From contig JAFEAY010000003.1 of the NCBI GenBank assembly GCA_018266175.1, positions 168,642 through 232,641 on the forward strand: DNA of 64,000 nt, read 5' to 3'. The stretch is from Candidatus Babelota bacterium (lineage in GTDB: Bacteria; Babelota; Babeliae; Babelales; RVW-14). The translations under genes were made by a program, and so were the position numbers. Under the pieces are notes generated by a model. That model had not been told where the DNA came from, made no database searches, and was given only the letters and a program-made list of their open reading frames with translations. This document shows, one piece after another, positions 1 through 64,000 of this stretch (the first letter of the stretch is position 1; each line of letters opens with the position of its first letter).

Positions 1-117
1 TTCGTCCCACCAACGTTTGTGCAGCTACGTTGGACTTTTGGCATAGCGGTTGCCTATGTCATGGGCATGGAAGTCGCTAAGTTGATGTTTTATCGATTCT
101 TTAAGAAAACGACGTAA
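1..117 (+). CDS. 3' end of a CDS cut by the window edge; hydrophobic helix plus basic tail of an unidentified membrane protein
   Basis: Frame 1 is open from base 1 to TAA at 115-117, giving ...FGIAVAYVMGMEVAKLMFYRFFKKTT*. It is too short to assign a family. Confidence 0.35.
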   Translation, partial: FVPPTFVQLRWTFGIAVAYVMGMEVAKLMFYRFFKKTT

Positions 118-221
118 TGTTTAACGCAAGCTCAATAATTAAAAAAATATGCTCCCCTATGGCTTTAAATTATCAAGTTCGCGTTATTTAAAAGAATTTA
201 ATAAAACTTTGATGGGAAGCT

Positions 222-3167
222 ATGCAATTTATATCACAACTATTTTTAAGTTTTGTTGGTGTTGTGCTGGTAACCAGCAGCGTGGTGCATAGCACTATAA
301 ACCCACTCGTATTTAAAAGAGTACTTGGTTGCTTTAGACCAGGTATGGAAGTATATGCGCCAAATTTGGGGCAAGTTGCTCTTAAAATTGGATTAGTAGA
401 AACAATACGGATGTACGGTGTCCAGCCCGGGTTTGAGACCGATGGTAAGCGCAAGTGGATTAATGATAAAGCACCTGATGGTGATCCAGTGGTTGCACTT
501 GCACGCGTGCTATTTCCATCACCAACAGGACAGTTAACTCCTGAAACAAGTTCACTAAAGAATATTGGTCGATATTTGAAAGTGGCTGATATTGCCAATC
601 TCTTGAATTTTTGTAAGAGAATACGAGATATAGAGCAACATGCACAAAATCATAGATTGTTTTACAAAAAAGAAACACCTCAGTCTCAGTATTGGAATAA
701 GAAAAGCTCTGAGAAAAAAGGAAATAAACTTTCGAATATATTTTATCATAGCAAAAAAAAATCAATTCAAGATTTTTTAGCTTTATTTGATAGATTTTCA
801 GATGATCTTTATTTTCAAGATTTTTTAGAAACTTTCACTTTTGATATTAAAGAAAATGAACAATTCAAAAAACTGATTTATTTTCTCTTTAAAATCATTG
901 AGCGTGAAGAGCGTCTCGACTGGTATCCACAAAATTTATATCCAAAATACCAATCTGAGCAACTCTTAAATGCATTTTTTTGTTTAAAGTTTGGAGCAGA
1001 TGATATCCCAGAGTTATTAGAAAATTTGGACGATTCAATTGTTAATAAAGATGCGTTATTTAAACCATATGAATCATGCTTGTCAAGTAGCTCTGATAGT
1101 GAGATGGTTGATAATGCACAGAGCACACTTATAACACAGGATGATGTAAATGAAGTTCTGCTTAAAGCACAAAACGGACCAAGCGATCTTTCGCTGGATG
1201 ACGTGTGGGTATTATTATCCAAAGATGCATTACTAAACATTACCCCTTACTCAGACACAAAGCTGCCTATTAATAACGGCTTGGTTGATATGTACAATCG
1301 TACAGATGATGAATTAATTGATAATCACCAATTTCCCGATTGTGTTGAAACAACCGTACGCCATTTGTGCAACTTAGCTTTATATTCAGATAAAATCCAA
1401 AGCTTTGATCTTGAGAAGCTCAGAGTTCATATGCAAGGCTCACCGTACCTGAAAAACATAGAAAATTTTTATGCACTTCAGACTCCACACAAAGCAAATT
1501 CAGGAGAGAGGTCAATTCGTAATGCATGGAATAAAGTGGTTGCGGGTGTTGACAATGTGCGCTATTGCAGAAAATATAATGATGCCTATCTGAAAAATTA
1601 TAACGAACTTGATTCCGGAATTATTAATATTCTATCTCTTGTAAATACTATCTTTGTCTTAGATCTTGCACCAAAGCCAGTGTATCAAGATGATGTGCAA
1701 TTTGTTCAAGCAACTTCTCAATGGGTAAAAGATTCTCTACAAAAACTATTTCATGTATTGAGTCCCCAAAAAAAATGTGTAATAAACGTTGCGAATGTAG
1801 AACACTTCAAGCGGCTTGAGGGTGGTCAGATCGATTGTTCTTGTATAATTACAATAACGGTCGATAAGTCCGTTGAGTTTGTCGTAGATGTTATGAGTTC
1901 TCATGCAAAATTTAATTCAATAAAGATAGTAAAAAAAGAAGAACAATTTCCTAATGATCTTTATCAAGCAATCAAAGAAGAAATATATGATTTTAATGCA
2001 ACTGTTTGTGAATCGGTTTGTTTATTAAATAAAAGGTTGCATGATGCAATATCAATACCAATTTATAAGCTTTTTAATCTACCAATTAATGATAGCGCTG
2101 AAATTATCAAAGCACTTGAAAACTTATGCATACTTTTAGAGCAAAAACTTGTTTTAGAAAATTCTGTTGGAATGTATTTGAAGAACTTACTCCAAAGCTT
2201 TTTGTGGTCTGATGTATACATGGCCAAGAGGATTCAGCCAGTCATCAAACAATTCAAACAATTGTTGCGTAATCAGGGTAGATGCCAAGAAATTTTTAAG
2301 CATGAAGTTAAATATATTAACGGTGAGATACTTGATGAAGATGCTGCGGTACTTTTAACATTTTTTTCAGGAGTTGAATCTTTTTCTGGATTAAAAAAAG
2401 ATTCATTTATTTTTAGAATTTCTGAACTAAATGAAGTAATAAAAAAAATTAATCTTTCTGGGTCGGAAATTCAAAAAATAGAAGGCCTAGAAAATTGTCC
2501 GAATCTTGAAGAGCTTATTGTGATGACTGCAAAAAATCTAAGACATATTGAACTGCTATCTCAGATGAGTCTATTAAAAACCATTGATCTTTCAGGAACA
2601 CAGGTTGAAGAGATACAAGGTCTAGAGAATTGCCCAAATCTTCAAAATCTTAACCTGAACGGTATAAATGTAAAAATACTAAAACTGCCTTGTGGTATGA
2701 ATAATTTGAAGCAGATTGATCTTTCTTGCTCGTCTGTTGAAGAAATAATAGGCCTAGAGAATTGCCCAAGCCTTGAAAATATTAGCTTAATATGTTCAAA
2801 AAATTTAAAGATATTAAAGCTCTCACCACAGATGAATCAATTAAAATCAATTAATCTTTCTTGGTCAGTAATTGAACAAATAGATGGTTTAGATAATTGT
2901 AAAAATATTGAAAATCTTGATCTGCATAAGACAAATAACTTAAAAAAGATAAAGCTTTCAGGCAAAATGAATCAATTAAAAACAATTGATGTTAGTCTGT
3001 CAGGGGTGGAGGAAATAGAAATTATGAGTCATATGCCTGAATTAGTTGAAATTAAGGGACTGAACAGCTTGCAAAAAAAACCTCTTTTTAAGGGAATTGA
3101 ATTTTGTTCTTTTGAATTGCAAGAAAAAATTATAGCATATGCAACTATTGCATCCCTCTGTATTTGA
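222..3167 (+). CDS. Large leucine-rich-repeat (LRR) protein with an uncharacterised ~740-aa N-terminal region; effector-like
   Basis: 981-codon ORF. The C-terminal ~200 aa (roughly nt 2450-3050) are tandem ~22-aa LRRs read directly: IEGLENCPNLEELIV, IQGLENCPNLQNLNL, IIGLENCPSLENISL and IDGLDNCKNIENLDL alternate with LKTIDLSGTQVEE-type units (SDS22-like pattern). The N-terminus is hydrophobic (LFLSFVGVVLVTSSVV). Start codon uncertain. Confidence 0.8.
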   Translation: MQFISQLFLSFVGVVLVTSSVVHSTINPLVFKRVLGCFRPGMEVYAPNLGQVALKIGLVETIRMYGVQPGFETDGKRKWINDKAPDGDPVVALARVLFPSPTGQLTPETSSLKNIGRYLKVADIANLLNFCKRIRDIEQHAQNHRLFYKKETPQSQYWNKKSSEKKGNKLSNIFYHSKKKSIQDFLALFDRFSDDLYFQDFLETFTFDIKENEQFKKLIYFLFKIIEREERLDWYPQNLYPKYQSEQLLNAFFCLKFGADDIPELLENLDDSIVNKDALFKPYESCLSSSSDSEMVDNAQSTLITQDDVNEVLLKAQNGPSDLSLDDVWVLLSKDALLNITPYSDTKLPINNGLVDMYNRTDDELIDNHQFPDCVETTVRHLCNLALYSDKIQSFDLEKLRVHMQGSPYLKNIENFYALQTPHKANSGERSIRNAWNKVVAGVDNVRYCRKYNDAYLKNYNELDSGIINILSLVNTIFVLDLAPKPVYQDDVQFVQATSQWVKDSLQKLFHVLSPQKKCVINVANVEHFKRLEGGQIDCSCIITITVDKSVEFVVDVMSSHAKFNSIKIVKKEEQFPNDLYQAIKEEIYDFNATVCESVCLLNKRLHDAISIPIYKLFNLPINDSAEIIKALENLCILLEQKLVLENSVGMYLKNLLQSFLWSDVYMAKRIQPVIKQFKQLLRNQGRCQEIFKHEVKYINGEILDEDAAVLLTFFSGVESFSGLKKDSFIFRISELNEVIKKINLSGSEIQKIEGLENCPNLEELIVMTAKNLRHIELLSQMSLLKTIDLSGTQVEEIQGLENCPNLQNLNLNGINVKILKLPCGMNNLKQIDLSCSSVEEIIGLENCPSLENISLICSKNLKILKLSPQMNQLKSINLSWSVIEQIDGLDNCKNIENLDLHKTNNLKKIKLSGKMNQLKTIDVSLSGVEEIEIMSHMPELVEIKGLNSLQKKPLFKGIEFCSFELQEKIIAYATIASLCI

Positions 3168-3226
3168 GACTTTAACTCGCTCATAGAAAATCGTATTCTT
3201 TTTAAACATTATCGAGTTCGCGCTAC

Positions 3227-4654
3227 TTACCCTAAAAATGGATATGCTCGCATACAAAAGTTATCAGCTTGAGGCTTTTTAAAATAATGACGGGCATTCC
3301 ATTTACTCAAATCACTTTTAACGTGAAGCATAACAAACGAATGATAACCGGTAATATGATCTGAAGCACCAAGCGTATAAACAGCTCCGTCCCATTGCCG
3401 AACAACACCTGCCTGCTTTCTGATGAGTGAAAGCATTGGACTGTCCACCTGCAACGCATCAATTTTTTCATCCAAGTGCTGATGCCCACGCATAATCGCA
3501 TGTACTGCAACCAGATCATTTGAACGCTGTTTTAAAAGATTTTGGGTAGCACGTTTGCCAAGATAGAGCCTACGACGTCCGGCTGAAAATGCAAACTCAG
3601 GCTGCCCCTGATCGTCCGTTAAAAAATTGTTCCACTGCATGCCAATGCGCATTTGATAAGCGCTGATATCAGAAGCAAGATTAACTGGCTCCGCGACCTG
3701 AAAATGCTTTTCAAAGCCCGTAGCTTCCTGTGAAGCACAATAATCAAAAGCCTTTTGTACATCACCAATAAATGATGAATCAACAAGTTGTTGCTTAAGA
3801 GACTCAAGCCCAGCGTAGCGATCAAACGTAGTAAGTAAGCAAAAAGAAGAACTACTTGATAAAAAACTTTGTGGATTGTAACCAACTTCAAGACCAGCAT
3901 GACACAGCTTAACAAAATTTATGCGACCGCTCTGATCAGGTGTCCCCAGATAGAGTGCCAAAGGCAGATAATCAAACCAATAGAGCAAATCGGGGTATTT
4001 ATAATCAGAAAACCGCTGCTCAAGCTCACATAAAAATGTTTTTTGTGCAGGATAATCTTGGCCATCAGCTTGCGCTTGAAAGAAACGCTTTTGGAAATTT
4101 TTTGAAGTCAATGCATACTCGTGGTTTCCACGAAGCATCACAACGCGACCTGGGTTGGTAACAAACAACTTGCACAGTAAATAAACCACGCCAATGCTGT
4201 TAACACCACGATTAATGTAATCGCCAAGAAAAACAAAATAAACATCGTCACGAATGAAGCGGAATTGGTCGTCTAGATATCCGGTCTGCTCAAGCTCTTG
4301 TAATATTGCAAGCAAGGCATCTAAATCTCCATGCAGATCGCCAATAACAATAACTTTTGAATCTGGCTTCACGACCAATTTTTGTATAAAGGGGGTAAAG
4401 TGAGAACTTGAATCGTGCTGCCCAGCTATGGCATAGCTTGCAAGATCTGGCATTAAAAATTGCGCTGCTGGCATTTGCGCATCAAACCATGATGCTTGAC
4501 TCAGTTGCTGCGTAAGCGCAGAAATGTAGCGATTAATCATCGCTTTGAAGTCGTTATGACAAAGCTCCTGCATCTGTTGTTTTATTTCTTCACTTTTTGA
4601 TCGGTATACCTGCGAAGTCTTTTGACATTCGCTTAATGCAGGTTGGTTCATCAA
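3227..4654 (-). CDS. PPP-family (calcineurin-like metallophosphoesterase) Ser/Thr protein phosphatase, eukaryote-like
   Basis: The canonical PPP motifs occur in order: VIVIGDLHGDL (GDxHG), FLGDYINRG (GDxxxRG), LRGNHE (GNHE), then CHAGL and MRGHQH. No N-terminal signal peptide. Confidence 0.85.
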   Translation of the reverse strand: MMNQPALSECQKTSQVYRSKSEEIKQQMQELCHNDFKAMINRYISALTQQLSQASWFDAQMPAAQFLMPDLASYAIAGQHDSSSHFTPFIQKLVVKPDSKVIVIGDLHGDLDALLAILQELEQTGYLDDQFRFIRDDVYFVFLGDYINRGVNSIGVVYLLCKLFVTNPGRVVMLRGNHEYALTSKNFQKRFFQAQADGQDYPAQKTFLCELEQRFSDYKYPDLLYWFDYLPLALYLGTPDQSGRINFVKLCHAGLEVGYNPQSFLSSSSSFCLLTTFDRYAGLESLKQQLVDSSFIGDVQKAFDYCASQEATGFEKHFQVAEPVNLASDISAYQMRIGMQWNNFLTDDQGQPEFAFSAGRRRLYLGKRATQNLLKQRSNDLVAVHAIMRGHQHLDEKIDALQVDSPMLSLIRKQAGVVRQWDGAVYTLGASDHITGYHSFVMLHVKSDLSKWNARHYFKKPQADNFCMRAYPFLG

Positions 4655-4700
4655 ACACCTCTTAATCTATCGCGCCAGCTTTGTTCACATCCCTATTTTC

Positions 4701-4729
4701 ATTCTAGGGCGTGCAGCAGATACTGTCAA
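4701..4729 (-). promoter_or_regulatory. Sigma70-type promoter for the PPP phosphatase gene
   Basis: The minus strand reads TTGACA (4729-4724), a 17-nt spacer, then TAGAAT (4706-4701), about 45 nt upstream of the ATG at 4654. A 9-bp-stem hairpin (ttgcgacat/atgtcgcaa, 4730-4754) abuts the -35. Confidence 0.55.
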
Positions 4730-4807
4730 TTGCGACATAACTTTAATGTCGCAAACATCTCGACAGAGAGGCCTGTTTTTTGAAATTAAATTCAAACTGA
4801 AGCAGTA

Positions 4808-6064
4808 TTACCACTTTCCACGCAATAAATCTTGCAGGTAAAGACAATGTTCTTCGTGTGCTTGTAAGATAGCAGCGTCATGATTTTGAAACTCATGACA
4901 ATACTGACAGTATAAAATAACATTATTGTTACTGTTATTATTTGAGGCAACTGTTTGATTATCAACTCTGGTATCAATATTACAACTTACTAATGGAGCA
5001 ACATCACACAACAAAGTCCTTTGGCCGGGTACTAACGGTTTTTGATGCGATTGGTAGGGTAGCGGTTGTGATTGAAAACTTTGAGTCGGATAATGTCGTG
5101 GTTGATAATATTGATTTTGGTTATTTTGTTGATCAAATTCCTGAAACTGCATAACGGGATAACGAGTCGGCACTTGATGGTAAACAAAAGGTACTCCTTG
5201 CTCGGGTAAAACATACACAGCAGGAGCATTAATCGACAGATGAATATTAATATTATTATTTATATTGTTAAAAGTTGGCACACCGAAAGGTTGCTCATTA
5301 TCAGAACTATTACAGACCTCAGGCACAGAATCGCTATTGGATCCTTGCCGAGACAAACATAATTTTTTATGATTTTTTAAATATTTTTTTTCGGGATAGA
5401 TAAAATTTTTACAATACTGACAATAAATTTCATGCTCAGAATTCGAAGCGATTATGCAATGCTCAATAAAGTCCTTGATTGATTCAAACTGAGGCAAGCT
5501 TGGACACTTTAAACAAATGTAATGCTTAGTCACTAGATGACTTTTCAGTGAATTCATACTGATAAATTTGTTACTTTTTCGATTACAATCTTTACCGCAG
5601 AATGGACATTTCAAATCCTTTGGAAATAATTGATCTCTTCTCAATGAATATTTCTTTCGCTCAAGCCTGATGAGGCAATTACGTTCATGAGTTGCTAAAT
5701 TATGAGGACATTTTGTCACATGATTTTCACAATACTGGCAAAAAGTACGCTCGTGCTGCATATCTTTGCAATGCTGTACAAGCTGGGCACGTGAAGCAAA
5801 TGGCCCTAAATCGGGACAATACCAGCAAACGTTATGCTGCGTCATCAAATGAGATCTTAAATTCAATTCATGAGTAAAAGGCTCATGATTCCTATCGCAA
5901 TTTGTAAACGAGCAGCATAAGTCGTCTAAATCACTGTGAAGAACCCTCTTCGCTTCTGGTTGTTCAAATTGATCATTATTTGTTCTTTTCATTGAAAAAA
6001 GTGATGAAAAACCAAGTAACATGAGAGAAAAAGAGAGTAATTTGATGACATCATGAGTTTTCAT
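4808..6064 (-). CDS. Exported multi-zinc-finger protein, family member 1 (C-x2-C-x13-H-x3-C units, Q/N-rich linker)
   Basis: Start set at the ATG at 6064 (GGAGG 4 nt upstream, identical to paralogue 6178-6837) rather than the track start at 6106. Signal-peptide-like MKTHDVIKLLSFSLMLLGFSSLFS. Fingers include CQYCENHVTKCPHNLATHERNC, CQYCKNFIYPEKKYLKNHKKLC, CQYCHEFQNHDAAILQAHEEHC and several CxxC...H...H units. Confidence 0.75.
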   Translation of the reverse strand: MKTHDVIKLLSFSLMLLGFSSLFSMKRTNNDQFEQPEAKRVLHSDLDDLCCSFTNCDRNHEPFTHELNLRSHLMTQHNVCWYCPDLGPFASRAQLVQHCKDMQHERTFCQYCENHVTKCPHNLATHERNCLIRLERKKYSLRRDQLFPKDLKCPFCGKDCNRKSNKFISMNSLKSHLVTKHYICLKCPSLPQFESIKDFIEHCIIASNSEHEIYCQYCKNFIYPEKKYLKNHKKLCLSRQGSNSDSVPEVCNSSDNEQPFGVPTFNNINNNINIHLSINAPAVYVLPEQGVPFVYHQVPTRYPVMQFQEFDQQNNQNQYYQPRHYPTQSFQSQPLPYQSHQKPLVPGQRTLLCDVAPLVSCNIDTRVDNQTVASNNNSNNNVILYCQYCHEFQNHDAAILQAHEEHCLYLQDLLRGKW

Positions 6065-6177
6065 AAGACCTCCATTGCCTACATCCACTAAAACGAATCC
6101 AATCATTCAAGCTTGAAGCACAATAAACTTATTCCATTTTTTTCTTAACACCGATTATTCAATCAACTGAAGCGGTA

Positions 6178-6837
6178 TTACCAATTTCCGCGTGCTAAAT
6201 CTTGCAGGCAAAGACAATTGTCCTCATGCTCGTGTAAGGCTGCAACATCATACGTTGAAAAATCATCGCAATACTGGCAATACAAAATATTATTATTATT
6301 GTTATTGTTATTATTTGCGGGAACAACTTGGCTTTCAGTTCTAGCATTAGTGCTATAACTTGCCAATGGAGCAACACCACATGACAAAGTCACCTGAACT
6401 GGCTGTGGTTGATAATGAGGAACATTCATATAAATGTTATTATTCAAGTTATTATAAACATTCACCGTATGCGGTTGCATCTGGTGCATAATATTACTTA
6501 CTGAGTTCTGAATAGGATTAATAGACTTTACATATTTTTCCCAACAATGGGCTCTTAGTTGATCACGCGAAGCAAAAACCTCTAAATCGGGACAATATGG
6601 ACAAACATTGTGCTTAGATGCTAAGTGTAATTTCAACATATGATCACTAGGAAGCGGATTACTGCTATTTGGGCAGAAATCAAAAGGACAGCACAAATCC
6701 AGGTCGATTTGAATAACCTTCTTTGGTTGTGGCGCTTTAAATTGATCATTATTTGATCGCTTCATGGGCAACAGGAACGTAAAGCCAAGGAATATCGCAA
6801 AAAGAGATAATAATTTAATAACATCATGAGTTTTCAT
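6178..6837 (-). CDS. Exported zinc-finger protein, family member 2 (short paralogue)
   Basis: N-terminus MKTHDVIKLLSLFAIFLGFTFLLPMKRSNNDQF and C-terminus NNNNILYCQYCDDFSTYDVAALHEHEDNCLCLQDLARGNW align with member 1. GGAGG lies before the ATG. Confidence 0.75.
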   Translation of the reverse strand: MKTHDVIKLLSLFAIFLGFTFLLPMKRSNNDQFKAPQPKKVIQIDLDLCCPFDFCPNSSNPLPSDHMLKLHLASKHNVCPYCPDLEVFASRDQLRAHCWEKYVKSINPIQNSVSNIMHQMQPHTVNVYNNLNNNIYMNVPHYQPQPVQVTLSCGVAPLASYSTNARTESQVVPANNNNNNNNNILYCQYCDDFSTYDVAALHEHEDNCLCLQDLARGNW

Positions 6838-6881
6838 AAGACCTCCATTTTTTAAGTCTAAAACTGAACTTATAAAAATAG

Positions 6882-6910
6882 AGCTTATTATTAAATTTTC
6901 AATCTGTCAA
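6882..6910 (-). promoter_or_regulatory. Sigma70-type promoter of zinc-finger member 2; core shared with member 4
   Basis: The minus strand reads TTGACAgattgaaaatttaataaTAAGCT (17-nt spacer). The string TTGACAGATTGAA(A/T)ATTTA recurs at 11195 upstream of member 4. Confidence 0.5.
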
Positions 6911-7032
6911 GTTTGGTAAGATTTGCCCAATATAACAACAAGCCTTGATTCAGGAATAGTTCTTGCGATTGCCTCAATTAAACCTGAATACAAAATATCT
7001 TGGATATAGTGAACAATGATCGACACGGATCG

Positions 7033-7671
7033 TTATTCTTCATGAACAAAGTCTTGCAAAAAAGAGCAGATTTCTTCGTGTTCCCTGAATATATCAACAT
7101 CCTGAGCTTCAAAAAGACGACAATACTTACAACACAAAAGAATATCATCACAACTGTCATGACTGCCATCATCATAATTTAATGAATTACATACATGCAA
7201 TTCAGCTCGAGTAGTCGTTATGAATGGGCACTTACTACAAATAAAAATACCATGTTCAGCGTGGCTCCTTTGAACATGGATTATAAAACGAGTTCTATCA
7301 TCTCTGATTGAAACCTTACCAAATGAAGGAATCGTGCACCAAGGACATTTTAAATGCATATGTATTGAATGGTCCCATGCCTTTTCTTTTATGCTGAAAC
7401 CGATACGGCAAGCCTCACACACAGCATCACTCAGTCGAAATTCTAGAAATGGCTGCTGATTATTATTGTATGCACTCGAAGCATAATGAATTTGAGCGTG
7501 ATGCAAAGGCATCTGACAGTAAGTAACAGATTTCTTAAATGCCAATTTCTTTACCGATTGTTCTAATAATGATTGATACGATCCGTTCATGGTAAAAACC
7601 GGCGCAAAGCCGATTAAACAACCAGATATTGATAACAATGTAACAACACAATTCATTAGATCCCTATGCAC
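7033..7671 (-). CDS. Exported zinc-finger protein, family member 3
   Basis: Signal-peptide-like MNCVVTLLSISGCLIGFAPVFT. CxxC/H motifs include CEACRIG...HSIHMH, CPWC...HVQRSH and CSKC. The C-terminal finger LLCCKYCRLFEAQDVDIFREHEEICSFLQDF is homologous to members 1 and 2. An alternative ATG at 7656 overlaps the upstream stop as TAATG. Confidence 0.7.
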   Translation of the reverse strand: MHRDLMNCVVTLLSISGCLIGFAPVFTMNGSYQSLLEQSVKKLAFKKSVTYCQMPLHHAQIHYASSAYNNNQQPFLEFRLSDAVCEACRIGFSIKEKAWDHSIHMHLKCPWCTIPSFGKVSIRDDRTRFIIHVQRSHAEHGIFICSKCPFITTTRAELHVCNSLNYDDGSHDSCDDILLCCKYCRLFEAQDVDIFREHEEICSFLQDFVHEE

Positions 7672-8990
7672 CTATTGCTCAGCAAGTCAATTGTCTCAAG
7701 AGCATCCCGAACAGGTTTGTCCCCACGAATCGCAGCACTCATTTCGTCAAGCATAATTTTACGAATTTCAGGAAATTTTGGTAATAAAATTCCACGCGAA
7801 AATTCTTGTGATTGGCTCAAAAGTGATTCAATGGCAACTAAAGCAGCCTGTTGTGCAAGAGCACTTTTATAGAGAAAAGAATTAGACCTTATTGCTTGAT
7901 GTGCCGCTTGAATAACCGGAATATAGCCAGACTGTTGATGCCATTTCATCTGGGTATCAACTGAAATAAGATACTGGAAAAAATGGGCTATTGCCTGATA
8001 GGTTTCTTGGTCGTATCCATCCAAAGCCCAAAATGATGCCCCACCAGCAATAGTGTTATAGGGCTTTTCAACTTCACAGCTCCAGTAAGGCAAAGCAGCA
8101 ACTCCCACTTCGAAAGAATCGTGCAACATAGCCTGGATAATCGGAAGCCGATTTGAACCCTGAAGCAACATAACTATCTCTTGATTTACAAACGCTTTCT
8201 CTACATCTGAAGCACTCTTAAGGGTTAACCAACCATTTTGGTACCACGTATGCAAGGCAGAAAAATGTCGATTAAAAAATGGAGAATTTAAGCACAGCTG
8301 TGCATCATCACCATCAACTCCATTACCCTGCGTAGCAATTGCTTGATTATGCCATGCTGCAGATTGGTCTATAAAATGGCCGTGTAACCACCCTGCTCCC
8401 AAAACATTTTGAGCGCCATGTTCTTTTAAGCTCTTTGCAATATCTTGAAAGAGTTCCCATGTAGTTGGTGGCACGAGTCCAAGTTCATCAAATTTTGTTT
8501 TGTTATAAAAAAGAATAACTGTTGAAGCGTTAAACGGCAGAGAACAAAGCTCTGTTGCCCGTGCCCTGTAAAACTGAGCAATAGTCGGCAAGAATAAAGA
8601 ATCATCGAGCTTAGCACCTATAGTCTTCATGACATCAGGAAGACTTTTAAACAGTGCCCTCTTTTGCTGCTCTTGATGCATAACACGCGTACCCATTTCA
8701 TAAATCTGAGCAATATGAGGCCGAGCCTCTTTTTCTTCTGAATCAGAGTCTTGGTTGATAACAGCATCTAAGGTCTGGTCATAGGTTCCCTTAAACACTG
8801 GTTTGATTTCTATATTCAAAGATGTTTTATTGTAATCATCAACAATTTCATTAAAAATTTTTCCCAATACCGAATCCATTGCATGCCAAACGATAATTGT
8901 TTTCTTGGCTGAGCATCTGTTCATGCAAATGATACCGATTAATAAACCTGTTATACTGATAACGCTTATAAATTTTTTTATGTTTTTCAT
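7656..8990 (-). CDS. ABC-transporter periplasmic substrate-binding protein, family 1, UgpB-like (sn-glycerol-3-phosphate type)
   Basis: Blocks recalled from UgpB-type binding proteins: IIVWHAMDSVLGK, SLPFNASTVILFYNKTKFDELGL, IAGGASFWALDGYDQETY, WHQQSGYIPV. Start set at the ATG at 8990 (GGAG upstream; MKNIKKFISVISITGLLIGIIC). No permease or ATPase gene adjacent. Confidence 0.7.
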   Translation of the reverse strand: MKNIKKFISVISITGLLIGIICMNRCSAKKTIIVWHAMDSVLGKIFNEIVDDYNKTSLNIEIKPVFKGTYDQTLDAVINQDSDSEEKEARPHIAQIYEMGTRVMHQEQQKRALFKSLPDVMKTIGAKLDDSLFLPTIAQFYRARATELCSLPFNASTVILFYNKTKFDELGLVPPTTWELFQDIAKSLKEHGAQNVLGAGWLHGHFIDQSAAWHNQAIATQGNGVDGDDAQLCLNSPFFNRHFSALHTWYQNGWLTLKSASDVEKAFVNQEIVMLLQGSNRLPIIQAMLHDSFEVGVAALPYWSCEVEKPYNTIAGGASFWALDGYDQETYQAIAHFFQYLISVDTQMKWHQQSGYIPVIQAAHQAIRSNSFLYKSALAQQAALVAIESLLSQSQEFSRGILLPKFPEIRKIMLDEMSAAIRGDKPVRDALETIDLLSNRCIGI

Positions 8991-9007
8991 CCAGAGCTCC
9001 AAATCTC

Positions 9008-9031
9008 AAGGGCCTGCATATGCAAGCCCTT
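9008..9031 (-). terminator. Palindromic hairpin between thrS and the SBP gene (possible thrS terminator or attenuator)
   Basis: aagggcctgcat/atgcaagccctt is a near-perfect palindrome flanked by A/T runs on both sides, located 41 nt after the thrS stop. Confidence 0.4.
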
Positions 9032-9071
9032 TTTAAATCTCATTTTTTTTCAAGTAAGCGATTCACAAGCA

Positions 9072-10784
9072 CTATTCACACTTGTTCAAATCAGCGGCTC
9101 GTGCAAGCACCGCTTCAAGCGTCAACCCAAACTCTTGAGTGCCATCAGCAAGACGCAAAGTCACAGTATTTTGTTCTTGCTCTTTTTTTCCAAGAACAAT
9201 CATCCACGGAACTTTGTCCACTTGTGCACGGCGAATTTGTGCGGAAATCTGATCGCCTGTTTCGTCAAGCTCCATACGCAGCCCCGCAGCGGTAATTTGG
9301 TCTGCTACACGGCGTGAATAATCGGCCTGGTGATCGGTAATTTTGAGCACACGTACTTGGACCGGAGCCAACCAGAAGGGCAGATGCCCTTTAAAATGCT
9401 CAAGCAAAATTCCCAAAAAGCGCTCAATTGATCCATAAATTGCAACGTGCATAATGACTGGACGTTTACGCGATTGATCAGCATCAATATACTCAAGCTT
9501 GAAATTTTCCGGTTGAATAAAGTCAATTTGACAGGTTCCACATTGCCACTCACGTCCCATTGCATCAAGAATTTTGATATCAATTTTGGGACCATAAAAA
9601 GCTCCACCGCCCTCATCAACTTCGTATGCAATTCCCATTTCTTCAAAAGTGTTACGCAACACTGCTGTTGCTTTTTCCCAAACCTCTGAACCGCTCCCCA
9701 TCGACTTTTCTGGGCGAGTCGATAAAAAGTACTTAATAGAGCTGAATCCAAATTTCTTGTATATTTTATCAACACGTTCAAGAACCAATTTTACCGCATC
9801 GCCAATTTGATCAACAGTACAAAAAGTATGTGAATCATCTTGTGTAAAGCCACGCACTCTAAATAAACCATGGAGTACACCAGAAAGCTCACGACGATGC
9901 ACAAAGCCAAACTCTGCAAGGCGAAGTGGAAGTTCTTTGTATGAACGAGGCCGCTCTTGATAATGCAAAATTGCCCCGGGACAGTTCATCGGCTTAACAC
10001 AAAACGGGACGTCTTCGGTACTGGTGAAAAACATATTTTCACGATAGTTATCATAATGACCCGAAGTATGCCAGAGCGATTCATTCAAGATAAAAGGAGT
10101 TTTAATCTCTTGATACAGTGAACCACGAAGCTTACGCATCAAATCAATAAGTTTATGATAGACAATCAAACCCTTGTGATGAAAAAATGGAACACCGGGA
10201 GAAACATCGTGAAATGAGAAGAGTTCAAGTTGTTTACCAAGCTTGCGATGGTCATACAACTCAGCCTCTTCAATACGCTTAAAATAAGCGTCCATTGCTT
10301 CTTGAGTTTCAAATGCGACTCCACTGATACGCTGCAGCGCGATACCGTCGCGATTTGCTCGCCAGTATGAACCGGAAATTGCAGTCAGTTTAAAAAACTT
10401 AATTTCACCGATTGCATCAACATGACCACCTTTACAGAGGTCATAAAAATCGCCTTGATGATAAACACCAACGGTTTCATCAGCAATACCATCAATCAAT
10501 TCAAGTTTGAATTGATTATCTTTAAACATCGGCCGAGCCTGGTCTTTAGGAATTTGACCGCCAGTAATTTTGTAATTTTTCTTGGCAAGCTCGCGCATTC
10601 GTTTTTCGATAACAGTCAAGTCATCTTCTTTAAAATTTTTTAACGGTAAAAAGTCATAAAAAAAACCGTACTCGGTCACCGGACCGATAGTAAGCTTTGT
10701 TCCTGGAAACAACCCCAGAACCGCTTGTGCAAGCAAATGCGCTGCAGAATGGCGCAGATTGTGCAAATAATTATTATCGTTCAC
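9072..10784 (-). CDS. thrS: Threonine--tRNA ligase (no N-terminal TGS domain; editing HxxxH retained)
   Basis: RHSAAHLLAQAV and DLCKGGHV (editing-domain Zn motifs) plus class II core blocks (FRVRGFTQDDSHTF, GGGAFYGPKIDI) and a C-terminal anticodon-binding domain. GTG start at 10784. Confidence 0.95.
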   Translation of the reverse strand: MNDNNYLHNLRHSAAHLLAQAVLGLFPGTKLTIGPVTEYGFFYDFLPLKNFKEDDLTVIEKRMRELAKKNYKITGGQIPKDQARPMFKDNQFKLELIDGIADETVGVYHQGDFYDLCKGGHVDAIGEIKFFKLTAISGSYWRANRDGIALQRISGVAFETQEAMDAYFKRIEEAELYDHRKLGKQLELFSFHDVSPGVPFFHHKGLIVYHKLIDLMRKLRGSLYQEIKTPFILNESLWHTSGHYDNYRENMFFTSTEDVPFCVKPMNCPGAILHYQERPRSYKELPLRLAEFGFVHRRELSGVLHGLFRVRGFTQDDSHTFCTVDQIGDAVKLVLERVDKIYKKFGFSSIKYFLSTRPEKSMGSGSEVWEKATAVLRNTFEEMGIAYEVDEGGGAFYGPKIDIKILDAMGREWQCGTCQIDFIQPENFKLEYIDADQSRKRPVIMHVAIYGSIERFLGILLEHFKGHLPFWLAPVQVRVLKITDHQADYSRRVADQITAAGLRMELDETGDQISAQIRRAQVDKVPWMIVLGKKEQEQNTVTLRLADGTQEFGLTLEAVLARAADLNKCE

Positions 10785-10890
10785 GATTAATCCTTTCAGT
10801 AAACTCAGCCAAACTATAGCAGAGTCGTGAAAATTTTATACCCCACTGCTCTTTTGCAGGAGAGAAACATACATAAAAATAATTGGTTGA

Positions 10891-10918
10891 GAATAAAAAG
10901 ATACTGCCCTTAGGCAGT
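10891..10918 (-). terminator. Intrinsic-terminator-like hairpin overlapping the end of the Thr-rich leader ORF (putative attenuator)
   Basis: The minus-strand RNA is ACUGCC-UAAG-GGCAGU followed by AUCUUUUUAUU. The 5' arm is the last Thr and Ala codons of the leader ORF, and the stop codon lies in the loop. Confidence 0.45.
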
Positions 10919-11020
10919 CGTAGTCGTGATTATCGAAGAAATGGTCGTTGCAATCATGCAACGCATAAGGAATTGAGCATCACACTCACGTGCAGATAAT
11001 TTGAAGCAGAGCGCGTTCAT
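10910..11020 (-). CDS. Putative thrS leader peptide (36 aa, Thr/Ile/Ser-rich C-terminus)
   Basis: ATG at 11020 is preceded by AGGA 4 nt upstream. It translates to MNALCFKLSARECDAQFLMRCMIATTISSIITTTTA*, with Thr codons ACG ACC ... ACG ACT ACG ACT. It lies 125 nt upstream of the thrS start and is below the ORF-track size cut-off. Confidence 0.45.
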   Translation of the reverse strand: MNALCFKLSARECDAQFLMRCMIATTISSIITTTTA

Positions 11021-11194
11021 AACATCCTTAGTTAAACGCCATTGTATAGGTCAACTAACAATCTTATTATATAAAATTCGAGCACAAAGAGCAAAAACTA
11101 TTCAAATGTGTCCTCTAAATAGAGACCTGCCTAATTTAAAAAAAGAATCTCTCCTTATTTAAATCATTCAATTTTCAACATAATTAATACAATA

Positions 11195-11222
11195 TTGACA
11201 GATTGAATATTTATGATAGATT
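11195..11222 (+). promoter_or_regulatory. Sigma70-type promoter of zinc-finger member 4
   Basis: TTGACAgattgaatatttatgaTAGATT. The -35 and first 14 spacer nt are nearly identical to the member-2 promoter. Confidence 0.5.
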
Positions 11223-11262
11223 GATATGAAACTGTATTTTAAATGAAAAAAGCGGGGTTCTC

Positions 11263-12801
<1,539 letters not shown>

Positions 12802-12995
12802 GCTTGAAAATTACGACTCTTCCATTCCCTTAAAAAAATTTCACTGATCAAAAACAAGAGCTCTCATGTTTGCATATTTTGCATTTATTTCTTGGAACTC
12901 AAAATTCCAAAAACCTCAATTCATTGCAGTAAGCCTCTCAAGGCTGATACCATGAAAACTGTCATATTCCTGTAGTGCTAACAAAGGAGAGTTTC

Positions 12996-14465
12996 ATGAC
13001 AAACAAATGCAAAGATGTTCTTGCATCAGGAACCCACCCAGGTAGCGAGCTGAAAAAAATCTTTGTTCTTGATACAAACGTCTTACTTCACGACCCTGAT
13101 TCTCTTTTTGCCTTTCAAAGTGCTGTGGTTGGGATTCCTTATGTCGTCCTTGAAGAGCTTGACACCTTCAAACGCGAAGCAGGGGAACTTGGCCGCAACG
13201 CTCGAGAAGCAATCAGAAAATTGGATGAACTCCGAACCCAAGGATGTCTTGGAGTCGGCGTTGAACTCAACCACAATAGCAACGCAGTTCTCAAGGTATA
13301 CCCCACTCCCAAACTCACTTTCTCTCAAGAAAATAACTACAGTCTCAAAGATAATCTCATCATCCAAACCGTTATGGACATCGCAAAAGAAGGCTATGAA
13401 GTCAAACTGATTACCAAGGATATTAACGTACGCGTCAAAGCCGATGTTTTAGGGCTTGACTCAGAAGATTACACAAAGGGGACAATTAGTTATTCCGATT
13501 TTTATACAGGTTGGATACGAGTTCCTGTTGCTCCGAATGATTTACGGTCAATGACCCCCCGACGACTTGCAACCGTTGTAGCAACCGACACGCTCATGCC
13601 AAACCAGTTCGTTATTCTTGAAAGCGAAAGTAACCAATACAATTATCGCTTGTTCCGTTACTTAGGTGATACGACCTTTAAAGAGGTGCAGAACATCACG
13701 CTCATGCAAAGCTTTCAAGCAAAAAACATTCAACAGCTTATGGCTCTAGATCTGCTTATGGATGACTCGGTACAGCTCATCACGCTCCTCGGACCAGCTG
13801 GAACTGGTAAAACATTTTTAACCTTGCTTGCAGGACTTTATAAAGTTGCTTATGAAAAAGTTTACCGTCGCTTTTTGGTAACAAGGCCGGTTGTTGCATT
13901 GGGTGCAGACGTTGGTTACCTGCCCGGCGATTTGCAAGAAAAACTCCACTACTGGATGCAACCGGTGCACGATAACTTAGAGTTTATCTTCAGCCAAATG
14001 ATGCGAGGAGCCGAAGAGCAATACAACTTGGGTGCCAAAAACAAATCAAAAGCAAAAGATGGCAAAAAGGATCGCCGCCATTCGCATGACAGCAATCATT
14101 CCCACGGCGGACTTCCACACATGGAATCTCATACCGTAGAACGACTTCAACAAAAAGGTATTTTGAGCCTGGAGGCAATTACGTACATGCGCGGCCGTTC
14201 AATTCCCTATCAATTTGTATTCATTGATGAAGTGCAAAACTTAACGCCGCACGAGGTAAAAACTATTGTCAGCCGAGCGGGAGAAGGAACCAAGGTTATT
14301 CTTGCAGGCGACCCTTACCAAATCGATTCGCCCTATCTTGATTTCACGAGCAACGGGCTGACCGTTACTGCTGAAAAATTTAAAGATCAAAAAATTTCAG
14401 GAACTGTATTCTTAGAGATTAGCGAACGCTCTGAGCTTGCTAAGCTTGCTGCAGAGATTCTATAA
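12996..14465 (+). CDS. PIN-domain plus PhoH-like ATPase (PhoH2/YlaK type)
   Basis: N-terminal PIN motif FVLDTNVLLHDP...LEELD, Walker A LLGPAGTGKTF, Walker B FVFIDEVQNL and AGDPYQID. Start moved to the ATG at 12996 (AAGGAG upstream) from the track GTG at 12975. Confidence 0.85.
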   Translation: MTNKCKDVLASGTHPGSELKKIFVLDTNVLLHDPDSLFAFQSAVVGIPYVVLEELDTFKREAGELGRNAREAIRKLDELRTQGCLGVGVELNHNSNAVLKVYPTPKLTFSQENNYSLKDNLIIQTVMDIAKEGYEVKLITKDINVRVKADVLGLDSEDYTKGTISYSDFYTGWIRVPVAPNDLRSMTPRRLATVVATDTLMPNQFVILESESNQYNYRLFRYLGDTTFKEVQNITLMQSFQAKNIQQLMALDLLMDDSVQLITLLGPAGTGKTFLTLLAGLYKVAYEKVYRRFLVTRPVVALGADVGYLPGDLQEKLHYWMQPVHDNLEFIFSQMMRGAEEQYNLGAKNKSKAKDGKKDRRHSHDSNHSHGGLPHMESHTVERLQQKGILSLEAITYMRGRSIPYQFVFIDEVQNLTPHEVKTIVSRAGEGTKVILAGDPYQIDSPYLDFTSNGLTVTAEKFKDQKISGTVFLEISERSELAKLAAEIL

Positions 14466-14508
14466 CCAATGTACCGAGCCGGATTATGACACAGGCTGAT
14501 TTTGAACA

Positions 14509-15186
14509 TCAGCCTGCTTTTTTTGTGATAATTTCTAGAAATTTATCAACCGTTTGATGAAACGTTAAATCAGAACTATCAATGATCACCGCATCTTGCG
14601 GAACAACCAACGGGGCAATTGCACGCGTGCTATCACGTTGATCGCGTGCAATCAACTGACCACTTACATACTGCTCATCATGCCCAGCATGAGCACGATT
14701 AGGGTCTTTTAAAATCCGTTGCACACGAGACTCAACGCTTGCGGTCAGAAAAAATTTAAAATCAGCATCCGGAAAAACCACCGAGCCACAATCACGACCA
14801 TCAACTATAACATCATAATCTTTGGCAACAGCACGCTGTACATCAAGCAGTCGATGCCTCACTTCAGGCAATGCGCTCAATGCTGACGCAGACTGACTCA
14901 AAGCTTCATCAAAAAGAAACTCCGTAATATCAATACCTTTAAAAAAAACTAAACCATGCCCATCTTTAAAGCGAAATTGTATTTCTGAGACAAAGCTCAA
15001 ATCGATATTTTGAATATCAACTGCATGATTGTTTGAGCTATCTGAATGCACAAAATACATCACCACATAAGCAACAGCTCGGTACAAAAGCCCTGTTGAA
15101 AAGTGATGAATGCCGAGCTTTCGAGCAATTTCTTGTGCCACAGAGCTTTTACCACTTGCACCCGGGCCATCGATAGTAATTATCAT
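14509..15186 (-). CDS. cmk: Cytidylate kinase
   Basis: IITIDGPGASGKSSVAQEIARKLG P-loop, plus GRDCGSVVFPDA and a typical length. Confidence 0.9.
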   Translation of the reverse strand: MIITIDGPGASGKSSVAQEIARKLGIHHFSTGLLYRAVAYVVMYFVHSDSSNNHAVDIQNIDLSFVSEIQFRFKDGHGLVFFKGIDITEFLFDEALSQSASALSALPEVRHRLLDVQRAVAKDYDVIVDGRDCGSVVFPDADFKFFLTASVESRVQRILKDPNRAHAGHDEQYVSGQLIARDQRDSTRAIAPLVVPQDAVIIDSSDLTFHQTVDKFLEIITKKAG

Positions 15187-15215
15187 AACGTGTACTTTTT
15201 CCTTTTAACTACTGA

Positions 15216-16049
15216 CTACTCATCACTGGATAAAGGGCTCTTTATAGAACAACTACTCCAGCTCGAGCTTAATTTTTGAAAACTCGCAAAAGAACTTTGA
15301 TGTTGATTGATCAGAATTCGTATTTCATCATGAGCTAACTGAAGCTCTGTAAAAATTTTCATCATGATCACATTGAGCTGTCGAGCCATAAGGCCTTTTT
15401 GACTTTCCCATCGCTCATCAGAAATAGGTGCTACTGGACGAGACGATCTTTCTTTAATTGCCCGCACTTTTCCTTGCTCTCTTTTTAATTTTTCTTTTTC
15501 TCGTTCTAATTCTGCAAGAACCTCTCGCCATTCATTTTGAGTTACGCTGTCAAGTCTGCCTACGGCAACAATAAAAATTTGTACCGCAAAATCTAGTAAT
15601 TGCTGGCGATTTTCATCGGTAATAGTTTTTAAGTCATTAAAAAACTGATCGATTCTTTGATACTCAGCGCTCAATCTCAGCAGATTGCTCAAAAACTCTC
15701 GATCTGTTTTATACAAACCCAAAGATACTTCAGTAAACCGAGGGCTTGAAATCGCACGCTCAAATTGGTTATCATGGCGCATATCATCAATATCCGAATT
15801 ATTCTGCTCATCCTGATTACTATCATCACAGTAACTATCCGCATCCTTATCGAAGTCAAACTGCAATTCAAACTGAGATGGAGATGCTGGCTTAAAGCCT
15901 TTAAATGTATCAAACGATGTTGGATAAGAACCAAATGATCTTGATTTAGATACTCCAAATTGATCTTGATCCATAGCATAAATATCAACATTTAAAACTA
16001 TAATCATGCAGCTTATCGTCAAAACCGAAAATATATTCTTCATATTCAT
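15216..16049 (-). CDS. Hypothetical exported coiled-coil protein
   Basis: Start at the ATG at 16049 (GGGGAG upstream). Signal-peptide-like MNMKNIFSVLTISCMIIVLNVDIYA followed by MDQDQF. Charged heptad-like stretch ELEREKEKLKREQGK. No recognisable family. Confidence 0.6.
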   Translation of the reverse strand: MNMKNIFSVLTISCMIIVLNVDIYAMDQDQFGVSKSRSFGSYPTSFDTFKGFKPASPSQFELQFDFDKDADSYCDDSNQDEQNNSDIDDMRHDNQFERAISSPRFTEVSLGLYKTDREFLSNLLRLSAEYQRIDQFFNDLKTITDENRQQLLDFAVQIFIVAVGRLDSVTQNEWREVLAELEREKEKLKREQGKVRAIKERSSRPVAPISDERWESQKGLMARQLNVIMMKIFTELQLAHDEIRILINQHQSSFASFQKLSSSWSSCSIKSPLSSDE

Positions 16050-16279
16050 GATGCTCCCCTTGCTCAAAATATTGCCTACTCACCTCAAAAAAGATAGCTC
16101 ACAACTCGCCGGTTAGTATATCGCACCAATAAAAACAAAGTCAAAATAATGACCAAAGCTCGGTTTCATGGTATGTTTGAGCATTAAAATTTATGTAACC
16201 CAATTAAGCTAAGTTGTGATCTAAGAATTGAGCTTAAATTTTTTTGTTTTGCAGATAAACTCAATGCTTTCAGGGACTC

Positions 16280-16378
16280 GTCATCCTCGCGAAGGCGGGG
16301 ATCAGGATTAAAAGTTTCCTTATAAAACAAGGAGATATAACGGATCCCCGACTCGTCCTGCGGACTCTCGAGGATGAC
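16280..16378. repeat. GC-rich palindromic element (GGATCCC...GGATGAC family) upstream of mutS
   Basis: Terminal inverted repeats GTCATCCTCG (16280-16289) and CGAGGATGAC (16369-16378), with inner ggcggggatc / gatccccg. The right half is shared with the element at 45173-45271. Confidence 0.65.
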
Positions 16379-16454
16379 AAACCCTATTTAAGTCAATTTA
16401 TTTCTAGCAATAAACAAAGGTCACAACTTCGATTAATCTAAAAATTCAGGTCCC

Positions 16455-19127
16455 ATGGAAAAAACAGTACCGGAAAAATTAACCCCGCTCATGCAGCAAT
16501 ACTTCGACATAAAACAGCAGTTCACCGATACTCTCTTGTTCTTTCAAGTAGGTGATTTTTACGAGCTTTTTTTTGATGATGCAAAAATTGCTTCCGCATT
16601 TCTTGCGATCACTTTGACCAAGCGGGGCAAAAATAACGGCGCTGATATTCCGCTGTGTGGTGTTCCTATTCATGCACTTGATCATTATCTGGTGAAATTG
16701 ATCAGAGGTGGTTTTAAGGTTGCACTGTGCGATCAACTCACCAAACCGCAACCGGGCACCGTTGTGCAACGGGGGATAACACGTGTTTTTACTCCTGGAA
16801 CACTCATCGATGCCGGCATGCTTGACGATAAATCAGCATCGTACCTGCTCACTTTTTATCCACTACCCGACCGCTGGGGCATTTTATTTACCGAACTGTT
16901 AACCGCACAACTTTTTGCAACGACAGTCCCTGCCGATTCATACCGACACATCGAAGCGGAACTTATCCGCTTTTTTCCCGATGAAATCATTTTGCCCAAG
17001 CTCAAAAAAATTGAACATTTCGATACCTACTTCAAAAAAATGGGCTACTGTACCAGCTTTATTGATGCACACATTCAAGCAAACGATGTGCAGAGTGAGG
17101 AAGAACCAAAAAGCTCAGAATCTCAAGCATGGATTGAGCAGCAATTCCCTGCGCAAGCGGTCCGCACAATTCACCAGCAACCGGCGTTTGAACAATCACT
17201 CACCACGCTCTATCACTATTTAAAAAGAAATCAAAGCGCTTCGCTTGAACAGTTCAAATCGATTCAATTTTATGAACCGGATGATTACCTAATTCTTGAT
17301 TTGGCAACACAAAAAAATCTTGAAATCATTAATAACACACAAGATGGCGGAAGAAAGAACACACTCTTTTCAGTACTTGATCACGCAAAAACTCCGATGG
17401 GTTCTCGAACGATTAAAAAATGGCTCTCACGCCCACTGGTGCAAAAAACAAGTATTATTCAACGACAAGAGGTGGTTAAAGAGCTTGTCTCAAATTTTGA
17501 ACTCACAAGAAAGCTTGATGATAATCTATCAAACATTGCTGATATCGAGCGCATTATTGGCAGAATTGCACTCACGCGTGCCACCCTTCACGACTACAGC
17601 GCGCTCAAAAACTCACTATCACTCATGCCTAAAATTAAGCAGCTCCTGAGCAAATTGGCGCATGTTCCGCTTGCGCAAGCAATCGCCGAAAAAATTGCTG
17701 ACTTTACACCGCTGGTACAGTTGCTTGAATTAAGCGCTAATGATGACACAGCGTTGAGTTACACCATTAAGCCTGGGTTTGACTTAGAGCTTGATCGACT
17801 TCGGGGCTTGTCGACCAATGGTCATGAAGCAATTTTAGCGCTGGAACAGCAAGAACGAATACGTACTGGAATTTCAAGTTTAAAAATTGGTTACACACAT
17901 CAAACCGGTTATTACATAGAAATTACCAATCCGAACCTGGACAAAGTTCCTGCAGACTTCATGGCCCAACAAACTATGGTTGGACGCAAGCGTTTTATCT
18001 CTCAACAGCTCAAAGCACTTGAAGTTGAAATTTTGCAAGCCACTGCACAAATCGAACAACTTGAAGCCACCATATTTGCACGCGTTAAATTAGAAGTTGC
18101 GCACTATCTTGCTCCGCTTCGCCATGCAGCACAAAGCATTGCCTACCTTGATGGGCTTTTTGGTTTTGCAGCTGCAGCACACCACAATCGTTATATCACA
18201 CCGGAGTTTAATGACCGACAAGAGATTATAATTTCAGCTGGTCGACATCCCGTTGTTGAAGAAAGCTTAGGTCATCTTTTTGTCCCCAATAACACCAACT
18301 TGACTATCGATGAATCACTTTGGGTCATCACTGGTCCAAATATGGGCGGTAAATCAACGTATCTGCGCCAAGTGGGCTTAATTTGTATCATGGCACAATG
18401 TGGAAGCCTTGTTCCTGCCCAAGCTGCAAGCTTACCAATCCTTGACCGAATTTTTACACGCATTGGGTCAGGTGATAATGTTGCTCAGGGGAAAAGTACC
18501 TTCCTCGTTGAGATGGAAGAAACAGCGGTTATTTGCACGCAAGCAACATCAAAAAGCTTGGTGATTCTAGACGAAGTTGGACGCGGCACCAGTACCTTTG
18601 ATGGCATTGCACTGGCTCAAGCAATTATCGAACACATCTTTACTCAGATTACAGCAAAGTGTCTTTTTGCAACGCATTATCACGAGCTCACTGAACTTGC
18701 GGCAATGCATCCGGGCATTAAAAATTACCACTTGGCCAGTACCAAAAAAGGAGACCAGTTATTATTTTTGCATAAAATTGAACCGGGAGTTGCACCCGGA
18801 AGTTTTGGACTTGATGTTGCCAAGCTTGCGGGACTGCCGCATTCAATCACTCAGCGAGCAAAAACCATTTTGCATCAACTCCAAGCTACAAGCGAAGCTC
18901 ACCAAAAACCTACGCAACAATCATTTTTGTATCACGCTGCACATACAACCTCGATAGATTCTGATGAAGAACAGCTCCATCAAACAATCAGAAATCTTGA
19001 ACTCCAAGTCACACAACAGCAAGAGCTCCTTGCTCAACTCACCAATCTTGATATCAATAATTTGACTCCTCGACAGGCGCTCGAATTTATCTGGGATCTT
19101 AAAGAGAAATTGAACGAAAAAGATTAA
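16455..19127 (+). CDS. mutS: DNA mismatch repair protein MutS
   Basis: N-terminal TPLMQQYFDIKQQF...FFQVGDFYELFFDDA, Walker A ITGPNMGGKSTYLRQ, STFLVEMEE, DEVGRGTSTFDG and FATHYHELT. Confidence 0.95.
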   Translation: MEKTVPEKLTPLMQQYFDIKQQFTDTLLFFQVGDFYELFFDDAKIASAFLAITLTKRGKNNGADIPLCGVPIHALDHYLVKLIRGGFKVALCDQLTKPQPGTVVQRGITRVFTPGTLIDAGMLDDKSASYLLTFYPLPDRWGILFTELLTAQLFATTVPADSYRHIEAELIRFFPDEIILPKLKKIEHFDTYFKKMGYCTSFIDAHIQANDVQSEEEPKSSESQAWIEQQFPAQAVRTIHQQPAFEQSLTTLYHYLKRNQSASLEQFKSIQFYEPDDYLILDLATQKNLEIINNTQDGGRKNTLFSVLDHAKTPMGSRTIKKWLSRPLVQKTSIIQRQEVVKELVSNFELTRKLDDNLSNIADIERIIGRIALTRATLHDYSALKNSLSLMPKIKQLLSKLAHVPLAQAIAEKIADFTPLVQLLELSANDDTALSYTIKPGFDLELDRLRGLSTNGHEAILALEQQERIRTGISSLKIGYTHQTGYYIEITNPNLDKVPADFMAQQTMVGRKRFISQQLKALEVEILQATAQIEQLEATIFARVKLEVAHYLAPLRHAAQSIAYLDGLFGFAAAAHHNRYITPEFNDRQEIIISAGRHPVVEESLGHLFVPNNTNLTIDESLWVITGPNMGGKSTYLRQVGLICIMAQCGSLVPAQAASLPILDRIFTRIGSGDNVAQGKSTFLVEMEETAVICTQATSKSLVILDEVGRGTSTFDGIALAQAIIEHIFTQITAKCLFATHYHELTELAAMHPGIKNYHLASTKKGDQLLFLHKIEPGVAPGSFGLDVAKLAGLPHSITQRAKTILHQLQATSEAHQKPTQQSFLYHAAHTTSIDSDEEQLHQTIRNLELQVTQQQELLAQLTNLDINNLTPRQALEFIWDLKEKLNEKD

Positions 19128-19131
19128 GCTC

Positions 19132-19159
19132 TTGATCGGGTATATCCGTCTGGTATGAT
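19132..19159 (+). promoter_or_regulatory. Sigma70-type promoter upstream of the PP2C gene
   Basis: TTGATC (19132-19137), 16-nt spacer, TATGAT (19154-19159). Confidence 0.45.
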
Positions 19160-19249
19160 AAAATATGCCTTATGATTGATAATTGACTGAGAAGACGCAA
19201 AAAATTCACGTTACCGTGACCGTTAATACTCAAATTAGAAGAGAGCAGT

Positions 19250-20257
19250 ATGATCAACCAATCATTATTTTTTATTGCATTTTTTGCTATCACATTTTCT
19301 ACATCAACGATAACACCTCTTTCACTTGTTCACGGCTCATGGAGTGCACAAGGTGAACGAACGAGCCAGCAAGACAGATATGTAAGTAATACGTTTGGTA
19401 TTGAGGATAAACAAGTCTATTGCTTTGGTATTTTCGATGGCCATGGCCAGGTTCGCATGGGACACCTTGTTGCTCAGTATGCACAAAATCACCTACACAA
19501 TGAACTTGCACCAAAAGTAGTGTCACTCTTCCAATCAAACAACTTACACCGCGTACCAGATCTCATTCAAGAATCATTTCAAGAATTTGATAAAGATTTA
19601 AAAAACAAGAATCCTAATTTTACTTTTAATAGCGGAACAACCGCAACAACGATAATGATCATCGAAGATCACTGTATTGTTGCAAACGTTGGTGACTCGC
19701 AAGCGTATCTTCAGGTATCCAATTTAATGGCGCCACAAGTCCTCACAGAAAATCATGTTCTTAATGAAAATTTTTGCAAACAATTTGAGAAATCTGATAC
19801 TACTTATTTAGAAAAAAGAGTTACTACAGAAATCTTTTACCAAGACTTTCCATTTAATCAAGAAAATTGCATCCGAAGAATCCATCACAATACTTACATT
19901 GTTGCTCAATACGATAATGAGAGAGGAGCCTATGAAAGCTTATTAAATTTGTCACGAACTCTTGGCGACTCACTCTTTTTCCCGCACGTAACGGCTCTTC
20001 CATTCGTACAAAACTTCTCTTTAACGCCAGAGCACCAGTTTATTATCATTGCAAGTGATGGCTTGTGGGATAATATGACCGGCAAAGCAGCAACAAATTT
20101 TGTACTAGCCTACCTTCAAGAAAATGATATGAATATACAGACAATAACACCTGACCAGGCACAAACCATAGCACAAGCACTTGTAGACGCATCACTTACA
20201 ATCAGCAAGCACGATAATACAACTGCAACCATTATCTTTTTTCAACACACTCCATAA
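19250..20257 (+). CDS. PP2C-family Ser/Thr protein phosphatase with N-terminal signal peptide
   Basis: PP2C motifs in order: RTSQQDRY, FGIFDGHG, SGTTAT, VANVGDSQAY, IIASDGLWD, DNTTATIIF. Hydrophobic N-terminus MINQSLFFIAFFAITFSTS. Confidence 0.8.
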   Translation: MINQSLFFIAFFAITFSTSTITPLSLVHGSWSAQGERTSQQDRYVSNTFGIEDKQVYCFGIFDGHGQVRMGHLVAQYAQNHLHNELAPKVVSLFQSNNLHRVPDLIQESFQEFDKDLKNKNPNFTFNSGTTATTIMIIEDHCIVANVGDSQAYLQVSNLMAPQVLTENHVLNENFCKQFEKSDTTYLEKRVTTEIFYQDFPFNQENCIRRIHHNTYIVAQYDNERGAYESLLNLSRTLGDSLFFPHVTALPFVQNFSLTPEHQFIIIASDGLWDNMTGKAATNFVLAYLQENDMNIQTITPDQAQTIAQALVDASLTISKHDNTTATIIFFQHTP

Positions 20258-20440
20258 ACTATACTTCTTTAATTACATCTGTCGTATTTCTTAACTTAAG
20301 TTTTCCGATCTTCTGTTCAAGTTGCTGCTCAAGATCATAGATAATCTGCTCACTTGTAAGTTGACTAACCAACGCGCAGGCGGCAACATCAAAGCTTATT
20401 AATATGTCATAGATTGAATCACATCAAATATCAATATATT

Positions 20441-20481
20441 TTTAAATATTATTTACATTTGTAATTATCGTTCGGCATAAT
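20441..20481 (+). promoter_or_regulatory. Conserved AT-rich promoter motif (copy 1) for the polybasic-tail protein gene
   Basis: tttaaatattaTTTACAtttgtaattatcgttcggCATAAT: -35 TTTACA, 18-nt spacer, -10 CATAAT. It matches the motifs at 21565, 23141, 52447 and 58935. Confidence 0.5.
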
Positions 20482-20565
20482 GAATTTACGGAATATCATG
20501 AACGGCTTCATGGTACTCCACTATAAATTATTTAAAACGTTGCCCAATAAGGGGAGAATCCTATT

Positions 20566-31080: not shown

Positions 31081-31610
31081 CAAAAGCTTAAAAGCGCAAT
31101 TATTTGGCTTAAAAGACTTTTTTGTTTTTCAACCATATTTTCACGGCCCTCAAAGAGCAAAATGCCGTGGTTACCGTGCCGCGTATTCCACATGCAACAT
31201 GATGGGTTATTCAAGCCAAGCGTTTTGCCCAAATTTACTAATCCTTCTTGGCTGCATTGGTCATGGTTACGAGTAATACTTGCATGGTTAAACTGCTTTA
31301 TTTGTTGATGAAACTGCCCACTGGACATATCGTGTGCAAACGAATAAGGATCTTGCCAAACATCAGCTTTGTGCAGGCTGCATTCATCCTTGCAAAAACC
31401 GGCAACTCCTCTGAGTGAGTCAAAGTCTGGATTGTCGACAAGGTACACTGCTTTGTTGAGTCCAAAATGCGAATCATGGCCTAATTCATGTAATATCAAC
31501 GGTGAAAGCTCATCAACTTCATGAAGCTGCAAAATACGTTGCGGCAGCCCGACTAGACTGTTGAGTAACGTTTGATCATGATTAATTTCATCATGATTAA
31601 TTTTCTTCAT
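31077..31610 (-). CDS. Hypothetical protein (177 aa), no recognised domain
   Basis: ORF with a 4-nt convergent overlap with the upstream gene. His/Cys-rich, no signal peptide. Confidence 0.45.
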   Translation of the reverse strand: MKKINHDEINHDQTLLNSLVGLPQRILQLHEVDELSPLILHELGHDSHFGLNKAVYLVDNPDFDSLRGVAGFCKDECSLHKADVWQDPYSFAHDMSSGQFHQQIKQFNHASITRNHDQCSQEGLVNLGKTLGLNNPSCCMWNTRHGNHGILLFEGRENMVEKQKSLLSQIIALLSFC

Positions 31611-31781
31611 GGAATGCCCTCTCCTTTGTTATCCCTTTTTTTTTCGCTTTCTATTTTTTACCATACCCCTTTTTATTCGGTACGACAAGAAAGCGAAAAA
31701 TCTGGCGCAAGGAGATATTTTCCTTACGCCAGATTTAAAAGTATCACAAGTAAGAGTATGAATTATAGTTACAACTATTTA

Positions 31782-33089
31782 TTACTCGGTGTCCATTGCA
31801 ACAACATCTTGATGAACAACCAGAGGATATTCTACCTGGGCAATACCGACATCGATAATTTCCTGAGAAATTCCTGCCTCACGTGCCACGGAAATGAAAG
31901 CATCTTTTGTAACCTGACCCGTAACAACAAATTGTTGGTAGGCTTCTACAAGCTTATTGATTGCCAGTTCTTTGACAATCTCTGGTTTAACAGCATAACC
32001 AGGCTGACTCAATGTGCCATCAAATGCCGCCTCTGAGCGAAAACTCATAAAAATTCCTTGCAAATCTTCAAGTGCTTCTCCCCTTAAATACTCAGGATAA
32101 TCTGGATGAATCCAGCCGTTTTTACCACGAAAATCCATTCCAAACCGTATTCGCGTTTCTCCAAGTTGAATGAGAGTATCTCGAACTTCATTGCCAAGAA
32201 TTTTATTAAGCGCGATAACCGCTTCTTCCAAACGGCCAACATATTCCCAATCAGTTGCACATTGCTCAAGAACTTTGCACTGTATAGCAACAGCTCCAAG
32301 CGGTTGAGTGAGTAAAGTTCGTGCTTTAAGCAACCCAAGGTCTTCCTTAAGAAAAAGATTAATAATATCTTCTGCAATGGGTTTTTTTGTCTCACAATAA
32401 TGCTTATAATGCTTATAATTTTTTTTACTATCAGGGACATAACCCGAGTCGTGAAATGTCAAACAATACTCTTTGCCTAATTGAGCCTCATCTGAATCAG
32501 ACTCATAAGCAGTAAGTACCGCTGTTACCCAGTGAAACGTACCAACCTGTTTTTCATCACGAGCATCTCCCGTGTTAATAATAAAAGCTTGAGGTTGTTT
32601 ATCGGCTTGAAATTTTTCTATACGTGCCAATAACGCAAGACTTAATCCATGGCCTTGCGCTAATTGAGAAATTTGATTCTTTGAAGCAAAAACGGTAACG
32701 TTATTGGCTGCTTGCACACCATCTGCTACTTGTTCAGCATGAGATGCTGGCAATAAATCTGTTCGAACCAAATTATGAACTAACAAATCAAGCTCTTCAA
32801 CCTGTAAGTTATCAATAGATTGCGCAAGACGGCTTTGACGAACTATGACTTCCCAGCCCTTAAGATATTCCTTAAACAGATCTGCATTACGACGATTATC
32901 TTTCCCAAGAGTTAGGCTGCACAATGCGTTCCACAATGCGTAGTATGCGCAATGAAGACCGTGACCTCTTTGATCCGCTTGTTTCAAGCTAGCTCTAACC
33001 TCTGTATCAATAACTGGTGATGCAAAAAGTGCATTGCTCGCAAGAGCAAAAACTAGCGCAAGAGCAAGAAATTTACTTATTTTATTCAT
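31782..33089 (-). CDS. Exported papain-like Cys-His-Asp protein, paralogue 1 (putative deubiquitinase-like peptidase)
   Basis: Signal peptide FLALALVFALASNALFA. Conserved blocks shared with the paralogue: GHGLHCAYYALWNALC (candidate nucleophile), VGTFHWVTAVL (His) and LTFHDSGYVP (Asp). C-terminal module LAINKLVEAYQQFVVTGQVTKDAFISVAREAGISQEIIDVGIAQVE. Confidence 0.6.
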   Translation of the reverse strand: MNKISKFLALALVFALASNALFASPVIDTEVRASLKQADQRGHGLHCAYYALWNALCSLTLGKDNRRNADLFKEYLKGWEVIVRQSRLAQSIDNLQVEELDLLVHNLVRTDLLPASHAEQVADGVQAANNVTVFASKNQISQLAQGHGLSLALLARIEKFQADKQPQAFIINTGDARDEKQVGTFHWVTAVLTAYESDSDEAQLGKEYCLTFHDSGYVPDSKKNYKHYKHYCETKKPIAEDIINLFLKEDLGLLKARTLLTQPLGAVAIQCKVLEQCATDWEYVGRLEEAVIALNKILGNEVRDTLIQLGETRIRFGMDFRGKNGWIHPDYPEYLRGEALEDLQGIFMSFRSEAAFDGTLSQPGYAVKPEIVKELAINKLVEAYQQFVVTGQVTKDAFISVAREAGISQEIIDVGIAQVEYPLVVHQDVVAMDTE

Positions 33090-33118
33090 AATATATTCTC
33101 CGATTTATACAATTACTC

Positions 33119-34582
33119 TTAATCAGTAATAACGTTAATGTTATTGATCACTAAAGGATCTTCAACTTGAGCAATGCCAGCATCGATAATTTCATGAGAA
33201 ATTCCGGCCTCATGAGCAACTTGAATGAAAGCATCTTGTGTAACCTGACCAGTAACAACAAAATCTCCATACGTTTTTGCAAGTTTATTGATTGCAAGTT
33301 GTCGCGCACATGCTTGAAGCGTGCCAATATGCACATTAAGCTCTTCAAATTGTGTCCAATTGGGATCAAGAAAAAGGCTCTTTAGTTGAGCTTGCATCAC
33401 AGGAATAGTTTTACGACGAAGAAACTTTGCATAATCATTATTGTCTATTCGTTTCGCACGGCGTAAAGCCATTTTTGCATTCAATTCATTAAATCTGTCA
33501 GGAGCTGCTGCTCTAATGCAACAACGCACATAATCTTCAAGAAAATAAATGTACTCATCAGAATAAACATCACAACTCCAAAGTAAAATATCGTTAGAAG
33601 CATTGCTTATCTCTGCATATTGATCTGAATATACTTTTACTGCATGAAGCTGTGGGGTAAGCAAGCTTCGAGCGGTCAGCAGATCAAGATTTTCTTCAAC
33701 AAAAAGCGCGTGAATACTGTTTCCCATAGGAATTAATGATTTACAGTATTGATCAAAATCCTTTTTATTCTCACGACTTCGAGGAACATAACCTGAATCA
33801 TAAAATTTTAGTTCATAAGCAAATTCTTCAGTTGGTGCAGAATGAGGAGTAAGAACAGCCGCTATCCAGTGAAATGTACCAACCTGTCTTTCATCACGAG
33901 CGCTTCCTGTGTTGATAATAAAAGCTTGAGGCTGACTATCGGCTCGAAATTTTCTGATACGATCTAACAATGCAGGAGTCAATCCATGGCCAGTAGCTAA
34001 TTGAGCTATCTGATTCTTTGAAGCAAAAACGGTAACGTTACTCGCTGCTTGCACACCATCTGTTACTTGTTCAGCATGAGATACTGGCAATAAAGTATCC
34101 TGTACAAGACGATTAACTAATAGATCAAGCTCTTCAACCTGTAAATTATTAACTTCACTCGGTAAAATTGGCCCCCTGAATATGTTCACAAAACAAGCTT
34201 CTTGCGGAGCACGTCTTTGAAAAACAATATTCTCCCAAGTCTCAAGATGTTTGTTAAAATCTTCTCGATGAGTATTTTCACCTTGAAAATCAGGATTCAC
34301 ACCACATAACGCATTCCACAATGCGTAATATCCGCAGTGAAGGCCATGACCTTCGTAAGAGGCTTGCTTTAAGCTTGAATTACACCCCATCTGAGTGCCA
34401 TTCACCTCAATTTTTGGCTGCTTTACGTCGTCACGAACATCAACATCGCTCCGCGATCGCTTGCGCGAAGCTTTTTTGCCTGCTTGGCCATCTTGACCAT
34501 GCTCAGACTCCATAGAAAAGAGAGCATTACTCTGCGCAAAGAGCATCACCATAACAACAAAAAAATTACATACTTTATTCAT
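33119..34582 (-). CDS. Exported papain-like Cys-His-Asp protein, paralogue 2
   Basis: Start at the ATG at 34582 (GGAGG upstream). MNKVCNFFVVMVMLFAQSNALFS, HGLHCGYYALWNALCG, VGTFHWIAAVL, KFYDSGYVP. The C-terminal module is nearly identical to paralogue 1. Only 29 nt separate the two genes. Confidence 0.6.
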   Translation of the reverse strand: MNKVCNFFVVMVMLFAQSNALFSMESEHGQDGQAGKKASRKRSRSDVDVRDDVKQPKIEVNGTQMGCNSSLKQASYEGHGLHCGYYALWNALCGVNPDFQGENTHREDFNKHLETWENIVFQRRAPQEACFVNIFRGPILPSEVNNLQVEELDLLVNRLVQDTLLPVSHAEQVTDGVQAASNVTVFASKNQIAQLATGHGLTPALLDRIRKFRADSQPQAFIINTGSARDERQVGTFHWIAAVLTPHSAPTEEFAYELKFYDSGYVPRSRENKKDFDQYCKSLIPMGNSIHALFVEENLDLLTARSLLTPQLHAVKVYSDQYAEISNASNDILLWSCDVYSDEYIYFLEDYVRCCIRAAAPDRFNELNAKMALRRAKRIDNNDYAKFLRRKTIPVMQAQLKSLFLDPNWTQFEELNVHIGTLQACARQLAINKLAKTYGDFVVTGQVTQDAFIQVAHEAGISHEIIDAGIAQVEDPLVINNINVITD

Positions 34583-34654
34583 GATAAACCTCCACAAGTT
34601 CAGAATTATAACCTGACCTAGTTTACCACGCCCAAAACATGTTTTCAAATGGCA

Positions 34655-36091
34655 TTATTCCTCAAAAAGTGCAACCATTCGCTCAAGCGTCATTCCACGC
34701 GATCCTTTGACCAGCACGAGCGCTTTGCTCTGCTCTAGGCTCGCCTGTAAAATCTGGGCGGCACCTTCCCAGGAGGGAACAAAATTAATAGAAAGATAGG
34801 CAGGGGCTGTTTTGGCAATCAGCTTTGCCCGCTCACCCACCAAAATGAGGCTATCTAATGAAGAGGATTTATTGAGAAATCGACCAATTTGACGATGCCA
34901 ATAAGCCTCCTTATCACCTAGTTCAAGCATATCACCAAGAACAGCAACCTTGCTCCCAGGACTTTGCATCTGATCAAAGGCGGTCAAAGCAGCCTTCATG
35001 CTTTCAGGATTGGCATTATAGCAATCACTAATAATGAGACCACGGTCATTTTTGATTTTTTTTGTCTGGAATCGATTTTCAAACGATTTATATTCACCAA
35101 GAGCCGTCACGAGCGTTTCAAGCGGGATGTCGAGAAAATAAGCAATGGTACTTGCCGCGAGTGCGTTATTTACCAAACCTTGATGGTTCCCCTGCAAAAG
35201 CACCTCAGCCTTTTTACCAAACCACTTGAGCGTAAATTTTGAACACAAATTCCCCTGCGCATCCTGGACAACGGTAACCCGTCGTGCTTGCACCTGGTTA
35301 CGCATTTTGAAACCAAACTTTGCAATCGGGTGACGATAAGTAACCGACGTTAAAAACTCTTGGTCACCAAAAACAATCCCAATATTTTGTGGCGTAAAAT
35401 AATTAAAAAGCTGTCGCTTTTGCGCAGACACCTCAGCAAGCGACCCAATATGCTGCACGTGTGAATGTGCTATGCAAGTAATAATTCCCATCGTTGGACG
35501 TAAAATATCTGCAAGCTGATCTAAGACACCCTTATGATGAAGGCTCACCTCAAAAACACCGACTTGCACATTGGCCGGCATACGTAAAATATTTGCGCAT
35601 AGACCAAGAACCGTATTTTGATTTTTGTGTGAAACATAGGCAATTCGCTGCGCAGCAGCAAAAATAACCCGCAACATTTCTTTGGTCGTGGTCTTACCAA
35701 GAGAACCGGTAACACCAATAATAGGACAGGTAAATTGCTGTCGCCATGCTTTTGCAAGATCAATCAAAGCCTGAAGCGTATCGGCAACCGTGATCACCAG
35801 CTTATTGCGCAACGCGTCGGCATATTGCGTTTTAATTGTGTTATAAGAATCGGAAGTAATAAGCAACGCACAAGCACCACGCTCAAGCACCTGAGTAATG
35901 AAATTATGCCCATCAACTTTATTACCCGCAAGAGCAACAAAAAGATCGTTTTTTTCAACCTCACGACTATCAAAACTCACGCGAACTTCTTGGTTATTCA
36001 ACTCAAATGACTCAGCTTGTACATGAACACCATCAATCCATAATGTTGCATACGGAAGTGCTGCTTGTAAAAAAATTTTGCTTAATACCAT
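34655..36091 (-). CDS. murF: UDP-N-acetylmuramoyl-tripeptide--D-alanyl-D-alanine ligase
   Basis: Mur ligase P-loop GVTGSLGKTTTKEML, SDCYNANPESM, and LGDMLELG near the C-terminus. Confidence 0.9.
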   Translation of the reverse strand: MVLSKIFLQAALPYATLWIDGVHVQAESFELNNQEVRVSFDSREVEKNDLFVALAGNKVDGHNFITQVLERGACALLITSDSYNTIKTQYADALRNKLVITVADTLQALIDLAKAWRQQFTCPIIGVTGSLGKTTTKEMLRVIFAAAQRIAYVSHKNQNTVLGLCANILRMPANVQVGVFEVSLHHKGVLDQLADILRPTMGIITCIAHSHVQHIGSLAEVSAQKRQLFNYFTPQNIGIVFGDQEFLTSVTYRHPIAKFGFKMRNQVQARRVTVVQDAQGNLCSKFTLKWFGKKAEVLLQGNHQGLVNNALAASTIAYFLDIPLETLVTALGEYKSFENRFQTKKIKNDRGLIISDCYNANPESMKAALTAFDQMQSPGSKVAVLGDMLELGDKEAYWHRQIGRFLNKSSSLDSLILVGERAKLIAKTAPAYLSINFVPSWEGAAQILQASLEQSKALVLVKGSRGMTLERMVALFEE

Positions 36092-36192
36092 GAAATCCCC
36101 ACAATGACGATCAATTCAGCTATCCTACTTAACGACAATATGAAGGACAACTTACGTGTTCCATGGTATTTGTCAAGATCGTTTGGCAAGCT

Positions 36193-38706
36193 TTAATGCA
36201 ACACCTTGCGGGGCTTGCTTCCTTGCGCCGGCGCAATAAGCCCATCAAGTTCTAATTTTTCAATAATGCGTGCTGAGCGATTAAACCCAATACGATATTG
36301 CCGCTGCAACATTGAAATCGATATTTCATTAACCGACTTAAGAAATGTAATCACCGAATCGTACAACTCATCTTCCTGCTCATCAGAAGAACCTGTAGTA
36401 CATCTACTTAGCTCTTCGTTCAAATCCAAATACTGCGGTGCCGCCTGAGCACGCAAATAATGTGCAAGCCGTTCTATCTCCTGATCAGAAACAAAAGCTC
36501 CATGTACGCGTCGCAAATCGGGCGATGCAGCATTCATAAATAACAGGTCGCCTCGTCCCAAAAGCTTTTCTGCACCCGATGCATCAAGAATCGTACGCGA
36601 GTCTACCTTGGACGAAACACGAAACGAAATACGACTCGGAAAGTTCACTTTAATCAAACCGGTTACCACATCAACCGATGGACGCTGCGTTGCGACAATC
36701 AAATGAATCCCGGCAGCGCGTGCCATTTGCGCCAAGCGAATAATCTGAGTTTCAACATCGCGCGCTGCAACCATCATCAAATCAGCAAGCTCATCAATCA
36801 TCACCACAATAAACGGCATTGGCTCAAATTTATTCCCATCTTTGTCGCGCTTGCCCTCTTTTGCAAGTTTTTGATACTCAACCACACTGCGCACACCGGC
36901 TGCAGCCATCCGCTGATAGCGCTCTTCCATTTCAGACACCAACCATTTAAGGACGCCAGCAGCTTTGTGAGGCTGCGTCACAATAGGAAAAAGCAAATGA
37001 GGAATATCGGTATAGGGGGTAAACTCAAGCCGCTTCGGGTCAATGAGCACAAGCTTAAGTTCATCAGGCGTTCGCTTGCACAACAGGCTCACGAGCATTG
37101 CATTCATCCCAACCGACTTACCCGACCCTGTTGCACCCGCAACAAGCACGTGCGGCATACTTACCAAATCAAGCATCACCGGATTACCGGTGACATCAAC
37201 ACCAAGTACCAGCGGCAAGTAGCCAGCAAACTCCTCAAATGAAGGGGTACACAATGCCTGCGAAATAAAAATATCTTGCCGCGCCTGATTTGAAATTTCA
37301 AAGCCGACAACATTTTTTCCAGGAATGGGGGCGATAATACGAATACTCAACGCGGTTAGGACCATCGCAAGATCATCTTCAAGCGCAATAATTTTACTAA
37401 TTTTACTATCAATATCAGGCTTGTACTCAAACAAGGTAATCACCGGGCCTGGGGTGATTGCGGTCACCTGACCATTCAGGCCAAAGCGTGCTAATTTTTC
37501 TTCAAGCATTTTTCCACGCGCTGCGTACATATCCTGCTCATGCCCCACATCAACACTTTTTGGTTTTGCGGTAAAGGCATGCGCATCGGGCAAAATAAAT
37601 CGCTCATGTTGGTCAAGCGCTTGCACGGAACCAAGGGCAGCACACAGGTGATCGCACCACAACTCCCCATCGGATAAGCGCAAAGAAAAAGGGTTCACAC
37701 CGAGCACAGAATTTGGCAAACGGCGCAAAGGATATTTTCCAAACATGGTCGTAACGCTTGTGGTGCGCACCAATATTTCACCAAGCTCTTCACCGGTGCA
37801 TTCCAGTTCAAGATCAAGCGTGCTCTCAGCATCGTTCCCAGCATTCACCTCATCCTGCACAACCGGCTCAGAAAAATCAGTATGGGATGCTTGAGGCTCA
37901 GGCTTGTGGGCGTCAAAACCATAAACTTCTTCTTGAGCTTTTTGAGTGAAAATATGCTGACCGGCTGCATGTGCTGGCTCAAAAACAACTTGTATCACAC
38001 TGCGGACCGGCTTAATTTTTTGATACATTTTCTTGAGAATCTTCAAGCCAAAGCTGGCCGTTGTTTTGACCAGCGCATAGGCTTGCACACACAACCACCA
38101 ACAAAAATTCATAACCAGCAGGACACCTCGAGCAACAATATCAAAAAGCGAAATACGCGCAGCACACAAAAGCCCAACCCACAGTGTTGCGGTCAGCACA
38201 ATCAATGACCCTTGATACCCAAACAATGGACTGACCAGCAGATCAACTCCGTAGCCAAGCAGTCCCCCTGGCGCGCTGTACAAGGGGTCAACGCGCAACA
38301 CAGCACACAGACCTGCAGCTGCAACGCTTGAAGCAACAAGGCCTGCCAATCGTCCCCATCCTTCGCCAAGACTTCGGAGGGCAGGCCGTGATTCACTTGA
38401 TGATTGCCGACGAAACATTAATAGCGCACTCAGCACAAAAATTAATACAACAACATACGCCGAGCAACCAAATAAATAGAAGGCCAGCGCAGCACACTGT
38501 GCTCCAACGGCACCGCCCCAGTTACGGGGCACGGCAGGCTGTGTGGAAAAGTAAAAAAATGAAGCGTCCGTTGCGTGATACGAAATGAGCGACATAAATA
38601 GATAAAGTGTACTTGCGGCCAAAACAACGCCACAAACTTCTTTGGTGTAACGCGGTGATGGCGTTTTTAATGAGAGTTCTTTGAATAATTTTTTACGTGT
38701 GATCAT
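36193..38706 (-). CDS. ftsK: DNA translocase FtsK
   Basis: N-terminal multi-TM region, motor domain HVLVAGATGSGKSVGMNAML, VVMIDELADLMM, ATQRPSVDV, and a C-terminal gamma winged helix (LQRQYRIGFNRSARIIEKLE). Confidence 0.95.
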   Translation of the reverse strand: MITRKKLFKELSLKTPSPRYTKEVCGVVLAASTLYLFMSLISYHATDASFFYFSTQPAVPRNWGGAVGAQCAALAFYLFGCSAYVVVLIFVLSALLMFRRQSSSESRPALRSLGEGWGRLAGLVASSVAAAGLCAVLRVDPLYSAPGGLLGYGVDLLVSPLFGYQGSLIVLTATLWVGLLCAARISLFDIVARGVLLVMNFCWWLCVQAYALVKTTASFGLKILKKMYQKIKPVRSVIQVVFEPAHAAGQHIFTQKAQEEVYGFDAHKPEPQASHTDFSEPVVQDEVNAGNDAESTLDLELECTGEELGEILVRTTSVTTMFGKYPLRRLPNSVLGVNPFSLRLSDGELWCDHLCAALGSVQALDQHERFILPDAHAFTAKPKSVDVGHEQDMYAARGKMLEEKLARFGLNGQVTAITPGPVITLFEYKPDIDSKISKIIALEDDLAMVLTALSIRIIAPIPGKNVVGFEISNQARQDIFISQALCTPSFEEFAGYLPLVLGVDVTGNPVMLDLVSMPHVLVAGATGSGKSVGMNAMLVSLLCKRTPDELKLVLIDPKRLEFTPYTDIPHLLFPIVTQPHKAAGVLKWLVSEMEERYQRMAAAGVRSVVEYQKLAKEGKRDKDGNKFEPMPFIVVMIDELADLMMVAARDVETQIIRLAQMARAAGIHLIVATQRPSVDVVTGLIKVNFPSRISFRVSSKVDSRTILDASGAEKLLGRGDLLFMNAASPDLRRVHGAFVSDQEIERLAHYLRAQAAPQYLDLNEELSRCTTGSSDEQEDELYDSVITFLKSVNEISISMLQRQYRIGFNRSARIIEKLELDGLIAPAQGSKPRKVLH

Positions 38707-38810
38707 ACCAAGCCCCTTTCCCCAAACAAAATCAAATCCCTTTTACAGAGTACATCATTTGATGAGGAGAAAATAAGACTTTGAATTTTCAAGCTTTTTT
38801 GTGTCGATAA

Positions 38811-39704
38811 TTACCCTACCATCAACCACACCAACAGACCAATTGGCACAATCATATACAAACCAAACATCGACATTTTGCGTGCAAGCACAATACGGTG
38901 TGCAAGCACAAAGAGCGCATAGGCAACAATGGTTGAAAGCAGCATCGTGACGATCAACGCTGGGGTAAAAATTTCAAACCACTCAGGGTGTTTAATCAAC
39001 TCACCCACGCCATTAACCAAAAAACCTGCAATCACCAAGGGAATAAAAATCACAAACGATGCCTGAAAGGCTCGGCGTGGTGGGTAGCCAAGAAGACGCG
39101 CCGTTACAAAGTTTATTGCAAAACGAGAAATTCCCGGCACCAGCGCAAGCCCTTGAACAAAGCCTAAAATAAGTGCTGAGTTGATAAAGCCAAGAAAATT
39201 TTTATTGTTATCGTTGTATTTTTCATGAACCCACAACGCCGCAAACAACAACATCGTTACACAAAAACCAATCAGTAAAATTTCTGAATTAGGCATAATC
39301 CCCTCCTTCGCCAAGGCTACGGCGGGCAAGCCAAACTTAAATAACAACTTTCCAATACTGTACACACCAACCGAAACAACATCAGCAACAAACGCCCATG
39401 AAATAACATGCATCGCCAAACGCACACCGCGCTGCTGAGAATCAGAAAGTTTGCAACCACGCACTGCAGCTGCAAGTGCTCCAGCACAACGCTTTACAAC
39501 CGGCCACCATGATGAAAAAAAGAATGTAAGCAGCACAACAAGTGTTGGACCATGCAGAAAGTGGTCGAAGTGCTCAGGAAGTGCATATGAAAAATTGTTG
39601 AGCTTTTCGCAGAGCATACTTGCAAGCATCATATGCCCCGAACTGCTTATTGGCAGCGACTCCAAGCAAACCTGTACAATCACAACCAAGAGTAACTCAT
39701 TCAT
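38811..39704 (-). CDS. uppP: Undecaprenyl-diphosphatase
   Basis: ESLPISSSGH motif, multi-TM profile, and PGISRF (PGxSRSG-like). Confidence 0.85.
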   Translation of the reverse strand: MNELLLVVIVQVCLESLPISSSGHMMLASMLCEKLNNFSYALPEHFDHFLHGPTLVVLLTFFFSSWWPVVKRCAGALAAAVRGCKLSDSQQRGVRLAMHVISWAFVADVVSVGVYSIGKLLFKFGLPAVALAKEGIMPNSEILLIGFCVTMLLFAALWVHEKYNDNNKNFLGFINSALILGFVQGLALVPGISRFAINFVTARLLGYPPRRAFQASFVIFIPLVIAGFLVNGVGELIKHPEWFEIFTPALIVTMLLSTIVAYALFVLAHRIVLARKMSMFGLYMIVPIGLLVWLMVG

Positions 39705-40189
39705 TTAAAAATTCCTTTCGTGAAAAATCCTTGCATTTGCACAACAGATCCTGCTACCTTCAATGTATCTAACAATGTAACATAGCTCCTTGAGCAACAA
39801 AACAGTCTTATACCACCCTAAGAAAAAAAACTTGATATCTGCCCGCATGTTCGCTAACCTATCAGCGTTGTTATAGTCGATGCGCCTGATAAGCGCGATA
39901 GATTGAAATGAAATACACGGTCAACACACTGCAAATTGGTTGGTATTAGTAAGTAACAACAACAAAAGAAGAGAGGAAAGGAGGCTGGAACACACAAGTA
40001 TCTTGAAGCTGATGATCAATCATTTAAAAATATTCACGGCATTTTGCCTATCTCCTGTACACACTGACGCTGCTACAGTCACACTTCATCACAGACGCAC
40101 ATAATTTTCTGTACCTTGTCCTTGTTTTTATGGCAGGAGGGTAACGCAAAATGCACACGTTTAAAGCTGAAATTTGTGGAGAAAAGAGT

Positions 40190-41665
40190 ATGAATAAAGT
40201 AATCAAGGGCTTATTAGTTGCGATGCTCGCAGTAAGCGCAACAGTTCAAGCAAGCACAAACAAAACATTTTTATTGCCTCGTTCACATGGCGTCAACCTT
40301 CCAATGGAATTGAGCACATTTAACCAGCTCGTTCATCGTAAAGCGGCCGATAAATTTGGCGCTAATTTTCAAGCAGTAGGCTTTTTTAGCCGTACAGCAG
40401 ATGAAGAGGATACTGGAAAATATTTTGGTATTAAAAACAAAAACACATTTGCTTTACAAAAGGCAGCAATAGTTGGTGCCGCATCAACAACCGATGCAGA
40501 TCTTGGCTTCTTTGTTCACGAATTTGATAATGCAACCATCGGTAATGGCACCAATGCAAGCGTGAACTTACACCCAAAACAAGAAGCATGGGGCGTTCGC
40601 TTTGACTATTTTCAAGATTTAGAAAAAATCGTTAAAGGTCTTTACCTCAAAGCAACCGTGCCTGTTGTTCATGTTGAAAACAATGTTGAACTTAAGGTCA
40701 CAAGCCCTGTTGCAGCTGCACAAACAGGACTCCAAAACTTCTTGCAAGGTAAAGCAACCGGCATTGCTGGAGCTGAAAATGTCCAAGTAGCTCTTGATCA
40801 CATGAAGATGGATGGCAAGAACGACTCAACCGGTGTTGCAGACATCGACGTTGTGCTTGGCTACAACTTCTTGAACAAAGATTGTCACCATGTTGGCATT
40901 AACATCGGTTTCACCATCCCAACCGGTGATGAAGCTGACAGCGTGCACGCTTTTGAAGCAATTGTTGGTAACGGCAATCACTGGGCATTTGGTGCTGGCT
41001 TAGATGCAATGTTCCGTGCATGGGGTAATGAAGATCACAACGTTAAAGTAACCGCTGCGCTTAACTACCGTTATATGTTCAAAGAATCAGAAAAACGCAC
41101 CATGGGACTCAAAGATGTTCCAGGATTTGCTGCAGGATCAGTTGACTGGGGACACTATGTGTTGCTTGCACAATTTGATAAACCAATTGCAAATGGAGTA
41201 ACACCAGCTGCAAACGTCACAACATTTAATGTTGATGTTACCCCTGGTAGCCAACTTGATGGCGTTATTGCACTTGCTTACAACAACGGCGGCTTGTGTG
41301 TAGACTTTGGTTATAACCTCTTCTGGAAAGATGACGAAGAAGTTAAGCTCAAAGCTGCTGACATTACAGCTATCGATGCAGCCAAATACGGAGTTGCTAT
41401 TAGAAACTTTAATGCAACAACACCCGGAAACGTTACAGCTGGTAGTCTTTTAAATGGAGCTACACTCACCTCCAAAAACATCGATACCCATGCAGCCCAA
41501 ACAGGTTCACAAGTTACGCATAAAATCTTTGCGGCACTTGGCTACATGTTCACAGAATGGGAATGCCCACTCATGCTCGGTGCTGGTGGCGGCTACGAAT
41601 TCCGTGGCTCAAACGATGCACTTGAAAAATGGGAACTCTGGCTTAAGCTTGGCATTGGATTCTAA
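40190..41665 (+). CDS. Outer-membrane beta-barrel protein, paralogue 1 (family not named)
   Basis: Start at the ATG at 40190 (GGAGAA upstream). Signal peptide LLVAMLAVSATVQA. Shares NKTFL.PRS.GVNLP, YGNGNHWAFGAGLDA and FGYNLFWKD with the ORFs at 43753 and 50821. Ends in an aromatic residue (LKLGIGF), as is typical of beta-barrel OMPs. Confidence 0.65.
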   Translation: MNKVIKGLLVAMLAVSATVQASTNKTFLLPRSHGVNLPMELSTFNQLVHRKAADKFGANFQAVGFFSRTADEEDTGKYFGIKNKNTFALQKAAIVGAASTTDADLGFFVHEFDNATIGNGTNASVNLHPKQEAWGVRFDYFQDLEKIVKGLYLKATVPVVHVENNVELKVTSPVAAAQTGLQNFLQGKATGIAGAENVQVALDHMKMDGKNDSTGVADIDVVLGYNFLNKDCHHVGINIGFTIPTGDEADSVHAFEAIVGNGNHWAFGAGLDAMFRAWGNEDHNVKVTAALNYRYMFKESEKRTMGLKDVPGFAAGSVDWGHYVLLAQFDKPIANGVTPAANVTTFNVDVTPGSQLDGVIALAYNNGGLCVDFGYNLFWKDDEEVKLKAADITAIDAAKYGVAIRNFNATTPGNVTAGSLLNGATLTSKNIDTHAAQTGSQVTHKIFAALGYMFTEWECPLMLGAGGGYEFRGSNDALEKWELWLKLGIGF

Positions 41666-41685
41666 TCCAGTCCACTTACTCACGA

Positions 41686-41720
41686 ATTCAAAAAGGGTCG
41701 GCAGCAATGTCGGCCCTTTT
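41686..41720 (+). terminator. Rho-independent terminator of OMP1; copy 1 of a duplicated 34-nt sequence
   Basis: attcaaaaagggtcggcagcaatgtcggcccttttt forms a hairpin with G-U pairs followed by a T-run. It is repeated at 42576-42615. Confidence 0.65.
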
Positions 41721-41794
41721 TCTTTTGGTTAGGAAAACCTACAAATCACTCTCCCGCGCTCCTATTTGGCAAAGCGCTCCTATTTGGCAAAGCA

Positions 41795-41823
41795 TTGATT
41801 TTGTATCATAAATTTGGTACAAT
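41795..41823 (+). promoter_or_regulatory. Sigma70-type promoter of the Gp49/HigB-like TA cassette
   Basis: TTGATT (41795-41800), 17-nt spacer, TACAAT (41818-41823). Preceded by an 18-bp tandem duplication gcgctcctatttggcaaa x2 (41756-41791). Confidence 0.6.
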
Positions 41824-41852
41824 TAGAGAAAATAGAATGCATAAGGAGCTGT

Positions 41853-42236
41853 ATGAAAGCGCAATTCATTGCTTATAAAGGTAAAGAATTTACCGTTGAG
41901 TGGTATTTTAATAGTCAAGGTAAAAGTAGTTCACTTAAATATTTTATTGAATTGCCTGAAGAGCAGAAAGATAAAACTTTTTACTTAATTCAAACATTAG
42001 CTGACGTTGGAAAAATCATCAATAAAGAAAAATTCAATTATGAAGGCAATCAAATTTTTGCGATCAAGCCTTCCTCCAATAGATTTTTATGCTTCTTTTT
42101 TGAGGGCTCTAAAATCATCATCACGAATGCATATAAAAAACAAACACAAAAAATGCCTCCCAGGGAAAAAGAACGCGCTTTAAAATCAAAAGATGACTAT
42201 ATCAAACGACAGAGAGAAGGAGTTTACTATGACTAA
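41853..42236 (+). CDS. Type II toxin, Gp49/HigB-like (RelE/ParE superfamily)
   Basis: Start at the ATG at 41853 (AAGGAG upstream). Collinear with the ORF at 49629-49991 (FIAYKGKEFTVEWYF..., NKEKFNYEGNQIFAIKP..RFLCFFFEGSKIIITNAYKKQTQKMPPREKERA). An XRE gene follows with an 8-nt overlap. Confidence 0.7.
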   Translation: MKAQFIAYKGKEFTVEWYFNSQGKSSSLKYFIELPEEQKDKTFYLIQTLADVGKIINKEKFNYEGNQIFAIKPSSNRFLCFFFEGSKIIITNAYKKQTQKMPPREKERALKSKDDYIKRQREGVYYD

Positions 42237-42561
42237 AAAGAACAACGAAAAAACAACCTTTGAAGAATTCATGGATGCAAAAACACCAAATCAAAAAAAA
42301 GATTATGCGGACGGATATCGCAACTTCTTACTTTCAGAACTCATTTTGGCAGCCATGGAAGAAGATCACGTTTCAGTAAGAAAGCTTGCAAAAATTGCTG
42401 ATGTATCACCAACTATTGTTCAAGATATGAAATCAGGAAACAAAGTAAGTTTCAATACAAAAAGCTTATTCAAGATTCTTACGGTCCTGGGATATGATAT
42501 TTTGCTTGAACGCAATGGGACAACTACCTCATTAGGGCTCACGCAAAGTATAAGAAAATAA
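42229..42561 (+). CDS. XRE-family HTH antitoxin (HigA-like)
   Basis: Start at the ATG at 42229 (AAGGAG upstream). HTH VSVRKLAKIADVSPTIVQDMKSG. Paralogue of 49289-49615. Confidence 0.7.
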   Translation: MTKKNNEKTTFEEFMDAKTPNQKKDYADGYRNFLLSELILAAMEEDHVSVRKLAKIADVSPTIVQDMKSGNKVSFNTKSLFKILTVLGYDILLERNGTTTSLGLTQSIRK

Positions 42562-42575
42562 AGTTTTAACTCAAG

Positions 42576-42615
42576 TATTCAAAAGGGTCGGCAGCAATGT
42601 CGGCCCTTTTGAATA
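42576..42615 (+). terminator. Copy 2 of the duplicated terminator, downstream of the TA cassette
   Basis: tattcaaaagggtcggcagcaatgtcggcccttttgaata differs from copy 1 by one A in the A-run over the shared 34 nt. Confidence 0.6.
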
Positions 42616-42691
42616 CTTGCCTGGAAAAAGGGCTTATAAAAAACAATCAAATATCATTTGAGTGAGACACGTAAATCACACGAATTCATTT

Positions 42692-42763
42692 CCCCATCTC
42701 GCAGGGGAGCTTCCAGCCTTCGCGTGAAGCTTCCCTGCGAGATGGCTGACCTGTCGCTTTAAA
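42692..42763. repeat. GC-rich palindromic element (20-bp stem) with cctgtcgctttaa module
   Basis: ccatctcgcaggggagcttc (42694-42713) pairs with gaagcttccctgcgagatgg (42726-42745) with one mismatch. The following cctgtcgctttaa recurs in the mosaic repeats at 50.2 and 59.3 kb. Confidence 0.6.
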
Positions 42764-42949
42764 TTGATAACAACACTGGTACTTTTATTTGCAACACCTT
42801 CATTGAAAACGGCTTTCCACCTTGCTTTTTATTGTGGAAGCAAAGCAGAGAAAAAAATGCTTCATGATTTACAAAAAATTTTGCTAGGATGGAAAAGCGT
42901 AAAAGTTATCGTTCATTTTCAACAAGACATCATAAAAGGGAGAAATCTT

Positions 42950-43588
42950 ATGTTGAAAAAAAATCAAATCATATCGTTACTTTTGGTAACAGCACTTGTC
43001 AGTGGTTCTTGCTTCACCATCTCAGCAGCAGATGATACAGCAGCTCCAGCAGCAGCTCACGATCACGATCACAAAAAAGGCGAAAGTTGCCCGCTGAAAA
43101 AAGGTAAACCAGCATGTCCGCTTGCCAAAAAAGCTGCTGAAAAGAAAGTTGTATCAAAAAACCCATCATGGAAAGATCGCTTTTTTGGCAACAAAGAGAC
43201 CAAGCGCGATCCTGCAACAAAACCAACTCCTCGCGCACGCAAAGCAAAAGCACCATCAAAGAGCTGGTGGTCTTTTTGGGGTGAAGGAAAAGAAGGCAAA
43301 GCTGCTGCAACCAAAGAAAATCGTACACTCAAAGGACAAAAAGCTCGCCGCGCTATGAAGCAAGCTGGTAAAAAAAGTAAACCAGGTAAAGCACGCAAAT
43401 CCGGTAAAAAAGGCAAAGCTGGTAAAAAAGCTGGTAAGTCACGCAAAGCTGGTAAAAAAGGCAAATCACGCAAGTCACGTAAATCACGTAAATCACGCAA
43501 AGCTGGTAAAAAAGGCAAAGCGGGCAAAAAAGACAAGAAAAACAAAAAGAATAAAAAAGAACAATCAGACGTTATTGTTGTAAAATAA
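42950..43588 (+). CDS. Exported protein with polybasic (KSR/KAGKKG-repeat) tail
   Basis: Start at the ATG at 42950 (AGGGAG upstream; the track ORF begins 186 nt earlier). Signal peptide IISLLLVTALVSGSCFTISA, a HDHDHKKGESCPLKKGKPACP patch, then KSGKKGKAGKKAGKSRKAGKKGKSRKSRKSRKSRKAGKKGKAGKKDKKNKKNKK. Confidence 0.65.
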   Translation: MLKKNQIISLLLVTALVSGSCFTISAADDTAAPAAAHDHDHKKGESCPLKKGKPACPLAKKAAEKKVVSKNPSWKDRFFGNKETKRDPATKPTPRARKAKAPSKSWWSFWGEGKEGKAAATKENRTLKGQKARRAMKQAGKKSKPGKARKSGKKGKAGKKAGKSRKAGKKGKSRKSRKSRKSRKAGKKGKAGKKDKKNKKNKKEQSDVIVVK

Positions 43589-43619
43589 CTCACCTGATAC
43601 ATTTACGCTGCATTATAAA

Positions 43620-43656
43620 AAACCCCGCAAGCATCATAAGCTGCGGGGTTTTTTCT
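43620..43656 (+). terminator. Rho-independent terminator
   Basis: aaaccccgca-agcatcataagc-tgcggggtt followed by ttttctc. Confidence 0.75.
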
Positions 43657-43752
43657 CAAAAGCTTGATCTGACAACAATCGCCGAACAAGCTAAAAGGCA
43701 TGAAGCTTTACACAATGTAGTGTTACGTGATTTTTAGGATAGGAGAAGAAAG

Positions 43753-45159
43753 ATGAAAAAGAGCCCTTGGATAGTCCAAGCACTGCTAATCGTTGCACTC
43801 ACCACACCGATGCTAAACGCATCAAACGATTCTCATAGCAAAAAAACATTTTTATCAACTCGCCCATCAGGCGTTAACTTGCCACTTGAATACACCATCT
43901 GGCATGACCATGTCTACCGCAAAAAAGCAAAAACCAACCACACCAGCCTGCAATTTGCCGGCTTTTATCAAGAGTCAAACAAAGGCGAAGGCCAAGGAAA
44001 ATATTTTGGTATTGGCAACGGAACGAATAAATTTACGATTGGACCAGCCGGTGCCGGTATAGATCTTGATAAAAGGTTTCTTGTACATGGCGCAAAAAAT
44101 CTTGCAGGAACCGTATCGCTCACACCAAAAGTAGAAAGTTTTGGCTGCTTGGTACAACTGTTCCAAGACTTTGACTTACCATTTGGTTCTATTTTTATCA
44201 CGGCAAGCCTACCGTTTGCACATGTCAGTCGCAACATGGATCTTCAAGTTGCTAACGGAAGCACCGACTTTTCAGTTGAAGACTTCTTTGCTGGGCGCGT
44301 TGAGCAAACCGCAGCTGCAGACTTGCAAGCGGCACTTACGCACGCCAAAATCGACGGACGCCGCAGCGCCACCGGCCTTGCTGACGCCGACCTTCAAGTT
44401 GGTTTTCGGGTGGTCGACAAAGCAGCGCACCACGTTTACCTCAACATCGGCCTCACCATCCCTGCGGGCAACCGTGTACGCGGCGAATATCTCTTTGAGC
44501 CCGTTTACGGCAACGGCAGCCACACCGCGCTGGGCTTTGGCCTTGATGCAGGCGTTGATGCATGGAAAAATGATCACGCAAAACTGCGTGCACTTTTTGC
44601 AGCTGACTACCGCTATCTCTTTGAAGGAACCGAGCACCGCACTGTGGGCATCAAAGGCAAACCGCTCAACCACTACTTTTTGGCAGCACACTTGGGCCAA
44701 AAAGACAAAGCTCTCTTCCCAGCTGCAAATGAGCTGACACAAGCACTGCGCATCAAGCCAGGTTCACAGATGGAAATGATGGCGATGCTCAGCTTTTTGA
44801 GCAGCCGCTTTGTCATTGATGCGGGGTACAATTTGTTCTGGAAAGATCAAGAGTCGGCGTGGGTTAAGCGCTGGAAAGATAACGACTTCTATATCGCAAA
44901 GACTACTTACAATACAAACGCTATAAATGCATTTGCAGCAACAGATGGCACTGTTGTCAACCTGGTCGACCTTGACATCGACGCGGTCAAAACGCCGTCA
45001 CTCTTCACCCACAAGCTGTTCGCCGGCTTGGGGTACACCTGCATGGTCACCCGCACCTTTCCATTAAGCCTTGGCTTTGGTGCTGACTACGAATTTGCAG
45101 TGACCAATGCTGACATAGAACAATGGGGTGTCTGGTTTAAACTTGCTGGATCATTCTAA
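43753..45159 (+). CDS. Outer-membrane beta-barrel protein, paralogue 2
   Basis: Signal peptide ALLIVALTTPMLNA, KKTFLSTRPSGVNLPLEY, YGNGSHTALGFGLDAG, AGYNLFWKD, C-terminal FKLAGSF. Confidence 0.65.
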   Translation: MKKSPWIVQALLIVALTTPMLNASNDSHSKKTFLSTRPSGVNLPLEYTIWHDHVYRKKAKTNHTSLQFAGFYQESNKGEGQGKYFGIGNGTNKFTIGPAGAGIDLDKRFLVHGAKNLAGTVSLTPKVESFGCLVQLFQDFDLPFGSIFITASLPFAHVSRNMDLQVANGSTDFSVEDFFAGRVEQTAAADLQAALTHAKIDGRRSATGLADADLQVGFRVVDKAAHHVYLNIGLTIPAGNRVRGEYLFEPVYGNGSHTALGFGLDAGVDAWKNDHAKLRALFAADYRYLFEGTEHRTVGIKGKPLNHYFLAAHLGQKDKALFPAANELTQALRIKPGSQMEMMAMLSFLSSRFVIDAGYNLFWKDQESAWVKRWKDNDFYIAKTTYNTNAINAFAATDGTVVNLVDLDIDAVKTPSLFTHKLFAGLGYTCMVTRTFPLSLGFGADYEFAVTNADIEQWGVWFKLAGSF

Positions 45160-45172
45160 AGCTCATAAGATA

Positions 45173-45271
45173 GATCCCCGACTTCAGCCGTCGCTCAAGC
45201 TATGACCGACAGGCGGCCCGCTGTGGCTCCCTGCCTCGTCGCAGCCTTGGCGTAGACGGGTCGAGGATGAC
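45173..45271. repeat. GC-rich mosaic element (GATCCCCGAC...CGAGGATGAC)
   Basis: The ends are identical to the right half of the 16.3-kb element. The interior carries the agctatg(a/g)c and ggcggcccgc modules shared with 50.3 and 59.4 kb. A separate terminator hairpin follows at about 45284-45312. Confidence 0.6.
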
Positions 45272-45378
45272 AACATAAATCATCAAAATCCTCGCCCGTG
45301 CGGGGATTTTTTTATTTATGCTATACTTGTCAGTATAAAAAAATATCGTTTCACCTCTTTCCCGAAAGAGTGCAAAAC

Positions 45379-47070
45379 ATGAAAATGCTTCCAATCGGTT
45401 TTAGTGATTATAAAGAACTCATTGATGGAAACTTTTATTACGTTGATAAAACATTATTGATCGATGAGCTCTACCACAGAGGTGGCAAGGTCACCCTGGT
45501 CCCTCGACCTCGACGATTTGGCAAAACATTAAATCTTTCAATGCTCAAATATTTTTTTGAAAAAACGGCAAGATCAAACGCCTATCTTTTTGAAGATAAA
45601 AAAATCTGGGGCATTCCCAAGATGGTCCAATTGCAGGGGAAATTTCCTATTATTTTTGTCACGTTTAAAGACATCAAAGAGAGTACCTGGGACGTAAGCA
45701 GAAGCAAGCTTGTTGGAATAATTTCACAAGAATATGCTCGACACAGCTACTTGCTTGATTCAGATCTGCTGAGCGATCACGAAAAAGATATTTTCAAAAA
45801 CATTTGTACAAAAACCGCAACGACCGCAGAGTACCACAATAGCCTTTTAAATCTTTCTCAATTTTTAGAACGCTACCATCAGGCAAAAACGATTGTTTTG
45901 ATTGATGAATACGATTCTCCCATTCACGCAGGATATCTCAACAATTATTATTCGGAGATTATTGAATTTACCAGAGGATTGCTGTGCGCCGTACTCAAAG
46001 ATAACTCCAGTCTTGAACGAGGCGTTGTGACCGGCATTTTGCGCACCGCCAAAGAGGGGATCTTTTCGGGGCTCAATAACCTCAAAATTTTCACGCTTTT
46101 AGATGAACAATTAGCCGATAAATTTGGATTTACAGAAAAAGAGATTGAACAACTACTTCACAATTACAACCTTGAGTCGATTGCGCCAGAATTTAAATCT
46201 TGGTATAACGGATACTTGATTGGAAAAACGAAAATCTATAACCCCTGGTCGGCCCTTAATTGTGCGGATAGATCAGGTGACCTCATTCCCTACTGGGCAA
46301 ACACCAGTGACAATGGGCTCATTAAAAAAATCATTGCAACTTCCACAACCGATATTCAAGATTCCTGCGCTGAGCTTCTACACGGCAACGCCGTTCCAAA
46401 TATCGAAATTAACGACAAAATGGTGCTTCCTGGAATGATTAATGACTCAGATTCAATCTGGTCACTCCTTCTTTTTAGCGGGTATATCACCATCAATCAA
46501 TGCGTTCTGAATGCAAAAGGGAAGTTCATCTGCTCGTTGGTATTGCCAAACAGAGAACTCAATTCACTCTTTGATGATCTGGTTACTGCACTCTTCAAAG
46601 AAGGCTTGGAGCATAAAAATATTATCGCCCTTGGGCATGCACTGCGTGACGCTGATGGTGAGCTTTTTAGCATACTGCTTTCAAAATTTATGATACAGAG
46701 CATCAGCTGCCATGATCTGCATGACACTGAGCCGGAAAAGAGCTATCATCTTTTTGTTCTTGGTATGCTTGTTGTCTACTCAGAAAGCTATACCGTCCGA
46801 TCGAATCGGGAAAGCGGCTATGGTCGATTTGATATCATGCTCATCCCGCATGACAAAAATCGACCAGGAATTGTCATAGAGTTCAAGAAAAAAGACGATA
46901 AGGAAACCATGGACCAGTGTGCTAATCGTGCACTCAAGCAAATTAAAGAAAAACACTATGCAACAGAATTGCGCAGCCAAGGAATCGACAAGATCGCCTT
47001 TTTTGGTATCGCCTGTCACAACAAAGAGGTCCTCCTCAAGCAGGAAAACGAGGACAAAGAGCACGCTTAA
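45379..47070 (+). CDS. AAA-ATPase-like domain protein with C-terminal PD-(D/E)XK nuclease domain
   Basis: Start at the ATG at 45379. N-terminal signature LPIGFSDYKELIDGNFYYVDKTLLIDEL...LVPRPRRFGKTLNLSMLKYFF. C-terminal ESGYGRFDIMLIP...GIVIEFKKK (E, D, ExK). Confidence 0.75.
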   Translation: MKMLPIGFSDYKELIDGNFYYVDKTLLIDELYHRGGKVTLVPRPRRFGKTLNLSMLKYFFEKTARSNAYLFEDKKIWGIPKMVQLQGKFPIIFVTFKDIKESTWDVSRSKLVGIISQEYARHSYLLDSDLLSDHEKDIFKNICTKTATTAEYHNSLLNLSQFLERYHQAKTIVLIDEYDSPIHAGYLNNYYSEIIEFTRGLLCAVLKDNSSLERGVVTGILRTAKEGIFSGLNNLKIFTLLDEQLADKFGFTEKEIEQLLHNYNLESIAPEFKSWYNGYLIGKTKIYNPWSALNCADRSGDLIPYWANTSDNGLIKKIIATSTTDIQDSCAELLHGNAVPNIEINDKMVLPGMINDSDSIWSLLLFSGYITINQCVLNAKGKFICSLVLPNRELNSLFDDLVTALFKEGLEHKNIIALGHALRDADGELFSILLSKFMIQSISCHDLHDTEPEKSYHLFVLGMLVVYSESYTVRSNRESGYGRFDIMLIPHDKNRPGIVIEFKKKDDKETMDQCANRALKQIKEKHYATELRSQGIDKIAFFGIACHNKEVLLKQENEDKEHA

Positions 47071-47185
47071 AAGTAACGTTGCTGGTTAACTTCAACTCAA
47101 AATACAATTTTTGCGATCACCAAAATATGCTATACTTAGCCCAACGTATATAACACACCCCCTAACAACCTGCTAGGAGTGCTCA

Positions 47186-48097
47186 ATGGTATTTCTTGAC
47201 CCCCGCAACGATGTTGCATTCAAAAAAATATTCGGATCAGAAGATCACAAAAATATCACCATCTCATTTCTCAACTCCATCTTAGAATACACGGGCGATC
47301 GAGCAATTAAAAGCATCACCTTCATGAACACCGAACAGCTTGAAATTGTTCGCCTCAAAAAAGAGAACGTCCTTGATATCATGTGTGTTGACCATGCCGG
47401 CAGCCAATTCATTGTCGAGATGCAGGTTGAAAACGTTAAAGAGTTTGGCAAACGCATGGTCTATTACGGCGCAAAAACCTACACCATTCAGCTCAGCAAG
47501 GGTAAACCTTACTACAAACTCACCCCCGTTATTGTGATAGCAATCACCAACTTCATCATGTTCCCAGACAAAAAAGATTACAAATCAATCCATCACCTTG
47601 CAGATACCAAAACAGGTGAAAACGACCTCAAAGAGCTGTACTTTGCTTTTGTCGAACTCCCTAAATTTAAGAAAAAAGAATCTGAGCTTAAATCTGCCGA
47701 AGATAAATGGATCTATTTTATCAAGACGATGAAAAAGCAAACCGAAATTCCAGCCCCTCTTGCCCGAGGTGAATTTGAAGATGCGTGCCATATGGCACAG
47801 CGTGCCGCTTGGTCTGAAGATGAACTCAACGCTTATGATGATGCATTTGTCAAAGCAACCGATGCTCAAACATCTGCAGAACTGGCTGAAGAAAAAGGAC
47901 TAGAACGCGGTCTTAAAAAAGGCTTAGAACAGGGCTTAGAACAGGGCTTAGAACAGGGCTTAGAACAGGGCTTAGAACAGGGCAAAGCTAAAACCCAACG
48001 CGAAATGGCTCGAAAGTTACTTTCCAAAATGAGCATTGCTGATATTTCAGAACTTACCGGCTTATCAATTGAAGAAATTGAGGCGCTCAAAGATTAA
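47186..48097 (+). CDS. Rpn/YhgA-like PD-(D/E)XK recombination-promoting nuclease / putative transposase
   Basis: N-terminal LDPRNDVAFKKIFGSEDHKNITISFLNSIL. Nuclease core LDIMCVDHAGSQFIVEMQV. C-terminal (GLEQ)5 repeat. Confidence 0.75.
   Translation: MVFLDPRNDVAFKKIFGSEDHKNITISFLNSILEYTGDRAIKSITFMNTEQLEIVRLKKENVLDIMCVDHAGSQFIVEMQVENVKEFGKRMVYYGAKTYTIQLSKGKPYYKLTPVIVIAITNFIMFPDKKDYKSIHHLADTKTGENDLKELYFAFVELPKFKKKESELKSAEDKWIYFIKTMKKQTEIPAPLARGEFEDACHMAQRAAWSEDELNAYDDAFVKATDAQTSAELAEEKGLERGLKKGLEQGLEQGLEQGLEQGLEQGKAKTQREMARKLLSKMSIADISELTGLSIEEIEALKD
47921..47980 (+). repeat. 12-bp tandem repeat x5 (ggcttagaacag) encoding (GLEQ)5
   Basis: Read directly. Preceded by two degenerate units (GLER, GLKK). 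Confidence 0.95.
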
Positions 48098-48125
48098 TTT
48101 TTATACTAAAAACCGGGTGTTCTTC

Positions 48126-48156
48126 AAAAAGTAGCACAGCTTGTGCTACTTTTTCA
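48126..48156 (+). terminator. Rho-independent terminator
   Basis: aaaaagtagcac-agcttg-tgctactttttc. Confidence 0.7.
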
Positions 48157-48207
48157 TAAGCAAGAAAATTAGATTACGAAGTAGGATAACAGATCCTCAA
48201 TTTCCCC

Positions 48208-48269
48208 TTCACACTACTCCTCTCAAACCATTTTTGCAAAATACTTGATCTGCCTGCTCTGCTTGCATA
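48208..48269. repeat. Cassette-bracketing repeat R1 (44-nt core at 48226-48269)
   Basis: ttcacactactcctctcaAACCATTTTTGCAAAATACTTGATCTGCCTGCTCTGCTTGCATA. The core differs at no more than 2 positions from R2 and R3. Confidence 0.85.
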
Positions 48270-48280
48270 AATGAGCAAAT

Positions 48281-48708
48281 CTATCGAGTAAGCTGCAATG
48301 TGTGCTGAAGCTGCTCAAGAAACATAACGCTTTTTGTACGACCAATTTTTTTAAGATCTTCTTGTGCACCAAATAGAGCCAACTTAAAATCAGCTGAATC
48401 TTTAATTACGGTTACAACATTCAAGATTTCTTGAACAAATTGCGACAGATGGTTTTTTATAATATCAAAAATATCTTCATAATTGAGTCCAAAATATTCA
48501 TGCGAAATAACATTTCTGAAGTCTACAACTTTCCTCCATTTTGGATTAACAAGATGTTGAAGCGTTGTTGATTTTAATAGACGGCCGTAAAAAGCAATTC
48601 ATCTGAAACAAAATTGATTGGGTCTGTGACATGAGCCATGTGTCGAGCAACAGCATCGCTTGCAACAAGTATATCAATAATAAAAAACTCAGCTTTGCGA
48701 TTAAGCAT
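48281..48708 (-). pseudogene. hepT: HEPN/DUF86 toxin (HepT-like), frameshifted
   Basis: ATG at 48708 overlaps the mntA stop by 8 nt. It translates MLNRKAEFFIIDILVASDAVARHMAHVTDPINFVSDELLFTAVY then TAA at 48576-48574. A second frame continues ...KWRKVVDFRNVISHEYFGLNYEDIFDII... (the RxxxxH HEPN motif) to the stop at 48283-48281. Confidence 0.7.
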
Positions 48709-49006
48709 AAATAAGATCCTTTTCAACATGATGCATGATGAAACTTCTTACTGAATCGAAATAACCAACATCAACCTTTTTGCCAAATCTTTGCTCTAAG
48801 AAATCACGCAGCTCAAGTCGCTTCTCAAAACTTTTATGTGGCATTTCAATAAGAAGATCAATATCACTATCTGGCCCTGCTTCGCCTCGTGCGTAAGAAC
48901 CAAAGAGAGCAATTTTTATAACGCCAAATTCTTTTTCAAGTAAGCTCTTATTGCCTTTGAGAAATTGGATAATAATCTCTTTGTCACAACCTTGTTCTTG
49001 TATCAT
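48701..49006 (-). CDS. mntA: Minimal nucleotidyltransferase (MntA-like antitoxin)
   Basis: ALFGSYARGEAGPDSDIDLLIE (GS...DxD of the NTP_transf_2 fold), 101 aa. Confidence 0.8.
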   Translation of the reverse strand: MIQEQGCDKEIIIQFLKGNKSLLEKEFGVIKIALFGSYARGEAGPDSDIDLLIEMPHKSFEKRLELRDFLEQRFGKKVDVGYFDSVRSFIMHHVEKDLIYA

Positions 49007-49103
49007 TTTTCATCCTCCAAAAAGTTTTTTACAACACCAGTTTCAGCTTACCATAACTTGGGGCAAGACAAAGTAGCCTCTCTTTTTTCCTGTTTTTTGC
49101 TGA

Positions 49104-49185
49104 TTCACACTACCCCTCACAAACCATTTTTGCAAAATACTTGATCTGCCAGCTCTGTTTGCATAGGCTCAAAAGTAAACTTACA
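49104..49185. repeat. Cassette-bracketing repeat R2 (core 49122-49165)
   Basis: ttcacactacccctcacaAACCATTTTTGCAAAATACTTGATCTGCCAGCTCTGTTTGCATAggctcaaaagtaaacttaca. Confidence 0.85.
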
Positions 49186-49288
49186 AACTAGCTTCTATAC
49201 CGTTCATTATTTTTGTTGATGAGGTTGTTGTTTTCAACACAACTTGGTGCAATAGAGCAAAAAAATAAATTTTGAATAATTTGCTCAC

Positions 49289-49615
49289 TTATTTATAAAG
49301 GTGAGTCAAATCTAAAGAAATTTGATGTCCATTTCGCTCGATAAGAACCTTACACCCAAGGCCATTTAAAACTTTAAAGAAACTTCCCATATTGAAATCT
49401 TTGTTAATTCCTGAGCGCATGCCTTGGATAACCGTTGGTGATACCCCTGCAAGCTTTGCAAGCCTCCTTACGGAGATTTTATCTTCTTCCATCGCAGCAA
49501 GAATCATTTCTGACAACAAAAGATCTTTATATTCTTCGTCAAAAGCTTTTTTTTCTTTTGGACTTAATGATTCAATAAATGTATCGATCGTTGATTTTAT
49601 CTTTTTATTAGCCAT
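49289..49615 (-). CDS. XRE-family HTH antitoxin (HigA-like), paralogue 2
   Basis: Start at the ATG at 49615 (GGAGAC upstream). ISVRRLAKLAGVSPTVIQGMRSG. Collinear with 42229-42561. Confidence 0.7.
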   Translation of the reverse strand: MANKKIKSTIDTFIESLSPKEKKAFDEEYKDLLLSEMILAAMEEDKISVRRLAKLAGVSPTVIQGMRSGINKDFNMGSFFKVLNGLGCKVLIERNGHQISLDLTHLYK

Positions 49616-49628
49616 AAGAGTCTCCAAT

Positions 49629-49991
49629 TTAAAACCTTTTTTCATAATTTTCTTTTGCCTTTAAAGCTCGTTCTTTTTCTCTTGGTGGGATCTTTTTTGT
49701 TTTCTTTTCATATGCATTCGTAACAATTACCTTTGAACCATCAAAGAAAAAACATAAAAATCTATCTGGTTGTGGCTTCAAGGCATAAATCTGATCACCC
49801 TCGTAACAAAACTTTTCTTTGTTAAATATTTTTCCGCTATCACCAAGCAGTAAAAAGAGCTGCGCAACCTTCTTCTTCCTAGCTGGAGTAAGGCTTTCAA
49901 AATATTCAAGCGCTTCACTTTTTCCTCGGTCATCAGAGTACCATATCAACGTAAACTTTTTACCCAGATACGCCATGAATTTTTCTTTCAT
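49629..49991 (-). CDS. Type II toxin, Gp49/HigB-like, paralogue 2
   Basis: Start at the ATG at 49991 (GAGGAG upstream). FMAYLGKKFTLIWYSDDRGKS..., NKEKFCYEGDQIYALKPQPDRFLCFFFDGSKVIVTNAYEKKTKKIPPREKERA. Confidence 0.7.
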   Translation of the reverse strand: MKEKFMAYLGKKFTLIWYSDDRGKSEALEYFESLTPARKKKVAQLFLLLGDSGKIFNKEKFCYEGDQIYALKPQPDRFLCFFFDGSKVIVTNAYEKKTKKIPPREKERALKAKENYEKRF

Positions 49992-50162
49992 CGGCTCCTC
50001 AAGCAAACAGATGTGGGATGTTTAGAATCATAAATAAACGTACCACGATCATAATACATTGTCCATTAATTTAAGATAATCGCACAGCAAGACGACTCGG
50101 CTGCTTGACTCATAATACCGTCCTCTTCACCACCAATTCACCCTAACTCCTTTACGATCATC

Positions 50163-50226
50163 AACCATTTTTGCAAAATACTTGATCTGCCTGCTCTGTT
50201 TGCATACGCTCAAAAGTAAACTTACA
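50163..50226. repeat. Cassette-bracketing repeat R3 (core 50163-50206)
   Basis: AACCATTTTTGCAAAATACTTGATCTGCCTGCTCTGTTTGCATAcgctcaaaagtaaacttaca, with weaker similarity extending upstream to about 50126. Confidence 0.85.
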
Positions 50227-50235
50227 GGTTAGGCA

Positions 50236-50559
50236 ATTCTATCTTGTTGCGATGCAAAGCAATCTTGATGAACCTAAAGCGACAGGATGGCCTCTTGACT
50301 CGCTGTAGCCTCCTGGCTCGCCATAGCTTGAAAAGCGACGGCGGCTGGCAGAGGCGGTTGGGCGCCCGGCGAACTCAGCCAATCCGTCGCTAGAGCTTTG
50401 CGATAGAGAGTAATACCGCAATCGGTAAACTTTGGTGGGGTTTCCAAGGGGCTGGCCGCCCGACTTCGCGTAAAGCTACGACGGGCTGGCAGCCCAGATG
50501 GCGGGCATGTCCGCCGTAGTTCGTAGAACGTAGGAGGATGGTAGGTACCGCGTACCTAC
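50236..50559. repeat. GC-rich mosaic repeat, arm A (inverted relative to arm B at 59076-59510)
   Basis: Block 50499-50559 is the reverse complement of 59076-59136 with 2 mismatches in 61 nt. Further collinear blocks pair 50427-50449 with 59188-59210, 50369-50400 with 59236-59267, and 50267-50290 with 59281-59304. The track ORFs here (50239-50632) look like artefacts of GC richness. Confidence 0.8.
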
Positions 50560-50644
50560 AAAAAGATAAGCTATAAAAAATAATATTCTCTCCAAGCAAA
50601 ATGAATACCATCGATAAGTTATAAACGAACAATGTTATTTTGGT

Positions 50645-50674
50645 GGATCCCGGATCGGAGTCCGGGATGACATC
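50645..50674. repeat. Small palindromic element GGATCCC-hairpin-GGGATGACATC
   Basis: ggatcccggatcggagtccgggatgacatc has the same ends as the copy at 59754-59783 (opposite strand). Confidence 0.6.
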
Positions 50675-50820
50675 GTGGGATATTAAAAACCAGTTTTAAT
50701 TCGTAGCTCTGGTATTCATAAATGAAGTAGAAATGGTACTGATCGATAAAATGAGAAAAATAATAATTTAAAAAACATTGCACAGATACCTAAGCCGAAT
50801 AATCTTAAAAAGGAGACCGT

Positions 50821-52296
50821 ATGATGAAAACAAACCTCATTGCGCTACGCCGCATAACCTTCCTAGCCCTGGCACTGACCGCCAGCACGGCACTGCTGGC
50901 CGACGGCGACGCCAGCAACAAAACCTTCTTGTCACCACGCTCGCCAAGCGTGAACATGGCGCACAAGTACACCACATGGGCTGACCATGTGTATGGCAAG
51001 CGCTGCGGCAAGGCACAGACCAGCTTTCAGCTGACTGGATTCTTTTCGGAATCGGAAAAGGGGAAAGATTTAGGGAACTATTTTGGTATTGGGAATAAGA
51101 GCAACAGCTTTACGGTTGGCCCAACAACTGCGCCTGGTGAAATCAATACAGATTTCTTAATGCATGATTTTGCAGGAATTGGAAATGCTTCTGGCACTAT
51201 CACCCTTGCTCCACGCCAAGAAGCCTGGGGCGCACGCTTAGACTTCTTTCAAGACCTTCATTTCCGATTTGGAAAATTCTTTATTGCAGCCACTCTCCCT
51301 ATCGTTCATGTACAACAAAACATGCGCATCCAAACAACCGATGGTTTGCCAACTCGAGCTATTGGCGGCACACAATTTACCCTTGAAGATTTTTTCAGTG
51401 GAAAATTTGAAAACGCTGATCCTGCTGATGCTGAAAATAAACAATCAGCACTGACTAAAGCAAAAATTGGTGGCAGCCATTCAGAAACAGGCGTTGCTGA
51501 CATCGAACTTGAACTTGGCTGGAAAGCACTTGAAAGCAAAAAGTGCCATATTTTCTTAAACCTTGGCTTCACCATTCCAACCAGCAACAAGGCTGATGGC
51601 GAATTTTTGTTTGAGCCGATCTATGGCAACGGCGACCACTTCGCCTTTGGTGGCGGCATTGATGCTGGCGTAACCTTGTGGTGCAAAGATAAGAACAAAG
51701 TCCGCTTGCTTCTTGCTGGAGACTACCGTTTCTTATTTGACAATACACAAAAGCGTACGCTGGGAGTTATGGACGATGTCGGCGTACCACAGAGATTTGG
51801 TCATTATGCTGCAGGCTATAAACTTCTCCAGGATCCAGGAACCCCACTTTTTCCACTAGCAAATGTATTAACACAAAATGTTGGCGTTGAACCGGGTAGT
51901 CAAATTGATGCACTTGCAGCACTTTCGTTCAACTTCTGCCGCTTAACTTTTGATGCTGGTTATAACCTCTTCTGGAGAGATAAAGAATCAGTCAAAGTAA
52001 AAGCTTGGGAAGATGGAGTTTACTACCAAGCTAGCATTCTTCGCGATGCAACTGATGCTTTTACTCTTGTTAATGCAGGTCTTGACACTCCTATCAATCG
52101 TAAAAATTTAAACATCGCGGCAGCAGCAACACCATCACTCCTTTCTCATAAAATATTTGGTAGCTTGGCTTACTCAGGCAAAATTAAAAATCAGTATCCA
52201 TGCAGCTTTGGTGTAGGCGGATCGTATGAGTTTGCTGATACCAACGCGGACCTTGAAAATTGGAGCGCTTGGATTAAAGCAATTCTCTCATTCTAA
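50821..52296 (+). CDS. Outer-membrane beta-barrel protein, paralogue 3
   Basis: Signal peptide ITFLALALTASTALLA, NKTFLSPRSPSVNMAHKY, YGNGDHFAFGGGIDAG, AGYNLFWRD, C-terminal IKAILSF. AGGAGA precedes the ATG. Confidence 0.65.
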   Translation: MMKTNLIALRRITFLALALTASTALLADGDASNKTFLSPRSPSVNMAHKYTTWADHVYGKRCGKAQTSFQLTGFFSESEKGKDLGNYFGIGNKSNSFTVGPTTAPGEINTDFLMHDFAGIGNASGTITLAPRQEAWGARLDFFQDLHFRFGKFFIAATLPIVHVQQNMRIQTTDGLPTRAIGGTQFTLEDFFSGKFENADPADAENKQSALTKAKIGGSHSETGVADIELELGWKALESKKCHIFLNLGFTIPTSNKADGEFLFEPIYGNGDHFAFGGGIDAGVTLWCKDKNKVRLLLAGDYRFLFDNTQKRTLGVMDDVGVPQRFGHYAAGYKLLQDPGTPLFPLANVLTQNVGVEPGSQIDALAALSFNFCRLTFDAGYNLFWRDKESVKVKAWEDGVYYQASILRDATDAFTLVNAGLDTPINRKNLNIAAAATPSLLSHKIFGSLAYSGKIKNQYPCSFGVGGSYEFADTNADLENWSAWIKAILSF

Positions 52297-52387
52297 AAAA
52301 TCAGCAACCCCACTCTTCCTGAGTGTTTTTGCGCAATGAAATGAAGCAAAAAAGTATCGAATGATTTTGAGTAATAAAAATCTATAG

Positions 52388-52416
52388 AGGCGCTCAATTG
52401 ATGAGCGCCTTTTTTC
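52388..52416 (+). terminator. Rho-independent terminator
   Basis: aggcgctca-attg-atgagcgcct followed by tttttc. Confidence 0.75.
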
Positions 52417-52446
52417 ATGCGATCTGATCAGTCATACAAATCAAGA

Positions 52447-52498
52447 TTATTTTCAAAATTAAAAATTATTGACTTATATTTCAAATAGAGAATATCAT
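52447..52498 (+). promoter_or_regulatory. Conserved AT-rich promoter motif (copy 4) for the 1414-aa protein gene
   Basis: attattttcaaaattaaaaattaTTGACTtatatttcaaatagagaaTATCAT: -35 at 52469-52474, 18-nt spacer, -10 at 52493-52498. Confidence 0.5.
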
Positions 52499-52553
52499 TA
52501 GGTTAGGATATAAAATTTTTCTAAAGATACTATTTATATTGAAAGGGATTTCC

Positions 52554-55500
52554 ATGATCAAGAAACAGGCCCTCGTGTGGGGGATAGCTATTATCCTAAC
52601 AGCGATTGGATCGTTCCATTTATATGGAATGATGAAAACCCCTGAAGGGACCCAAGAGGCACAAGAAATAAATAGAATCGTTAAAAGTATTAATGACGCT
52701 CCAACATCAGTAGCTAAGATTAAGGCTCTGCCACTTTATAAAAGATATGAAGAGCTTATCACTCATCCTCACCTTGCAGGTAAGCCATTGGGAAATACGG
52801 TTATACCTAAGCTTAAAACAAAAGTTAAAGATACTTTCACAGCAGCAAGTCCAGCCGATTTTACTAGTTCTGATGCAAGCGTTCAGGCAAATGTAACTGA
52901 ATATACAGTCAAAGCTGCCGATGCAGATATTAAAGCCGCCGCTGGAGCTATCGCTGCTTCAACCGACGCAGAAAAAATTGATCGCATGCTTGCTCAAGTC
53001 ACTCCACTTGTTAAACCAATTGAAGATGCAATCGTCGCCGCTGCAGCCTTCAAAGCAAGTGATTATGATCCTCGCTTACTTGCTTTAAAAGCAGGAAAAG
53101 ATGTTGCTTTCAAATTACCATTTGCTGATTCTTTAGAAAAATTGGCAGGCGCGAACAACTATCCAGATAAACTCGCTCAAATCAAAGCTGATATAGCAGC
53201 AATTAAAGGAAATCAGCCAGTTAATCTTAAAGACCCACTCACAACTCCTGGCGGAGTTAAACCAACCGTCAACGGAGGAGCTCTTGCAGAGGTCAAAGAT
53301 GGCCCAAGTGCCACTGCATTTTACACAGCAGTAAAAGCACTTTCAGACGATATTCTTCCAAAGCTTAACCTTGATACCATTAAACAAGCTTTTGCTGATG
53401 TATCCAGGGCTCCTGGAAAAACGTTTACTTTTGCTGACGGTTCTAAAAAGGTAGCAGGTGTTGGGGCTACTAGAGTTGAAACTCGAATGCATAAGTACAG
53501 CCTGCGTAACAAAATCCTCGCTGCCCTTGGCATTACAACCTACAACGACGCTGATGCTAACTTTGCGAACCGCTTTACAGCTACCAAGCCAGACGGCGTT
53601 GCAGCAACACTGTTAGCTATTAAAGCTATTGTTGATCCAGCGCGTACAGCATGGATAGATGTAGATGGAGTAAATGGAACTCATGGAAAAGATGGTTGCT
53701 TCACATCCCTTTCTGCGGCTCAAAAAAATGACGTCAACTATAAGTCTTTCGTAAATGATCCAGCAGGAAGCAACGTAGATTACCCTCGCTTCACATCAAT
53801 AGGCTCAACAGAATATACAAGTTTCAAAAATTTATGGGATGAATTTAATGCTATCTTTACTCTAGCACACGGTGCTGTAAGAGGTGCAGCAAAGAGTCTT
53901 CCAACAGCAACGAAAGCTGCAAATCCAAACGATCGCATGAAAAAAGACCTCTCTGCTCGCCTTGCAGCAGCTGAAGCACTTGCTGCAAAACTTGGAGTTG
54001 ATCACACAACTGCCAATTCAATGAAAAAACTATTGCATGATGTAACGAATCTCAAGGCACCAACGCTCGCAAAAATTGCTATTGCTGGAACAGATTATTT
54101 CTTTACCGACAATAAAACTAATGGTGGAAACAAATCTTGGAAAGCATTTGCAACCGCTGCTGACGATCTGGCAAAAACTCTTAAAACACCTGATCAATTA
54201 GTTGCTGAAGCCAAAGCGTTTCTTTCAGCATTCCTTGGCAAAAATGCTGCCTTGACCGCTGATGAACCATCAGTACAACTTACCATTTCAGGCGCAAACA
54301 AATCATTGTTTCAAGCGCTGTCTGAATTTAAAACTGATATTGCAAAACGAGCAAAGCATACAGACCTCGATACCGATGCAACACACAGCGCTAACTACAA
54401 ACTTATTAAGAAAGTACTGGATCCAAAAGAGTTCAAATCAGTTGATGGTACTGAGCTTGGTAGCTTCTTTGATACAGCAAATGATTTCGCCTCATTACCA
54501 AAAGCAACATTATCAATGGCAACTGGAACCGGTGGCGCAGAATCGGATGATAATAAAAAGAAATTCTTTGAAGCTGCTCAACAGTTTGTAGCTGAGTTAA
54601 AGAAACTTCAACAGGACCTAGGCATAGCTGCAGCAGCTAATGCCGCAGATCGTGGTACAGCATTCGAAGCACAGGCTACTGCAATGAAAGCAGTTGCAGG
54701 ATTCTTACCAAATGAAATGCTTGCAATGGGTAAAGACATTCTTGGCTTCTTTGTCGGACAAAAGAAGGCCCTGACAAAAGCTATCAATGCTGGCAAGGAT
54801 GGAAGAAACCTCAATTTCAAGGACAAAACTGGTGGTGGTAAGAAGTATGAAAATCAAACCTGGTTTGAAGCTCTTACTTGGCTGAAGAAGCGCTTAGACG
54901 CACGCGGTATCGTCGCCAATGATGCTGGAACTGATGCAGAAAAGATGCTTTATTCTATCAACGAGCTTTTTGATCCAGCGCAATCTACAGGTACTGTTTC
55001 TGGTACAACGGAGAGTCTTGCAGACTTCAATATAACAGCTAATTTCCCTGCAACAGTTACGAATGCTGCTATTAATCCTAAAGCTGCAAGTGATGATGAT
55101 AAGCATCTCTTCTACGAAGCAGCAAAAGCATTCAGAACTAAACTAAATGCAATTTGTAATAAGTTCTCAGATCCTATAACTGATACAACCGGCAACAAAT
55201 TTGAGGATAATTCACGTGCATTGCTCGATGCGCCAACATTAATGACGCAAACCAAAGTGGCACCAGGCATTACGGCACCAGGATTCGATCCTGCTACTGT
55301 CGCTACCTTCCTTGATGCAATGACCATCCAAGACGTATGGAGAATTGCAACCGGTGCGTACCGCATGATCCGTGACGTGGCGTTCCGCGTACATCCATCA
55401 CAACTTCGGGATGCAACTGGAGCTAACTTAGGCGTAATTCCAGCAGCTTACACCGATGCGGTTGGACTCCTCAATGCCTACCACACCTTTGATGCGCTCA

Positions 55501-56798
55501 CAGCAGTGAATTTAGATAATGCGCTGTACGGAAAAGTTAAAACTGCATGGAATACCGGCGCTAACCTTGCGGACAAACAAACTGCACTCGGCACAATTCT
55601 GACGGATGCCAAAACACTTGCTGGTCGATTGGTAACCTTTATGCGCGATGGCCGTATACAGGCACTTGCAGCGCTGTCTACTGCAAATGGTGCTTTCGCA
55701 TTTCATTCAACTAATGCTGCTATCAACACTGCAATTGAAGCTGTGGTTGGAACGGTCAACGATAACAACGCAGCAAATACCATCTACGGCAAATTGAAGG
55801 CAGCAACAGAGACGTATGATCAGCTGCATGACCTTGCAAGCAAGATTCATCCAACACATGGAGTTCCTCATGATCAAGCAGATCTCTGCGCGGCACTTAA
55901 TAGCTACCGCACAGAAATGATGGAGTTCATTGCTGATCCGTTGCACTGGAATGCGCGTAATAAACTTGCAACTGTAGCTGATGCTAATCACTCAAGGGAT
56001 AATATTATTGAACCAACGAAAGTCAGACTTGCAACCTGGGCAACAACCGGATCAAAGCTTGCTGATCTTACTAAGCAAGGCACCCCATCAGCTAAACTCA
56101 CCGCAGATCAACTCAAGCTTCAAGAACTCCTTGGTGCACCCGGTGGTACTATTTATGGTCTCTGGTTCTGGGCAAATGATATCGCTGAGCAATTGCCACC
56201 AAAAGCAATTGTTGGCACGCCAAAACCAACCGATGCTGTCTACAACACATACGCTGCTGCAATTGATAATGCAAGGGCCTTGTTAAATAACGCTCTGGCC
56301 GGCCAAGCAAGTATTCAGAACAAAGTGGCGGTGATAAAAACAAAAGCTGAAGCTGATGCATTGCTTACAAGCTTGAATGATGCGGTTGTTGCGCTTGAAG
56401 GTGCATTGTTTCAAGTGCTGACCCATCAGGTAGCACCAATTGAAAAAACGATTGCATTCTTAACACCTGTGGTTTCAGGTATTAAGTTTACTGCTACACT
56501 TGATAATGCAAGCACCAAAGAGTTCACGCTATTTAGTGCTGCTCAATTAGGTGCGAAAAAAACAGAAACAATTGCAACACTGAAAGCAACTCTTCCATCA
56601 TCAACTTTACAAATCTTATTTACGGGGCTTGGCGGAGCAACGATTCTACCTAAGAATGTGAGTACAAAGAGAGCTCAATTTATTATCGACGCACAGGCGG
56701 CATTAGAGTTAAATAGAGCTAATATTAAGGCTGCAGGATTTACCGATAGCAATGTTAATGACTTAAAAGCAGCGATAGGTGAAAAGTATAGAAAATAG
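52554..56798 (+). CDS. Very large (1414 aa) Ala-rich exported protein, unknown function
   Basis: Start at the ATG at 52554 (GAAAGGGA upstream; the track uses TTG at 52539). Signal or anchor segment ALVWGIAIILTAIGSFHLYG. Low Cys and high Ala/Lys/Thr content. An internal recurring motif SDD(N/D)K..F(F/Y)EAA..F...L occurs at least twice, about 170 aa apart. Confidence 0.7.
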   Translation: MIKKQALVWGIAIILTAIGSFHLYGMMKTPEGTQEAQEINRIVKSINDAPTSVAKIKALPLYKRYEELITHPHLAGKPLGNTVIPKLKTKVKDTFTAASPADFTSSDASVQANVTEYTVKAADADIKAAAGAIAASTDAEKIDRMLAQVTPLVKPIEDAIVAAAAFKASDYDPRLLALKAGKDVAFKLPFADSLEKLAGANNYPDKLAQIKADIAAIKGNQPVNLKDPLTTPGGVKPTVNGGALAEVKDGPSATAFYTAVKALSDDILPKLNLDTIKQAFADVSRAPGKTFTFADGSKKVAGVGATRVETRMHKYSLRNKILAALGITTYNDADANFANRFTATKPDGVAATLLAIKAIVDPARTAWIDVDGVNGTHGKDGCFTSLSAAQKNDVNYKSFVNDPAGSNVDYPRFTSIGSTEYTSFKNLWDEFNAIFTLAHGAVRGAAKSLPTATKAANPNDRMKKDLSARLAAAEALAAKLGVDHTTANSMKKLLHDVTNLKAPTLAKIAIAGTDYFFTDNKTNGGNKSWKAFATAADDLAKTLKTPDQLVAEAKAFLSAFLGKNAALTADEPSVQLTISGANKSLFQALSEFKTDIAKRAKHTDLDTDATHSANYKLIKKVLDPKEFKSVDGTELGSFFDTANDFASLPKATLSMATGTGGAESDDNKKKFFEAAQQFVAELKKLQQDLGIAAAANAADRGTAFEAQATAMKAVAGFLPNEMLAMGKDILGFFVGQKKALTKAINAGKDGRNLNFKDKTGGGKKYENQTWFEALTWLKKRLDARGIVANDAGTDAEKMLYSINELFDPAQSTGTVSGTTESLADFNITANFPATVTNAAINPKAASDDDKHLFYEAAKAFRTKLNAICNKFSDPITDTTGNKFEDNSRALLDAPTLMTQTKVAPGITAPGFDPATVATFLDAMTIQDVWRIATGAYRMIRDVAFRVHPSQLRDATGANLGVIPAAYTDAVGLLNAYHTFDALTAVNLDNALYGKVKTAWNTGANLADKQTALGTILTDAKTLAGRLVTFMRDGRIQALAALSTANGAFAFHSTNAAINTAIEAVVGTVNDNNAANTIYGKLKAATETYDQLHDLASKIHPTHGVPHDQADLCAALNSYRTEMMEFIADPLHWNARNKLATVADANHSRDNIIEPTKVRLATWATTGSKLADLTKQGTPSAKLTADQLKLQELLGAPGGTIYGLWFWANDIAEQLPPKAIVGTPKPTDAVYNTYAAAIDNARALLNNALAGQASIQNKVAVIKTKAEADALLTSLNDAVVALEGALFQVLTHQVAPIEKTIAFLTPVVSGIKFTATLDNASTKEFTLFSAAQLGAKKTETIATLKATLPSSTLQILFTGLGGATILPKNVSTKRAQFIIDAQAALELNRANIKAAGFTDSNVNDLKAAIGEKYRK

Positions 56799-56836
56799 TA
56801 AATAACACAATTGTGTAAGTTAATTTTTAACATATT

Positions 56837-57190
56837 ATGCTTAAGGAGAATACCGTGTTGAATATGTGCAGAAAAATATTAATACTACTATTGCTTTCCC
56901 AGGGGTTATACACTACTAAGTCTTTTGCGGCTACAAAAGCTGAACTACAAGGAGCTGTTGAATCACTTATAAAGGAAATTGACACATTTGTAACAGATAA
57001 AATAGACCCAATAGTTGTGGCTGGAAATGCTCTTGTAGCTGAACAGACTACCGGCACTCTAATTGATGGATCAGGCGATGTATCCGCGACAGGAATTGGT
57101 TATGTACATGAAATAGCCGACGGGCTAACGGGAATTGAATTTAGAGAATTAGATCAAACTGATATTGATAAAATTTATATCCCGCAATAG
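56837..57190 (+). CDS. Small exported hypothetical protein (about 110 aa)
   Basis: Signal peptide ILILLLLSQGLYTTKSFA. AAGGAG at 56843-56848 favours a GTG at 56855 or ATG at 56864 start, so the start is uncertain. Confidence 0.5.
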   Translation: MLKENTVLNMCRKILILLLLSQGLYTTKSFAATKAELQGAVESLIKEIDTFVTDKIDPIVVAGNALVAEQTTGTLIDGSGDVSATGIGYVHEIADGLTGIEFRELDQTDIDKIYIPQ

Positions 57191-57216
57191 GTTGATGCTG
57201 CAAATAATTAAGACTG

Positions 57217-57252
57217 AAAAAGGGCTTCGCTTTTTACGGCGAAGCCTTTTTC
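57217..57252. terminator. Bidirectional hairpin terminator between convergent genes
   Basis: aaaaagggcttcgc-tttttac-ggcgaagccttttt. Confidence 0.7.
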
Positions 57253-57260
57253 CATTACTT

Positions 57261-57312
57261 GGATCCCAACCTTGCCACGCCATAGCTTTATGCCACGGCG
57301 GGCCCCCCAAAC
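57261..57312. repeat. Truncated GC-rich mosaic element (GGATCCCAA... with gccatagc module)
   Basis: ggatcccaaccttgccacgccatagctttatgccacggcgggcc shares its GGATCCCAA start with 59783-59754 and the agctatggcg module (reverse complement) with 50.3 and 59.4 kb. Confidence 0.5.
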
Positions 57313-57355
57313 TTCATATCTGAGCGAGTCGGTCAGTCTTTAATATCTTATTATA

Positions 57356-58831
57356 TTAAACTAAGTTTCTGAACTTATTAATAAACGTGTATGTCTGAAA
57401 CACATTCTGAATATCTTGGCAATCGTCTTGACGAGCTTGATAAACAGCGTATGATCGCAAACCAACTAGAGAAAGATGTGCAAGCAAATCTTGACGCGTA
57501 TTGTTCTGAGGCAAGCTGTTCAAGTAAGCTTGAGCTGCATCTTTGGTAGCAAAACATGCTTTAACTTTCTCACCAAGTGCAACATACACCGCATGAAGGT
57601 TTGCTCTTTGGGCTTCAGCTGCAAAATCATCAGCGGTAGCTACTCTATGTAACTCTTCAGCTTGTACACGCAATGCTTGAAAATACGCAATAACTGCATC
57701 CACATTGCCACCATCAGCAGCAACATCAGGAGCAACTAAGCCATGAAGTGCACGGTTGATGTCATTAAACGCGCTGTTTGCATCTTCTACAAACAGACCT
57801 GCGCCCTTTTTACCTGAAAAAGCCCAGTTCCATCCAGCTTTAACACCGTTCCAGGTAGCCTTAACAGGAGCAACTGTTGCGTAGTAAGCAGGGGTAACGG
57901 TTGCATGGTACGCAACATTACCAACAGACTTTGCAGCCTTGCTGATCAAGCCAGGTTTTGCGAGGCGCTCTACTTCTTCTTGGTTTGCAGCATGAAAGCG
58001 AGCCGTGAGGTCTGCTTTTGCTTGAAGGATTTGAGCATCAAAAGCATCAACATCAACATCAGCAAGACGAGCTTTGCGTGCTGCACGGGCAACGATACGA
58101 GCTTCTGCCAAGGTATACATGTGAGCTTTATTTGCTTGAGCGGCTGTCATTGTTGGGATAGCATTAACTATAGTTATTGTAAAATTAGCAATATAGTCTT
58201 TGTAGTCTTGTTCGGCTATATCAGAACGACATAAATCGACAATCAAGATATCTTTAAGGGATTGGCCAATTTTGAGTTCATCACGTTGCTTAAGCAATTC
58301 AGCTTTTGCAGCATTATCAAGACCATTACATCTTTTTGCAATGTTCAAAAGAGTGATCATGTTTTTCTTGTTTACATACGCTTTAACAGCGTTGATGTAG
58401 TTAACAACTGAGTCATGAGCAACATCTTTTCGAAGTGTTTTAAGAAGAACAAGCTTTGCTTCAAATGCAGCTGCTGCATCTTCAACTTCAATAATGTCAG
58501 CTGTTTTATAGCCAGCGGCTACAGCTTTTTTGTTATGTTCGGTTGCAGTAGTTGAAGCTGCAATCAACTCAGTTTCTTTAGCAGCAATCGCTTGTCTTAC
58601 TGAAGAACGTTTGAAACCGGCTTCTTGATCAATCAACGAAGTTCTAAGCGTATTTGCAAGGACTTGCTTGAGAGCAGCCTTGAAATCGGTAACTTTTTGA
58701 CCGATGTTCTCAGCGGTAATGTTTTGGATAGCTGTAACTGGTTGAACAACAGCGACGGTGTCTGCATGCAATGAAAGCATGCCACAAAACGTAAGTGCAG
58801 CGGCACCTAAAGATCGTCTTACAAAATTCAT
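57356..58831 (-). CDS. Ala-rich exported protein (491 aa), unknown function
   Basis: Start at the ATG at 58831 (GGAGG upstream). Signal peptide SLGAAALTFCGMLSLHA. The composition is helical and Ala-rich, like the 1414-aa neighbour. Confidence 0.65.
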   Translation of the reverse strand: MNFVRRSLGAAALTFCGMLSLHADTVAVVQPVTAIQNITAENIGQKVTDFKAALKQVLANTLRTSLIDQEAGFKRSSVRQAIAAKETELIAASTTATEHNKKAVAAGYKTADIIEVEDAAAAFEAKLVLLKTLRKDVAHDSVVNYINAVKAYVNKKNMITLLNIAKRCNGLDNAAKAELLKQRDELKIGQSLKDILIVDLCRSDIAEQDYKDYIANFTITIVNAIPTMTAAQANKAHMYTLAEARIVARAARKARLADVDVDAFDAQILQAKADLTARFHAANQEEVERLAKPGLISKAAKSVGNVAYHATVTPAYYATVAPVKATWNGVKAGWNWAFSGKKGAGLFVEDANSAFNDINRALHGLVAPDVAADGGNVDAVIAYFQALRVQAEELHRVATADDFAAEAQRANLHAVYVALGEKVKACFATKDAAQAYLNSLPQNNTRQDLLAHLSLVGLRSYAVYQARQDDCQDIQNVFQTYTFINKFRNLV

Positions 58832-58904
58832 AATAACCTCCATACGAATAAGAAATAGACGAAAAACATTTTCTACGAGTATTTTATATTATTCACATTG
58901 GTGA

Positions 58905-58935
58905 GTAATACTTCTGTTACTATAACAAAAGTAAA
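58905..58935 (-). promoter_or_regulatory. Possible copy of the conserved promoter motif upstream of the 491-aa protein gene
   Basis: The minus strand reads gaaTTTACTtttgttatagtaacagaagTATTAC. The TTTAC(A/T)TTTG(A/T) core resembles copies 1-3, but the spacer is 19 nt. Confidence 0.35.
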
Positions 58936-59075
58936 TTCGGGCTGCAAACGGGGGGTGGTTTACAGGGGTGGCACCCCTGTAGGCTAGAAGGATGGTATTT
59001 GATGGATGGTTGTTATCCTAAACTCAAAGCTCAACCTGCTTTAGATTATGGTTTTTATCTAAACTCCCGTGTTTC

Positions 59076-59510
59076 GTAGGTACGCGGTACCTACCATCCT
59101 CCTACGTTCTACGAACTATGGCGGACAGGCCCGCCAAGGTACATCCCGCTCATGCTGAGTGCCCAGCTTGCTGGGTGTATCGAAGCACCTTGGAAACCCC
59201 ACCAAAATTTGTCCAACTCTTAATTACTCTTTTTTCGAAGCCTTAGCAACGGGTTGGCTAAGTTCGCAAGGCGCTCAAGGCCACCCTGTTGCTTTAAGTT
59301 CACCAAAATTACTCTGTACCTGTTATAAATTCCGCCTGAGCTCTAACAAGCCGGAGCCTGTCCGCTTAAGTTCACTACGACTAAGCTCCCGACGTCGCCC
59401 TCTGGGCTATGGCGAGGCAGGCAGGATAAACTCTGTTCAAAGAACGAAGGCGGGAGCAAGGTTGAAGAGATTCAGCTGTGCGGCGCTCTTCGACTAAGCC
59501 TATACCTGCA
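59076..59510. repeat. GC-rich mosaic repeat, arm B
   Basis: See arm A. It starts with the hairpin gtaggtac-gcg-gtacctac and contains extra copies of modules (cctgtccgcttaagttcac, gggctatggcgagg). The track ORF 59159-59497 is considered non-coding. Confidence 0.8.
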
Positions 59511-59602
59511 AGTCGCACAGATTATTGACCCGTGTTACCAAATTTGATAACATTCTATTAGGTGTAAGCCATATTTTTTTAAAATCTCAAACAGGTGTTT
59601 TA

Positions 59603-60047
59603 ATGAAAAAACATACCTCTAAAAAAGTTTTAACCGTGTTTTTCTATCAAGATAAACCGGGAAAAGCACCTGCTTTAGAATTTATATAACGCGAACTCGA
59701 TAATTCAAATTCTTTGTATTGACCCACTGGCTCAGTTGATTATCGATTTTCTAGGATGTCATCCCAAACTTGATTTGGGATCCAGCTGAATACGTTACAA
59801 CAAAGTTTTTTATACGATGGGATTTGATAAATATTATTGAAGCTTTTTTGATGGATTCCATCGATAATTTACGAATGAACAGGGCTTGTGGGAATTAAAA
59901 ACCAATTTGAGTAATAGAATTGCTCGATTTATTTTTGTTGTCAGAGATAATCAGATAGCAGTATTGCATGGCTTTATTAAAAAAACTCAGAAAACTCCGC
60001 GACAAGAAATTGAACTTGCACTCAGTAGATTAAAGAAGCTGGAATAA
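59603..60047 (+). pseudogene. Gp49/RelE-like toxin gene disrupted by repeat insertion and frameshifts
   Basis: ATG at 59603 gives MKKHTSKKVLTVFFYQDKPGKAPALEFI then TAA. The 3' part in another frame reads ...GLWELKTNLSNRIARFIFVVRDNQIAVLHGFIKKTQKTPRQEIELALSRLKKLE* (stop at 60045-60047). Repeat-derived DNA lies between them (59686-59790). Confidence 0.65.
59754..59783. repeat. Small palindromic element (GGATCCC-hairpin-GGGATGACATCC, minus orientation) inside the dead toxin gene
   Basis: Forward ggatgtcatcccaaacttgatttgggatcc; the reverse complement matches the 50645 copy at both ends. Confidence 0.6.
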
Positions 60048-60064
60048 AGAGAAGGATTTTAATC

Positions 60065-60355
60065 ATGAAAAAATTCAATAAAAAGCATAGAGGGCAAACA
60101 CTTGACAGCTTTCTTAAAGAAGAAGGAATTCTTGAGAAAACAGAAGCCGTTGCTCTTAAACGGATCATAGCATATCAATTGCTTGCTATTCTTGAAAATG
60201 AAAGCATCACTCAGACCGAGCTTGCTCAGAGAATGAAAACAAGTAAAGCTGCAATTAATAGACTACTCAACCCAGAAAACCCCTCAATCACTCTGTCTAC
60301 TCTTTTAAAAGTTGCACATGCTCTTGGTAAGAATCTTCAGATCTCTATTGCATAA
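60065..60355 (+). CDS. XRE-family HTH antitoxin partnered with the decayed toxin
   Basis: LDSFLKEEGILEKTEAVALKRIIAYQL...ITQTELAQRMKTSKAAINRLLNPENPSITLSTLLKVAHALGKNLQISI. This is the typical architecture of antitoxins downstream of Gp49-type toxins. Confidence 0.7.
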   Translation: MKKFNKKHRGQTLDSFLKEEGILEKTEAVALKRIIAYQLLAILENESITQTELAQRMKTSKAAINRLLNPENPSITLSTLLKVAHALGKNLQISIA

Positions 60356-60432
60356 CATTCAGCAGAGGTAAAGCAAAATGGATAAAAGACCTGATTATGA
60401 AACATTTAAGCTCAGTTAACAGAGAATACCCT

Positions 60433-60741
60433 ATGAAAACAAAAAAGCTTAATGATTACATTCAAACTCGTCTTACAAAAAAAGAGATTGCAGCCATCGA
60501 TAAACAAGCGCGGCTTGAAGTGCAAGCTCTTAAATCATTACAAAATGATATTACGTGCGCAATGAATGATTATATGAAGGAAAAAAACATTGGATTTAAT
60601 GAGCTTGTGCAGCGATTGAATGTAAGCCCTGCACATATAGCCAAAATCAAAAAAGGTGAAGCAAACTTAACGCTATCAAGCATCGCACGTATTTTTGCAC
60701 TACTTGAGCAAGAACCTCATTTAGTATTTAACAAAAAATAG
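60433..60741 (+). CDS. Second HTH (XRE-like) protein
   Basis: HTH GFNELVQRLNVSPAHIAKIKKGEANLTLSSIARIF. A 13-codon ORF (MDKRPDYETFKLS*, 60379-60420) just upstream may be the severed original N-terminus, so the start is uncertain. Confidence 0.55.
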   Translation: MKTKKLNDYIQTRLTKKEIAAIDKQARLEVQALKSLQNDITCAMNDYMKEKNIGFNELVQRLNVSPAHIAKIKKGEANLTLSSIARIFALLEQEPHLVFNKK

Positions 60742-61172
60742 TTAAAACTATGAATCAAAGACCAGAACAATACTCAGCAAGCGGACAGGTTGCTCCCCTA
60801 TAACCCCACATGAAGGGGGGCTTGCGGCAGAACCTGCCTGCCGCGCACCAGAAAAGCAATTTCTCTATCACAATATCGTAGATTGCCGATCTGATAACGC
60901 TATTGACAGAGCCTACTATGAAATCAAGACTGAAGCACTCGGAAGTCAAAAACTTCAGTGTTATTCCGAATCTGAGAAGACAGAGTCGATTACCACATTT
61001 TATGTCTAAAGGATAACACTCCTTATTCAAGCCACCTCAGCAATTCCTGATTTTTGTTTAAAAATCGGGAATTGCACTCCGTAAATTAGTATTAAAATAT
61101 GGACTTACACTCCGTAAATTACTACAATTATAAGGATCTACTATGAATAATTTGATTTTTAGGAGAATTTCT

Positions 61173-62300
61173 ATGATTGAACGATATTATAAAAATCTTA
61201 GTAATTACATAAAGCAAAACCATGTTCTTATCATTTTTGGCCCTCGTCAAGTTGGAAAAACGACCCTTTTAAAAAGCTTTCTCAGTCAAACAACGCTCAA
61301 ATACAAACTCGACTCGGGTGATAATATTCGTACACAGAATCTCTTAGGGTCGCAAGACTTTGATAAGATTTTGGAATATGCCCAAGGCTACAATCTTATA
61401 GCGATTGATGAGGCCCAACAAATACCAAATATTGGCATGGCGCTTAAAATTCTTGTTGATAATGTTCCAGGGCTTTCTATTATCGCTACAGGATCATCAT
61501 CATTTGATCTGTCACAATCGATAGGAGAACCGTTAACGGGAAGAAAATCAACACTGACGCTTTATCCTATTGCACAACTTGAACTTTCAAACATGTACAA
61601 TAAATATGAATTACGAGAGAAACTAGAAGATTTTTTAATTTTTGGTGGTTACCCGGCAGTTGTTTCTGCTCAAGCAAGACAAGAAAAAATAAGTATTCTT
61701 ACAGAACTTGTTGATTCATATTTATTGAGAGACGTTCTATCGATGGAAAGAATAAAAAAATCTGAAACACTTTTAAACCTTGTTAAATTATTAGCATTTC
61801 AAGTTGGACAACTTGTATCTCATAATGAACTTGCAACACAACTTTGTGTCGATGCAAAAACTGTAGCTCGATACTTAGATTTACTTGAAAAATCATTTGT
61901 CATTCACAAACTTGGAGCTTTGAGTAATAATCCAAGAAATGAAGTTACCGGCAAGCAGAAATATTATTTCCTTGATCTAGGGGTACGTAATGCGGTTATT
62001 GCACAATTCAATCCTTTGAACCTGCGTAACGATGTTGGCCAATTATGGGAGAATTTTGCATTTATCGAGAGACTCAAAAATACAACCTATAAAGGATTTT
62101 ATGGGAAGCGCTATTTTTGGAGAACATATCAGGGTCAAGAGGTTGATTTTATTGAAGAAATTGAACTTGAGCGAACAGCTTTTGAAGTAAAATGGTCTGC
62201 CAAGAAAAAAGTAAGTGCTCCTTCAGATTGGCTAGAAAATTATCCACAAGCCTCTTTTATTGTCATCACACCTGATAATTATCTCGAGTACCTAACCTGA
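61173..62300 (+). CDS. AAA-family ATPase with DUF4143-type C-terminal domain
   Basis: Start at the ATG at 61173 (AGGAGA upstream). Walker A FGPRQVGKTTLL, Walker B LIAIDEAQ, then LLAFQVGQLVSHNELATQLCVDAKTVARYLDLLEKSFVI (DUF4143-like winged helix). Confidence 0.75.
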   Translation: MIERYYKNLSNYIKQNHVLIIFGPRQVGKTTLLKSFLSQTTLKYKLDSGDNIRTQNLLGSQDFDKILEYAQGYNLIAIDEAQQIPNIGMALKILVDNVPGLSIIATGSSSFDLSQSIGEPLTGRKSTLTLYPIAQLELSNMYNKYELREKLEDFLIFGGYPAVVSAQARQEKISILTELVDSYLLRDVLSMERIKKSETLLNLVKLLAFQVGQLVSHNELATQLCVDAKTVARYLDLLEKSFVIHKLGALSNNPRNEVTGKQKYYFLDLGVRNAVIAQFNPLNLRNDVGQLWENFAFIERLKNTTYKGFYGKRYFWRTYQGQEVDFIEEIELERTAFEVKWSAKKKVSAPSDWLENYPQASFIVITPDNYLEYLT

Positions 62301-62493
62301 ACTTTTTTCAGCCAAAAACATGATTGCTTTTTTTATCTCTTCATCTGCATCAGCAGCAATTTTGGCAATTGCATAAAATGGACTCACTCTCCAGTTCTGC
62401 AAAAAATAGTCAATTAAGCGCTTCATAAGCCTCCATGGTTAAAAATCAGGGATAATTCTACTGCCCCATGTCTGAAAATCAGGCTTAATTTAA

Positions 62494-62646
62494 CGGAATG
62501 GTGGTCAAATAGAGCATTGGGCAAAAATAGGTAAAATTGCAGAAAAAAATCCAGATTTAACCTATGAATTTATCAAAAGCATTCTTATTGCACAGCAAGA
62601 GGCAAAATCAAGTCATCTTGAATCATATAAGTTTGACGAGAAATAA
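62494..62646 (+). pseudogene. N-terminally truncated ParD-like antitoxin remnant
   Basis: An open frame after TAA at 62491 with no start codon: ...QIEHWAKIGKIAEKNPDLTYEFIKSILIAQQEAKSSHLESYKFDEK*. It ends 2 nt before the RelE-like ATG. Confidence 0.5.
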
Positions 62647-62648
62647 TT

Positions 62649-62920
62649 ATGAATATTTTGCAAACTCCAACGTTGAGCAAGCAAGTAAAGAAACTCCACC
62701 TCAACCAAAAAAAAGAGTTGGACCAAGCAATAAGAATCATTATTGCTAACCCATCAGTCGGGGATATGAAAAAGCGTGATTTAGTTGGCATTCAGGTTTA
62801 TAAATTTAAGATGATCAATCAATTAACCTTTATGAATTAAATGAGAAAAGTGGAGAACTTGAGCTCATTTTGCTTGCACTAGGATCTCATGAAAATTTTT
62901 ACCGCGATTTAAAACGGTAA
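62649..62920 (+). pseudogene. RelE/StbE-family toxin, frameshifted
   Basis: MNILQTPTLSKQVKKLHLNQKKELDQAIRIIIANPSVGDMKKRDLVGIQVYKFKMINQLTFMN* followed in another frame by EKSGELELILLALGSHENFYRDLKR* (stop at 62918-62920), which is the canonical family C-terminus. Confidence 0.65.
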
Positions 62921-62964
62921 CCTTCATAATAGATCCATAGATTAAAAAAATTAAAAACAGCCAC

Positions 62965-64000
62965 TCATGCTTTTTTCAACACCACGACTGAATTGCCACC
63001 ACCAAAGCCAAAGGCATTGGATAGCGCATACTCAACCGGCGCGCTGCGTGCAACTCCGGGAATGTAATCAAGATCGCACAACGGATCAGCCGTTTCTAAG
63101 TTAATGGTTGGGGGGAATTTTTGATTATGCAGCGCCAATGCAGTGAATGCTATTTCAGCTGCTCCGGCAGCTCCCAGCATGTGCCCAGTCATGCTTTTAG
63201 TGCTGCTCACCAGCAGATGATCTGGTGTTACGGGTAACGCATGGTCACCAAATATCGTTTTGATAACGTGCGTTTCAATGCGGTCACCCATCACGGTTGC
63301 TGTTCCGTGAGCATTAATGTACCCCACTTGTTCAGGAGTTATCTGCGCATCATCCAGAGCCAGGGTGATAGCACTACACGCGCCGCGCCCTTCTGGATGC
63401 GGAGAGGTAATGTGATATGCATCGGCCGATGCACCGTAGCCTACAACTTCAGCATAAATTTTTGCACCACGTGCACGAGCATAATCTTCTCGTTCCAAGA
63501 TCAAAACTGCTGCACCTTCGGCCATAACAAAGCCGGTGCGCTGCGCATCAAATGGACGGCTTGCGCACGCAGGATCGCCCGACCAACTGGAAAGTGCACG
63601 CATGTTTCCAAAACCTGCAAGTGATGCCGGAACCACGCAACTTTCTGTACCACCAGCCATCATGTAATCAGCATAGCCGTCGCGAACCGCTCGAAATGCA
63701 AGACCAAGCGAATCGCCACTTGAAGCACATGCATTGGTCAATGCAAGCACCGGCCCCTGAAGCTCATGGTGCATGCTCAGCCAAGCGGGTGCAAGATTGT
63801 TAATTACTTTGGGAATTGCGAAAGGGGAAATTCGTTTTGGCCCCTCTTTTTCCAGCGTAAGCACCACGTCGGAGATAGAACCCAGTCCGCCGATGCCAAC
63901 GCCCAGGTAGGTCCCAAAGCGTGTTCGATCTGCTGGATGCGTGGCGCTCAGGCCTGCATCATGCAGCGCTTCGTGCCCTGCAATGAGTGCCAGGTGGGTG
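62965..64000 (-). CDS. fabF: 3-oxoacyl-[acyl-carrier-protein] synthase II, N-terminus beyond the window
   Basis: The frame is open to the window edge. Blocks ALTNACASSGDS (active-site Cys), INAHGTAT, SSTKSMTGHMLGAAGAAE and NAFGFGGGNSVVVLKK are present. Confidence 0.9.
   Translation of the reverse strand, partial: THLALIAGHEALHDAGLSATHPADRTRFGTYLGVGIGGLGSISDVVLTLEKEGPKRISPFAIPKVINNLAPAWLSMHHELQGPVLALTNACASSGDSLGLAFRAVRDGYADYMMAGGTESCVVPASLAGFGNMRALSSWSGDPACASRPFDAQRTGFVMAEGAAVLILEREDYARARGAKIYAEVVGYGASADAYHITSPHPEGRGACSAITLALDDAQITPEQVGYINAHGTATVMGDRIETHVIKTIFGDHALPVTPDHLLVSSTKSMTGHMLGAAGAAEIAFTALALHNQKFPPTINLETADPLCDLDYIPGVARSAPVEYALSNAFGFGGGNSVVVLKKA

Follow-up and report, generated by a model that had tools for sequence, protein, structure and literature searches.

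The genome of an uncultured Dependentiae (TM6) bacterium carries two related GC-rich, hairpin-rich non-coding elements, arm A and arm B, that border a cluster of surface-protein genes. Going by sequence, both arms derive from a single non-coding element, ~330–580 nt long and lineage-restricted, whose copies have diverged; its homologs occupy the two borders of this module in at least four related Dependentiae lineages as well. We tentatively propose, with a probability of roughly 0.4, that they serve a hypervariable module encoding four exported proteins as regulatory or boundary elements, acting in cis and tolerating either orientation. Coordinates (Table 1) refer to the window, the whole 64,000-nt stretch of DNA analysed.

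Table 1. Features of the two arms, the enclosed genes and the adjoining spacers
Feature	Position	Strand	Remarks
D1 repeat, 69 nt	50158-50226	+	abuts outer end of arm A
Arm A	50236-50563	+	chain of stem-loops; GC 0.567
Helix P1, arm A	50278-50391	+	5′ strand 50278-50291, 3′ strand 50378-50391
65-nt insertion in P1 loop, arm A	50293-50357	+	carries M2 hairpin
M2 hairpin, arm A	50319-50344	+	
Invariant 16-mer, arm A	50434-50449	+	GGTGGGGTTTCCAAGG
65-nt block	50499-50563	+	95% identical to arm B; ends in palindrome
Perfect palindrome, arm A	50541-50559	+	GTAGGTAC-CGC-GTACCTAC
AT-rich spacer, arm A to OMP3 start	50564-50820	+	holds ~80-nt repeat
~80-nt repeat in arm A/OMP3 spacer	about 50600-50680		small hairpin GGATCCCGGA..TCCGGGATGACAT
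OMP3, 491 aa	50821-52296	+	signal peptide, C-terminal Phe
Giant Ala-rich exported protein	52539-56798	+	1419-aa ORF; 1414 aa as called on sister contigs
Small exported protein, 117 aa	56837-57190	+	
491-aa Ala-rich exported protein	57356-58831	-	ATG 58831 preceded by GGAGG
Promoter-like TTTGCA-N18-TATAGT (with TG)	58919-58948	-	between arm B and 491-aa gene
Perfect palindrome TACAGGGGTG-C-CACCCCTGTA	58961-58981	.	sister-contig identity ends right after
Arm B (window's allele)	59072-59510	-	GC 0.519; palindrome, 16-mer, P1 and M2 all present
Perfect palindrome, arm B	59094-59076	-	
Invariant 16-mer, arm B	59203-59188	-	
Helix P1, arm B		-	5′ strand 59293-59280, 3′ strand 59258-59245
M2 hairpin, arm B	59414-59389	-	
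Back-to-back promoter-like sites	59521-59553	both	outer end of arm B
Promoter-like TTATCA-N18-AATAAT	59550-59521	-	faces arm B
Promoter-like TTGACC-N17-TAACAT	59525-59553	+	faces toxin-antitoxin remnants

A sequence-only reading of the window had described arms A and B as inverted copies of each other, and on this point a repeat search, nhmmer (~230 nt aligned, E = 1.9e-28) and blastn (69.9% identity over 236 columns) agree. The repeat search returned three mutually collinear inverted pairs (50499-50563/59072-59136, 65 nt, 95%; 50407-50453/59184-59230, 47 nt, 77%; 50312-50344/59389-59421, 33 nt, 76%), and the longest perfect match spans 43 nt (50517-50559/59118-59076); apart from one block, identity between the genome's two arms is low. 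The inverted repeat and its coordinates as given in that reading are hence real, but simple collinearity does not hold, as the first helix encloses the ~65-nt M2 block in arm A but has it on its 5′ side in arm B. The module-facing end of both arms is GTAGGTACCGCGTACCTAC, which confirms the hairpin reported at each inner end, and the spacing of ~260 nt to OMP3 and ~245 nt to the 491-aa gene was measured at 258–262 nt (to ATG 50821) and 245 nt (to ATG 58831), respectively. Across copies, the palindrome-to-start distance ranges from ~90 to ~385 nt, a spread that would be unusual for an operator and in this respect speaks against a cis-acting element.

The arms are markedly GC-richer than the window (0.407) and the adjacent spacers (0.33–0.38), and both occupy divergent intergenic regions—arm A between a Gp49/HTH toxin-antitoxin operon (49289-50006, minus strand) and OMP3 (plus strand), arm B between a second toxin-antitoxin locus and the 491-aa gene. 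The window contains exactly two occurrences each of the core 19-mer and 32-mer, where shuffles expect none, and just two full copies of the element are found in ~72 kb of genome, both at module borders. No true match to the core 19-mer was returned from 185,579 species genomes or a metagenome collection, arguing that the arm family is not widespread. Rfam gave no match at gathering thresholds across the whole window and chance-level matches alone in permissive scans of both arms (E ≥ 0.25). Likewise, ORFs overlapping the arms had no Pfam match and an arm ORF had no homolog among 5.8 billion proteins; as far as these sequence searches tell, the arms encode no conserved ORF.

Each element is laid out as a helix P1, an invariant 16-mer, a variable hairpin, optional further hairpins and an invariant perfect palindrome. 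P1 comprises 13 pairs, five with compensatory changes on both sides; 95% of its cells are paired, versus 28–39% in a control with the partners slid, and its covariation score was reached by none of 500 shuffles. This covariation fits an RNA and a single-stranded DNA structure equally well. The 16-mer, which is non-palindromic, is identical in every copy that reaches it (arm A, arm B, allele B2 of sister contig L001, and the related lineages L028, L030 and L031) and the 19-bp palindrome does not differ between arm A, arm B, B2, L028, L029 and L031, whereas the neighbouring stems vary. The variable hairpins share one fixed position and differ in sequence and length, yet all are closed by CCAAGG/CCTTGG; the M2 hairpin reads CGCCATAGC-loop-GCGACGKCGG. 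Folding each arm as a single sequence gives unremarkable z-scores, with little difference between the two strands (arm A, −2.2 and −3.5; arm B, −1.5 and −2.1). RNAalifold predicts, for the sense strand only, pairing of GCUUYGC with the 16-mer in a helix that includes several G-U pairs; the test found no covariation for this helix. A downstream hairpin in B2 keeps its pairing via two G-U wobbles.

None of the four enclosed genes had a Pfam match above the family's curated cut-off, and none matched a transposase or recombinase. OMP3 has paralogs at 40151-41665 and 43753-45159, and homologs of its family stem from Dependentiae/TM6 in all cases where the source names one. The 491-aa exported protein is not a paralog of OMP3, and its orthologs in related lineages are only 44–54% identical; gene callers start it at an upstream ATG (58843), giving 495 aa.

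Sister contigs (L001, L002 and L011) match the window at 99.95% identity up to 58982; at arm B, identity falls to 96–99% or nothing. There, 58983-59512 is replaced by allele B2, oriented opposite to arm B, and the arms of these contigs are consequently direct repeats, the inverted arrangement being found only in the window's strain. Between the alleles, the 491-aa-side arm also shows in-place inversion of two separate sub-blocks. They are 83–88% identical while their flanks are 99.95% identical, arguing that this is not a recent switch, and their edges bear no short inverted repeats. M2 lies in the P1 loop in arm A, 5′ of the core in arm B, 3′ of everything in B2 and beside the closing strand of the variable hairpin in L029; B2 contains extra modules that recur in the island (M4 at 42642-42733, M3 at 60781-60820), and L001 and L031 differ by the presence or absence of whole modules. 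Such module shuffling and in-place flipping resemble the dynamics of repeat elements more than those of a tightly constrained regulator, and count against a cis-acting role. All assemblies covering the stretch are collinear with the window, with the same module orientation throughout.

Among more distant lineages, L028 and L029 (OMP3 83% and 74% identical at the amino acid level) carry an arm upstream of OMP3, and L030 (54%) and L031 (46%) carry one upstream of the 491-aa ortholog, in both cases in the orientation of B2, opposite to the window's arm B. The contigs of L028–L031 end in arms—those of L028, L029 and L030 break inside the element—so that the comparison covers the module side. L026, L009 and L010 carry the orthologous OMP3 locus without arms, indicating that the element is dispensable. 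L009 has the order BacA, three further genes (the third encoding 489 aa with a C-terminus like that of OMP2) and OMP3, and in L010 an AAA_14/DUF4143 gene comes after OMP3. Since locus order is kept in these arm-less relatives, the 8.5-kb module is resident rather than inserted. In ungapped columns, non-coding DNA is 88–90% identical compared to 77–78% (nucleotide) for the adjacent coding sequence, and in L028 the arm A region is 87% identical compared to 81.7% for the stretch including OMP3; the module's proteins diverge much more rapidly than its non-coding flanks. However, the AT-rich spacer adjoining arm A is conserved about as well as the arm, and conservation may thus reflect close kinship of the lineages together with very fast surface-protein evolution rather than constraint on the arm.

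Arm A keeps its place ahead of OMP3 and no terminator is predicted between the two, which makes a leader role plausible; the spacer also lacks a strong promoter-like site and, upstream of or within arm A, there is no convincing sigma-70-like promoter. Most likely, arm A would be transcribed within a long OMP3 5′ leader. Long structured 5′ leaders are known from surface-structure operons, such as JUMPstart/ops (served by RfaH-type factors) and the ompA 5′ UTR. Like these, arm A is conserved and non-coding and precedes a long exported/surface operon (OMP3 and the 1414-aa gene), and a short invariant motif stands within otherwise variable arm sequence. Unlike in those leaders, the copies share no ops consensus (B2 has a CGGTAGCG stretch for which arms A and B show no conservation), the copy at the other border usually runs antisense to the adjoining gene and the element is missing at the orthologous loci of the arm-less relatives. 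The sequence-only reading had also envisaged a shared leader or regulatory module placed in the same orientation before both outer genes. The shared module finds support in the same elements at both borders in several lineages; a fixed-orientation leader fails for arm B, since the 491-aa-side arm points the opposite way in the sisters, L030 and L031, and it describes the window's allele only. The 491-aa gene has a promoter-like site of its own downstream of arm B, conserved in L001. With orientation not fixed, a palindromic DNA site, reading the same on both strands, fits better than a directional leader. We envisage the two invariant motifs, and the palindrome especially, as the most likely recognition sites of a common factor, which would allow joint control of two convergent transcription units. 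The hairpin modules M2, M3 and M4 would be gained, lost and moved via recombination between copies, and the window's inverted arrangement would be one strain's allele rather than a design feature.

The arms might instead be mosaic intergenic repeats resembling BIME/REP, BOX or NIME, in essence neutral or selfish—short GC-rich palindromic modules inserted or gene-converted where a recombination-prone island has divergent spacers that tolerate them, and incidental in their effects at most, e.g. through mRNA stabilisation—which we regard as possible but rather unlikely. BIME/REP (E. coli), BOX (Streptococcus pneumoniae) and NIME/dRS3 and Correia elements (Neisseria) are dispersed over a genome in tens to hundreds of copies, often adjoin surface-protein genes and can be co-transcribed, affecting expression of their neighbours. 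In their general features, the arms are similarly extragenic, GC-richer than their surroundings and built of stem-loop modules in differing order, number and orientation. The four placements of M2, the recurring M3 and M4, the presence or absence of whole modules, the strain-dependent orientation, the arm-less relatives and the contigs that break within the element, as is usual for assemblies at repeats, all fit this explanation. Yet just two full copies exist in ~72 kb, always bordering one module, and every arm-bearing lineage has them at these two positions; at 330–580 nt, an arm far exceeds a REP, BOX or Correia unit in length, and the arms are not known to share sequence similarity with these families. 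An invariant, non-palindromic 16-mer and an invariant palindrome amid variable stems, and a core 19-mer without a true match in the genomes and metagenomes searched, are likewise difficult to reconcile with neutral repeats. Alternatively, each arm could be an independent gene for a structured small or medium RNA, making the pair sibling sRNAs with the 16-mer as a single-stranded functional site, e.g. a seed or protein-binding site. This would agree with the GC-rich islands set in AT-rich spacers, the covarying P1, hairpins that vary in length but not in position, the promoter-like site immediately 5′ of arm B (59550-59521), the sense-strand-only helix, the G-U-paired hairpin in B2 and an orientation independence natural for a free-standing gene. 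Size, GC enrichment in an AT-rich genome and a covarying helix also recall the large bacterial non-coding RNAs of Rfam. However, none of the copies has an intrinsic terminator or U-tract after its terminal hairpin, no conserved promoter precedes arm A or B2, and the folding scores, the lack of covariation in the G-U-rich helix and the lack of an Rfam relative further render sRNA genes unlikely.

Two explanations invoke recombination. Conserved anchors through which homologous recombination replaces, deletes or—in this strain—inverts the surface-protein module would account for the rapid divergence of the module proteins relative to their non-coding flanks and for the drop in window/sister identity exactly at arm B, and a 43-nt perfect inverted match would suffice for RecA-type recombination by the generally known threshold. 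Antigen-gene cassettes with their conserved flanks offer the nearest parallel. We nevertheless deem this improbable: no assembly contains an inversion or deletion isoform, the two arms have low identity outside one block, and the lineage comparison extends to the module side alone. The proposal, also made in the sequence-only reading, that the arms are terminal inverted repeats of a composite transposon or a site-specifically invertible 8.5-kb segment is largely refuted and, in our estimate, very improbable indeed. The inverted arms of the window, each with a hairpin at its inner end, do bracket surface-protein genes in the manner of the invertible promoter or segment switches fimS, hin and the shufflons, and the sub-blocks flipped in place superficially recall shufflon behaviour. 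Unlike in those systems, no transposase or site-specific recombinase lies inside or adjacent, the flipped blocks lack inverted repeats at their edges and the module has a single orientation in all assemblies. The arms are direct repeats in the sisters, the B2 orientation recurs in L030 and L031, gene order is unchanged in the arm-less relatives, and no target-site duplication or shared terminal sequence was evident by eye at the outer ends.

D1, which adjoins arm A, has further copies at 48208-48269 and 49117-49185, and in the arm-less L026 it is followed, after ~87 nt, by OMP3.

The inverted repeat proposed around the OMP3 module proved to be real. A repeat search of the window recovered three collinear inverted pairs (50312–50563 versus 59072–59421; lengths of 65, 47, and 33 nt with identities of 95%, 77%, and 76%, respectively) between arm A, the GC-rich element upstream of OMP3, and arm B, its counterpart upstream of the 491-aa gene, with a longest perfect match of 43 nt (50517–50559/59118–59076). 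The two arms align with E=1.9e-28 in nhmmer and with 69.9% identity over 236 columns in blastn, and their core words occur exactly twice each in the window versus not at all in shuffles. GC content is 0.57 and 0.52 in the arms, compared with 0.41 in the window and 0.33–0.38 in neighbouring spacers. The sequence-only reading had correctly given the distances of the arms to the OMP3 ATG (50821) and the 491-aa start (58831), as well as their common module-facing end, GTAGGTACCGCGTACCTAC. Its description of the arms as collinear copies holds for the homologous blocks but not as simple collinearity: the 65-nt block with the M2 hairpin (CGCCATAGC–loop–GCGACGKCGG) lies within P1—the first helix of the element—in arm A and 5′ of P1 in arm B. 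Each arm fills a divergent spacer, arm A between Gp49/HTH toxin-antitoxin genes (−) and OMP3 (+), and arm B between the 491-aa gene (−) and toxin-antitoxin remnants (+). Full copies number two; a few single modules accompany them, all within 42–61 kb of the ~72 kb examined.

Arms also lie beside OMP3 and 491-aa orthologs in related Dependentiae loci (L028–L031; see table), so the pair of elements at the two module borders is conserved across at least four lineages. Upstream of OMP3, arm A has the same orientation and position in the window, L028, and L029, and L026, L009, and L010 lack the element; in L028, upstream identity exceeds 87% outside one swapped hairpin. On the 491-aa side, the core is antisense to the gene in five of six loci. 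The orientation of B2—the allele that replaces the arm B stretch (58983–59512) in the sister contigs L001, L002, and L011—is the common one, and the inverted arm B of the window the exception. In ungapped columns, L030 and L031 share 88–90% identity with L001 upstream of the gene, versus 77–78% within the coding sequence. The arm is no better conserved than the AT-rich spacer, however, so this contrast may reflect very fast protein evolution rather than a special constraint on the arm.

Positions of the module features in the window, and sequence upstream of orthologous genes in related loci
Feature or locus	Position (strand)	Protein identity (aa)	Sequence upstream of the gene
OMP paralog 1	40151–41665		
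OMP paralog 2	43753–45159		
Arm A	50236–50563 (+)		
OMP3, third paralog	50821–52296 (+)		
491-aa gene	57356–58831 (−)		
Arm B	59072–59510 (−)		
L028		OMP3, 83%	Arm from the 16-mer on and entire AT-rich spacer, 87% identical overall
L029		OMP3, 74%	3′ part of the arm, another internal hairpin, only ~70 nt of spacer
L026		OMP3, 76%	D1, ~87 nt, then OMP3; no arm
L009, L010		OMP3, 68%, 65%	No arm; neighbouring gene order kept
L030 (same sample as L028)		491-aa ortholog, 54%	B2-type element, core antisense to the gene
L031		491-aa ortholog, 46%	B2-type element, core antisense to the gene

The three sister contigs match the window at 99.95% identity over 40822–58982; high identity stops exactly after a palindrome at 58961–58981 and resumes (96–99%) at 59513. 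B2 itself is 579 nt long, and its core, 83–88% identical to that of arm B, lies on the opposite strand, which makes direct repeats of the two arms of L001, L002, and L011. B2 and arm B are not related by one inversion: the core unit by the left flank and the M2 unit by the right flank are each flipped in place, and we found no short inverted repeats—the signature of site-specific inversion—bordering the two flipped sub-blocks. Two B2 modules recur in the island, M4 resembling 42642–42733 and M3 resembling 60781–60820. As single GC-rich hairpins these are seen at 42642–42762 and 60775–60850, where M4 is a long hairpin (CCATCTCGCAGGG..CCCTGCGAGATGG) followed by an exact arm motif (TAAAGCGACAGG; − strand, 42750–42761) and M3 has the form CCCC..ACCCCACAT..GGGGGG. 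The palindrome at the break in identity is a perfect 10+1+10 repeat (TACAGGGGTG-C-CACCCCTGTA), kept in L030 and L031 with two changes; no T-run follows it, and it is therefore no typical terminator.

The proposal that the arms are the terminal inverted repeats of a mobile or invertible segment did not survive comparison. No transposase accompanies them, their neighbours being toxin-antitoxin genes, a PDDEXK_2 gene ~2 kb away, and an AAA_14/DUF4143 gene, and no invertase or recombinase lies within 40–64 kb; the sole integrase-family gene (25129–26070) is ~25 kb distant. All of L001, L002, and L011–L014 are, as assembled, collinear with the window across the module, which speaks against an invertible 8.5-kb segment, and the ends are not inverted in every strain, given the direct repeats of the sister contigs and the B2 orientation shared by L030 and L031. 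Nor is the module an insertion with an empty site: OMP3 and its flanking gene order are kept in the armless L009, L010, and L026, a comparison in which arm and leader are present or absent and the module is not. Given that no recombinase or transposase was found, that the gene order is resident, that the module points the same way in every assembly, and that most genomes carry the arms as direct repeats, we reject the mobile or invertible reading on these sequence comparisons, and the inverted arrangement of the window is a strain-specific accident. What remains is a gene-bracketing inverted repeat that comparative data show to be no mobile or invertible unit. The companion proposal of a shared regulatory module stood in part: homologous elements do occupy both borders, but orientation on the 491-aa side is not fixed, so a common directional leader before both genes apparently cannot be the rule.

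A structure alignment of arm A, arm B, B2 (from L001), L031, and L030, all in the same sense, showed P1 (50278–50291 paired with 50378–50391 in arm A) to comprise 13 pairs, five of which changed on both sides. Pairing held in 95% of cells versus 28–39% with slid partners, and the covariation score was reached by none of 500 shuffles; this covariation would fit RNA and single-stranded DNA equally well. The 16-mer GGTGGGGTTTCCAAGG is identical in every copy that reaches it and is followed by a hairpin closed by CCAAGG/CCTTGG, the interior of which is wholly different among copies. At the end of the element, the 19-bp perfect palindrome shows no change among the six copies that include it. For the sense strand, RNAalifold predicted an additional G-U-rich helix involving the 16-mer that cannot form on the other strand; we saw no covariation in this helix, and single-sequence folding was uninformative as to strand, with similar z-scores on both.

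We favour, with a probability of roughly 40%, a reading inferred from these patterns in which the arms would be orientation-tolerant cis elements: a common factor would read the invariant 16-mer and palindrome, and arm A would be transcribed within a long OMP3 leader. If a factor does bind these motifs, the phylum would gain its first defined cis-regulatory element. Consensus matching found neither a terminator-like site nor a strong promoter-like site between D1, a 69-nt repeat just outside arm A, and OMP3. At the other border it placed one promoter-like site directly 5′ of arm B (59550–59521, − strand) and another, the 491-aa gene's own, downstream of the arm (58948–58919), both conserved in L001. 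The site 5′ of arm B and the covarying P1 would fit the idea that the arms are free-standing sibling sRNA genes, which we consider unlikely; the lack of terminator-like and strong promoter-like sites from D1 to OMP3 speaks against it.

The arms are also patchworks: from copy to copy (arm A, arm B, B2, L028, L029, and L031), the variable hairpin and the modules M2, M3, and M4 vary in presence and position. Neutral mosaic repeats might look like this; weighed together with the invariant 16-mer and palindrome, that explanation seems to us somewhat unlikely, and even then the arms would point to an island prone to recombination and to one cause of broken assemblies among Dependentiae MAGs. That they are recombination anchors for module exchange is very improbable in our judgement. 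A broader proposal takes the arms to be an undescribed class of structured elements at both ends of a hypervariable Dependentiae surface-antigen module, which would both co-regulate its two convergent units, through a common factor reading the 16-mer and palindrome, and act as hinges for exchanging alleles of the module and its flanks. We regard this combination as quite improbable; if the arms did organise the module as co-regulators and hinges, the in-place flipping of sub-blocks would point to a rearrangement mechanism without a recognisable recombinase.

The arms are without a described relative. Rfam 15 at gathering thresholds gave no match in the window, and permissive Rfam scans of both arms returned only matches to unrelated families with E≥0.25. 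Among 185,579 species genomes, the exact 19-mer TTTGGTGGGGTTTCCAAGG matched six times, in unrelated taxa or a MAG; the second arm block accompanied none of the six, and the one locus inspected (L003) was free of arm-like sequence. Ten matches of TTWGGTGGGGTTTCCAAGG in a metagenome collection likewise had no significant arm-like flanks (nhmmer E≥0.003), the palindrome had no match in viral contigs, and the arms had no blastn match in plasmid and phage collections. Two unrelated AT-rich contigs of metagenome Ga0210059 (L016, 3025–3049; L018, 3826–3851) contain a 22-nt exact match to arm A (TTTGGTGGGGTTTCCAAGGGGC) and nothing else of it, probably by chance. In kind, the arms resemble modular intergenic stem-loop elements such as BIME, BOX, and NIME, and also the long leaders of surface operons.

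The arms are unlikely to be coding or to derive from a pseudogene, because a spurious 73-aa ORF called on arm A found only itself among 5.8 billion proteins, ORFs overlapping the arms had no Pfam match, and the indels are of hairpin size. Readings as ops/JUMPstart, hammerhead core, leader peptide, or integron attC each fitted one copy by eye and were unconserved across copies. GTTAGGC is present at the D1/arm A junction; inspected by eye for RYYYAAC ... GTTRRRY, D1 showed no matching inverse core and no palindromic structure, and gene searches of the window found no IntI-like gene. We also set aside a GC-rich element at 45160–45300 as a third arm copy, its similarity not being clearly above shuffled controls (forward-strand scores of 20–23, and of 29 with arm A reverse-complemented, where the null averaged 18 and peaked at 27). 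This stretch, downstream of OMP2, and another between the convergent 117-aa and 491-aa genes (57237–57337) are further GC-rich, hairpin-rich sequences with a borderline resemblance to the arms (e.g., CACGCCATAGCTTTATGCCACGGCGGG, ~57270), the shuffled control covering 45160–45300 only.

All four proteins encoded between the arms start with a signal-peptide-like N-terminus, and for none of them did Pfam give a match above a family's curated cut-off. The three OMP paralogs share 37–44% identity and each end in Phe; OMP3 has 66 homologs, of which those with a named source all come from Candidatus Dependentiae/TM6. OMP3 and the 491-aa protein are not paralogs, being unrelated in sequence character and without a common family, so the arms do not belong to a duplicated gene. 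We likewise rejected an inverted duplication of a toxin-antitoxin plus arm unit, the right-hand and left-hand HTH proteins being only 23% identical even though TA1 and TA2 are paralogous. NCBI protein JST56_00970, from a Candidatus Dependentiae MAG (461-kb contig), matches the 491-aa protein at 100% identity. Along 40151–52296 the OMP genes alternate with toxin-antitoxin cassettes and PD-(D/E)XK genes (45298–47070, 47186–48097); in L009 the genes from BacA to OMP3 are contiguous, without such insertions, and in L010 the gene directly before OMP3 is PDDEXK_2-like.

Dependentiae live as obligate intracellular parasites in protists, and the LRR and RING-finger proteins also encoded in the window suggest such an intracellular lifestyle. 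To our knowledge, almost nothing is known of gene regulation, non-coding RNA, or surface-antigen variation in this phylum. As orthologs of the module proteins in related lineages are 44–83% identical and the bracketing DNA about 88–90%, the arm pair offers a concrete handle on the ways in which Dependentiae regulate or vary their surface.

On the right-hand side of arm B, indels and a diverged AAA_14 gene separate the strains, which puts the arm on the margin of a hypervariable stretch. Comparison of 58983–62900 with L001 18163–21476 revealed several differences despite 99.95% identity on the left: a 205-bp indel at 59881, through which the window lacks the start of a Gp49-like gene; an HTH gene (60397–60741) present or absent between the two; and an AAA_14/DUF4143 gene that has diverged beyond the reach of blastn. 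Toxin-antitoxin and ATPase genes make up this hypervariable islet.

Other repeats surround the arms. D1 (~69 nt, 94–97% identical) occurs three times (48208–48269, 49117–49185, and 50158–50226); two copies precede, on the − strand, a small set of toxin-antitoxin genes (MNT; Gp49/HTH), the last abuts arm A, and L026 has a copy at 1888–1960. D1 looks like a boundary or promoter segment common to toxin-antitoxin cassettes that accumulated in tandem. Another repeat, a small REP-like hairpin whose tail is conserved, is found at 50640–50672 (+) and 59785–59750 (−), in L001 (18985–19015, 19118–19150), and in L026 (1745–1815), and forms part of an ~80-nt repeat (50601–50673) that matches L001 19080–19151. 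Its variants GGATCCCGGA..TCCGGGATGACAT and GGATCCCAAA..TTTGGGATGACAT differ by compensatory stem changes, and the related hairpin of L026, GTCATTCCCGCGAAGGCGGGAAT, fits the pattern ATTCCC-N8-GGGAAT.
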